DNA of 64,000 nucleotides from contig JBHGNT010000016.1 in the NCBI GenBank assembly GCA_043228905.1, positions 17,174,001-17,238,000 on the forward strand, written 5' to 3'. Shown here one piece after another: positions 1 through 64,000 of this stretch; the first letter of the stretch is position 1; every line of letters begins with the position of its first letter. The DNA comes from Azolla caroliniana. Taxonomy: Eukaryota > Plantae > Polypodiophyta. The translations under genes were made by a program, and so were the position numbers. The notes beneath the pieces were generated by a model. The model was given only the letters and a program-made list of their open reading frames with translations. It searched no databases and was not told the DNA's origin.

Positions 1-409
1 TGAGGGACTCGAGTAGATGCACAAGAACAGATGTGGGATAAGTGACACCTCTCGGAGACAGGAACAAAGGAATAGACATTGACACAACACCGAGAGAGAG
101 AATTGGATACAACAATACCAATAATATTTTATTAAACTAAGGCAAGAATACAATTGGAATCGGCTAGTGACAGAGCTTCGAGCTCAACAACACATGCACA
201 CACGCAAAACTGATGAGCCTCTAGTCGGGAGCACACGGGCTTCCTACGCGAGTAGAGGCCTCAACTTCCCTCATCGAATTCTTAGAATAGAAAACCAAAA
301 CTCAAAGCACAAACCGATAACGTCTCCTCCCCAAAACGATGGATCTCCAAAACAATTTCGACCCTCTCCTTTTGTACATAATCGAGAGTGATTATGTATA
401 GTGGAAGTG

Positions 410-490
<81 letters not shown>

Positions 491-773
491 AGAGAAATAG
501 AGAGAGCTCGATGTATGTAGAAAAGGCAAGTAAAAACTATATTAACAAGAAGCAGAATACAAGAATAACCAATAACCGTTACAAGAGAGGTGAAAGTGCA
601 GTTATATAGTCACCTTCCCACTATTCTCTTTCTACAACCACCACTTAACTAAAGAGAGGTGGAGTCTTAACTACACTGAATATGTGTCATAGAACTATAA
701 GATTCTATGACACATTAGTATAGTCGGTGGTGGGGTGTTCACACACTAGGGAAGTTGAGTTTGATTCTCAACA
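1..773 (-). mobile_element. Ty1/Copia-family LTR (left boundary not resolved)
   Basis: Ends in GTTGAGTTTGATTCTCAACA, the reverse complement of the TGTTGAGAATCAA terminus of Copia LTRs at 27543, 31207, 57401, 59722 and 62261. Shares the TGTGTCATAGAA...TTCTATGACACA hairpin with the 57401 and 61843 LTRs. Contains (GT)n(GA)n. Confidence 0.6.
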
Positions 774-949
774 ACCTACAATTATAGCATCCATGCTTCA
801 ACTAAGGTTTCCCCATGCTTTGCAAAATATGGATTTCACCCTAATTTCAACATTTCCATTATTGCAAATTTGGTCAATCCTTCGGCAGAGACACATGCCC
901 GCACTTTACACGATGTCCATCATGACATCTCCCTTGAGCTCCGTATTGT

Positions 950-1466
950 TGGCGACCAATAAAAAGATCAGGCTAACCGACATCGCTTGGCTGCGCCAAT
1001 GTTTGCAGTTGGCGACATGGTTTGGCTGTTACGTCGCCACATCGCCACCACACGTCCCTACGCAAAATTGGACTACAAAAACTAGGCCCCTTCTATATCA
1101 TTGAGCGAATCAACCACGTCGCCTTTCAGTTAGAACTTCCCCCAACATTCAGGATTCACAACGTTTTTCACGTTTCTCTCCTCGAACTCGACCATCCTTC
1201 TCGAATTCCGGGATGACAACTTCCTCCACCGCTACCCATGGAATTGTCGTCAAGGGAGGAGTACGAGGTTCACCAATCCTCGACTACCGCCTGCGTCGTC
1301 GACAACTTCAATATTTGGTCTTATGGAAAGGTTATCGGATTTCGGACGCCACATGGGAACCAATTACACATTTACAAAATGCTCCAGAGGCCATTCGAGT
1401 TTTTCATCAATGATACCCTCATAAGCCGACCATGGGTTTTGGGAGGCGGCCTTCAAGGGAGGATAA
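950..1466 (+). pseudogene. Ty3/Gypsy chromovirus relic: integrase C-terminus (GPF) + chromodomain + PPT
   Basis: Frameshifted peptides [35 protein letters not shown] and ILDYRLRRRQLQYLVLWKGYRISDATWEP. PPT AAGGGAGGATAA lies directly before TGTCA at 1467. Confidence 0.85.
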
Positions 1467-2147
1467 TGTCATAGACAAATAACGTCACGGTGGAATGTAG
1501 GGGTTGAAATCATGACCTCCTGGTCTTATTGAGCAACCTTACCAATTGAACTACATCTATTTGTATATCATTGTATAAGATTAAACTTCTTATGTTGTAG
1601 GTTCATCACTAGAACTTTCAAGAAACTTCTAGACAATGCATCTTCATGCATTCTCCAGAAGATTCCTAGCTTGCATACGTCCTCATGCATTTTCTAGAAT
1701 ATTCTTAGCTTTCATGCAAACCTCCTCATTCATGTATAAATATTTCGGTGCACCTTGATTCTAATCAAGGTGAACAACACCAGTTATAGAAACATAAATT
1801 CAATTCTTGTTCTCTTGTCTATATGCTATCTCTTTCTTGTTCTCTTGTCTATATGCTCTCTCTTAGTATTTAGCCTTGTCTACCCCATTGGTAAGTTGTT
1901 ACACTACAAGCCACTATGTCTTGGGTACCCAATTTTACTCACCTCTCTATTATATACTCCAAACATACCTCTTAATTCACTACATGCCATTGTGGAATGT
2001 AGGAGTTGAACCCATGATCACCTGCTCTCCATTGGGCAACCTTAACAACTAAGCTACATCCATCTAGGCTCACCTGGTCTCCATTGGGCAACCTTACCAA
2101 CTGAGCTACATCCATCTGGGCTCTCTCTCTCTCTCTACCTGTGTACA
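1467..2147 (+). mobile_element. 3' LTR of the chromovirus relic, containing tRNA-like modules (right end approximate)
   Basis: Starts TGTCATAGAC after the PPT and has TATAAA near 1735. Segment about 1872-2135 is homologous (inverted) to Copia LTR 30625-30840. Confidence 0.6.
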
Positions 2148-3640
2148 ATGGTAACATCAAGAACAAATCACAACCTCACGCTTACTCTACATTTACTACT
2201 TCCTCCACAAGATCCACACTTGCTTCCACAACAATCGACCAACTAATTACACACAATAGTCAACTAAACACAACAAGTGTTAACAAGTTCTATCAGAGTG
2301 ATCTTGGAACCAAGTAGCATCGGTATAACAAGAGGAAAAAATCTGAAGGAAAAGACCAAGTTGATAAATACTTCCAAAAAGAACAATGGCTTCGATATCC
2401 AGTACAAGTTGTGAAATAAAAAAGTTAGATAGCAAAAACTTTCCCTTATGGACGGAGATGATGCAAGATGTGCTGATCATCAAAAACCAAATGCAAGACA
2501 AAACTAGAATACTACATTGCAAATGTCAACTCTAAATGTTAATCTCAATATAAGGCAAGAATGCCTATTGTTCATATCCAACCTTATCTATTACCAATAT
2601 GAGTAGAGTAATGCTCGTAGAGCCCTCACACTACACACACTCAATCTCACAAGTTAGGTATCAAAGTTGCATCATGGCATCAAAATGTAACAAATTTGAA
2701 GGCATGTAAAGTACACAATTATGGCATGATACAAGATGAATGTCACTAGCTCTTCACATGCTTGACATATAGTGCAATTTGTTCAAGATATGCTTGACAT
2801 ATTAAGTGGGAGTGAGAAGTTAAGTGCCATACTTAAGACACCAACTAGAAGGTTGAGCTCATATGTGTATGCCTTATTCACACATAGAGACTTTGTGCTT
2901 CAATGTATGAATACCCCTTTTTAGGAAGGAGACACATATGAAGAACACATGTAGACTCTAGTTCCATAGGTCAAAATTGACCTCTTTATGGACGACATTT
3001 TTTTTTTCTAAACTCTATCTATCTATCTATCTATATATCAACTATACATATCCATAGGTGATCAAGCTTGTCAATTATACATATTAATTTCCCGTGCATA
3101 AATTTAGGTCAACAACCTACCAACATGGTACCTAATTTGCATTGAGATTATATTGAATGTTTACAAAAGACATCAAATTCCTATCCAAAGATGTCAAACA
3201 TTGCTTACGATCACCACATTGTGATAAAAAGGTTATCACTGTAATTTCCTTTGAAAGTACATCATAATGGTTAGCCCTCACAGAATATTCTCCATCCCGA
3301 GTTCAAAAATGTGTGAAAGTTTTGTGCTGTTTTTGTAGTTTGACTTTGATTCCACTACCTCATTAATTGATTTATAATATGCCACAAAGATACCATATAT
3401 CTTGAAAATTACAAGTTCTAGTTTGCAAATCTCTTGGTTAAGTAAGTTCCTTGAGAAGACCAATGCCTTTGGTCAATTCGCCATCTACAAAACCCAAGCG
3501 TGGCAAATATCAGTCAGTGCCTTTCAAGGTGAAAAATGTACAAGAAATACATCACCATTCTAGTAAATGACAAAGAATGCCCAAAAAGAGTGTGTGTTCA
3601 GTCATTAATATTCTGATATAGCCTTTCACAGAGCCAATGA

Positions 3641-3744
3641 GACCAACTAAAATTAAGTTAAACCATTCCAGCCGATCAGACCAACTAAAATTATGTTAAA
3701 CCATGCCAGCCGATCAGACCAACTAAAATTATGTTAAACCATGC
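3641..3744. repeat. 38-bp tandem repeat, about 2.7 copies
   Basis: GACCAACTAAAATTA(A/T)GTTAAACCAT(T/G)CCAGCCGATCA starts at 3641, 3679 and 3717, just downstream of the Mpv17-like stop codon. Confidence 0.9.
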
Positions 3745-3777
3745 AGGCAAGCACACGTATCTATCCCCCTCCCCTAT

Positions 3778-5352
3778 TCATAAGAAAAAGATGATGACCT
3801 TTTTAGAGCTTGCTGCATATGTTAGATAGATCGTCCACATGTATGCAAAAGAGTTGTTCACCAATGGCTGCGCTTTTTTTGAGAGACAAATTAGGTCGTG
3901 TTAAATGAGGACATTACTATAATCCTTTTTATAACATGCACATTAATTTGAAAATAGACTCTTCTTGATACTCTCCATTATAATTTTGTTCTATTATATG
4001 ACCAATTAAATGACTCTTAAAATTTCACAACCATGCAACCAAAGTTATACTCATACATCCATGTGGGAAGCCTTGACATAATATGTTTAAGCCTCGAATT
4101 TGCTTCTTGATCTCAATCTTATCAAGAGAAAATCTTACCAGTATAAAAAGCTTGTAGAGAAATAGTGACTCACCTGTAAGTGAACTGGCACATATCTGAA
4201 AGTTAAGAAGTCACAGACAGTCCAATACACAAATCCATTCTTTAAAGTTGGCATCAAGTCTCTTCTGAGACGTAATACGATCTCATGTGTGGTTTCACCT
4301 ATCCAGGATAAAACAAAACTCATTAGAAATTGGTTAAAATTTTATTGACATTCAGTTTCTTGAGCTCGATCAGTAAAATACCTTGCAAATAAGCATTGAA
4401 GGAAAAGAACAGTGTGTTAAAAACTGGTCCATACACAACCTGTCCAAGTGCCGTCTTCTTTAGTATGCTCATTAGGTCCTGGAATGGCAAGGTTTTGGAC
4501 ATGAGGGTAAACCATAAATGTAATGTCGTTCCCGATAGTAACAAACCAGCTGCAACCATTCGACACATTCTTCGAACATCCCAATGAACTACATCTTCAC
4601 CTGATAGAGCTATCTTGATTCCCTGGTAAATTGTTTAGTTTTTGAATATATATAGAAACAATCAGAACCAGTCACTGGAACTATAATAAAAATGTAATAA
4701 ACGAGAGATGAGTTGATGAATGCCAAGAGAAATGTCTTTCTTGAGTTTAAATATTATTTCTTAGAAATCATGGCAATGCAAGTTACTTCCATATAAATAG
4801 AGGTCTTAAACACTCCCCCTTTTCCATCTGGAGACATCAAGAAGTAGTTTGGAAGATTGGATGTATTATATTTGCCTTCATGATGCTGCAGGACATAAAC
4901 GAGACTTTTTGCAACATTTATAATGGGATGCATTTTCACTTGCATTTGCGATGCTTCTTCACTGCATGAGACTTTTTTTCAATTGACAGCTGTAGCCCAC
5001 AAATTGGGAGAAATCACAGAGCTCACGCTTGAAGTTTTTACACCAAATATGCTGTGAGAATTGCACTCAACCTTACATACTTGAGCATATCCAATTTATC
5101 TTCTCATTGGCACCATCACTTCCTTTTGGATTCGCTGTTGTGAAGATTATTTGTATGTGAGTGTTGCAAGATTCACATAAAGAAGAAGACCAGAAAATCT
5201 GCTTTCATACTCTTCAATGCAAAACAAGGTATCAAGGAATCAGAAACTGAGTCCCATCAATGCCATACATGCATGGTATGGAACCATGAGCAAGTTTGTG
5301 AGTCATAGGTGTCACATTCTACTCAAGCAGTAGGTCGTCTATTACACTAGAA

Positions 5353-5402
<50 letters not shown>

Positions 5403-5867
5403 TCGTCTACAGTGTCACAATTATGCAAGCTTTATATTTTAAATGTCTGGAGAAACAAAATCTGTCTATGTTTTTCTTACCTGGGATGTGGTGTCAGCTA
5501 GGAAGAAGATGATGGCGGCCGTGACACACTTGGTGATGATGGGATACTTTGCCAAGAACAACAAATACATTGAGACAAGAGGAGGGCCTTGGAATGGGTA
5601 GTATGTGGAGGAACCAGCATCTGAAATCGCTGCGGTAACTGAGGATGAAACAGCCTTCGGAAGTGAAGATGAAACAGGATAGGAAAACACAGGTTTAACG
5701 GAACATGAAATGGCATCCAAAATCGAAGAAGAAACAGTATAGGAAACAGCCCGTGGGATGTTAAGAACAGGGAATCTGCGCGGTGATGGAGGTAGCAGGA
5801 GTGTCTGGCAGCACAAAATCATATGCTGCCCTGCATTTGATGTCAGAGTTGGGTTTAGCATCATCAT
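3778..5867 (-). CDS. Mpv17/PMP22-family membrane protein (about 280 aa, 4 exons) with Ser-rich N-terminal extension
   Basis: Exons 5867-5481, 4622-4382, 4298-4174 and 3867-3778, all joined by GT-AG introns and in frame. Motifs YLLFLAKYPIITKCVTAAIIFFLADTTSQ, WDVRRMCRM, LHLWF, KTALGQVVYGP, YWTVCDFLTFRYVPVHLQPLVNNSFAYMWTIYLTY. Confidence 0.92.
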
Positions 5868-5882
5868 TCAATCAATCAATCA

Positions 5883-5918
<36 letters not shown>

Positions 5919-6247
5919 CTGTGATTGCTTCTACGGGAGAGGCATATCGAAATCAACACAAATCAAAGAGCTTCAGCTCCTCTTCCGTGAATAAAACCTG
6001 TTGCGATTTCAAGCAAAACAACCCTAATACATGTTCCATTTATTTCATTCTTTCTGAGTGGACTGTTTGAGCGAGCAAACATCTTCTTGTCATTTATCAG
6101 CAGTCTTTGCGTTTGTTAGGGTTTTTCATCGCTCTACTCCTCCGGAGGTTTAGAGGGATTCGCTGCAGTTAGTGGATATAAGCGGGTCATAGCCTGTAGG
6201 GAGAAAGACAAAGTATTCTATTTTTCATTATGATGCTGATACACACT

Positions 6248-6490
6248 TCGGTTTCAGCTTAACCGGTTTGTCCTATTCCAAACCAAACCGGTTAAGCTTT
6301 AACCGGATTGGGAGCTTTCAAACTTGAACCGAAGTGGCTCCTAAACCGGTTGAGGTTTAACCAGTTGACCAAACCAATTAAGCCTAAAACTGTTTGGGAA
6401 CGATTTAGCCCAAAACGGTTCAATTTGGCTTCAGCCATCCCAAACCGAGCTCAAACCGTTTCGGTTTAACGGCTCGGTTTGGGCTTGAGT
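6248..6490. repeat. Cluster of AAACCGG/CCGGTTT motifs, possible DNA-transposon subterminal remnant
   Basis: Many AAACCG/CGGTTT and palindromic AACCGGTT motifs in both orientations. No TIR or TSD resolved. Confidence 0.45.
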
Positions 6491-7184
6491 TGAGTTGATT
6501 CTTAGTTGAATCTATGGACCATAGTTTTAACACTATTGCCAGAATAGTTCGAATACTTTTTTCTTTTTTTTTTCCACAAAAACTATACTCCATTGGTATT
6601 AAAATTAACAATGCCAAAGGCAATATACAATTTGTACATAATAGTTCCTACTCCACAAGTGTCTATAAAAAGAGCAAATATAACCGATGACGTTTGGCAA
6701 GATAAGGCTAATTATGTCCATGAAAACTCTCTCAACCTTTGCCAACAAGACCCATTCTCAACCTATAAACAAATTCCTGTAGTCCAAGAGAATACATATC
6801 TTTACATATCTTGGTGGTAATCCTAGTCAACATATCTCGGTTGTCCACCCTGGCTAGTAGACTAAAAACTCCATATATGCCTTTGATTTTGCCAATACTG
6901 GAGTTGTTCACCATCACCTGACTGTCCACTAGGGTGATGCTATTTGACAAATGTTTTGTACACAACAGTTGAAGACACCAAAACTGTCCATGATGCACCT
7001 GATGCTTGGGTAAAACGTGATGGGTTGCCATGGATAGCCCCCATGTATCATCTCCCAAATCAAGACGACCACGAAAATTGAAATGTACTTGTAATAATCT
7101 CCCTATAAACAAGATGAACTATGTCCTCCACACCACACACCATCTGCTTCGATCCTCACACCATGTTCACTCTTAAGAATAGAG

Positions 7185-9130
7185 AAATTGCTTCATTCAG
7201 TCCACATCCACCATCTCGCCGCATACCACCAATGTCCTGTGCAATTAACAACAAAATAAGTGAAAAATGGTTCCTCATCCCCTCCTGATCTGCTTTGGTC
7301 CCCCCCCACCATCATCACTCCTAACAACAGACAAATTGCTTCATTCAATCCACATCCACCATCTCACTGAATACCACCAATGTCATGTGCAATTAACAAC
7401 AAAATAAGTGAAAAATGGTTCCTCATCCCCTCATGATCTGCTTCAGTTCCCCCCACTATCATCACTCCTAAAAACAGACAAATTGTTTCATTCAATCCAC
7501 ATCCACCATCTCGCCGAATACCACCAATGTTCTGTGCAATTAACAACAAAAAAAAGTGAAAAATGGCTCCTCATCCCCTCCTGATCTACTTCGGTCCCCC
7601 CCACCATCATCACTCCTAACAACAGACAAATTGCTTCATTCAATCCACATCCACCATCTCGCTGAATACCACCAATGTCCTATGCAATTAACAACAAAAT
7701 AAGTGAAAAATGGTTCCTCATCCCCTCATGATCTGCTTTGGTCCCCCCCCACCATCATCACTCCTAAAAACAAACAAATTGCTTCATTCCATCCACATCC
7801 ACCATCTTGCCGAATACCACCAATGTCCTGTGCAATTAACAACAAAATAAGTGAAAAATGGTTCCCCATCCCCTCATGATCTTCTTCAGCCCTCACACCA
7901 ACACCACTCATCCTCTCGCCGTGCCAAACATGCTTCAAATCCCATTGCCATCATCCCGCAACCTATGAGAACCATAATATCTTCTTAACTCAACCCATAT
8001 CCGGAGCATCTCGCTGACCCTATTCCATCTCACCAATTACCAAGATCCTGTAGTAACAACCAAAAATGAGTGAAACACAATTCCTCACCTTCTCATAATA
8101 ATCTACTTCAACCCCCACACCAACATCACTCATCTTGATCACAAAAACAGAAAACCAGCTTCGTCATGTCCCCATCTACCATCTCGCTATCTCCGATTCT
8201 CTCAGGATTCCCGCCTATTACTGCTACAATCCACTGAGGTCTTGTGCAAATAACAAAAAATAAGTGAAAAATGTTTTGTCCTCCGCTCATGATTTGTTGC
8301 AACCCTCACACCATCACCACTCATCCTCTTGTGATGACAAATATGCTTCAAACCCCATCGCCATCATCCCTCAACCTATTAGAACCATAACATCTTCATA
8401 AGTAAGCCTTGATCTAAAGCATCTCATTGACCTTCTTGCCATATCGTTGATTACCTCGAAAATCCTGTTACACTAACAACCAACAAATGAGTAGAAAAAA
8501 TCCTCACCTTCTCATAATAATTTGCAACAACCCCCACCAACATCAATAATCCTGATCACAAAAACAGAAAACCAATTTCCTCATGTCCACATCCACCATC
8601 TCGATGTCTCCAATTATCACAGGAATTCCGCCTCTTACCACTAAAATCCTTCTTATACTACTCTGCTTCAGCACCCACAACTGTTATTCTCTAGCCGGAC
8701 AAGGCCTAACACAAGGTGTCACGGAGACACTTCACCAAAGGGTGATTACGGCATAGGATTAAGATTCAACGATTACACCGACTTACATAGGTTACACGAT
8801 TAGAAGGCTTTGGTGAATTACACGCGTAAGATATAACAGTAATTACAGAACGGAAATCAAGACAGAAGTATAAACAACATAAGCTCTATTAATTATCCGT
8901 TGTCATTACAATGGGGTCCGGGCCTTTAAATAGGTTTCCGGCCCGTAGTACAAAACGGTGCCTCTCGCACCTATTCGGGATCCGTCCGGATCTGGAACGG
9001 CATACCGTTTCCAGTCCGTCCGTCCACACTATGCTCATTTACAACCATATCTAATTAATTCCTTCACTCCGTATTTTGGACTCCTTGCCGGCCGGTAACA
9101 ACAACATCATCCCACATCCTCATGTCTTCA
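7185..9130. repeat. 147-148 bp tandem array grading into a ~410-bp higher-order repeat
   Basis: Unit starts (AAATTG..TCATTCA.TCCACATCCACCATCT) at 7185, 7333, 7480, 7628 and 7776. Segment 7890-8300 is repeated at about 8303-8680. The array is split by a solo LTR. Confidence 0.88.
8682..9100 (-). mobile_element. Solo LTR, 419 bp
   Basis: TGTTA...TAACA termini and 5-bp TSD ACAAC (8677-8681 and 9101-9105). TATTTAAA on the minus strand. Confidence 0.85.
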
Positions 9131-9219
9131 TCCACCATATGGCTATGTTCACTTGTCATCACCACCTTATACATTAAAATAGCCTTCCTACATGCCGCAA
9201 CCGTCTCCTCCATGTTGTC

Positions 9220-11250
9220 TCATGTTGTTCGCAGTAAGAATGGTACCGATGGTAGGAACACCCAACGAGGTGGTACATAGTTCCACCTAACCTCAGTGCC
9301 TGCATCTAACATTATAGGAATAGCTGACCAAACTAGTCGTAATCTCCTTCTTTTTCGCATAGATGTGTTTCCAAAGCCCTTATAACTGTCATACTCACCT
9401 TTAACCGTATGTACTAATAAGTTCCAAAAAGACTTTACCTGATCCACAACGTGATTGTCTTCATCATTGTATAACTTGGAACACCTAACTTTCCAAAGAA
9501 CCCATAGAGATAACGAGGAGACAATCTGCCAAACATAACTCCGTGAGAAGAACTTGATTCCCTGCAAGGAGCTTGAAGTAGAATATACCTGGAAACTTCT
9601 TACATGTAAAGACAAGGAAGAATGATTATAATGATAAAAAGCCCTGTGTTGATCCAACATTCCCCAAAAGACTGCACCCCATGTAAAAATAGCAGATCTA
9701 TACTTACGACCTAGAAGCCTAAGAATTCGACACCAAAAACTTTTTGTGGAAACACATTCCCAAAATACATGATGCAATGTCTCATCCGTAAACCCGCACA
9801 TAATACATGACCGATTACTCACCAATCCCCTCAACAAATCACCTACTGGCAATGCATAATGAATCATCAACCACCGAAAATGTAATATCTTATTCATGCA
9901 TTTAATTGACCAAAACTGTTTCCAAAACATGACCATATGATCAGATGAAACATTACCTTCCTCCCAATACTTTTTTCCAGCAGGTATCGGCTCGATCTGC
10001 TTCAACATAAAATTCCTGCCAAACGCCACTGAATATTTGAAGAAAGGAAGGACCTTAGTCGAAGAGTCAGACATGGACAATTTCCAACCATAATCCGATG
10101 GATCCCACTACAGGTCATTAATTGGTTTAGAGTCTAACACAGAAATATGAGATGAGAAATTAGTGATTAGTGGACTAGGATCGATATATATATATTTTTA
10201 TCTAATCTAGCAATTACTCGCACTGGAAATTGCTTCACAACGGACATGATTGGAGACTCCTCATCCACTAGTATCAACCTACCATTGTCCAAAACTTCAT
10301 AAAAATAGAGGCTTCCATTTTGATGATATAACCGAGCTCCTATAAGTATATTGAGTGTCGAGGACATACCGTACCAACTCTGAAAATGATCAAATTGCAA
10401 TGTTGGCACTGTGACCTGATACACCGTGGACAATTGTGATAAAATGATCTGAGCCCCTCTTAAGTTAGATAACCTATTACTTTGATCCTGCATAGAGGAC
10501 TGCATAAACTTTATCCAATCCGCAACCGTACGAGCTGGTCCACTGTCCATTGCAGCCCATGATAACCTAGGGCGTAAACCCAAAACACATGCAGCTCATT
10601 AGTAAATAAAGGATTCCATATCAATGGTTGACGCATAAATTGATGATATTCGGTGGCAAGAAAACTAGTTCTTGCCGAAGAGTTTCCCATGCTCGAAAAA
10701 TTCCATTGAAGAAACGCAACGATCCATCATTGGACTTAGGTAGCTGAAAATCTACATTAAAGAACCATCTAAGACTATCCTTCCATTGACCACCTACTGA
10801 AGGCTTGACCTTATGTAAATGTTGCATCTAGAGCTTTTTCCATAACTCCTCTCCTGGCAATAAACTCCTAACAACATGTTTAGTAAGTAAAGCTTTGCTT
10901 TGCATAAATGGATCAATCAAACCTAAACCTCCTTTTTGTTTAGATTGTATCAGAACAGACCAAGCTACCTTTGCTACAAAATTGTCTGACCTATTGTTCC
11001 CCCAAATAAAATTTCGTACTAAACTTTGAACTTTCAACATTATTGACCTAGAAAACAACCATGTAGATGCTATATACCAAATTGAGGACAACAACACCAA
11101 ATTCGCTACAACTACCTGTCCAGCTAAGGATAATTTTTCTTTATTCCAATATACTAATTTATTTCTTAATCTTAACAATAAGGGCGCAATCATATCTTCT
11201 GTCTTTAATTCCACACCCACTCGACAATAGTTCAAATACTTCCATTAGTG
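9220..11250 (-). pseudogene. L1-clade LINE ORF2 3' relic (post-RT region and zf-RVT)
   Basis: Fragmented peptides LSLAGQVVVANLVLLSSIWY, VAWSVLIQSKQKGGLGL and CIMCGFTDETLHHVFWEC. Confidence 0.88.
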
Positions 11251-11501
11251 CTTTTTTAGGGAAAAGGAAGGAGATGGAACCATAACCACTATGGGAGATA
11301 TTTAGTACTAATATATACTACATCGGGAAGGCTAATTGCTCTCTCGTTTTTCACCAAGCTAGACCCTCACTAGTTGAATTGGTACGTCATATTTGGTTGG
11401 GCATGGCTGATACTTTAAAGGGACAATTGGGATTGTATTATTGGGGATTCTGAAGATAATGTTGCTTGGCATCATCAGTTTATTACATTGGAGAAAGTTG
11501 T

Positions 11502-12061
11502 TGTTAGGATTTCGGTCCCTTCGGATGGGATGATGAAGGCCCAGTGAGAACTGGATGTTGTAGGCCCGCTGAGGACCCCTCACCGAATGAAGGGACATAT
11601 ATGTAAATATGTTCCAAAGAGCCCACTGGGGCTATATTTGTAAATAGCCTGAAAGTCATATTAGTATAAATATGACCTAGGGCAAACTCATCGACAAGGC
11701 TGTTGTCATTATTTTGTATAGAGTTATCTGTGTAACTGTTGTACAAAGTGAGAGAGAGAGAGAGAGAGAGAGATACAGAGTGGGTCTCTGTTGTAATTGC
11801 AGTTAGGCAAAGATTGTGAGCAAGCGGTTGTTGCCTCTATGTTCACCTGTTGTATTCTTCTAGACATAGTGATAATTGGAGTTTGTGAACTCTCGTGGTT
11901 TTTTCCCATTTAGGGTTTTCCACGTAAACATACTTTGTACCCTCTCTCATATTGTCTGTGTGTACATATATTCATGTCTATTCCCATTCTCGATTTTGAT
12001 TCCAAATGACACGATCTGAGACTCGGTTGTGGCCGAGTAATATTCCGCATATTTCGTGTCA
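11502..12061 (+). mobile_element. 5' LTR of a Tnt1/Tork-like Copia element
   Basis: TGTTAGG...GTGTCA, followed by a degenerate tRNA-Met(i) PBS (TAGTATAAGAGCC) and gag. Its 3' half matches 26387-26709. Confidence 0.8.
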
Positions 12062-12091
12062 AACTAGTATAAGAGCCAAACGACATAGAAA

Positions 12092-13757
12092 ATGGAAGAA
12101 TCCTACGTCAGCATGTTCAAGCTCATCGGCTCCAACTACTCAGTGTGGAAGTTGAAGATGAGGGACATGCCCGTGGTGAAAGATCTTTGGTTGCCGGTTC
12201 AGTTCGGGGACAAGAGACCGGACAAGATCGACGCCATGGTGTGGGAGGTGATGCACATGAAGACGACGATATACATACGGTGCTTCATCGACATGAGCTT
12301 GTACAACAACTTCAATGAAGAGAGCAAGGCTCATGAGCTATCGGAGAAGATCGACATTATGTTTCAGAACAAAAATGTTGTTAATTGCGTTTTGGTATTC
12401 TGGAAGCTAGTGAGGCTCTGGTACCAAGATGGCTCCAGCATGGCGGAGCACATGAATGCCTTCCAGGGGCTGATTCACCAAGAAACATCATTGGAAGTAC
12501 CTCTCACCGATGAGGTACTAGCATTGCTCCTGCTCGGTTCCCTCCCAGATAGCTGGGAGACGTTAGTTGTCACTTTGGGCAACACCAGGTCGGAAGGAAA
12601 ACAGTTATCCCTAGCAAGAGTAAAGTCGAGCTTGCTAGATGAGGAGGTGTGTCGGAAAGACAAGGATACGATCTCCGATTCCAAAGCGCTCCTTACAGAA
12701 TCGAAATGCGGAAGACAAAGGAACAGGAGTTCCCAGAACCGGGAAAAGTTGGGGACATGGTCAAAGTCAAGGGGAAGGCCCACTTCCTTCTATTGTGGGA
12801 AGCCGGGGCACTTCTAGAAGAACTGTCGGCATTTCTGGAAAGACAAGGAAACAAACAGTACCGATTCGAAGCGGTCACCGGACCGGAACGACAAAGATCG
12901 GAGAGGACCGGACCGGAAGGGAATGACGACAATCGCGGAAAGTGAAGAAGAGTTGATGCTCATCACCGAGGAGAGTGAGTTGAACCTTGCCGGCAACGAG
13001 ACAACGTGGGTTGTTGATTCTGGAGCGTCGTTCCACCTGACCCTGAACCGGAAATGCTTCTCATCCTACACAACCGATGATCACGGCTGTGTACGGATGG
13101 GGAATGAAGGTACATGCCGAATTGTCGGCATAGGAGACGTGTGGCTGACAACACCAACCGGATGCAAGCTGCTGCTGAAGGATGTCCGACACATTCCGGA
13201 GGTTCATCTGAACCTGATATCAGCTGGTTGGCTAGATGATGAAGGCTACACGGGTAGCATCCGAAACGGTGTTATGAAGTTCAGCAAAGGGAGCCTGATT
13301 GTGGCTCGGGCCCAAAAGGTCAACACGTTGTACCTGATGAATGCCCGGGCGAAGTGAACGTGGCATCCGACACTGCCGGTGAGTTGTGGCACAAGAGACT
13401 GTGTCACATGAGCGAGAAGGGGATGAAGAGGTTTGCCGATGACAACCTCATTCCGGTGAAGAACGTGCATCTTGAGAGGTGCACCGACTGCTTGGCCGGT
13501 AAGCAAAACCGGACCTCCTTCCGATCAAGGCCACCAATGAGACGTAATGCACCACTGGAGTTGGGTGCATACTGATGTGTGTCAGGTAGACACGAAGTCA
13601 CATGCCAGAGTACAGTACTTTGTGACGTTCATAGATGATCATAGCCGGAAGCTGTGGGCCACACCACTAACGACGAAGGATTAGGTGTTATCCGTCTTCA
13701 AGGACCTCCATGCGAGAGTGGAAAGATAAACCAGCCGGAAGCTGAAAGAAGTTCGAG
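12092..13757 (+). pseudogene. Copia gag-protease-integrase relic, truncated within integrase
   Basis: Gag (UBN2-like, LLLLGSLPDSWETLV, degenerate zinc knuckle), protease WVVDSGASFHLT, LWHKRLCHMSEKG and integrase start YFVTFIDDHSRK. Contains stops and frameshifts. Confidence 0.9.
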
Positions 13758-16700
13758 TACTTCTCGATTCTCCCTATAGAATATTGCTACCTAGGATCTA
13801 ACCTTTGTGCCTACCTATCTATTGTACAACAAAGGGCGTTCCCACATGTAAGGGCTAGTTTACACACGCTATACACGGTTTGCGCATGGGGACGGTTTTC
13901 TTCACGACATCCGCCCCCACCTAACCGCGCGTCCACCGGTATGCGCCAAAATTGGGTTCCTACTGGAGAAAACCGGTCCTTGCTTTTATTCGTCGTTTAC
14001 CGGTTCGTCCTTCGCCTCGGGCTGCTCGTCGTTGCTGTCCGTGCCCCCTAGCTCCGGCTCACCGTCGTGTCATTTCTTGAACGCTTTGATCCTTTTCCCC
14101 GCTATTGGTATCGCCATTCTCGTACCGTCGAGCTCCGCGAGATGGTACGTGCCATTGTCGTTGGCGCATGTTACTACGTAAGGCCTGGACCACCTCCTTG
14201 CGAACTTCCGCGTGGCCTTGTGCTGATTGTCGAGGCTGCTGTCATAGACTAGCACCCAATCGCCTTCCTCGATCTTCCTTGGCCGGAGCCGGTGCGTTCG
14301 GTCGAACCGGGCTTTGTTCCTTATCCTCGCTACCCGAAGTTTCTCCGCGGCTCGCTCTACGTCCTCCGGCCTCCGCTCGAGCTATCGAATCCGCGCCGCC
14401 AACAGTTCCTCCCGGCTCATCTCATCCCTCCATTCCACCATGGCCCACGAGGAGATCGTTCGCTCTGTTGGCATGATCGGCTTCTGTCCGAACATAAGCT
14501 CTGCCGGCATGAACCCGGTTACCGAACTGTGCGTAGTCCGGTCCGCCCACAAGGCATAAGGTAGTAGCCGTGGCCAGTTCCCGACTTGGCCTCCGCACGC
14601 TTGTACTAGCGCTTTGACAATCGGCCCGTGTCCGCGCTCTACCTTCCCGTTCGCCTCCGGGTTGTACGCTGTGGTGAGCGAAAGTTTGACTCCTAGCCGG
14701 TCGAACAGCACTTCGGCCTCTTCTGCGTCCAACTCACCACGGTCAGCCACGATCTTCCCTACGCACCCGTATCGACATACCACGTCCTCAATCAAAAACC
14801 GGCACACGGTTGCAGTTGTCTTGTTCTGCAGGGCTCGGCCTTCAACCTGGTTCGTTAGATCCTCCCGAGCCAGCACCAGATACCGCATCTGTCCTACCCC
14901 CATTGGCATCGTCACCAAATCCACCATCCACTTGAAGTGGACGGTCGGAGGGTAGGTCGGGTGAAGCTCGTCCTGGTGTCGGATCATGGAGTGCACCTGA
15001 CAGCTTTCGCAAGTCGTCACGAACCGATGCACGTCCCGGTATAGTCCCGGCCACCAGTACTTCCCCTTTAGCTTTTCGAACGTGGCCCACGTTCCACGGT
15101 GTCCAGCCCAAGGACTGTCGTGGTACGCCGTCAGCAAATCCTCCTGTTCCTCCTTCTTCGCCACTACTCGAAGCGGGATGCCGTTCCTCTTCTTCGGGTG
15201 CTTCCATATGTACCCGTCCCGGAGAAAGAATCGGTACGCTTTCTTCCGAATCCGGTTGGCCTCATCTGTTGTCCATGCCGCGTCCGGTGTCATTGTTTTC
15301 AGGAACCCGCCGATCTGCAACCACTCCCCATCGTACTTGCTCTCGTCAAAATCATTAAGCGTTGGAGTGCATTCCTTGCCGGTTGTTATGTGAGCCGCCT
15401 TGAAGAAGTCCACGCCGACTTCCTCGTCCTCCGAAACCATGCCGCCCTCGTTTTCGAACCTCACCCTTGAAAGCATGTCGGCCATGGCATTGTCTTTCCC
15501 GGAAATGTGTCATATTTCCGGATTCAGGGACTTGATGTACGCTATCCACCTAAGCATTGCCAGGTTCGGCATTGCGCATCCGGAAACCATGCCAAGAATT
15601 GGTAGGCAGTCCGTCTCGATTATTACCTCTGCCCCGATCAGGTAGTCTTTATCGGCCTTTACCGCCGAAACGATACCCCAGAGCTCGCGTTTAACTTGGG
15701 CGTATCCTCGCTGTCACTCGCTGAGGACCTTCGTGCCGAACCGTATCGGGAAACGCATGCCATCCTCGTCCTCTTGGTTGACGACCCATCCGATCCCGGT
15801 CGGGCTCGTGTCTACCATTACGAAAATTGGGGTGTCCTTTCCGTAGACAGCCTTTCAGAGCGCCGGAGCTGTGGCAAGTGCTTCCTTCGTCTTTCGGACA
15901 GACTCCGTATGCTCGTCTCTCCACTCGAATTTTTGCCCCTTTTTCAGCAACCCGTATAACGGCTCCGCGACGTGAGCGTAATGCGGGATCCATATGTGGT
16001 AGAACGCGCACGCTCCCAAGAACCTCCGAACCTCCGTGACCAAGCTACAGTCGTTCTTCATCGCTGAGATGGCTTCTACCTTAGCCGGAGACGGTTTCCG
16101 GCTGTACGGCCCGCATAGGTGTCCGACGACCATGATCTCTGATTGCCCGAAGGCCGACTTTCCCCCGGAGAAGGTGAGCCTCGCGCCCTCCAACCTCTGC
16201 AGCACCTTCTCGCCGTCGTTGATGTGCGTCGCCACGAATTTCCGGCATCCGTCCGGTTCGTCTCGTCCCTTTCCTCCACCGGGCATCCCTTGATCGGGAC
16301 GTCGTCCAAAAACGGCCTGGTGATGTCCGGGATACAATCCCTCAGTATTTTGTTCATTGCGTTCACCATGTGAACCACCGAGTTCGTCCCTCCTTGCGGC
16401 AGGGTACACATCCGTACTAGGCCGAGAGGAGTTCGCATTGTCGTGATGTCCCTGCTCTCTACGGCAAGCTGGAACTGATCGTAACCCGAGTAGAGATCAC
16501 CGACCGAGTAAATCGACCTTCCGGCGAAGGCCTCCGTGAACTCGTCTATTGTTGGTCCGATTCCTGCGTTTTGAATGGTCACCTTGTTGACCGGCTGCAG
16601 GTCTTGAATAAAGCGCAGCGTGCCGTCCTTCTTCGGCACGGTAAACCACCGATTCGAGTATGGGGCACTCGACGGTTTGAGGATTCCCATCTCGACCTTC

Positions 16701-19700
16701 TGCTTTAATAGCTCCATCAGCTTCGGGATGTGAGATCTGGGTACTGGAATCGGTTTGAGACTCCACGGCACATGCGGTACCATGAATATCACCATTGGTT
16801 CCACGAATGTCGGGTCTACGCACCCGATCTCCTCCGATGAGAATGCGAAAGCCTTCCCGTGCCTTCCGAGCATTCCCCGAAACCGGTCCTCCTCCGCTGG
16901 CAGTAGGAAGCCGCCCCCACCGACCTTGAGCTCCCGTAGCGTTATGTCGGTGAACGTGTGTCCTATGCGGGCCGGATTTCGTAAACTCGGGTCCAATGCA
17001 ACCCCCTTTATTCGCAACTCGCTGCCCTCCGGCAAGGGAGCCGCGACTGGCCTCATCTTCCGGTCCACAGTCTTGTACCTCGTGTCCACTCGGGCCGTCC
17101 AAACCAACTCGAGCCCTCTTCTGAAGTCCGCGATGACTTCGTACATCCTTTCCGAACATACCGGAATCGTCCGGTCCTCTTTAAGGACTTCTCCGACTAC
17201 CTCTCGCAGCTCCCCCAAGGTATCGTCGAAAGAGACCGCTTCCACGGCTCCGTTGATTTCCTCTCCGAGGCCGAGGATACCACATGCCCGAAGTCGCTCC
17301 TCCACCCTCTTCTTCTTCCGCCCAAGAACGTCAACTATCATACACCCTCCGTTGTCGGAGAACCAAAATTTCCTATTTATAGTACTGGTCTTCTCCGCTA
17401 TCGTACATTTGTGGGGTTTTCCCGGAGTGTCCGGACTATCGCGGCCCCACGCCTTGATAACCCTCTCTAAAAATCCTCTCGGCTTTCGCCCCCGAGGGTT
17501 CGCGGTTCCGCTAATGGTTCGGTCTCACCGTTAGGAACTGGACCGAGTGACGCCCATCCTGGCTCTTGACCCTTGCATAGGCCGAGCCGTTGTCCAACAC
17601 CTTGGTCTCCATCCGTGCTGCCGTGATGTACGGTTCTCCTAGTATAACCGGATGTGAGGACGTCTCCTGCACGAAGAAGTGTTGGTCAATCTCGACATCG
17701 CCGATCTTTACTCGTACGTTCGGGCAAGCTCCATGCAGTTCTTCGGTGGCATGCGTCGCCGCCCGTATTTTCCACCCGTGCTTGGTGTTGATCGACCATT
17801 TTCCCTTCTTATAAAAGTCCATGGACATCAAATTGATTTCTGAACCGTGGTCCACCAACGCCACCACTGGATCATGAACATCTCCGATCTTCACGGGGGT
17901 CTCCGTAGTCGCTCTGGCCCAGTGCGGCCTCGAATAGTGGCTCTCCGCCAACTCGTCTTCCAGCGCCATGTCCTCTATGTGCGTCGTCCGCACCTCCACC
18001 GGCTTCTCCGGTTCTATCTCCGTCGACAACCTCTTCCTCTTCACCAAGTCTACGATGGAGTCGTGAAACTCCTTGGCGATCCCAAGCACTTCCCTCAGCG
18101 ATAGTTCCACCTTGCTGTCGAGGATTCGTTCTTCCAGGACCTTTCGCAGGTCCGTGGATCTTTCGATTTCTGTGCCCAACCGGTACCCGCCCTTCTTGGG
18201 ATTATCTTGGGCGCCGAGTACACCGGCCTCATTCCGCCTTTGCCCGAATCAAGTTTCATATCGCTGCGAGGGTCCGGCCCCTCCGGTTTTCCCTACCCAC
18301 TTGTCCTCTACCAGAGCCTCGTAGTTTTGACAAGCGGCTTCGACGAAGCCCGTCTTTTCTTCCACTAGGTCACTCCACCCGGTCACCTCCCGGACCCGTT
18401 TTTCTGCGCAGTCCACCTCTTTTTTCCTCCGCCGCGCGCCGTCGAGGCCTTCTAGCATCGTCGGCTAGAACTCGGCTTTGTCAGTCTTCGAGGCTTTGCC
18501 ACCTCCGACCCGGATACCAGCTGACGCTGAGTAGTGGACGGTCTCCGCGTGACGAGCCACTGCCTCCTCCATCAGCCTTTTCATGCCCCCTCGCCCGACG
18601 TTCAGGTTCAGGGCCCTTCGGGTCTCGCTGGCGTGCACCCGACCGTTCCACAGGTACACCACGTTGCTTCTCATCGCCTCGACGAATTCCCCGCAGTCCT
18701 TTCGGATGTGCCCAACAACGTCACACCACATGCACCTGTTTTCCGCCAGAGGTCGTCGGTCACGGGCCTGTTCGCCACCATCCCTCCGGGCCTGGGCGAT
18801 CTGGAGATCCTTTACCATCCGCGTTAGCTCCTCCAGAGCTGCTCCCCCGGACGAGCCCTTGACCATGCCAATTGAGGCCGACCCGGTCTCGAGCCAATCT
18901 CGGGTCTCTTCCCTTCGCGTTGGTGGCGTTGGCTCGAGCTTCTTTGCTGCGACAGAGCCCGCCCTTGTCGATCCTTTGTCAACCCATTCCTGCCGTTTGT
19001 CGAAACGGCCACAGACCCTTTTCACCACGGCCCAGTCGGCCGTCAGCCCGTCATCAGTCTCCAATAGGAGGCCTACCTGCTCCCGATTCCGCTCGTCAAC
19101 CGACTTAACAAACAATAGGACACGACTTGTGTCTAGAACGGTCCGGTCAAGCACCGAGAGGCACGCGAAGCGTTCCTCAAACTCTCGAAGGAGCACTGAC
19201 GCGTTCCTTCCTTTGTCGGGGGTCTCCACCCACTCCATGAAGTCCCGCTTCGAAAGTCGAAGCGCATCTTCAAGCCCGTATCTTTCAAGGAGCCGACCTT
19301 CGAACTCCTCCCAGGTCCGGCTCTCGGCCCGTACCTCGAGCACCTCCGTATGGATACCCGGCATCGCCACTCGAGGGAACCCGGCTAGAAGCCTCTCTTC
19401 CGGAATGTCCCTCATTACCATCTCAGCCCGGTAGGACGCCAAGTAGCTCGTGGCATCCTTTCCACTAAACCGGCCGATCGTACCGACAACCGCCTCGATA
19501 GCCCTATCAAGGGCACCAGTGCCTTCGCGCGCACTCACTATACGGTCTACAGCCGAAGCCATGGCTTCTGCAAGGTCCGACCCCCTCATCTTCTACTCCT
19601 CTGCCGCCTGTTCACGTCGGGTTCACCAAATATGTCGCGTTGTTACGCGCGTGCGTGGAGAACAAGGTGGGACCACTCGGGTCTTGGACCGAGGAATAGG

Positions 19701-19703
19701 TGA

Positions 19704-19751
<48 letters not shown>

Positions 19752-20340
19752 GCTCACTCACATATAGACAAAGAAGTGCACGGGGACGCGACACAACAAC
19801 ACAGGATACACGAGTTGAGAACACTAGAGTATGTATATAAAATAGGCATGTATTTGTAAGTATGCAGACGACGCGAACGGTTACAGCCGATCAGGTCGGC
19901 GAGGTGTATGCCGACTCCTGAACACCCACGCACACAGGAGAGCAAGATGGAGATTCTGCCGGAAGCACACGGGCGTTCCACGGAGCAGAATCAGCCTCCT
20001 GAGAACCTGCGCAAAAGAAGCTAAGGAGAACGACAAAGAAGAAGAGCTCGGTCCCAGTCCGACAGCACTTCGTTCCCTCTAGCGCGTGATACCCTTCTCT
20101 CCCCCGTCTCCCTCTCTTTTATAGCTCAAGGAGGGAGGCCGTCTTACCCGTTTACATCACATTAATTCTCTGTCCTTTCAGACAGAGATACTCCTCGATT
20201 CTCCCTATAGAATATTGCTACCTAGGATCTAACCTTTGTGCCTACCTATCTATTGTACAACAAAGGGCGTTCCCACGTGTAAGGGCCGGTTTACACATGC
20301 TATACACGGTTTGCGCCTGGGGACAGTTTTCTTCACGACA
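13758..20340 (-). mobile_element. Ty3/Gypsy non-chromovirus with tRNA-Trp PBS (Phygy/Selgy-like by inference), decayed
   Basis: 5' LTR 20340-19633, PBS TGGTGAACCCGACGTGAA at 19628-19611, gag from 19589, protease VDHGSEINLM, RT (DLYSGYDQF, FLDD), RNase H, integrase (WMVDLV, ADRGE, YNPEANGKVERGH). PPT precedes 13909. The 3' LTR is truncated to 13909-13758. Confidence 0.92.
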
Positions 20341-22760
20341 ACGTTTTCCCTTTAGATTTCCCCAAAATTTAGCACATGCATGTGCTTTCTCTTGCGTTTG
20401 GATAAATTGTTGAGTAACTTCCCATATTCTTCTCTTTCTTTGAATAAGCCTTTTATACTCATGCAAATGCTTTTGGTAATTCTCTTTATCCTTAACTACA
20501 TCCAAAACCATAAGGCACTTTCGAGCTTCACGACATTCTTTACCAAACCATTTTTTCCTAAGTTTCTTGGTGCATTTCCAAGATGTGCGGTTGGTCGAAA
20601 AACATTTGTTTGTACATGAGAGAATGACTTTCTTGAAAGCTTCCCATTTGCATTCTAGTGTGGCACCATGTTGTATCTTTGTCATTTGTAACATATCCTC
20701 AACCATCTTGGAATACATGGGTGCTCGCTTAAGGTTCATGCTCAAGTGTGGTTGTTTATTATCTTCAATAGCCTTCTCACAATCAAACCTATGCATACAT
20801 TTGAGATCAATACATAAAGGCCTATGATCGGATTCCGGTGTCCATTCACCAAGTGAGAATTTATGTATACGATCCAAAATACCTTCGGAAAGTAGCACAT
20901 AATCAATCACACTATTTCCGTTGTGTTTTCTACATGTAAAACCATTAGTGTTGGGCCATAAGGAAATACCATTTGCAATAAGCAATCCGGTACTATTGCA
21001 CATTTGGAGTAACTTCCCAAATTGGTCCAGATCTTTTTCATCGCTAGAAGAGCGGTTATACATTTGCATATCCTCTTGCATCCTTGAGATATGTGGCATG
21101 AAAGATTCTTGTGAATCAAGTTTGAAACTTCTTGTACGAGCATTCATGTCACCAAAGACAATAACTTCCCCTTTGGATTTGAAATAAGCAATATCATCTT
21201 CTAGATTGGCAAACGGTTGATCTTTATCCAAACAAGCATAAAAGTTAGAATCTTGATGAGGAATGTAACATCCAACTACAAAAGTGGGCAAATCATTAGG
21301 TGTTTCTATTTTGAGCCATATGTAGCATTTATTTTCATCATTTTTTATGATTGACACATATTTCTCTATTTCCTTCTTAATCAAACATGCCACCCCTCCT
21401 TGTCCTCTTCTTTGTCTTGGATTTTTCTTCCATATCAAAGAGTGTACATTATAGTTTCCTAAACCTTGAATCCTTTGAGTATCATGCTCCCATGTTTCAA
21501 CAAGAAGTGTGATATCCGAGTCATCGGTGAACTCCTCTATGCCAAATCCCGCATTCCATGGGTATCCATTGCAATTCCAAAAGCATAGTCGTAAAAGGCA
21601 TGAGTTAGTCTCATAGATCACGTGTCCCTATTTGCCTACATTTCCATCTTTAGGCACATCCTTAACCTTGTTTTTCAATCTTTCTTCATATGCTTTACGA
21701 CGAGCATTTTGTTGTGAGATAGTATGATCTTCACTCACAAAGCATTGTGTACCTTTGAGGTATACCCAACTATTTTCGAGTATGATTCGCTGCTTTGTAT
21801 CATTTGTCATTGTGCATACAATAGGCCTTTCTCTAGAGCGAGTAACACCATGTTTCCCAACTCGGTGTGCCCCATATACATTCACATCTGACATCCCATA
21901 ATGCATGCTAAAAAATTCACCAATGGCCTTTCCAAGGGATGCGGGTGTTTCCATACTCTCTTCTTTAATCCCACGGACGACAATGTTCTTTGATTGTCGT
22001 TCACGTTCTTTCAATTCTCGGACATCTATGCTTTCTATATTCTTCTCTTGATGCATCACATGCATATTAGATGAGTTTGATAACACATCCCCACCACATA
22101 CATCGGCCCATGACTTCGTTGTACATACATTTTCCATCTCACTTACATTCCGCCTCATCGTGTCCAATTTTTCTTCTTTTAATGCTTCCTTTAACTCAAT
22201 CTTGTTAAGGTGCTCATTTGTTTCAAAAGAAGCTCTTTTACATTCTTGAATCTCTTCTTGAAGTTTTGCAACCACTTGTTTAAGACTTTCATTCTCAATG
22301 ACAACACTTTGGATCTTAGTATTCTCTTTCATTAACATCCTAATCTCTTAACCTTACTTGTTTATGGTTTCTTGAAGAGAAATCAAGTGACTCATAAGCA
22401 TTTTGTCCATTTCATTAGAATTGAGATTTGTTGGTGATCTCGGCTCATTATCAATCATACCCCTGAACTTTGCGGCGGTTTTACGAGTATTTTCCATTGT
22501 AGGGACAAACCCTACGGGAAAAGAGAGACAGAGAGGGAAGGAGAGAGAATGTACCTTTCACTCGATTTAGGGCTTCAAAATCTACCTTCCGTTTGAGGAA
22601 CCGTGGGGCAAAGATGGTTGTGGATGAAAATGCTCATAACTTCTCGCCACGGTAACAGAATTCAGTAAATGAACATTCTTTAGAAAGCTCTCTCAAAGAG
22701 CTTTCCAACTAGCTATAGAACGTAGAAAACGATGGCTGGAGTGAACTTACAGAGAGATTT

Positions 22761-22802
<42 letters not shown>
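20341..22802 (-). mobile_element. RTE-X-like LINE copy C (5' half: (CT)n head, ORF1 with stops, APE domain), cut by the Gypsy insertion
   Basis: Near-identical to 39356-41812. ORF1 22497-21628. ORF2 runs from 21621 and ends at the Gypsy LTR at 20340. Confidence 0.9.
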
Positions 22803-22806
<4 letters not shown>

Positions 22807-25800
22807 TAGATAGATAGATTATATTATCGTCTTCGGAGGTCAAATATGACCTATGAGACCAAAAATATTACATTTCACGTGATATGTGTGAAAGTGAGTA
22901 GTGACTCTCGATGTTCAAGAACTTTACCAATGAATGTTGCAATCGAGAGTGCACATTGTGGTTGTGAGAGGAATTCATGCAAAGATTGGGCTCGATCGAA
23001 GAGATGTGTAAAGCATGGTCGAATATGATCAAAGGCAGAGCATTGTATCAAAGTGTGATACTCAGACTCGCGAACTTGTTTAGGGCAAAGTGCGCATAAC
23101 CGACCACTCTCATCACTTGTACCCCAACGCCCTGTTTCACATCGCAATGCATGTGAGCTAAGTCGCATGGAAGCAATGGTTCGAATGGAAGATAACGGTA
23201 TGGGCTCTAACATGTATGGATGTGTACGATTTCCCCGTTCCGCGAAGAATATGGTTTTGTAGTTCGGTGCAACATGTGTAGTATAATGTGTGAAGCGTGA
23301 GCCTCCACATTTGTCCCATGTCATGATACATTGGCGTTGCAAAAATGCCTCATTTACAGAGGAATCTAATGATGCATCATGAAGCAAGTGTCTCGCATCC
23401 CATCTACCAAACCATTTTTCTATATCTTGCATCCAACCGGAACACAAAATTTTGCTTTTATGCGTCTTTTGGATCTTTTTGCTTGCTTCCCACGCAATTC
23501 TAGGAAGTCGATGTGAGGGACTTTTTTGAACCTTAAGCATGTATTCAACAACCCTTTCCATGGCCATGATCTCAATGGGAAGCGATCCCGTCTCAAGGAG
23601 GAGGAGGGTGTAGGGCGTTTGTTTCTTAACTTGTAGAAACTTGGTAAGAAAATGCTTTTGGACATTTTCAAACTCTTTCCACATAGATTTAGGGATGCTA
23701 CCGCCCCATACTTCCACCCCATAGAGAAGAACCGGTGTCACCAAAGTGTCGAAAAGATATTTCTTGAGGACCCAACACTTAATATCTCCAAGATTGCATG
23801 TGTTCTCAAATGCATAGTATGCTCGCTTGCCCGCCTCTAAGCGGCGTGTAGCACATTCATTCCATCTATGATTTGAAGGAACTTCAAGGCCAAGATATTT
23901 GAAGCTTTCCACACATTCAAGTGGCTCATTGTTGTACATAATGCATGGTTTATCTCTTTTTTGGCTCTTCACAAGCATAATCTTTGTTTTAGAGCTATTG
24001 ACACTTAATTTAGTATGCATGCAAAATTTTTCCAATGCCTTCATAAGCTTTTGTGCATCTCCTAAAGTATTTGCAAAAAGCACTACATCATTTGCATATA
24101 GCAAAAGCATAATCACAACATTCCCAATGGCAACTTCTTCAACACATTCTTCCTTTGCAAACTTGGTAACCATTTCTTCCAATTCATCAATGCATAGACC
24201 AAATAGTGTTGGTGAGAGTGGGCATCCTTGCTTAACACCAATAGTGCTTTTGAAAAAATCTGAAAGTTTATCTCTCATGCGCACACAACATATAACCTTC
24301 TCATAAATTCGGGAAATTGCAAGCATATATTCACTTGGCACCTCAAGTTCTTCCATTCGCCTCCAAAGATGCTCACGAGGTACCATATCAAAAGCTTTCT
24401 TGAAGTCTACAAAGCAACAATATAAACCTTTACCTCTAAGGCGACTTTCCTCCGTTAATACTCGAAGGGTGATAAGGTGATCAATGGTGCTATGGTGTTT
24501 CCGAAAGCCAGCTTGTCCATAAGCTCTCTTACCACTTTTTTCAGCCCATACACTTATCTTTGATTCCATTATACATCCAAATAGTTTTGCCATTAATGAG
24601 CCAACCATGATGGTTCGATAGTTGTTTACATTATTTATATCTCCACCTTTATGTAAAGGTTTGATCCAATTTGTAGTCCAATCGTACGGCATACCATGTT
24701 GCAATGCATCATTAAACATATCTCTTATCCATATATGTGCTTCCTTTCCCGTCCATTTGAGCATTTCAGCCTTTATACATTGAAGATCGCTTGCCTTTCG
24801 AGAGGCCAATTTCTTAAGTCCTATGCATATATCTTCAATTGTAAAGAAGGGAGGCATATGTGAAAGAGAACCATAACACATCATCTTTCCGGCAAGAGAT
24901 AATTCATATAAATTCTTACAATGCATAGACAAGTCGTGAAGAGTTAAGTCACCATAACTCTCAACACGTTTTCCCTTTAGATTTCCCCAAAATTTAGCAC
25001 ATGCATGTGCTTTCTCTTGCGTTTGGATAAGTTGTTGAGTAACTTCCCATATTCTTCTCTTTCTTTGAATAAGCCTTTTATACTCATGCAAATGATTTTG
25101 GTAATTCTCTTTATCCTTAACTACATCCAAAACCATAAGGCACTTTCGAGCTTCATGACATTCTTTATCAAACCATTTTTTCCTAAGTTTCTTGGTGCAT
25201 TTCCAAGATGTGCGATTGGTCGAAAAACATTTGTTTGTACATGAGAGAATGACTTTCTTGAAAGCTTCCCATTTGCATTCTAGTGTGGCACCATGTTGTA
25301 TCTTTGTCATTTGTAACATATCCTCAACCATCTTGGAATACATGGGTGCTCGCTTAAGGTTCATGCTCAAGTGCGGTTGTTTATTATCTTCAATAGCCTT
25401 CTCACAATCAAACCTATGCATACATTTGAGATCGATACATAAAGGCCTATGATCGGATTCCGGTGTCCATTCACCAAGTGAGAATTTATGTATACGATCC
25501 AAAATACATTCGGAAAGTAGCACATAGTCAATCACACTATTTCCATTGTGTTTTCTACATGTAAAACCATTAGTGTTGGGCCATAAGGAAATACCATTTG
25601 CAATAAGCAATCCGGTACTATTGCACATTTGGAGTAACTTCCCAAATTGGTCCAGATCTTTTTCATCGCTAGAAGAGCGGTTATACATTTGCATATCCTC
25701 TTGCATCCTTGAGATATGTGGCATGAAAGATTCTTGTGAATCAAGTTGGAAACTTCTTGTACGAGCATTCATGTCACCAAAGACAATAACTTCCCCTTTG

Positions 25801-26383
25801 GATTTGAAATAAGCAATATCATCTTCTAGATTGGCAAACGGTTGATCTTTATCCAAACAAGCATAAAAGTTAGAATCTTGATGAGGGATGTAACATCCAA
25901 CTACAAAAGTGGGCAAATCATTAGGTGTTTCTATTTTGAGCCATATGTAGCATTTATTTTCATCATTTTTTATGATTGACACATATTTCTCTATTTCCTT
26001 CTTAATCAAACATGCCACCCCTCCTTGTCCTCTTCTTTGTCTTGGATTTTTCTTCCATATCAAAGAGTGTACATTATAGTTTCCTAAACCTTGAATCCTT
26101 TGAGTATCATGCTCCCATGTCTCAACAAGAAGTGTGATATCCGAGTCATCGGTGAACTCCTCTATGCCAAATCCCGCATTCCATGGGTATCCATTGCAAT
26201 TCCAAAAGCATAGTCGTAAAAGGCGTGGGTTAGTCTCATAGATCACGTGTCCCTATTTGCCTACATTTCCATCTTTAGGCACATCCTTAACCTTGTTTTT
26301 CAATCTTTCTTCATATGCTTTACGACGAGCATTTTGTTGTGAGATAGTACGATCTTCACTCACAAAGCATTGTGTACCTTTGA

Positions 26384-26384
<1 letters not shown>
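22803..26384 (-). mobile_element. RTE-X-like LINE copy B, 5'-truncated, (TCTA)n tail
   Basis: Contains the end of ORF1 plus a complete ORF2. Tail reads (TAGA)n on + at 22803-22818. The 5' junction abuts the (GA)n tract of a Copia LTR. Confidence 0.92.
22875..26246 (-). CDS. LINE ORF2: AP endonuclease + reverse transcriptase + C-terminal CCHC finger (1123 aa)
   Basis: APE motifs WNCNG, VETW, GDMNAR, SVIDY, SDH. RT motifs QAGFRK, FVDFKKAFDMV, GVKQGCPLSPTLF, FKYLG. C-terminus HALRCETGRW..CALC..EYHTLIQC. The catalytic YADD reads YAND in this copy. Confidence 0.92.
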   Translation of the reverse strand: MIYETNPRLLRLCFWNCNGYPWNAGFGIEEFTDDSDITLLVETWEHDTQRIQGLGNYNVHSLIWKKNPRQRRGQGGVACLIKKEIEKYVSIIKNDENKCYIWLKIETPNDLPTFVVGCYIPHQDSNFYACLDKDQPFANLEDDIAYFKSKGEVIVFGDMNARTRSFQLDSQESFMPHISRMQEDMQMYNRSSSDEKDLDQFGKLLQMCNSTGLLIANGISLWPNTNGFTCRKHNGNSVIDYVLLSECILDRIHKFSLGEWTPESDHRPLCIDLKCMHRFDCEKAIEDNKQPHLSMNLKRAPMYSKMVEDMLQMTKIQHGATLECKWEAFKKVILSCTNKCFSTNRTSWKCTKKLRKKWFDKECHEARKCLMVLDVVKDKENYQNHLHEYKRLIQRKRRIWEVTQQLIQTQEKAHACAKFWGNLKGKRVESYGDLTLHDLSMHCKNLYELSLAGKMMCYGSLSHMPPFFTIEDICIGLKKLASRKASDLQCIKAEMLKWTGKEAHIWIRDMFNDALQHGMPYDWTTNWIKPLHKGGDINNVNNYRTIMVGSLMAKLFGCIMESKISVWAEKSGKRAYGQAGFRKHHSTIDHLITLRVLTEESRLRGKGLYCCFVDFKKAFDMVPREHLWRRMEELEVPSEYMLAISRIYEKVICCVRMRDKLSDFFKSTIGVKQGCPLSPTLFGLCIDELEEMVTKFAKEECVEEVAIGNVVIMLLLYANDVVLFANTLGDAQKLMKALEKFCMHTKLSVNSSKTKIMLVKSQKRDKPCIMYNNEPLECVESFKYLGLEVPSNHRWNECATRRLEAGKRAYYAFENTCNLGDIKCWVLKKYLFDTLVTPVLLYGVEVWGGSIPKSMWKEFENVQKHFLTKFLQVKKQTPYTLLLLETGSLPIEIMAMERVVEYMLKVQKSPSHRLPRIAWEASKKIQKTHKSKILCSGWMQDIEKWFGRWDARHLLHDASLDSSVNEAFLQRQCIMTWDKCGGSRFTHYTTHVAPNYKTIFFAERGNRTHPYMLEPIPLSSIRTIASMRLSSHALRCETGRWGTSDESGRLCALCPKQVRESEYHTLIQCSAFDHIRPCFTHLFDRAQSLHEFLSQPQCALSIATFIGKVLEHRESLLTFTHIT

Positions 26385-26386
<2 letters not shown>

Positions 26387-26422
<36 letters not shown>

Positions 26423-26709
26423 CAGAGCGATTCTCTGTTGTAACTGCAGTCAGGCAAAGATTGTGAGCAAGAGGTTGTTGCCTCTTTGTTCACCTGCTGT
26501 ATTCCTCTAGACATAGTGATAATTGGAGTTTGTGAACTCTCGTGGTTTTTTCCCATTTAGGGTTTTCCACGTAAACATACTTTGTACCCTCTCTCATATT
26601 GTCTGTGTGTACGTATATTCATCTCTATTCCCATTCTCGGTGTTCGATTCCAAATGACACGATCTGAGACTCAGTTGTGGCCGAGTAATATTCCGCATAT
26701 TTCGCGTCA
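26387..26709 (+). mobile_element. Right part of the 3' LTR of the Copia element starting at 11502
   Basis: Aligns with 11750-12061 from the (GA)n tract to the ...GTCA end. Candidate degenerate TSD GTTGT/ATTGC. Confidence 0.8.
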
Positions 26710-27309
26710 ATTGCTCCACGTATGTCTTCAAAGGATGGCAATCCTTTTTGGCACTTCTAGCCACTAAGATGGTTGTTTCCTTCGTCGCTGATCACTTAAG
26801 AATCAAATCTATGTAAATTGCTTTCACTAATAAATGGATATTTTTTATAATAATAATAAGAAAAGAAAAAGAAACAAAGAAAGAGAGCATTCTAAATTGT
26901 TTGCGCTCAAAAGTGGAAGGATTCCACACAAATGGAAGGATAAGGAATATTCCGTTTGGTTTCAGGGTTTTTTTAACCATCTCACAAAACACATTGATAC
27001 CAGTATCACATGTGCTCAAATATTCAACGAAAAAGCTTAAAATTTCACCATTTCATAATAATATTAAAAATTCACAAATTTATGCCAAATACAAAAAGTT
27101 GTATTGTATTTTCTACTGTAAAATTGACAACTAATGTTTTTTATGAAAAACAATATTCACAGGGAGCGATAGATTTAAAAACAATTAAGCTTTACATCAC
27201 TCGAGTTCTTACAAGCTTAGATTTATTATACGTTGATGCCAAATATACAATCAAACGTTATTTGCATCACTGTCATCATTCCTCTCATAAGAATAACTAC
27301 TATAGTTGG

Positions 27310-30300
27310 GGGTTTTATATACAAGTCTTCAAGGGACTGCCATATTAAATGTGTTGGTGGAATCTAATCAAGATATCAAGTTTAGTACGATTTTGTCATA
27401 AGAATATCTAATATTCTTTGACCACATTAACACTTGACTTGACAACTACACGGATTACAATAAAATGTGCTCACACATGTTTTCACACATCGGCATTTTC
27501 TTCATAAGCACATGTTCACACAAGTTGAGCTTGATTCTCAACACGCCCCCTCAAGGTCAATTGTGTGTCCTCTTAAGCTTGGTTGTCTTGGTGTAGTTGA
27601 AGACCCAACTGCAGTTGGTCGGACTACTAGACCGTGGTTTTCCCATTGTTCCTATGTACTCGATCTTGATCTTGCAATGTCGATCTTGCCAATCCAAAAT
27701 GTCGAGCTTCAAAAATTTCGGGCTTTGGAAAGTCTTCCTCTAACTTGCCGGGTCAAGTCAGATTAGATGTGTCAGCCCTACTTTGCCGATGCCAGTCTCA
27801 CTCTTCCTCTTGTATGGTGCTGATTCTCCATGTTTTCCTTCATCTTTGTACTTGTACTCTCCCCCAAGCTCAGCATATCAAGTGGTCTAAGGCCTAGATC
27901 CACTGAGAATTGTCGTAGCTTGTCGAGACCTAGTACCTTAGTGAAAACATCAGCCACTTGCATGTTGGTGCCAACATATTGGAGGTCAATGTCGTTGGCC
28001 AATATATGCTCACGGATGTAATGATAGTGCATCTCGACGTGCTTAGTCCGGGCGTGAGACACCAGATTCTTTGCAAGCTGGATGTTGTTGAGATTATCGC
28101 AGTGGATCAGTATTGGCTTGTTCGCCAATTCGTTGAAGTCTTTTAGCAGTCTTTTAAGCCATACAGCTTCGCAAGTCATTCTGAACTTGTAGAGCAAGTT
28201 CAACACATAGTGTCGTTGTGAGAGTAGGAACCCTTCTGGAGTTTGAATGACCTCAATGCTGAGAAAATAATGTAAGTCATTCAGATCCTTCTTCTCGAAC
28301 TTCTCTAAAAGCAACTTTTTTAATCTTTTGTGTCTCGGTGAGGCTTTCTCCACCGATGACAAGGTCATCAACATACAAGATTAAGAAGATGGGGCTTTTG
28401 GGATTGTTCAGAACATACACCGAGTTATTATATTTTGACATCCGGAAGCCAATGTCGTGAAGATATTATGTGATCTTTGAATGCCATGCTCTTGGGGCTT
28501 GCTTTAGTCCATAGAGCGGCTTCTTCAATCGGCAAACTACATGTGGATGTTTGTTTGATTCGAAGCCAGGTGGTTGCATCATGTAAACTTCATCCTCGAG
28601 CTCACCTTGGAGGAATGCATTCTTCACATCCATTTGATGCAAGTGCCACCCTTTCCCTGTTGCGAGTGCAATTACCGTCCTCACGGTGGTCATTTTTGCC
28701 ACTAGGGCAAATGTTTCCTCATAGTCTATGCCATAGGTTTGAGCATACCCTTTGGCGACTAGCCGAGCCTTGAACCGATTGACCATGCCATCTGTATTAT
28801 GTTTTATCTTCAACACCGAGTGGCAACCAATTGGCTTTTTCTTGATTTCAGAGGATGGGACGAAATCCCAAGTATCGTTGTCAAACAACGCGAGCATCTC
28901 CTCCCTCATTGCCTCAATCCACCAGGGATCTTGGGCAGCTTCTTTGTAAGTCTTGGGTTCTTGGTCCGCGACGACCTTCATCATGAATGCATAGTGGTGG
29001 GCCATGTACTCATTGTACCCGAACCTAACTATCGGGCTCTTTTGTCGGTTCGATTGATGGAGTTTTCCTTTGGTCATTTCCGGTGCCTTCATCATTTCAT
29101 ACTTGTTGTGGACTAATCGGGGTGAATGATCTAAGTCTTCAATGGATGTCATGTCCTTGGCCTCTTGCTCAGGTATCTTGCCCTTTTTTTTCTTTCTACG
29201 GGTGTAGCACCAAGGTGACAACACATCAGAGGTTTCTTCATGCTGTGCAAGACTCAGATTGCTGGATGACACCTCAGGTCCAGTCAACTGGAGTGTGGGC
29301 AGACTCTATGCTGGTTCTCCACCCATAATGGTCGTTAGCATCTCTTCTTCTTCACTTTGAGAATCTACTCTAGATCTGCTTCTTTCGAGCACGGTGGGGG
29401 TCACTGATGTTGGGCCATACCATGATGTCACCTCATCAAATACCACATCTCCACTTACTCGTGACTGTCGAGTGATGGGGTTAAAACCCTTATAACCCTT
29501 TTGCTCAAGTGAGTAACCAACGAGGATCATCTTCTCCGATTTTGGGTCAAGCTTTCTCCTCTTCTCATCGGGGACATGCACAAATGCAATGTTGCCAAAA
29601 ACCTTCAAGTGCGAAAGGCCTGGCTTTGTCCCAAAATACTTTTTGTGAGGGGTGATGTCATGGACACCCTCGGTTGTGCACCTATTGATGAGATACACAG
29701 CACCCTCGGTCATGCACCCTCGGTTGTCCACCTCTTCCTCAACCATTCCTCCCCCGGTTTCCACGACCACGACCGTGACCTCGACCAAGATCATGATGTG
29801 TATATAATATTTGCCCATCAGATGCCATGCTTTTTGACCGTGTAAGGTTCTCCTCAACCATTAGCGTGGATTGCAAGTCGAAAAAGCTTGGGGGGTTCTC
29901 CCTTGTTATGGCAGTTCGAAACGAGACATATTTTTGTGCGAGGCCACCAAGGCAGATATGCACCATCTCGTCATCATCAATTGTGACATTGATGGAGCCA
30001 AGTGAATTGCATAAGTCTTTGATCCGGAGGGTATAGTCCGTCACGAACATATCCCGCTGCCGAATATTGTTCAGCTCCTGTCGGAGTTGAATTTTTCTCG
30101 CTGTGGTTGAAGCCGCAAAAATCTTCTTCAAGTTTTTTCATGCTTCTGTATTTCGCATCACGAATATAGCTTAACATGTGATCTTGCACACATGTTGCCA
30201 AACAATACATCACCCTACTAGCGCCTTGTTGCCATGTGGGGTAGTTGGGATTTGTACTATCGGGGGCTGTTTCTTGAGCTCCCTCGATATAACTCCAATA

Positions 30301-31207
30301 CCCTTGCCCAACTAGGTATTGATGCATCATATATTCCCAAGATGCGTAGTTGTGTTTGTCCAACTTCTCTGTTGGAAGTGCGCTTCCCATTTGTGCATTC
30401 ATTTTTCTGATTTAGCTTGATTTGTATGATCCTGTTAACATGAGCCTCTTGTTGTGCAAAACTACAACGACGATTGCAGGTTTTAAAACAACGTCTCTAG
30501 TTGCTCACATTGTTTCAATGGTAGAGCTTAGTGAAGGATCTCTAACCCTCATGCTCTGATACCATGTAAAGAATCTAACTCTAGTAGAGTTGAGTATTCA
30601 GAAGTGTAGTATGTGTCTGTGTGAGAGAGAGAGTGAATGTATAAGCCCAGATGGATGTAGCTCAGTTGGTAAGGTTGCCCAATGGAGACCAGGTGGTCAT
30701 GGGTTAAACCTCTACATTCCACAGTGGCATCTAGTGAATTAAGAGATATATAAGAAATATATAATAGAGAGGTGAGGAAGTTGGGTTTCGAACCCACAAT
30801 GCAGTGCTTGTAGTGCTAACAATTTACCACTAGGGTAAGGTAATTACAATAAAAAAAAGGTATTACAAAGAATAACTAGAAAAATAAGAAAACACACAGT
30901 AGGGGGATGATAGCTTATGCACTTAAGAGAGCTATATTAATTAACTAAAGATCATCAATGAAGCATAATGGGCAAAGAGGGTTTTATATACAAGTCCTCA
31001 AGGGACTGCCATATTAAATGTGTTGGTGGAATCTAATCAAAATATCCACTTTAGTATGATTTTGTAATAAGAATATCTAATATTCTTTGACCCCATTAAC
31101 ACTTGACAACTACACGGATTACAATAAAGTGTGCTCACACACTTTTTCACACATCGTCCTTTTCTTCATAAGCACATGTTCACACAAGTTGAGCTTGATT
31201 CTCAACA
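27310..31207 (-). mobile_element. Ty1/Copia element, internally deleted, inserted into a Gypsy protease region
   Basis: 5' LTR 31207-30565, PBS TGGTATCAGAGC 30564-30553, gag from 30402, integrase C-terminus, RT (KARLVAKGY, QMDVKNAFL, LYGLKQAPRAW), RNase H (HARTKHVEMHYHYIRE). PPT lies next to 27543. The 3' LTR is truncated at about 27310. Confidence 0.9.
30652..30721 (+). ncRNA. tRNA-derived (tRNA-Ala-like) A/B-box module inside a Copia LTR; not a functional tRNA
   Basis: TGGATGTAGCTCAGTTGGTAAG...GGTCATGGGTTAAACCTCTACATTCCA. Has an A box, a degenerate B box and complementary ends (GGATGTAG/CTACATTCC). Confidence 0.6.
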
Positions 31208-34200
31208 AGAATACTAGATAGTCAAGTAGAATTTACACTAAGAGAAGTGTTAGGTATTGCAAAAAAGGAATTTCATGATGAAATAATTGATATTGTGCAA
31301 AGAAAGAAGCAGGTAAATGAGCAGGTTAAAGAGACAAGTCCGAAGGTGGCATATGAACTGGTGAGCAACGAGTCGAACAATCTCATTGTTGACTCTCAAC
31401 ATGCATCAACCTCAATGATAAGTTCAACAGAGACAAGAAGCCACTACTCTTGCAAATCTTGGGCAAGAGACACTACTGAGCATCGTGTGAAGATTGGAAA
31501 TGTTCCACACCCGGTGATGGCACTTATTGATCATGGTTCTGAAATAAATATAATGAGTGCTGATTTTTACAGGAAAGGTAAAAGCAGCCACATCAGTCAC
31601 CAAAGATTTATTTGGTGCATGCCCAAATGTAAAGGTTAATATTGGTGATATAGAGGTAGATCAACATTTCTTTGTTTAGGAAGGATCTACCTACCTGATA
31701 ATCTTGGGGCAACCATACATCATAGCGGTACGGATGGAGACCAAAGTCCTTGAAAATGGTTTTGCTTATGCAAAAATCCATAGCCAAGATGGACGACAAA
31801 CTGTACAGTTTATGACAGTTTGCCCAAATCATGAGAGGAACAAGCAAGAGCTTCGTGATCATTCAATACCAAAAGAATGTGATGATTTTGATAATCAGGT
31901 TTTTGACTAGGATTGTTGCAAATGAGGGTTGCAATAGTCCCATTATTAAAAGACCCTCACGTGGGGCATTACAACACATGAATAAGTCGTTGCATATTTC
32001 TAAAAGTGGTGCTATATGTGTGACTAGGATGTATGAATGCACATTCAAAGCTAAGGAGATTGGTCGTGTAGATCCAAAGGTGGCGACGCCAACGGTAATA
32101 TTTACTATCCCTCATATTCCTTGGAATTTTAAACCTATTGCAATACCGAGAGCTCGATTACCTCAATTGTTGGAGTTGTTGAAGGATAAAGTCAAGTTGA
32201 AGATTTTAGAGCCTTCAAATGCACCATACTCCAATAGATGGTCCACAGTTCCAAAGAAAGATAGTTCTCTAAGATTCATTCAAGATCTACAACCAGTCAA
32301 CAAAGTCACAATCCGAAATGCAAGAATCGGGCCGATCGTTGATGAATTTGCAGAAACTTTTGCTGGGAGAGCGATTTACTCTATGGGAAACCTATATTCA
32401 AGATACGACCAATTTCAACTAGCAATTGATAGTCACAATATCACAACAATGAAAACACCAATTGGGTTGGTTCGAATGTGCACTCTACCTCAAGGTGCGA
32501 CAAATTTAGTTGCTCATATAATGAATGCAATGAACAAAGTTCTACATGAATACATCCCAAAGGTAACTATGCCATTTTTAGATGATATTCCTATTAAGGG
32601 ATGCTTCGAAAGAGAGAAAGATGAGACTATGGTTGGAAATGGTTGCAAAAAGTTTGTGATGGATCACATTAATGATTGTGAAAGTATTTTAAATAAGCTT
32701 GAGCAGTTACATTTGACACTATCAGGAACAAACTCAAGCTTTGGGCAGAATGATGTTTTGATAGTTGGTCATATGTGTGGATGGTATGGGAGGAAGCCAT
32801 CATTGATCAAAATTAACGCAATACAAAATATGAAGGAGGTTTGCAAATCGGTAACAGAGGTGAGAAGATTTTTAGGTGCATGTGTGTTTGATCATATTTG
32901 CTTACCACACTTTGCACATGTATCAGATCCTCTCTACCAACTTTTAAGAAAAGGGAAGAAGTTTATTTGGAGTGATGAACATACACAAGTTGTTCAACAA
33001 TTGAAAGAAGCATTATTGAAAGCTCCAGTTCTTCGTCAACCAGACTACAAAGGTGAAAGACTAATTATAGTGACAATTGATACTAGCCCAATTGGGATCG
33101 GTTGGGTTATCAACCAAGAAGATGAAGACCAACATCGATATGATATTAGGTTTGGAGCAAAGATATTAAATTAAAGACAAAGAAATTATGCACAAGTTAA
33201 ACGAGAATTGTGGGGTTTGCATACTGCATTAAAAACAAATAGAGATTACTTGATTGGAGCAGATGTAGTGGTTGAAACAGATTGTCTTGTGAAATTCAGA
33301 GCGAGAGACACGAAAGAGAAAGTAAAGTTGTGTCACAAATAAAGCAGACACATACAAGAGCAACCGCATGGATTAAAGAAGATCATAGCATCCTCCTATG
33401 ATATCGGATTTCAGAGTTCAAATAGGTGACATAGAGGCATATGGACAACATTTATGAAGTTGAAAAAAAAGTATTGGTGGCCACATATGTCTAAAGATGT
33501 AACGAAATTTGTGGAAACCTGTGAGGTCTGCCAGAGGTATTCAACTATTCGGTATTGAGATGAGCTAAAACCAACATATTCATCATCGATGCATTAGAAA
33601 TGGATGGTCGATCTAGTGACAATGCCACTTGGGGAGCGTCAAATGCGATATTTAGTACTAGCAAGAGAAGACCTTACAAACCATGTACAAGGAAGACCAC
33701 TATGACAAAAAACAACTAGAGTTGTATGTAAATTTTTGTTAGAAGATGTAATATGTCGTTATGGGTGCGTTGGTAAAATAATTGCAGATAGAGGAGAACT
33801 TGATTCCGATGAAGCTAAAGAATTCTTCAACAGGATAGGGGTCAAGTTATCACTTACAACTGCATATAATCTAGAGGCCAATGGAAAGATTAAAAGAGGA
33901 CATAGCCCAATAGTTAAAGCTATCGTGAAAAGTTGTAAAGTAGAATAAGAGATTGGCCACACATGCTACCTTATGCACTATGGGCAGATCGGACAACACA
34001 TAGTTCTGTAACAGGATATTTGCCAACTAAACTGATACTTAGCCAAAAGCCCATCATACCAATAGAAGAATCAATTATGTCATGAACATCTATTCCATGG
34101 AGAGAAGAGCTGAGCAGAGAAGAATTGCTTGCTTTGCAAATTCAACAATTAGAGCGTCATCCTAAAGATGTAGAATTGGCAGCCCAACGATTGAAGGAGG

Positions 34201-34548
34201 CTCGACTGAAGAATAAAATTCGTTTTGATAAAAATCATAGAATCCAGCCTAAGAAAATAGAAGAGGGGGATTGGGTGCTTGTGTATGATAGCATTGTAGA
34301 TAATCAACTTAGCACTATCCGCAAGTTTGCTAAAAGATGGTTTGGGCCCTACATAGTAAAAAAGGTATATGATAACTTTACTTATAAGCTTAGTGAATTG
34401 GATGGGACACTAATCCTCAACGTGGTAGCTGGAAAGAGGATAAAAGTATTTAAGAAAAGGTTTGAGCTTGAACCTCCTCCAATAGATCAACATGAAGTTG
34501 AAAGATAGTCGCACATGCTAGAGGATGTGCAGGTCTAGAGGGGGTGGA
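31208..34548 (+). pseudogene. Ty3/Gypsy relic of the same lineage as 13758-20340 (protease, RT, RNase H, integrase, PPT)
   Basis: IDHGSEINIM, LRFIQDLQPVNKVT, FLDDIPIKG, RYGCVGKIIADRGE, RWFGPY. PPT AGAGGGGGTGGA precedes TGTCGTG at 34549. Confidence 0.92.
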
Positions 34549-35333
34549 TGTCGTGAAGTAGGAAAGGTTCACATTAAAAATCTACACTAAGATAAATACG
34601 TAACTAAAATAAAATAAATCTTGATAATGTTTTATAGAGATAATATTAACAACACACTATGATAATATTATACATTATATGTAGAGGCAAATAAAAGTAT
34701 ATATATTTTATTACATAAACAAGAGAGGACTTGAACCAATAACCCCCACCTTATGACTCTCAAACCTTACCATTTTCCCTATACTTGTAATATATATAAA
34801 ATTATATGTGTTGTCTTATTTGAAGGAGTATTGTATGGTTTAAACCATAAAACAATATAATGTACTGCATGTGCACCATATAGCATATCACTCTACATGT
34901 GTGACATATGGCCCACATGCAAAACCATCCCCTTCCTATAAAAGGAGAAGGGAGTATAATCACAAGGATATCAAGGAATCAATCAATCATATTGAATAGA
35001 CTTATTGTATGGAATCGAGCGAAATTATATTGTAAGAGATATCATTGTTACCCCGTACGAGATGTACGGAGAGTCAGTGTGATGAGCGAGGGTCGAATAT
35101 TATCATGATGATGTTGTATATGTGTAGGGAACATAAATGTAATTGTGAGTCGATATGTATGTGAACACATGCACACGTGTGTGCATGTGGAGGGATACGA
35201 TGAGGTGTGAGCGAGTGTCCAATATGAATGCTCTAGGGGGCTTACACCCCTTTGTATCTACCCCCTCTTGTATTATTTAACCCCTTTATGGGGAATGAAT
35301 GAATGAATAAAGCATTTCTCTCTATCTCTCTTT

Positions 35334-35372
<39 letters not shown>

Positions 35373-35588
35373 CCTCAACGTTGAACCCCCTTGGGAGGGG
35401 GGTGGAGCCATTCTAGGCACCACCCCCCACCCCGCAATGCTTCTCAATGCACATGATCTCTCTCGCCATCAATCCCATACCATTCACCATCTCCACCATT
35501 CCACAATGCTTATCTCCATCATCACACCCATCATTATAATCATGCTATCATAATCGTCATCCCTAACCCTAAAACGTACAACACCTTT

Positions 35589-35630
35589 TGGCGACCACTA
35601 AGGTGACCCCCCTTTGGAGACGGAGTCGAA
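35589..35630 (+). promoter_or_regulatory. PBS (tRNA-Arg-like), possibly bipartite; second copy at 43233
   Basis: TGGCGACCAC starts 5 nt after the LTR. GGAGTCGAA at 35622-35630 could pair with the tRNA T-arm. Confidence 0.65.
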
Positions 35631-37263
35631 GAATGATACACGACAATGTGAGGCATAGTGATGATGATATGTAAGAGATGTCCAAGTAATGATGGCGATA
35701 TGCAGCAAAAGGCGGAAGAAATCAGAAATGGAAGATTGACAAGATTGACTGCTGCACAATTCTACAACAAATTAATCTCTATATGTGAATGTTTTGTGTG
35801 GTTTGTTTTTGCCCTAAATGTCCGAGAAATGTTGGCCAAGATGTACAAAAACGGTGTCAATACATGAGAGGAAGTTGCAAAACAAGTTGCAAAAGGATGG
35901 CGTTACATGAGTGTGCGAGAATGGAAATGACAATGTGCAAATGTGCGGTTAGCAGCAACGTGTGCGTGTTCCAAGGAGACTGCGGAGGAAGACGCAATGT
36001 GTGGAGCGTGGGCCAGCAAGATGTGCGGGACCGAAATGAGACGTGTTCACAATTTCCAGTTTCCAGAGAAGCAACGCGGAAAAAGTTGGAACCAGAACAA
36101 GAGTTGGTTGGCACCGAAGCGGCCGTAATGGCCGGGCGGCCGTCAGAGTAGACAGAGCCGAAACAGCAATAGTGACGCCGAAAAGCGACGGACAGAGAGA
36201 CAACCGTCAGATATCAACGGATGACAACCGGATGACGACTGAACAGACCGGCCACGCGACTGCAGACCGGTCGGACAGGGTTGACGAAGATGAGAGAGGC
36301 TTCAGGAACGGTCATCACCAATCGACAACAGCCGGAGCGGCCGGAGGGCCGGACAAGGTCAAGGAAGCAAATAGGCTGCCAGGATGATGGACGGTGTCGA
36401 ACGACGACGAAACCGACAGAGGGAACGACGGCCAGATGGCCACCGTACGGAGAGCGGCTGAAGCATGGTGGATGAAGTACTGGCCGAAGAGCGAGCGACC
36501 GGTATGGCGGCCAGAATGCGGGACAAATGGCCGAAACGACGACGACGCTATACGGCAGAGGCCGGACAGTGGCGGCGAATGGCAACCCGAAACCCTACAC
36601 AACAGTCAAAGAGTGGCCGAAGAGCAGCGGCCAGATTGTGTGCAGAGCGACCAAGCGATGGACGAGGTTGGATTATGACGAACCGGCAGAGACGACAACA
36701 GAAACGGAAACGGGGCTGGATGGAAAGGCGCCGGACAAGAACGGACAACTCGAGTGAAGGACGAATGGCGACAGAAACACGACCGAACGGAGAATGATGA
36801 TGAAGACGGAAGATGACGAAACGGTTGCAGAGATGGAGAGACAACCAGAGTGGTAACGGTCGGCACGGTGACCAAGCAATGACCAGAACGGACCGGAAGA
36901 CAACGGACAACGGCCAAACAGAGGCCAAAAAGAGGGAGCCGTACAATCGATGGATGAACAACAGACGGGAAAACAGACAATGACGAAGACATTGATCAGC
37001 AATAGAGATGTAGACAAGGCGGGCGACGATTGAGCGGCGACGTAACCAGATGGTCAAGGGACGGAGAGAACCAGAGCGGCGTCCAGACAACAACGACAGT
37101 CGAACGACATCTGGATGGCAACCGAATAAAGTGGCCGGAGCAGCCTAAGTGTTGGCGGCCAGACAACCGATGGTCGTAAAGAATAGATAGATAGATAGAT
37201 AGATAGATTATATTATCGTCTTCGGAGATCAAATATGACCTATGAGACCAAAAATATTACATT

Positions 37264-40200
37264 TCACGTGATACGTGTGAAAGTGAGTAGTGACTCTCGA
37301 TGTTCAAGAACTTTACCAATGAATGTTGCAATCGAGAGTGCACATTGTGGTTGTGAGAGGAATTCATGCAAAGATTGGGCTCGATCGAAGAGATGTGGAA
37401 AGCATGGTCGAATATGATCAAAGGCAGAGCATTGTATCAAAGTGTGATACTCAGACTCGCGAACTTGTTTAGGGCAAAGTGTGCATAGCCGACCACTCTC
37501 ATCACTTGTACCCCAACGCCCTGTTTCACATCGCAATGCATGTGAGCTAAGTCGCATGGAAGCAATGGTTCGAATGGTAGATAACGGTATGGGCTCTAAC
37601 ATGTATGGATGTGTACGATTTCCCCTTTCCGCGAAGAATATGGTTTTGTAGTTAGGTGCAACATGTGTAGTATAATGTGTGAAGCATGAGCCTCCACATT
37701 TGTCCCATGTCATGATACATTGGCGTTGCAAAAATGCCTCATTTACAGAGGAATCTAATGATGCATCATGAAGCAAGTGTCTCGCATCCCATCTACCAAA
37801 CCATTTTTCTATATCTTGCATCCAACCGGAACACAAAATTTTGCTTTTATACGTCTTTTGGATCTTTTTGCTTGCTTCCCACGCAATTCTAGGAAGTCGA
37901 TGTGAGGGACTTTTTTGAACCTTAAGCATGTATTCAACAACCCTTTCCATGGCCATCATCTCAATGGGAAGCGATCCCGTCTCAAGGAGGAGGAGGGTGT
38001 AGGGCGTTTGTTTCTTAACTTGTAGAAACTTGGTAAGAAAATGCTTTTGGACATTTTCAAACTCTTTCCACGTAGACTTAGGGATGCTACCACCCCATAC
38101 TTCCACCCCATAGAGAAGAACTGGTGTCACCAAAGTGTCAAAAAGATATTTCTTGAGGACCCAACACTTAATATCTCCAAGATTGCATGTGTTCTCAAAT
38201 GCATAGTATGCTCGTTTGCCCGCCTCTAAGCGGCGTGTAGCACATTCATTCCATCTATGATTTGAAGGAACTTCAAGGCCAAGATATTTGAAGCTTTCCA
38301 CACATTCAAGTGGCTCATTGTTGTACATAATGCATGGTTTATCTCTTTTTTGGCTCTTCACAAGCATAATCTTTGTTTTAGAGCTATTGACACTTAATTT
38401 AGTATGCATGCAAAATTTTTCCAATGCCTTCATAAGCTTTTGTGCATCTCCTAAAGTATTTGCAAAAAGCACTACATCATCTGCATATAGCAAAAGCATA
38501 ATCACAACATTCCCAATGGCAACTTCTTCAACACATTCTTCCTTTGCAAACTTGGTAACCATTTCTTCCAATTCATCAATGCATAGACCAAATAGTGTTG
38601 GTGAGAGTGGGCATCCTTGCTTAACACCAATAGTGCTTTTGAAAAAATCTGAAAGTTTATCTCTCATGCGCACACAACATATAACCTTCTCATAAATTCG
38701 GGAAATTGCAAGCATATATTCACTTGGCACCTCAAGTTCTTCCATTCGCCTCCAAAGATGCTCACGAGGTACCATATCAAAAGCTTTCTTGAAGTCTACA
38801 AAGCAACAATATAAACCTTTACCTCTAAGGCGACTTTCCTCCATTAATACTCGAAGGGTGATAAGGTGATCAATGGTGCTATGGTGTTTCCGAAAGCCAG
38901 CTTGTCCATAAGCTCTCTTACCACTTTTTTAAGCCCATACACTTATCTTTGATTCCATTATACATCCAAATAGTTTTGCCATTAATGAGCCAACCATGAT
39001 GGTTCGATAGTTGTTTAGATTATTTATATCTCCACCTTTATGTAAAGGTTTGATCCAATTTGTAGTCCAATCGTACGGCATACCATGTTGCAATGCATCA
39101 TTAAACATATCTCTTATCCATATATGTGCTTCCTTTCCCGTCCATTTGAGCATTTCAGCCTTTATACATTGAAGATCGCTTGCCTTTCGAGAGGCCAATT
39201 TCTTAAGTCCTATGCATATATCTTCAATTGTAAAGAAGGAAGGCATATGTGAAAGAGAACCATAACACATCATCTTTCCGGCAAGAGATAACTCATATAA
39301 ATTCTTACAATGCATAGACAAGTCGTGAAGAGTTAAGTCACCATAACTCTCAACACGTTTTCCCTTTAGATTTCCCCAAAATTTAGCACATGCATGTGCT
39401 TTCTCTTATGTTTGGATAAATTGTTGAGTAACTTCCCATATTCTTCTCTTTCTTTGAATAAGCCTTTTATACTCATGCAAATGCTTTTGGTAATTCTCTT
39501 TATCCTTAACTACATCCAAAACCATAAGGCACTTTCGAGCTTCACGACATTCTTTATCAAACCATTTTTTCCTAAGTTTCTTGGTGCATTTCCAAGATGT
39601 GCGGTTGGTCGAAAAACATTTGTTTGTACATGAGAGAATGACTTTCTTGAAAGCTTCCCATTTGCATTCTAGTGTGGCACCATGTTGTATCTTTGTCATT
39701 TGTAACATATCCTCAACCATCTTGGAATACATGGGTGCTCGCTTAAGGTTCATGCTCAAGTGCGGTTGTTTATTATCTTCAATAGCCTTCTCACAATCAA
39801 ACCTATGCATACATTTGAGATCAATACATAAAGGCCTATGATCTGATTCCGGTGTCCATTCACCAAGTGAGAATTTATGTATACGATCCAAAATACCTTC
39901 GGAAAGTAGCACATAATCAATCACACTATTTCCGTTGTATTTTCTACATGTAAAACCATTAGTGTTGGGCCATAAGGAAATACCATTTGCAATAAGCAAT
40001 CCGGTACTATTGCACATTTGTAGGAGTAACTTCCCAAATTGGTCCGGATCTTTTTCATCGCTAGAAGAGCGGTTATACATTTGCATATCCTCTTGCATCC
40101 TTGAGATATGTGGCATGAAAGATTCTTGTGAATCAAGTTGGAAACTTCTTGTACGAGCATTCATTTCACCAAAGACAATAACTTCCCCTTTGGATTTGAA

Positions 40201-40638
40201 ATAGGCAATATCATCTTCTAGATTGGCAAACGGTTGATCTTTATCCAAACACGCATAAAAGTTAGAATCTTGATGAGGAATGTAACATCCAACAACAAAA
40301 GTGGGCAAATCATTAGGTGTTTCTATTTTGAGCCATATGTAGCATTTATTTTCATCATTTTTTATGATTGACACATATTTCTCTATTTCCTTCTTAATCA
40401 AACATGCCACCCCTCCTTGTCCTCTTCTTTGTCTTGGATTTTTCTTCCATATCAAAGAGTGTACATTATAGTTTCCTAAACCTTGAATCCTTTGAGTATC
40501 ATGCTCCCATGTTTCAACAAGAAGTGTGATATCCGAGTCATTGGTGAACTCCTCTATGCCAAATCCCGCACTCCATGGGTATCCATTGCAGTTCCAAAAG
40601 CATAGTCGTAAAAGGCGTGGGTTAGTCTCATAGATCAC
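37264..40638 (-). pseudogene. LINE ORF2 of copy A, interrupted by two in-frame stops (near 39406 and 38929)
   Basis: Colinear with ORF2 22875-26246. YADD is intact. Confidence 0.9.
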
Positions 40639-40644
40639 GTGTCC

Positions 40645-41514
40645 CTATTTGCCTACATTTCCATCTTTAGGCACATCCTTAACCTTGTTTTTCAATCTTT
40701 CTTCATATGCTTTACGACGAGCATTTTGTTGTGAGATAGTACGATCTTCACTCACAAAGCATTGTGTACCTTTGAGGTATACCCAACTATTTTCGAGTAT
40801 GATCCGCCGCTTTGTATCATCTGTCATTGTGCATACAATAGGCCTTTCTCCGGAGCGAGTAACACCATGTTTCCCAACTCGGTGTGCCCCATATACATTC
40901 ACATCTGACATCCCATAATGCATGCTAAAAAATTCACCAATGGCCTTTCCAAGGGATGCGGGTGTTTCCATACTCTCTTCTTTAATCCCACGGACGACAA
41001 TGTTCTTTGATCGTCGTTCGCGTTCTTTCAATTCTCGGACATCTATGCTTTCTATATTCTTCTCTTGATGCATCACCTGCATATTAGATGAGTTTGATAA
41101 CACATCCCCACCACATACATCGGCCCATGACTTCGTTGTACATACATTTTTCATCTCACTTACATCCCGCCTCATCGTGTCCAATTTTTCTTCTTTTAAT
41201 GCTTCCTTTAACTCAATCTTGTTAAGGCGCTCATTTGTTTCAAATGAAGCTCTTTTACATTCTTGAATCTCTTCTTGAAGTTTTGCAACCACTTGTTTAA
41301 GACTTTCATTCTCAATGACAACACTTTGGAGCTTAGTATTCTCTTTCATTAACATCCTAATCTCTTCACCTTGCTTGTTTATGGTTTCTTGAAGAGAAAT
41401 CAAGTGACTCATAAGCATTTTGTCCATTGCATTAGAATCGAGATTTGTTGGTGATCTCGGCTCATTATCAATCATACCCCCAAACTTTGCGGCGGTTTTA
41501 CGAGTATTTGCCAT
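40645..41514 (-). CDS. LINE ORF1 (coiled coil + RRM/CTD-like, 289 aa)
   Basis: Coiled-coil stretch, then RSKNIVVRGIKE, AHRVGK, RPIVCTM and LKGTQCFVSEDRT. Ends 6 nt before the ORF2 ATG. Confidence 0.85.
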   Translation of the reverse strand: MANTRKTAAKFGGMIDNEPRSPTNLDSNAMDKMLMSHLISLQETINKQGEEIRMLMKENTKLQSVVIENESLKQVVAKLQEEIQECKRASFETNERLNKIELKEALKEEKLDTMRRDVSEMKNVCTTKSWADVCGGDVLSNSSNMQVMHQEKNIESIDVRELKERERRSKNIVVRGIKEESMETPASLGKAIGEFFSMHYGMSDVNVYGAHRVGKHGVTRSGERPIVCTMTDDTKRRIILENSWVYLKGTQCFVSEDRTISQQNARRKAYEERLKNKVKDVPKDGNVGK

Positions 41515-41777
41515 TGTAGGGACAAACCGTATGGGAAAAGAGAGACAAAGAGGGAAGGAGAGAGAATATACCTTTCACTCGATTTAGGGCTTCAAAATCT
41601 ACCTTCCGTTTGAGGAATCGTGGGGCAAAGATGGCTGCGGATGAAAATGCTCATAACTTCTCGCCACGTTAACGGAATTCAGTAAATGAACATTCTTTAG
41701 AAAGCTCTCTCAAAGAGCTTTCCAACGAGCTATAGAACGTAGAAAACGATGGCCAGAGTGAACTTACAGAGAGCTTT

Positions 41778-41816
<39 letters not shown>

Positions 41817-42641
41817 GGACAGAGATGGCAGACCATAGAATGGCCGGACAGGGCCGACAGAGATGGCAATGACGCCAAACGATGGCAGAACAGGAACGGA
41901 AAGCGGCGGCTGGACAGCCACGTCCGAGCATCGGAGGACACCGATGGCAACGACGACGGACCCAGAGACAGAAATAGAAAAAAAAAAAAAAAACAGAGAC
42001 CGAGACCGAGACGGAGATGAACAGAGAAGGCCGTACAAACACACAACGACACACAAAAGCAGAGCGTGACAGCCACGGACAATGGACATAGCATAGCGGT
42101 GGTGAAAGAAGGAAGAAAAACGAGAAGAGAGGATGAAGATAAAAAGAAGAGAAAGATGAAACAGAATCAGAAAAGAAGAAGAAGAAACAGACAACGATAA
42201 GAGAGAGAAAACGCAAACAGAAAACAAGAATAAGAAGAAACAAGAGAGGAAGAAGAAAAAGCAAGAAAGAAAACACAAAAAGAGAGGGGGGGGGCATGTA
42301 ACAAATATTGAAACCTTGAGGGTACTGAATGAAATTGTCAAAATTCGAGGGTATGTAATAAAAATTTTAAAACTTGAGGGCACCGACGAAATTGTAAAAA
42401 CTCATCCACCTAGAGAAATGGATGTGATCAACAACGACAACTCACACAAAATTAAAGGAAGATACACATACACACAACATTTTTGGACCCATGACGAAGT
42501 TCGTAAGTCGACAGAACGAGAATGTTCGTGTCGCGGAAGATTTGCTGACCAACAAAGATGGTCGAGTCAAGCACTCCGATCGAGGGAGTCGATCGTTGAA
42601 AGGACCGATGGAAGTTCCGGTCGAAGAAATATCATCATCAA

Positions 42642-42686
42642 GGCATGTGGGATCGACGTGCAAGGCACTCTCCCACGGGCGTGCCA
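42642..42686 (+). promoter_or_regulatory. tRNA 3'-half mimic ending in CCA (a minus-strand PBS) at the position of the PPT; second copy 45664-45708
   Basis: GGCATGTGGGATCGAC-GTGCAAGGCAC-TCTCCCACGGGCGTGCCA ends 5 nt before the LTR. Its reverse complement begins TGGCACGCCCGTGGGA. Confidence 0.7.
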
Positions 42687-42979
42687 TATTGTGTTACCCC
42701 GTACGAGATGTACGGAGAGTCAGTGTGATGAGCGAGGGTCGAATATTATCATGATGATGTTGTATATGTGTAGGGAACATAAATGCAATTGTGAGTCGAT
42801 ATGTATGTGAACACATGCACACGTGTGTGCATGTGGAGGGATACGATGAGGTGTGAGTGAGTGTCCAATATGAATGCTCTAGGGGGCTTACACCCCTTTG
42901 TATCTACCCCCTCTTGTATTATTTAACCCCTTTATGGGGAATGAATGAATGAATAAATCATTTCTCTCTATCTCTCTTT

Positions 42980-43016
<37 letters not shown>

Positions 43017-46001
43017 CCTCAACGTTGAACCCCCTTGGGAGGGAGGTGGAGCCATTCTAGGCACCACCCCCCACCCCGCAATGCTTCTCAATGCACATGA
43101 TCTCTCTCGCCACCAATCCCATACCATTCACCATCTCCACCATTCCACAATGCTTATCTCCATCATCACACCCATCATTATAATCATGCTATCATAATCG
43201 TCATCCCTAACCCTAAAACGTACAACACCTTTTGGCGACCACTAAGGCGACCCCCCTTTGGAGACGGAGTCGAAGAATGATACACGACAATGTGAGGCAT
43301 AGTGATGATGATATGTAAGAGATGTCCAAGTAATGATGGCGATATGCAGCAAAAGGCGGAAGAAATCAGAAATGGAAGATTGACAAGATTGACTGCTGCA
43401 CAATTCTACAACAAATTAATCTCTATATGTGAATGTTTTGTGTGGTTTGTTTTTGCCCTAAATGTCCGAGAAATGTTGGCCAAGATGTACAAAAACGGTG
43501 TCAATACATGAGAGGAAGTTGCAAAACAAGTTGCAAAAGGATGGCGTTACATGAGTGTGCGAGAATGGAAATGACAATGTGCAAATGTGCGGTTAGCAGC
43601 AACGTGTGCGTGTTCCAAGGAGACTGCGGAGGAAGACGCAATGTGTGGAGCGTGGGCCAGCAAGATGTGCGGGACCGAAATGAGACGTGTTCACAATTTC
43701 CAGTTTCCAGAGAAGCAACGCGGAAAAAGTTGGAACCAGAACAAGAGTTGGTTGGCACCGAAGCGGCCGTAATGGCCGGGCGGCCGTCAGAGTAGACAGA
43801 GCCGAAACAGCAATAGTGACGCCGAAAAGCGACGGACAGAGAGACAACCGTCAGATATCAACGGCTGACAACCGGATGACGACTGAACAAACCGGCCACG
43901 CGACTGCAGACCGGTCGGACAGGGTTGACGAAGATGAGAGAGGCTTCAGGAACGGTCATCACCAATCGACAACAGCCGGAGCGGCCGGAGGGCCGGACAA
44001 GGTCAGGGAAGCAAATAGGCTGCCAGGATGATGGACGGTGTCGGACGACGACGAAACCGACAGAGGGAACGACAGCCAGATGGCCACCGTACGGAGAGCG
44101 GCTGAAGCATGGTGGATGAAGTACTGGCCGAAGAGCGAGCGACCGGTATGGCGGCCAGAATGCGGGACAAATGGCCGAAACGACGACGACGCTATACGGC
44201 AGAGGCCGGACAGTGGCGGCGAATGGCAACCCGAAACCCTACACAACAGTCAAAGAGTGGCCGAAGAGCAGCGGCCAGATTGTGTGCAGAGCGACCAAGC
44301 GATGGACGAGGTTGGATTATGACGAACCGGCAGAGACGACAACAGAAACGGAAACGGGGCTGGATGGAAAGGCGCCGGACAAGAACGGACAACTCGAGTG
44401 AAGGACGAATGGCGACAGAAACACGACCGAACGGAGAATGATGATGAAGACGGAAGATGACGAAACGGTTGCAGAGATGGAGAGACAACCAGAGTGGTAA
44501 CGGTCGGCACGGTGACCAAGCAATGACCAGAACGGACCGGAAGACAACGGACAACGGCCAAACAGAGGCCAAAAAGAGGGAGCCGTACAATCGATGGATG
44601 AACAACAGACGGGAAAACAGACAATGACGAAGACATTGATCAGCAATAGAGATGTAGACAAGGCGGGCGACGATTGAGCGGCGACGTAACCAGATGGTCA
44701 AGGGACGGAGAGAACCAGAGCGGCGTCCAGACAACAACGACAGTCGAACGACATCTGGATGGCAACTGAATAAAGTGGCCGGAGCAGCCTAAGTGTTGGC
44801 GGCCAGACAACCGATGGTCGTAAAGAATAGAGACAGCTGGACAGAGATGGCAGACCATAGAATGGCCGGACAGGGCCGACAGAGATGGCAATGACGCCAA
44901 ACGATGGCAGAACAGGAACGGAAAGCGGCGGCTGGACAGCCACGTCCGAGCATCGGAGGACACCGATGGCAACGGCGACGGACCCAGAGACAGAAATAGA
45001 AAAAAAAAAAAAAAACAGAGACCGAGACCGAGACGGAGATGAACAGAGAAGGCCGTACAAACACACAACGACACACAAAAGCAGAGCGTGACAGCCACGG
45101 ACAATGGACATAGCATAGCGGTGGTGAAAGAAGGAAGAAAAACGAGAAGAGAGGATGAAGATAAAAAGAAGAGAAAGATGAAACAGAATCAGAAAAGAAG
45201 AAGAAGAAACAGACAACGATAAGAGAGAGAAAACGCAAACAGAAAACAAGAATAAGAAGAAACAAGAGAGGAAGAAGAAAAAGCAAGAAAGAAAACACAA
45301 AAAGAGAGGGGGGGGGCATGTAACAAATATTGAAACCCTGAGGGTACTGAATGAAATTGTCAAAATTCGAGGGTATGTAATAAAAATTTTAAAACTTGAG
45401 GGCACCGACGAAATTGTAAAAACTCATCCACCTAGAGAAATGGATGTGATCAACAACGACAACTCACACAAAATTAAAGGAAGATACACATACACACAAC
45501 ATTTTTGGACCCATGACGAAGTTCGTAAGTCGACAGAACGAGAATGTTCGTGTCGCGGAAGATTTGCTGACCAACAAAGATGGTCGAGTCAAGCACTCCG
45601 ATCGAGGGAGTCGATCGTTGAAAGGACCGATGGAAGTTCCGGTCGAAGAAATATCATCATCAAGGCATGTGGGATCGACGTGCAAGGCACTCTCCCACGG
45701 GCGTGCCATATTGTGTTACCCCGTACGAGATGTACGGAGAGTCAGTGTGATGAGCGAGGGTCGAATATTATCATGATGATGTTGTATATGTGTAGGGAAC
45801 ATAAATGCAATTGTGAGTCGATATGTATGTGAACACATGCACACGTGTGTGCATGTGGAGGGATACGATGAGGTGTGAGTGAGTGTCCAATATGAATGCT
45901 CTAGGGGGCTTACACCCCTTTGTATCTACCCCCTCTTGTATTATTTAACCCCTTTATGGGGAATGAATGAATGAATAAATCATTTCTCTCTATCTCTCTT
46001 T

Positions 46002-46036
<35 letters not shown>

Positions 46037-46682
46037 CCTCAACGTTGAACCCCCTTGGGAGGGAGGTGGAGCCATTCTAGGCACCACCCCCCACCCCGCA
46101 ATGCTTCTCAATGCACATGATCTCTCTCGCCACCAATCCCATACCATTCACCATCTCCACCATTCCACAATGCTTATCTCCATCATCACACCCATCATTA
46201 TAATCATGCTATCATAATCGTCATCCCTAACCCTAAAACGTACAACAATCATAATAGAGAAAGAGGGAGAGAAGGTAAAAGTATATACAATCTTTATAAG
46301 ACAAGAGAAGAACTAGCTTGGTGGTGGCGGTGCTGAACTCACAACGAAAAGGCGGAGGTTCAAGTGTTATCCTCATCGAAAGATAGAAGGGAAGATTGTG
46401 GTGTACTATCAAGTAAGAGAAGAGCGACTACCTTGTGAGATAAAGTTCGACGGTTCAACGACACTTGCAACCATTTTGTAACTCTTTCATGAAATAATTA
46501 TAAATTTCTTACATTCCCTCAATTATCATTTTACATTCTATCTTGTCACATCTTGATGATCACTATTTACTCTATCTCTACTCTTTCGTTTCTTCTGTCC
46601 AAAATCCAAGTGATTCCTTCCTCACTTTCACGTTATCTTTTGTCTACACACGCTATGCTTTTGGGCGAGCCACGCCACGACA

Positions 46683-47470
46683 ACAATGTCGACTGTGAAG
46701 AGACCTTTGCCTCAGTGGCAAAGATGACGACTATTCGAACCATGATTGCATTTGCAGCGGTCAAAGGGTGGCACCTCCATCAGATGGATGTCAAGAATGC
46801 CTGTCTCCAAGGCAAATTAGAAGAGGAGGTGTACATGGTACAACCAACTGGCGTCGAATCCAATATCCATCGGAAAGCAGTTTGCCGACCAAAGAAGCCA
46901 CTCTACGGCCTTAAGCAAGCACCATGTGCTTGGCATTTGAAGATAACATAATATCTTTATCGAATTGGCTTCCGAATATCAAAATCCGACAACTCTCTTT
47001 ATGTAAGAAGTGATTCTGAAAGTCCAATCGTCATCATCCTATATGTGGATGATTTGCTCATTGGAGGTAGGCATCTCATCAACATCAAGAAGGTCAAGTC
47101 CCTCCTCTCTAGCAAATTAGTGATGATGGACTTGAAAGAGCTCCATTACTTCCTTGGCATCGAGGTAATTTGGACTCTGAATGAAACTACATGCTCAACT
47201 TGTTATACAAGTTTGGAATGACTGAGTGCAAATTTGTTGCAACCCCTCTCGATCGAAACCTCAAACTGGATGCCAACCCTGGCACAAAAGAGTGTGAGCC
47301 GACACGTTATCGACAACTTGTTGGTAGTCTCATCTACCTCACGATCACTCGACTCGACCTGAGCTATCCGATCGGTCTCCTTATCTAATTCATGCAAACT
47401 CCATGTGATATTCATTTAGATTGTGCTAAGTGAGTGTTACGATATGTGAGTGGAATGATGGACTATGGAG
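46683..47470 (+). pseudogene. Copia RT relic
   Basis: EETFASVAKMTT, HQMDVKNA, LYGLKQAP, LYVDD, YRQLVGSLIYLT. Confidence 0.88.
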
Positions 47471-49091
47471 GGTAGCTAAGACGATAGCTTTTGTGAGCCG
47501 ACTTTGGCACAAAAGGGTAGCTAAGACAACAGCCTTCCGACATAATGTGCTTATGAGGGTAGCTAAGCCTCATATTTATACCTTTTCCTAGGACCCTTGA
47601 ATAGATGTGCCTTTCTAAAAGGTTTTCCATTCATTGGTTGTCCAAATCATGATAGTGCATGCACCTATCATTCTTTCTATCCAATCACATCATTCCCCTT
47701 TTTAACATTAGTGAACATACCCTTCACTTATGTAAATATTAGTGATCTACCCTCACCTACGTTATGTGTACATAGCATACTCCCCCACTTCAAAGATTGC
47801 CCTCTTGCAATATAAAATGCAGAAATTGTGCCTGAGTATGCTCATGTTCCCATGTGGCATCATCAATAGGTTTATCCATCCATTTGATTTTGAATAGTAG
47901 AATCTCTTTACAACGTAAAAGTTTAGTACGAGAATCAAGAATTCATTCAGGAACATGAGGTTTGTAAGAAAAATCCTTCAATGTTACAAGATCCTGGATT
48001 GTGATGGTGTTATCACCATAGCCTAAAAATGGTTTTAGACGACTGACGTGAAAAACAAGATGAATACCAATGTTACGGGGTAAGCAGATGACCCAACTCG
48101 CTTAAGGATTTCAAATGGGCCACAATATCATGGGGCTAACTTAGCGCACTTGCCCGTAGACAATGATGTAGAGTCAATCGGCACACACAAAAAACTTTTT
48201 GACCAATAGTAAATGCACGAGAATGTCTATCTTGATCAACATAAAATCGAGCACGATCTTGAGCTGTCTTGACATATTCTTTGGCAATATGCAACATTTG
48301 GTCTGTGTCTTGCAAACAATTGCGCGTATTGTCTAATGTATCATGATGAATCGTGACATCGACTAGGGCATGTGGCTGAAAACCATACATCAACATAAAA
48401 GGACTATATCTAGTGGATATATGTTTAGAGCTATTATAGGCAAATTCTAAGATAGGAAGGTATTGTGCCCACTTAGAAGGGGTTTTTGCTACATAAGCTT
48501 GAAACATGTCCTCAATAATTTGATTAACTCCTTCAGTTTGTCCATCAGACCAAGGATGATCTGCAGAACTCATGCTCAATGTAGTTTCTAGTTTCTTAAA
48601 GACATGAATCCAAAAGTCACTAGTAAACTTGGAATCTCGATCACTTACAATATCCATCGGTAATCCATAAAAACGAAATAACTTATCAACAAATTTATAA
48701 GCCAATTGTTGAGCGGTTACCGTGGTTTTGGTAGGAATAAATCTAGCAAATTTTGTTAGTCGGTCAACAACAACCCAAATGGCATCATGACCCCTCTGTG
48801 TACGAGGGAAACTAACAATAAAATCCATCGAGATACTTTCCCATTTGTTGTTGGGAATATCTAAAGGATGTAAAAGACCAACAGCTTTAAGTCGTTCCGA
48901 ATTATGAAGCTAACATTATAAGCATTGAGTCATGTATTTATGCACGTCAGAGTGCATCTTAGGCCAAAAAAAAGTACTCAAGATAAGAACGAGTGTGTGT
49001 TGTATTCCAGGATGACCAACAGATGGTGCATCATGACGTTCATGAAGAATTTTCTATTTACGTTTGGTAAATCTGGAACACAGACCTTTCC
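47471..49091 (-). pseudogene. Older chromovirus relic (integrase and LTR remnants); continues at 56141-56180 and 56932-57070
   Basis: [26 protein letters not shown]..., highly similar to the intact element. The reading frame continues across the insertion (LLYHSGK|VCVPDLP). Confidence 0.85.
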
Positions 49092-52000
49092 TGTTACGGG
49101 CATGACCATATAATATCCCGTGGTGAGAATTGTCGTAGTATTCTATACACGTGGATAAGTGTGAGGGTTAAACAAAGAGTCTAAAGAAGGGGAGGATTAC
49201 TTTTAATCCTCGGGATTGAGACAACCCATGAGGCCAAGTGTGAACATGGCTGGGGGCCTTGAGAATTACTATAAATAAGAGGCCTAGCTACCCTCATTTC
49301 ATCATGCATTGACTACGTCGAGACTCTGTCCGTGAGTGGAACGACTCTTGTAGCAAGCGCGCTATCATCCAGGTACGACTCGACGCCAAGGCGGTGGTAT
49401 GGGACGCCGATTGAGGCTCGAGTCCGTCTCGATCCCTTCGCTCGGGGGTGGTCGGGTGGATCGGCACCCTTCTTTCTCTCTTTTCTCTCTATTCTTTCTA
49501 GATCTATCATTGATATATCCTTATTTTATGCTTACTTTAGTACCTAATCTCTAATATTTGGTATCAGAGCCTATGTACTAACGTTTCTTTTGGTTTTCTT
49601 TTTGTCTTCGCGTGGGATGGCGATTGATCGTTGTGCGGTCGCCTTCATGCAGACAAGGATTAGCGAAAGAACTTCGGTAAATTTTCCTTAATTTTTTATC
49701 TAATTTTTCTTCTCCCTTCTATACATGTGTATACTTAATATGTAGTTTTTTTTTCATATATTCAATGATGTTGACGTGGTATTTAATTGGTTATCTTAAA
49801 CGTTTACATATGTCCACGAGGTCAATACCTCGTTTGACATATAAATCATATGTGATGAGTGTCGTATGCGTACGAGGTTACTACCTCAATTGCGTATTAC
49901 GTTCACGAACATATGTTACGTTCGCGTACGAGGTCAATACCTCGATTCGTTCGAAATGATATGCGTTGGATTTACTATGCGTAAGAGGTCAATATCTCAA
50001 TTGCGAATTACGCTTAACCTTATTTTCGGATGTTTCGTGTGCGTAGAGGTATATGCCTCGATTACGTATCCCGAATACATCATTGTTGGCTATATAAAAA
50101 AAACGATTCATTTAGTATACGCATATGTGGTCACTTATATACGTCTCTGATCGTATATATGTGATATATTGACATATGTGTATATTTTAGATTACGTGAT
50201 TCATATCAAATGTTTTCCTAATTGGGGAGAGGATTTTGGTGGCCGTCCTCACATTTTTGTGAGAATGGCGTTGTCACCATCCCTTTTATCAACAATTTTT
50301 ATTGTTGCAATTCCCGTTGGTCACTTTGATCTTTCGTTACGTAACGAACCTCGTATAGCCAAAATGATGTTGAATACGTCGGGCTTGATCCACATCAAGT
50401 AGGGTCGCTCTAATGACACACGTATCCAACATCTCCCCTCGTTACATGGATACGATGCCACCATGAGCTCGTTCTTACGAGTGCCATTCGTAATGACGTG
50501 ACCATGTGATGGGCCACATGAGCCTACGAAGACACAAGGGCTCATTCGGCTTGACCATTAGGTTACACTTTGGCATATGCCATTGTACTTACGAGGCTTG
50601 AGGGTAGGTAGCGTACAACCATAGTGGGTAATAAATGAGGGAGAAATAAGGCCACTTGACCTATATGTTTCTTTTAAAAAAAACATATAGGGGCAAATGC
50701 CTCGCATATCTCGAATACGCCTCAAACATTAAATATTCAAGACGCGCAATCTACTTGGTTGGCTCAAGTGTTTAATGTATTTGTCCTCGAGGTCTCGAGT
50801 TCAAATATGACCAACACCATACAACATCGTTGATACATATGACTATAATACATGTTTAGACTTTAGGTCTAAGTGCACTTCGGGGTCCTCGTAATAGGAC
50901 TTAAAGAGCCGAAACCACATATGTGGGCACAGAAACATAGTTATTGTTAACATTTTTTTTCGTGTATAAACTATTCATGACGCGAACATACATGGTTGAG
51001 CCTCGGGGAGCCGCCATGAAAAAAATCGATATAGAGATCAGGGAAAGGCATTCATTTGTCACCCCCATGGTTTTTAAAACACCTCTGTGTTACCATAGTA
51101 ACCTGATCTTGAACCTCATCTCATACGTCTAGAGGGGTATTGACGTGAGATCATGATATCGATTAATGTTTGCCCATGATATGTTTACACCACGACAAGA
51201 TGTTATGACTATTTGTCTGACCTTATCTTATTTCTTTGCCAGAAATAATCATTCAATGGCTCAGAATAACGACCCGATGCCCTCCGCTCAAGCGGAAAGA
51301 CCTCAAGGAAATCCTCCTGGGACAATGTCCATTGAGGCGTATATTTTACAAGTACAACATTTCCTTAGTTCAACCGCGCAGCAGTTGACCGAATTTCGGC
51401 AATCTCAAAGTGCTCTCGAGGCACGAGTCATTAGTCTCCAAAATGAGATTAATAGACCTGATGAGCGTCAGGGTGAACCATCATTTGTCGTAAAGCCATT
51501 TACGGGAGATAAAAAGGAAAGAACCGAAGAAGCAATCTGCACGTGGCTGGCCCGATGGGAGTCTCATTTTGAGCTCTATCCCACGCCAGATAGTACGAAG
51601 ATTGCATATGTCGGCCGAGAACTAGGGGGTAAGGCCGCCGCTTGGTGGCGTGGGCTCCGAACTTTGGGGAGATTGCCCGAGACCTGGACAGACTTTGTCA
51701 CAGTTTTCAAGGGTCAATTTCTACAACCTCCCTCTCGAACCGAGGCAGCACAAGCTTTAATGAACCTCTCTAGCAGGAAGTTTTCCTCGCTAGAAGACTA
51801 TGTCCACCATGCTAGAACCCAAATCCAAAAATCGAGTCTAGAAGGGGACAATTGGTTAATAGCTTGTTTTGTCAATGGCATTCCCAATTCAGACTATCAC
51901 TGGATAGTGCACGATAAGGATCCAAAATCCTTCGAAGAGGCCGTTGAGATAGTTCTTCGCTATCAACGCACTTCGAAGAAGGACCATAACAAACCCAACG

Positions 52001-55000
52001 AAGCGCCCGGGACTAAGCAGTCGCAATTCGTTGGGAAACGCAAGACACCCAACGAATTCATGGATCGCGATTATAAGCGACAACATCCTTTTTGCGTATT
52101 CTGCAAAAAGAAGGGTCATACAAAAGAGCAATGTCGTAAGCTCCAACGAAAAGAGTACGACGCCAAACCTAAAGCTACAGACCATAAAGGTCAGATTCCT
52201 AATGTCCTTCAGGTCTATACACATCATTTGAGTAATTGTCAATGTTCTTTCCCTCATTATGTATTGGGTCCCAATGATTTACTACGTGCAAACGGGTATA
52301 TCAATGGATCTCCCGTACAATTTTTATTTGATTCGGGAAGCTCACACAATTTTGTGAATGATCGTTTGGTACAGATATGGGGAATCCAACCCACCGTAAG
52401 TGATCACACCTACACGGTGCACTTGGCTGATGGAAGAGTACAACACATCAACGGGGCGATTCATTCTTTAGGAATTTCTATTGATACCTATATAGAGGAA
52501 GTAGACTTCCATGTAATGAATCTTAGTACCACCGATGTAATACTGGGTTATCCCTGGTTTTATAATAAAAGCTCTTCTTTATTTATTGATTGGGTTCGCC
52601 ATTCCATTTCTTTTGTACTCAACGATTGTACGCATTTTATTCAATGTGTAAAAAAACAATCCCTCTCGATTGTTTCCTCGTGTCCATCAATATCCGAGTT
52701 GTCTTGTTCTACGTTATTTTATTGTGTACTTGATCCGGACATTCACGTTTACAATATCGATAATGTCTCGGGTCAATTAACATATTTTGAACAAAAACAA
52801 CTTGATGAAATCGTAAACGATTTTCGTGATGTTTTTCCGAGTGAACTACCCGATGGTTTACCTCCTAAACGTAATATAGACCATCGTATAGATATTGTAC
52901 CTGGCATTGCACCCATTAGTATACCTCCGTATCGCCTAAGTCGATCTGAAGAGGATGAGGTAGCTAAGCAACTTAAGGACTATTTACGAATGGGTTATAT
53001 ACGTTATAGTAAATCTCCATGGGGTGCACCAGTTCTCTTGGTTAAAAAGAAAGAGGGCACATGGCGTATGTGTATTAATTACCGACGCTTGAATAAAGTG
53101 ACGATCAAGAATTCGTACCCATTGCCCCGGGCTGACGATCTAATTGACCGTCTCCAGGGAGCTCGGTATTTTACGAAACTTGATCTCCGTACTGGCTACC
53201 ATCAAATACGAATAAGTGAGGACGATGTTCCTAAAACAGCATTTCGTACGCGCTACGGCCATTATGAGTTTTTGGTTATGCCTTTTGGTTTGACCAATGC
53301 TCCGGCTACATTTCAACAAGAAATGAATGACATTTTCCGAGAACAACTTGGAAAATTTGTCGTTATCTTCTTAGATGATATTTTAGTTTATAGCCGTACA
53401 TTACAAGAACATGCTAGACATGTCCGCTTTGTTTTACAAATATTGCGTGACAAACAATTTTACGCGAAGATCTCAAAATGTGAGTTCTTCAAGAAATCAA
53501 TTACTTATCTTGGACATCTCATAACCGAACGAGGAGTTGAAATTGATCCTTCTCGCATCAAGAAAATCAAGCTTTGGCCCACTCTTCGGAATATTCGAGA
53601 AGTTCGATCATTCCTTGGTTTTGTCGGATTTTTGCGAAAATCTCTTCGTAATTACTCACAATTGACGACGCCGTTTACTAATCTTCTAAAAGGTCAAACG
53701 CGTAAGTCTACAAAACCTATTGTGTGGAATGCTACACTAGACCTCACCTTTAAGGAACTCAAGGACTTGGTATGCAAGGCTCCTTCACTTCTTTTACCCG
53801 ATCCTTCAAAACCTTTTGAGGTTGAAACCGACGCAAGCGATTATGCTATAGGTGCTGTCTTGTATCAAGATGGTAAACCAATAGCATTCGAGAGTAAGAA
53901 ACTTGATTCTGCTCAATGTCGGTATACCGTTCAAGAAAAGGAATTATTTGCGGTTATACATGCGCTCAAAACATGGCGCCATTATCTTTATGGAAATCGC
54001 TTTGTGGTAACTACGGACCACGAGTCCTTGAAATATTTTTGTGACCAACAAGACCTGAAAGGTCGTAAGGCACGATGGGCTGATCTCATCCAGGACTTTG
54101 ATTTTTCCATACGATACCGTAAAGGTTCCATGAATACTGTCGCTGATGCACTAAGTCGCATCCGTGAAGTTAACATGCTTAGCTTCACTGAAATAACATC
54201 AGATCTTTATGATCACCTTCGAGGAAAGTATCTTGATGACAATTATTTTGCAAAATACTGGGCAAGAGTCGAGTCTGGAATAGACACCACCACACCCTCG
54301 AAGGAATACTTCCACATTGCTAACGGTCTGCTCTACCGTAATGGGAAGGTTTGTGTTCCAGATTTACCTGAGGTCAAAAAGAGAATTCTTTTTGAATGCC
54401 ATGATGCACCCTCAGCAGGGCACCCTGGAATACATCGTACACTCGTTCTCATCTCCACTCAATTTTATTGGCCTAAGATGCGTCCTGACATACATAGCTA
54501 TGTGACTAAATGTCACCAATGTCAGGTTAACAAAGCCGAGCGACTTAAAGCCGCAGGACTTTTACATCCCTTGGACATTCCCAATAATAAGTGGGAAAGT
54601 ATATCCATGGATTTTATTGTTAGCCTTCCTCGCACCCAAAAAGGTCATGATGCCATATGGGTTGTGGTTGACAGACTAACTAAAATGGCCAGATTTATTG
54701 CTACTAAAACCACGGTAACAGCTCCTGAATTGGCTTACCAATTCATTGATGAGTTATTTCGTTTTTACGGGTTACCGATGGATATCGTGAGTGACCGAGA
54801 TCCGAAGTTTACTAGTGACTTCTGGACGCAAGTCTTTAAGAAGTTAGAAACTACGTTGAGCATGAGCTCCACGGATCATCCTCAATCCGATGGACAGACA
54901 GAACGAGTAAATCAAATTATTGAGGACATGCTTCGAGCATACGTTGGTGCAAAACCAACAAAATGGGAACGTTACCTCCCAATTTTGGAGTTTGCTTATA

Positions 55001-56140
55001 ACAACTCCAAGCATACATCGACGGGATATAGTCCTTTTATGTTGATGTATGGATTTCAGCCACGAGCCCCGATTGATGTTAATATACATCATGATGAGTT
55101 GCGAAGTACGCAAAACTTTCTTCGGGATATGCAAGATATGTTGCATATTGCACGGGATAATATAAAAACAGCTCAAGATAGGGCGCGTTTTTATGCCGAT
55201 CATCACAGGCAACCTCGTGTATTCAGCCCTGGACAGAAGGTATTTTTACGTGTACCTCACAATTCTAAGACATTGTCTACGGGTAAGTGCGCTAAGTTAG
55301 CCCCACGGTTTTGTGGACCTTTTACAGTCCTCAAACGCATTGGATCATCAGCCTATCGTCTCGCTCTTCCCGATGGTGTTGGAATCCATCCAGTCTTTCA
55401 TGTAAGTCGTCTAAAAGAACTTCTAGGTTCTGGCGACAATACAGTTACAACTGAAACTCTGGTTACTTCTGAAGATTTATCTTCTAAACCACATGTACCA
55501 GAAAGAATTCTCGATGTTAAAACAAAAAAATTACGTACTAAGGAAATCCGAGAATTTAAAATAAAATGGATGGATAAATCAATCAAAGATGCCACATGGG
55601 AACGCGAAACGACTCTAACAACTAACTTCCCTAACTTTCCATTGCAAGAGTGCAATGTTTTAAAGAGGGGGAGTATGTTACGGGCATGACCATATAATAT
55701 CCCGTGGTGAGAATTGTCGTAGTATTCTATACACGTGGATAAGTGTGAGGGTTAAACAAAGAGTCTAAAGAAGGGGAGGATTACTTTTAATCCTCGGGAT
55801 TGAGACAACCCATGAGGCCAAGTGTGAACATGGCTGGGGGCCTTGAGAATTACTATAAATAAGAGGCCTAGCTACCCTCATTTCATCATGCATTGACTAC
55901 GTCGAGACTCTGTCCGTGAGTGGAACGACTCTTGTAGCAAGCGCGCTATCATCCAGGTACGACTCGACGCCAAGGCGGTGGTATGGGACGCCGATTGAGG
56001 CTCGAGTCCGTCTCGATCCCTTCGCTCGGGGGTGGTCGGGTGGATCGGCACCCTTCTTTCTCTCTTTTCTCTCTATTCTTTCTAGATCTATCATTGATAT
56101 ATCCTTATTTTATGCTTACTTTAGTACCTAATCTCTAATA
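49092..56140 (+). mobile_element. Intact Ty3/Gypsy chromovirus, 7049 bp
   Basis: 465-bp LTRs at 49092-49556 and 55676-56140, with no differences seen by eye. TSD TTTCC, PBS TGGTATCAGAGCC 49559-49571, PPT AAAGAGGGGGAG. Confidence 0.96.
51166..55689 (+). CDS. Gag-Pol polyprotein (gag, zinc knuckle, protease, RT, RNase H, integrase, chromodomain), 1507 aa
   Basis: [83 protein letters not shown]. The true start may be the Met at 51256. Confidence 0.95.
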
Positions 56141-56195
56141 TTTCCACTATGGTAGAGCAAACCGTTTGTAATGTGAAAGGTCGCGTTCGAGGGTA

Positions 56196-56931
56196 GGGTT
56201 CACCAAATGTGTCGTGCCTTTCGGCGTCAAATCATTGCGTGAGTCGGGTGGGAACTGTTGGGGTTTTGGACTAGGCGGAGGATAATTTTTTAGACAGATA
56301 GGAATGTTAATAGATTGTAAGAAAGAGATATAGAAACCTCATGAATCCCATGAGTGTATTGTATTAGATTAATCAACCCTTAGAATCCTAATAGGAAATT
56401 AGAATATACTAGAAAAGATAGATTGAAAATCGTGAATCACACGAATATAATCAATTAGATCAATATTTAGAAATATTAATAAAACCCAAGAATCAACACC
56501 CATTACAATTTGCTCCTCACCCTTATATAATGATGGGAGAGACTAAGTATATAGCAATCCATGTTTTTTCTAACTATATAGACTTCATGCTTTTTCTTCT
56601 AATAATAGTGTTCATGCACGTGAGATGTGCATGAATAGCTATTTCGATCATGCGTTTTCTTTTAACTAAAGTTTTATGCACTCTACGGTAAAAGTAGCTT
56701 TTCCTAAAAAATATACGAGAAATAACCTTTGTATGTGGGATATCTACTTTTCTAACACTTATGATGTGTTAGTATAATGGTAAAGCTATAAATTGTAAAC
56801 ATGGAGGCATAGGGTTTGAATCTTACCCTATGCATGTAACATATAATTTAACATTTTCTTCGGTTTCTTCATACTTATCCAATTAGTTATTTTATACGTT
56901 TTTCACGTAGTGTACGAATTACACTACGACA
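56196..56931 (-). mobile_element. Gypsy LTR (56931-56210) with partial tRNA-Trp PBS
   Basis: TGTCGT...ACGACA termini, TGGTGAACCC on the minus strand at 56205-56196. Homologous to LTR 60700-61488. Confidence 0.8.
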
Positions 56932-57089
56932 ATGTCATCTAAACCAGATTCGGCTTTTGTCCAGTATTTTGAGAAATAACGGTCATCAAGGTATTTCCCT
57001 CTAAGGTGATCCAAAAGATCAAATTTTATTTCCGTGGAGCTAAGCATGTCAACTTCTTTAATGCCTTTATAGTCACAACATGAGTAGTA

Positions 57090-57765
57090 TTCATTGGGCT
57101 CGGAACTCGGTGTTCCACACACGCACAAAGTATATAAAAGTGCACAATCACTTCATACATGAGAGCATGTAGGTTGAAGATGTTGACCTTCAACACATTA
57201 GCACAAATCTTCAGACGACCGACATCTTCACCAAAGCCCTAGGAGCTGACAAGCTTTGGCAATTCATGTGAGAACTTGGACTAACAATTCCCGACTTGCC
57301 AAGCTTGACAGGGAGTACAAACCAAACACTGTCTGAACTGGATACCAACTAAAGCGGACATCAACCAATGAAGCTGGCCAAAGTTGAGCTTGAGGGGGCA
57401 TGTTGAGAATCAAGCTTAACCTAGTCTAGTGTGTAAACACACCCTTGAGAGTCTAGTGAGTTCTCACCACTACTTTTGTAGCATTAACTATGTGTCATAG
57501 AATCATATTCTATGACACATAACTAATGAGTTTCCACATTCCCCATGACCCACGAGCTTCAATAGTTAATGAAGAGAGAGGGTGACTATACAAAGCACCC
57601 TCCTCCTACTTTGTAATAGATCGGTTAATCTCCTTTGTAATATACAATCCTCTTGAGTATTTTCATTATCATTTATCTTGTGTCTCTCTCCTCTCCTCTT
57701 CTCAAACACACACACGTATAACACACATCTCTTCCCTTGCATAGAATCACCATTGATTCTTTACA
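57090..57765 (+). mobile_element. Copia RNase H relic, PPT and 3' LTR (57401-57765)
   Basis: VFHTRTKYI..DIFTKALG, PPT TGAGGGGGCA, LTR TGTTGAGAATCAAG...GATTCTTTACA. Confidence 0.82.
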
Positions 57766-59643
57766 ACAGGAAATAGTTGTACCAGATGATGCTCGAGGAG
57801 AGGAACTCGTTGTAGACAAGGAACTGGATAAAGCATATTCAACCGGACAAGAAGAGCAATGGGAAAAAGAGATAGGAAGCCTAAAGGAAGACATCGCCAG
57901 GCAAGTAGAAATCATGGAAAAAATAAAACAATTGTGACGAGTAGCCGAAGACGAGAAACGAAAGATGGAGGAAGGACTCTATAGATTGCAGGAAAAGGGG
58001 TCGACATAGCAAGAAACGGAGAAAGAAAATGAAACAAATGGCCAAAGTAGAGATCAGAAGACTAAAGGGGGAGCTTCGACAACAGAAAGAATGGGATGAT
58101 CATTTGGGGGCACAAGCCAAATGATGCTTCAAGGACAAGTAGGAAGATTTTGATAAACTCTATTGGGATCACAAGGAGTTGGAAAAGGAGTTTGACCGGT
58201 AACGCGAGAGGCTAAATGAAGCAAAGGTAGAAGTGAAAGAGAAGGAGGAAGCCCAAAGAGTGGAAGAAAAGGTCTTCGAAGAAGCAAAAGAGAAGTTGCG
58301 GGACGAGGCAAGAATGGAAAAGACTTGGGATATTGGACACGCACAACCAACTATTGGAATGATCATGGGTACTGATGAAAAAGGTACAAACCACATATTA
58401 GACCCAACTAGAGAATTATGAGGTCCAAGCGTAAGCAACAGCAAATCAGATTAAACGGCTGAAGAAGGAGAAGTAGGCCACTGAAGAAAGGATCGAGATG
58501 GGCATCAAAAGAATCTGAATTATTGTGAAAGGTCAGCGAGACTGGATGAGACAAATACCGGAGGGTGGTTCGTCTACGATGTTAAGGGAATGTCACAGAC
58601 ATGACAATAGTCATGTCAAGATTCGATCTCTTCACCTCTTGTATATAGTCAAGTGTTATGTTCTAACCAACACATTCAAATACATGGTTACATTATTCAT
58701 ATTTTAGTAGATTATTAGTAGATTATCTATTCCAATTTCTAGGAGTTTTTAGAAGCTTCTACATGAAAATGGGTTGGCGCATGGAACTACATGTAGATAC
58801 CACACACATGTATAAATACTTGTAACTTTCTTGATCCCTTTCAAAGGATTCAACACCAGTCATTGACACATCAATATAGTATTCTCGTTTTGTCCCATCA
58901 TGTCTCCTTGATCGTCATCTTTGTCTTCATTCTCTTGCTCGTTTCTAAGGTCTTAAGTTCCTTGCATCGTCACTCCCAACTTCCTGAGTTTCTAGCCCCG
59001 TCACTTCTAGTTCGTAGCCCCATCATCCGTGCTCCGTCCCAGTCCGTGCTGCTTGGTGTGTCCATGATAGGGAATGGTCAAAGTAGGCAGCCGAACTCCA
59101 TGTATTCCGTTTTGACACGGAGAATAGGGAGAAAACTAGGGACCACTTTTATAAAATGGACGAAGAACGTATCCTAACCATCCAGGAGGAGTTATCAAAT
59201 GCTTTTTATGCTATGGCCCAAGTACAAATAGATGAAATCCGACGAGTGATGGAGGAGTTTGAAGACGATCAACTATAGCTAGCGTTGGAGCGGGAAGCCT
59301 ATAAGAGGGAGAGAATTTGGAGGGAATAGCAATAGCAGGGAGACAAACCACTGAAGAAAATAAATCTTAGTGAGGAGGACCAACTGGTGGTTGGGACGGA
59401 ACTAACACTCATGGAGGACCAACAACCGGGTGAGCAAGCGCCTTTGCAACAAAGGGGTGTAGATGAAGAATTACAACATTTCCTAGATGAAGAACAACTA
59501 ACTGGCGACAATTCACTACAACAACAGATGGAAGCAGGATATTTTGGACAATCTCAAGGAAAGCTAGAAGGCATGTGAACTGGAGATGATGATCAAGGCA
59601 AGTGGGATCGACGTGCAAGGCACTGTGCCACAGGCGTGCCATG
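57766..59643 (+). mobile_element. Decayed internal region of a relative of the three-LTR element, with coiled-coil ORF remnants
   Basis: E/K/Q-rich broken ORFs, ending in the same tRNA-mimic motif (59597-59641) followed by an LTR-like start TGTTGCCC at 59644. Confidence 0.55.
58591..59069 (+). mobile_element. Solo LTR, 479 bp
   Basis: TGTCA...TGATA termini, TSD GGGAA (58586-58590 and 59070-59074), TATAAAT. The start resembles the LTR at 1467. Confidence 0.8.
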
Positions 59644-59721
59644 TGTTGCCCAGAAAAAAGTACGAACCGAAGGTGTGAACAGGAGCTCGAGTACCCGATA
59701 TTAGATAATTAGGAATATTAT

Positions 59722-59837
59722 TGTTGAGAATCAACCTCAACATAGAGCAACGTGTGAACACACCTTTTGAGAATCTATGTGCACACACATAACTCACATC
59801 TCTTCCGATTCACAAGAATCATATCCGATTCTTTACA
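59722..59837 (+). mobile_element. Miniature Copia-type solo LTR, 116 bp
   Basis: Both family termini are present (TGTTGAGAATCAA...GATTCTTTACA). Flanks ATTAT/AGTAT differ by one base. Confidence 0.7.
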
Positions 59838-60699
59838 AGTATATTAAGTAGTGGCGGATCCAGATGGATGTATCGATCTCGAGCCGCACCATTTTGTATC
59901 TATATTGGTCCTTATAGGCACTGTTTTATATCAAAACCGGCTACCTATAAAAGGATTCCAGATTGTATAATAGATATGTGCAAGCAAGTAATAGAATTGT
60001 GATATTTCATTGATTGCCATCTTGTGTACTTAACCGTTCTATTTTATGTGTGTAGTGATATAGTGTGATACGTATATGTAATCCAAATTGAGAGTTTGTC
60101 TAGACGGATTGTAACCATACCTCCGACCACACCTTTGGATAGTATTCTGGAATGGGATACGTTGTATTTGCGACTAAGACAGATTCGAACCCAGGAACAA
60201 CCGCCATCCATGCCTCATTCAACTAGATGACCTTCGGGAAGACAAGTAGGATCTGTCCCTTTCATCGTTGTAGTCATCTAAAGTAGTATCAGGTTGGAAA
60301 ACAACAAATAGTATGTGATTGACACATTGAAATCGAGAATCAGAAGAGAGTGGCTCAAGAAGAGCCGAACATTTTGCAAATTTTTGAGGACTTCTAGCTG
60401 GCAATTTTTGTGGGTCCAACCGTGCAAGGCACTGTCGCACATGCGTGACATGTGATGGCCGGGTAGGACGGCCAAAGTGTGAAAGGGACCGTAGGGACAA
60501 GCACAAGTCGTAACTAATATTGATGGGGCCGGACAGATGGCAGATATTAGGGGAGCTGACCATAAGTGGGGACGAGTTGGACAAACAAAAGTTTGAAGCT
60601 TTTAGCAAAGCTATAGGCTTATTGCCTTGTGGGGGCTGATCTGTCACTCCCTGTATGTGTTCACATCATTCGCTCCATGGGGTTTTGTTACACTTACGT

Positions 60700-61842
60700 T
60701 GTCGTAGTGTATTTAGTGTAATACACTACGTGAAAAACGTATATAGTACTAGATTCGGTAAATGTGAAGAAATAGAAAAATATATATATTACATGCATAG
60801 GGCAAGATTCGAACCTTATACCTCCATGTTAATAATATGAAGCTTACCATTACACCAACACATCATGAGTGTTTATGTAGATATCCCACATAAAAAGGTT
60901 TTCCAAGCATATTTTCTAGAAAAAGCTTTAGTTAGAAGAAAAAGGCATGATAAAAAAAAGCTACACATGCACATTTAGCATGCATAAACACTATAGTCAA
61001 TAAAAAACGCATGAGGTTAAAAAAAGCATGATCACTTTTAAAAAAAACATGGTAGGGAAAGCATATAGTCTATAGATAGATAAAGCATGGCGTCCATAGT
61101 TAGAGAAAAAGCATGTATTGTTAAGACTCTCTCATCACTATATAAGGATGTGGAGCACAATGTCATAAGGGGAAATAAATAAATAAATAAATAATGGAGT
61201 GATTATTAGGGTCTAAATATTGATTAATATAATACTCGTGGGATTCACAAGCTTTTTGATCTCTCTTTTCCAATCTATTCCTATCGATTCCAATCGAATC
61301 CAAAGTATAATTAGGGTTAAATATTCATAAAACTAAAAAACTGTATTCGTGGGATTCATGAATTTCTATCTCTCTTTCTTATAATCTATTTATATTCTTA
61401 TTAGCCTTAAAACTCAGCTCCTCTTCGTCCAAAACCCCAGTGGTTCCCACCTGACTCATGAAATGATCTGGCGCCGAAAGGCACGACACAGTTGGTGAAC
61501 CCGACGTGAAAACGGGCGGCAAGGAGATGGAGAATCAACAAGAGGTGATGAACACGATGATGATGATGTTCGAGCAAATGCTACAAGAACAACGACCAAT
61601 GTCGGAGATCACGGGGCCAGTAAAGCGGCTAGTACAAAGAAACAGACAATTCAACGGAAAGGATGCGTCACGGTATCTATGTGACTACAAGTCAGAGATG
61701 ATGCGATGTGGGATACCAAAAGGATTGCAAGTGATATCCTTCAATCGGGTGGTCACGGATGAATTGCAAGAGAGCATCCACAAGATACGCCAACAAAACC
61801 CGACGTGGTTGTCCTTCGAGGAAGCTATATTGGAAGTGTTAT
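60700..61842 (+). mobile_element. Gypsy 5' LTR (60700-61488), tRNA-Trp PBS (61493-61510) and start of gag
   Basis: TGTCGT...ACGACA, TGGTGAACCCGACGTGAA. Gag FNGKDASRYLCDYKSEM is homologous to FSGKDATSYLASYRAEM in the 19589 gag. Confidence 0.88.
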
Positions 61843-61898
61843 TGTTAAGAATCGGATATGATTCTTGTGTAGCGGACTAGGTGTGAACTGTGTGTTTG

Positions 61899-61961
<63 letters not shown>

Positions 61962-64000
61962 GTAAGACACAGAGTATACCCAAGGTAAGAGTATATTAAC
62001 AAAGGAGAAAGACTCAACTAAATACAAGGTGGGAGGAGGGTGCTTTATATAGTCACCCTCTCTCTTCATTAACTACAAGACTCGTGGAGCATGGGGAAGG
62101 TGAAAGCTCATAAGTTATGTGTCACAGAATATGATTCTATGACTCATACTAAATGCTAGAATACAAAGAAGTGACATAATGGTGACTCTTGACCGTTGGA
62201 GTGTCTATTCACTCTCAAGGTGAGTTCACACACTAGACCAAGTTGAGCTCGATTCTCAACACGCCCCCTCAAGCTCAAGTCGGGTCGGTTTCAGACGGTA
62301 TCCGAAATCTGCTTTGACTCGCGTCGACTCGCATTTATGCGGAGTTGCGGAATCCGTGCTCCAACTTGCGTTGTGCATAGTTGCGAAGTCTGTGCTTTGG
62401 CTTGCGTCTTTCTTCACGGCTTTGCGCGGTAGATCGACTCTTCGCGGCTTCATTGCATGGTTGCGTAATCCACGCGTTCTTGCGTAGTGTGTGCGGCTTG
62501 CGGAATCCAATCGGCCCAATCGGCGTCTATGTACCCCTCGAGTCGTATTGGCATGGCGGTCTTGTAGAGGATGCCACAATCCATTGTGTTGCTCACGTAT
62601 CGTAGAACTCGCTTAGCGCATTCCAAGTGAGTATCACGCGGTGTTTGCATGAATTGGCTAAGGAGGTCGACTAGATAACTGAGATCGGGTCGTGTGATCA
62701 TGAGGTAGATGAGACTCCCAATGAGTTGTCGATACTGAGTCGGCTCACACGCTTTGGTGCTGTAGTTCGCATCGAGTTTGAGATTGCGATCGAGCGGGGT
62801 TGCCGCGCATTTGCACTCAGCCATCTTGAACTTGTATAACAAGTTGAGGATGTAGTGCCATTGAGAGATCATGATTCCGGCCGGAGTCTGAATTACCTTG
62901 ATGCCAAGGAAGTAGTGGAGCTCCTTCATGTTCGTCATCTCGAACTTGTCGGAAAGGAGGGATTTGACCTTATTGATTTCGACGAGATGCTCACCTCCAA
63001 TGACTAGGTCATCCACATATAAAATGATGACGATCGGACTTGTGGAATCGCTTCATATGCAGAGGGAGTTGTCCAATTTTGACATATGGAAGCCGATTTG
63101 ATGAAAATATTGCGTTATCTTCGAATGCCAAGCATGCGGTGCTTGCTTGAGGCCGTAGAGTGGCTTCTTGAGTCGGCATACAGCTTTTGGATGGGTGCTC
63201 GAGTTGAAGCCGGGTGGTTGTATCATGTACACCTCCTCTTCTAATTCACCTTGTAGAAAGGCGTTCTTGACGTCCATTTGATGGAGGTGCCACCCTTTTG
63301 CGGCGGCAAGCGCAATTACGGTCCGCACCGTGGTCATCTTTGCCACCGGGGCAAAGGTCTCTTCGTAGTCGACGCCATGCGTCTGAGCGTATCCTTTCAC
63401 TACGAGTCGAGCTTTGCAGTGGTTTACGGAGCCATCGGCGTTATACTTCACCTTGTAGAGCCATCTGCATCCGATCGCCTTTTTGTGTGGTGAGGTGGGA
63501 ACGAGATCCCACGTCTCGTTCTTGCATAGTGCCTGCATCTCCTCGTTCATGGCTTCGATCCATCGCGGATCCTTGGCTGCTTCGGAAAATGTTTCCGGTT
63601 CGCGTACTATCGCCACTTTCATCATAAAGGCATAGTGATATGCCAAGTAGTCATTGTAGCTGAATCGGCTGACCGGACTCTTTTCACGGGTGGAGCGATG
63701 GAGCTTTTCATTTGTAGAGATGAGGGCTTTCTTAGCTCCAATTGGTACATCGAAGCTGCCGAACTCACTGTTGAGTGAGTGAGTCGACTCATCATCGTCG
63801 AAGCGATCGTCTTCGTATTCCGCCATTTTCATCTTGCCTTTGTCCATCTTCGGGCAAGGCCGTGATGTGCTTTGATCACTCAAAGGCTCTTGTGGTCCGC
63901 TCAGTCGGGTCGTGATCGGACTTTCTTCGAACATGCGCGTGAGGCGATCTTCATCCTCTATCTCTTGTTCGGTGGATTCCGGGTCGAGCGGAGTCAGAGT
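61843..64000 (-). mobile_element. Copia 3' LTR (62261-61843), PPT and RT region; runs off the window
   Basis: RT motifs KARLVVKGY, QMDVKNAFL, LYGLKQAP, YMDD, GYIDADWA. PPT TTGAGGGGGCG is adjacent to 62261. Confidence 0.92.

Follow-up and report, generated by a model that had tools for sequence, protein, structure and literature searches.

A polypurine tract (PPT) is regarded as near-universal in the replication of LTR retrotransposons and retroviruses. In yeast Ty3 the minus strand is primed by a tRNA at a primer-binding site (PBS) that is bipartite, and the plus strand by an RNA that is rich in purines, resists RNase H and lies immediately upstream of U3, the boundary of U3 being set by the 3' end of the plus-strand primer (PMC5371799; the latter point is also textbook knowledge). 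Among the plant gypsy lineages treated in PMC6317226, Athila has PBSs of the tRNA-Asp/Asn/Ala type, TatI-III, Ogre and Retand possess an additional RNase H (aRH), and Phygy and Selgy are short, have a 4-bp TSD and are devoid of an extra ORF; the PPT side of these lineages is not surveyed in the available text of that paper. Tat Z1/Z2 are basal aRH-less branches from seed-free plants (PMC13468544), and none of the terms PPT, polypurine, PBS and primer binding is used in the main text of that source. The Helenus and Cassandra TRIMs are LTR elements with captured tRNA- or 5S-derived sequence, in which the tRNA-like part is described as a Pol III promoter inside the LTR while the PPT is kept, Helenus being under about 1 kb in size (PMC10886601).

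The elements described here, found in a 64-kb stretch of DNA (the window, at its full length) and in metagenomic relatives, carry a cassette resembling a tRNA 3' end directly before the 3' LTR. This cassette is real and conserved, and it takes the place of the PPT in a known class of element. The carrier shares with Ty3 the tRNA-primed minus strand, the LTRs and the gag-PR-RT-RH-INT order; its TG...CA LTR ends, its TSD and a PBS past the 5' LTR are likewise those of a Ty3/gypsy element, and the one feature of that group that it lacks is a PPT directly before the 3' LTR. On the sense RNA the Ty3 PBS is complementary to the tRNA, whereas the cassette is tRNA-identical. It also differs from Helenus and Cassandra, as the cassette lies outside the TSD-defined LTR, has no 5' half, ends in CCA and replaces the PPT, and as the carriers are 3-kb and coding elements.

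The carrier belongs to a gypsy lineage of seed-free plants outside the chromoviruses and is consistent with a grade that lacks aRH and is Athila-like or basal Tat; mosses and liverworts come into question as hosts beside ferns and lycophytes. A single gag-pol ORF, the lack of a chromodomain match and a non-Met PBS are shared with the Athila/Tat/Phygy/Selgy grade, and the absence of both aRH and chromodomain, the 5-bp TSD and the 3' extra ORF with Athila (PMC6317226 and its supplementary file 3). Having no aRH it differs from TatI-III, Ogre and Retand, and its 5-bp TSD and 1100-aa extra ORF set it apart from Phygy and Selgy; compared by description, it resembles Tat Z1/Z2 in lacking an aRH and in occurring in seed-free plants. 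Its PBS is presumably of the Arg type, unlike those of Phygy and Selgy and the Asp/Asn/Ala type of Athila.

The nearest full polyprotein (P0002, known from the protein only) contains gag, protease, RT, RNase H and integrase in gag-PR-RT-RH-INT order and is 71–84% identical to the integrase, gag and RH pieces of motif-bearing loci. Judged by eye, the acidic residues of its RNase H are present; Pfam gave neither a chromodomain nor an aRH match for P0002, no solo aRH ORF outside the polyprotein was seen in L027, L033 and L059, and no relatives of P0002 were found in viral contigs. Among named single-copy RT-RH sequences, those closest to it come from Riccia, Adiantum and Marchantia (49–53% identity). 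In a quick tree of 60 rows, from which P0106 was left out as a short hit, P0002 grouped at an open fork with rows from liverworts and ferns (support 92) and was separate from the aRH-less rows of seed plants (support 98), which we infer to be Athila. An extra ORF is conserved in these elements between the integrase and the 3' LTR (L027:71-3397, L082, L079, L085). Intact copies are about 1100 aa long, partly coiled-coil-like and acidic; the four full-length copies had no match in Pfam.

Plant retroelements form a nest in the window. Near-identical LINE copies (endonuclease and RT, minus strand) occupy 20341-26384 and 37185-41814, one of the copies being nested within another and one lying in the first unit of the three-LTR element described below. 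There is a 148-bp tandem array at 7006-7909, and a tRNA-like short repeat at 2071-2136 and 30624-30695, by eye a possible SINE, in which ARAGORN called no tRNA gene. Another LTR family, which we assume is possibly of the Phygy type, is represented by two inverted copies at 60696-61505 and 56193-56935; its PBS near 61493 is a different one that begins with TGG, and a gag-like frame follows this PBS. The features belonging to the cassette-carrying family are collected in Table 1.

Table 1. Cassettes and the elements carrying them in the 64-kb window
Feature	Coordinates	Strand	Evidence and remarks
Non-autonomous three-LTR tandem element	35046..46247	+	TG...CA ends; 5-bp TSD ATCAT
LTR1 of tandem element	35046..35583	+	
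Ordinary 5' PBS TGGCGACCAC	35589..35598	+	5 nt past LTR1
Cassette, tandem element	42647..42686	+	5 nt upstream of middle LTR
LTR2 (middle LTR) of tandem element	42692..43227	+	
Ordinary PBS TGGCGACCAC	43233..43242	+	5 nt past middle LTR
Cassette, tandem element	45669..45708	+	5 nt upstream of 3' LTR
LTR3 (3' LTR) of tandem element	45714..46247	+	
Broken 3' extra ORF, element of 59602 cassette	57770..59585	+	Stop codons, insertion; strand is that of the motif
tRNA-3'-end cassette	59602..59641	+	PPT position; string and core match, tRNA alignment
3' LTR of decayed family member	59644..60307	+	Start 2 nt past CCA; right end (60307) is a guess
Fragment of another subfamily: extra-ORF end, cassette, LTR start at 60453	60362..60514	+	76% over 153 nt to L066
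Decayed cassette copy	60410..60450	+	Ends GCGTGACA; string and core match, tRNA alignment

The two motif strings reported in the initial annotation are indeed present at 59597-59641 and 60409-60450, followed by TG-TGTTGCCC and TG-TGATGG, respectively. The 13-nt core CGTGCAAGGCACT has four exact matches in the window, all on the + strand (42657, 45679, 59612 and 60421), and one further match with 2 mismatches on the minus strand (3516); by chance, 0.88 matches with up to 2 mismatches would be expected, and five were reached in 0 of 100 shuffles. Because 42657 and 45679 belong to two units of one tandem element, the four matches represent three independent copies. The core had been described as invariant, which holds for all four window copies but not family-wide, as its first C varies (A in the largest subfamily). 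Similarly, the flanks had been described as diverged, and pairwise blastn found no alignment among the three independent copies, whether of upstream flanks with each other or of downstream flanks with each other, but the flanks of the copies at 59-60 kb do align to L057, L048 and L066.

The LTR at 59644 aligns with the LTRs of L057, L048 and L081, and contains what by eye is a short copia-LTR-like insert near 59724-59838. Upstream of the 59602 cassette, 58050-58526 matches L057 (blastn) and 59069-59383 is a remnant of the extra ORF (tblastn to that of L027, E 9e-20). The 60410 copy has decayed to ACA instead of CCA and to TGATGG instead of TGTTGG. Both of these copies are older than those of the three-LTR tandem element, which is the cleanest carrier. 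The unit of the latter is 3022 nt, with a LINE inserted in the first unit, and its LTRs are 99–100% identical (0 mismatches between LTR2 and LTR3, LTR1 differing at 5 of 536 sites); an element of this cassette-carrying build is thereby shown to have integrated recently and precisely. Read along the + strand, LTR1 and LTR2 are each followed by 5 nt and TGGCGACCAC, and the CCA of each cassette by 5 nt and then LTR2 or LTR3. As the element has no genes and looks symmetrical, its orientation was taken from relatives.

A metagenome scan returned 76 stretches corresponding to 75 loci, two of which (L046 and L089) had neither CCA nor an LTR start and were dropped as chance matches; counts therefore refer to 73 loci with one match each, all from one accession series and probably from a single data set. 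Several LTR subfamilies are represented. The CCA end is present in 71 of the 73 loci and the 3' strand of the T-stem, CCCAC, in 66, neither being demanded by the search pattern. An LTR-type start follows the CCA after 2 nt in 41 loci, after 4 nt in 8 and after 5 nt in 21, and is irregular in 3. These starts were called by word match; the window's TSD supports the calls, as do second LTR copies in L030, L044 and L081, where LTR homology starts 3–5 nt past the CCA. The motif lies 2–5 nt before LTR starts in the metagenome loci and in the window alike, a position for which the initial annotation had proposed a test. In four runs, labelled as four organisms, contigs stack up over the motif and drop off to either side, where differing flanks form loose ends; this depth is not equivalent to copy number. 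The earlier proposal is supported in that the motif is a cis-element conserved across a wide family of LTR retrotransposons, and from its conservation against unalignable flanks we infer that it is probably under selection. An upstream GGCA able to pair with the tail is found in only 54 of the 73 loci and so is not universal. Scanning viral contigs for the motif gave 19 loci, none with a CCA tail.

The orientation of the motif follows from gene order. In L027, L033, L057 and L059, the integrase C-terminus, the extra ORF and the motif succeed one another on one strand, with the extra ORF ending about 11 nt upstream of the motif, and in L033, L064 and L084 the motif is followed on one strand by the LTR and gag. 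Of the 73 loci, 31 (the query locus L027 among them) show extra-ORF homology upstream of the motif and on its strand, and one shows it upstream on the opposite strand. In L033, a single run leads from an LTR through PBS and gag to a deletion, and on to the end of the extra ORF, a second motif and the start of an LTR, although its two LTRs are only 75% alike, so that it could be an assembly mosaic. With integrase, extra ORF, PBS and gag all on its own strand, the motif is at the 3' end of the element, in the position of the PPT. The initial annotation had itself named the converse, that the motif might simply be the sole, ordinary 5' PBS of minus-oriented elements, and some pol or gag matches do lie on the opposite strand (L035, L041, L042, L090, L093). 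Those in L035 and L093 are, however, only 25–28% identical and stem from other lineages, those in L042 and L090 lie beyond the LTR, and the fragment in L041 abuts the PBS of the element itself, which is on the motif strand; gene order and the separate same-strand PBS exclude such a case, L033 refutes it, and we attach hardly any probability to it. The fragment in L041 (first 106 nt, in motif orientation) is an antisense piece of the family's RT, joined exactly at the PBS of the non-coding element via a short shared word, and represents either a template switch or a misassembly.

No PPT was detected directly before the 3' LTR in any of the 73 loci (20 nt examined). In these 20 nt, offset by 5 nt in 19 loci, the longest purine run has a median of 3 and a maximum of 4, the same measure giving 12, 7, 5, 7 and 7 for five other LTR elements of the window. 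A chromovirus-type gypsy element at 49092-56143, with identical 468-nt repeats, an open polyprotein frame of 1510 aa and a normal PPT, is a very recent insertion.

What stands in this position corresponds to tRNA positions 49-58, an insert of 13-14 nt, positions 59-65 and, with one base (66) missing, positions 67-76 including the CCA. The insert after position 58 holds a 4-bp hairpin, so that the parts are, in order, the 5' strand of the T-stem, a remnant of the T-loop, the inserted hairpin, the 3' strand of the T-stem, the 3' strand of the acceptor and the CCA. This anatomy is derived from alignment to two ARAGORN-called tRNA-Arg(TCT) genes of viral contigs, with position numbering of our own; as the pattern that fetched these viral tRNAs was built from the motif, what it establishes is a tRNA-like anatomy rather than the host isoacceptor. 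Rfam found no tRNA match in L027 1-200 (a single chance hit, E 4.2), and ARAGORN called only two tRNA-Pro genes and no host tRNA-Arg in the 75 metagenome loci.

Two types of ordinary PBS occur in the family, the commoner TGGCGACCAC, in plants what we take to be an Arg-type site, and TGGCACGCCC, which matches the tRNA-Arg(TCT) stand-ins from viral contigs. A PBS was recognised in 11 of the 44 loci with at least 350 nt downstream, and spacers vary at both ends, from 2–5 nt before U3 and from 2–6 nt after U5. TGGCGACCAC has been given as a PBS, its Arg/Trp label being disputed (PMC4724089), and an iPBS primer ends in the same nine letters as the motif (PMC7798630), indicating that such an end is in use at plant PBSs. 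The last 10 nt of the motif have their exact reverse complement in the ordinary 5' PBS of L031, L034 and L055, so the family likely primes from such a site already. Together with L041 these loci form a non-coding subfamily in which the 5' PBS repeats 10 nt of the 3' cassette perfectly in inverted orientation, and where one tRNA could, by its sequence, serve both ends.

We favour, with a probability of roughly 55%, a process where the copy of the tRNA 3' end located 2–5 nt before the 3' LTR would act as a second PBS, on minus-strand DNA, at which a host tRNA primes the plus strand. It is because the 3' end of the plus-strand primer sets the U3 boundary that the occurrence of this boundary 2–5 nt past a tRNA-type CCA is relevant. 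Once RNase H had cleared the RNA, the exposed minus strand would consist of the LTR end, the spacer, TGGCACGCCC and the hairpin, the latter leaving 10 nt exposed, equal in length to the ordinary PBS of the family. The 3' end of a tRNA of the Arg(UCU) type would anneal to these 10 nt, RT would extend from its CCA across the spacer into U3, and the tRNA would later be removed by RNase H, as at the other end. In predicted folds of the minus-strand DNA, the 10 nt of the tail are unpaired beside the hairpin in 4 of 5 copies. In more general terms, we consider it likely that a recently active gypsy lineage of seed-free plants gave up PPT priming and starts both strands from tRNA-type primers, via a captured tRNA 3' end with a hairpin inserted exactly after position 58, and that its RT must extend a tRNA on DNA without destroying it.

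Several points count against priming by a host tRNA, among them the origin of all 73 loci in one accession series and the fold and covariation results given below. A tRNA annealed to DNA is itself a substrate of RNase H; speculatively, the hairpin may limit the length of the RNA/DNA hybrid so far that RNase H does not destroy the primer before it is extended. In addition, 15 of 71 loci have purine runs of at least 9 nt in the 60 nt upstream of the cassette, where the extra ORF has its acidic end. A cryptic upstream run of this kind might prime the plus strand while the cassette had another role, such as packaging, 5'-3' pairing with the PBS, for which the tail is suited in L031, L034 and L055, RNA processing, or that of a Pol III box B as in Helenus. 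We regard this as improbable, as the U3 boundary, set by the end of the plus-strand primer, lies 2–5 nt past the CCA, as the tail mismatches the commoner PBS TGGCGACCAC, and as the box-B-like loop is eroded in 44 of the 73 loci.

The same erosion, with a T-loop of TTCGA in only 29 of 73 loci while the stem strands are kept, would suit a primer provided by the element itself. Its own RNA, forming a T-arm-like hairpin with a 10-nt tail on the minus strand, may survive RNase H, be cut at or just after the CCA and prime the plus strand, and could be viewed as a PPT that is structured instead of purine-rich and imitates a tRNA primer complex. A second tRNA would then be unnecessary, and the largest subfamily is predicted to form one RNA hairpin (-16.8 kcal/mol). 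Fold strength was not clearly better than that of shuffles, with z ranging from -1.2 to +0.5 as DNA and from -1.9 to +0.7 as RNA, and covariation, which would argue for such a structure, was absent: no compensatory change in either helix was seen among 15 rows, in which the pattern had fixed three of the four strands. Moreover, the RNA would first be copied into a long hybrid opposing its refolding, and pairing with a real tRNA accounts more simply for the exact retention of CCA and for the use of the same end as a PBS in L031, L034 and L055. Self-priming is thus an unlikely, though not a far-fetched, explanation.

The opposite strand shows exactly the geometry of a PBS (CA, 2–5 nt, TGG...), and RT primes well from a tRNA on RNA templates. 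Both facts would accommodate a PBS carried by a transcript that runs antisense from the 3' LTR, on which plus-strand strong-stop DNA would be made before annealing to the minus strand, a scheme that requires a hypothetical antisense RNA packaged with the genome and that we find quite improbable.

In the literature searched (without subscription journals and Repbase entries), we found no prior description of a tRNA-tail cassette that replaces the PPT, and priming of the plus strand by a host tRNA, as read from these sequences, is likely to be a new route for LTR retrotransposons. Where annotation tools rely on PBS and PPT to orient elements, they would turn members of this family the wrong way round or discard them, the non-coding ones being most affected, as they look symmetrical. 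The family offers a natural system for studying how a plus-strand primer is selected and spared by RT and RNase H, and the existence of an abundant, recently transposing family devoid of a PPT suggests that plus-strand priming can be rewired.
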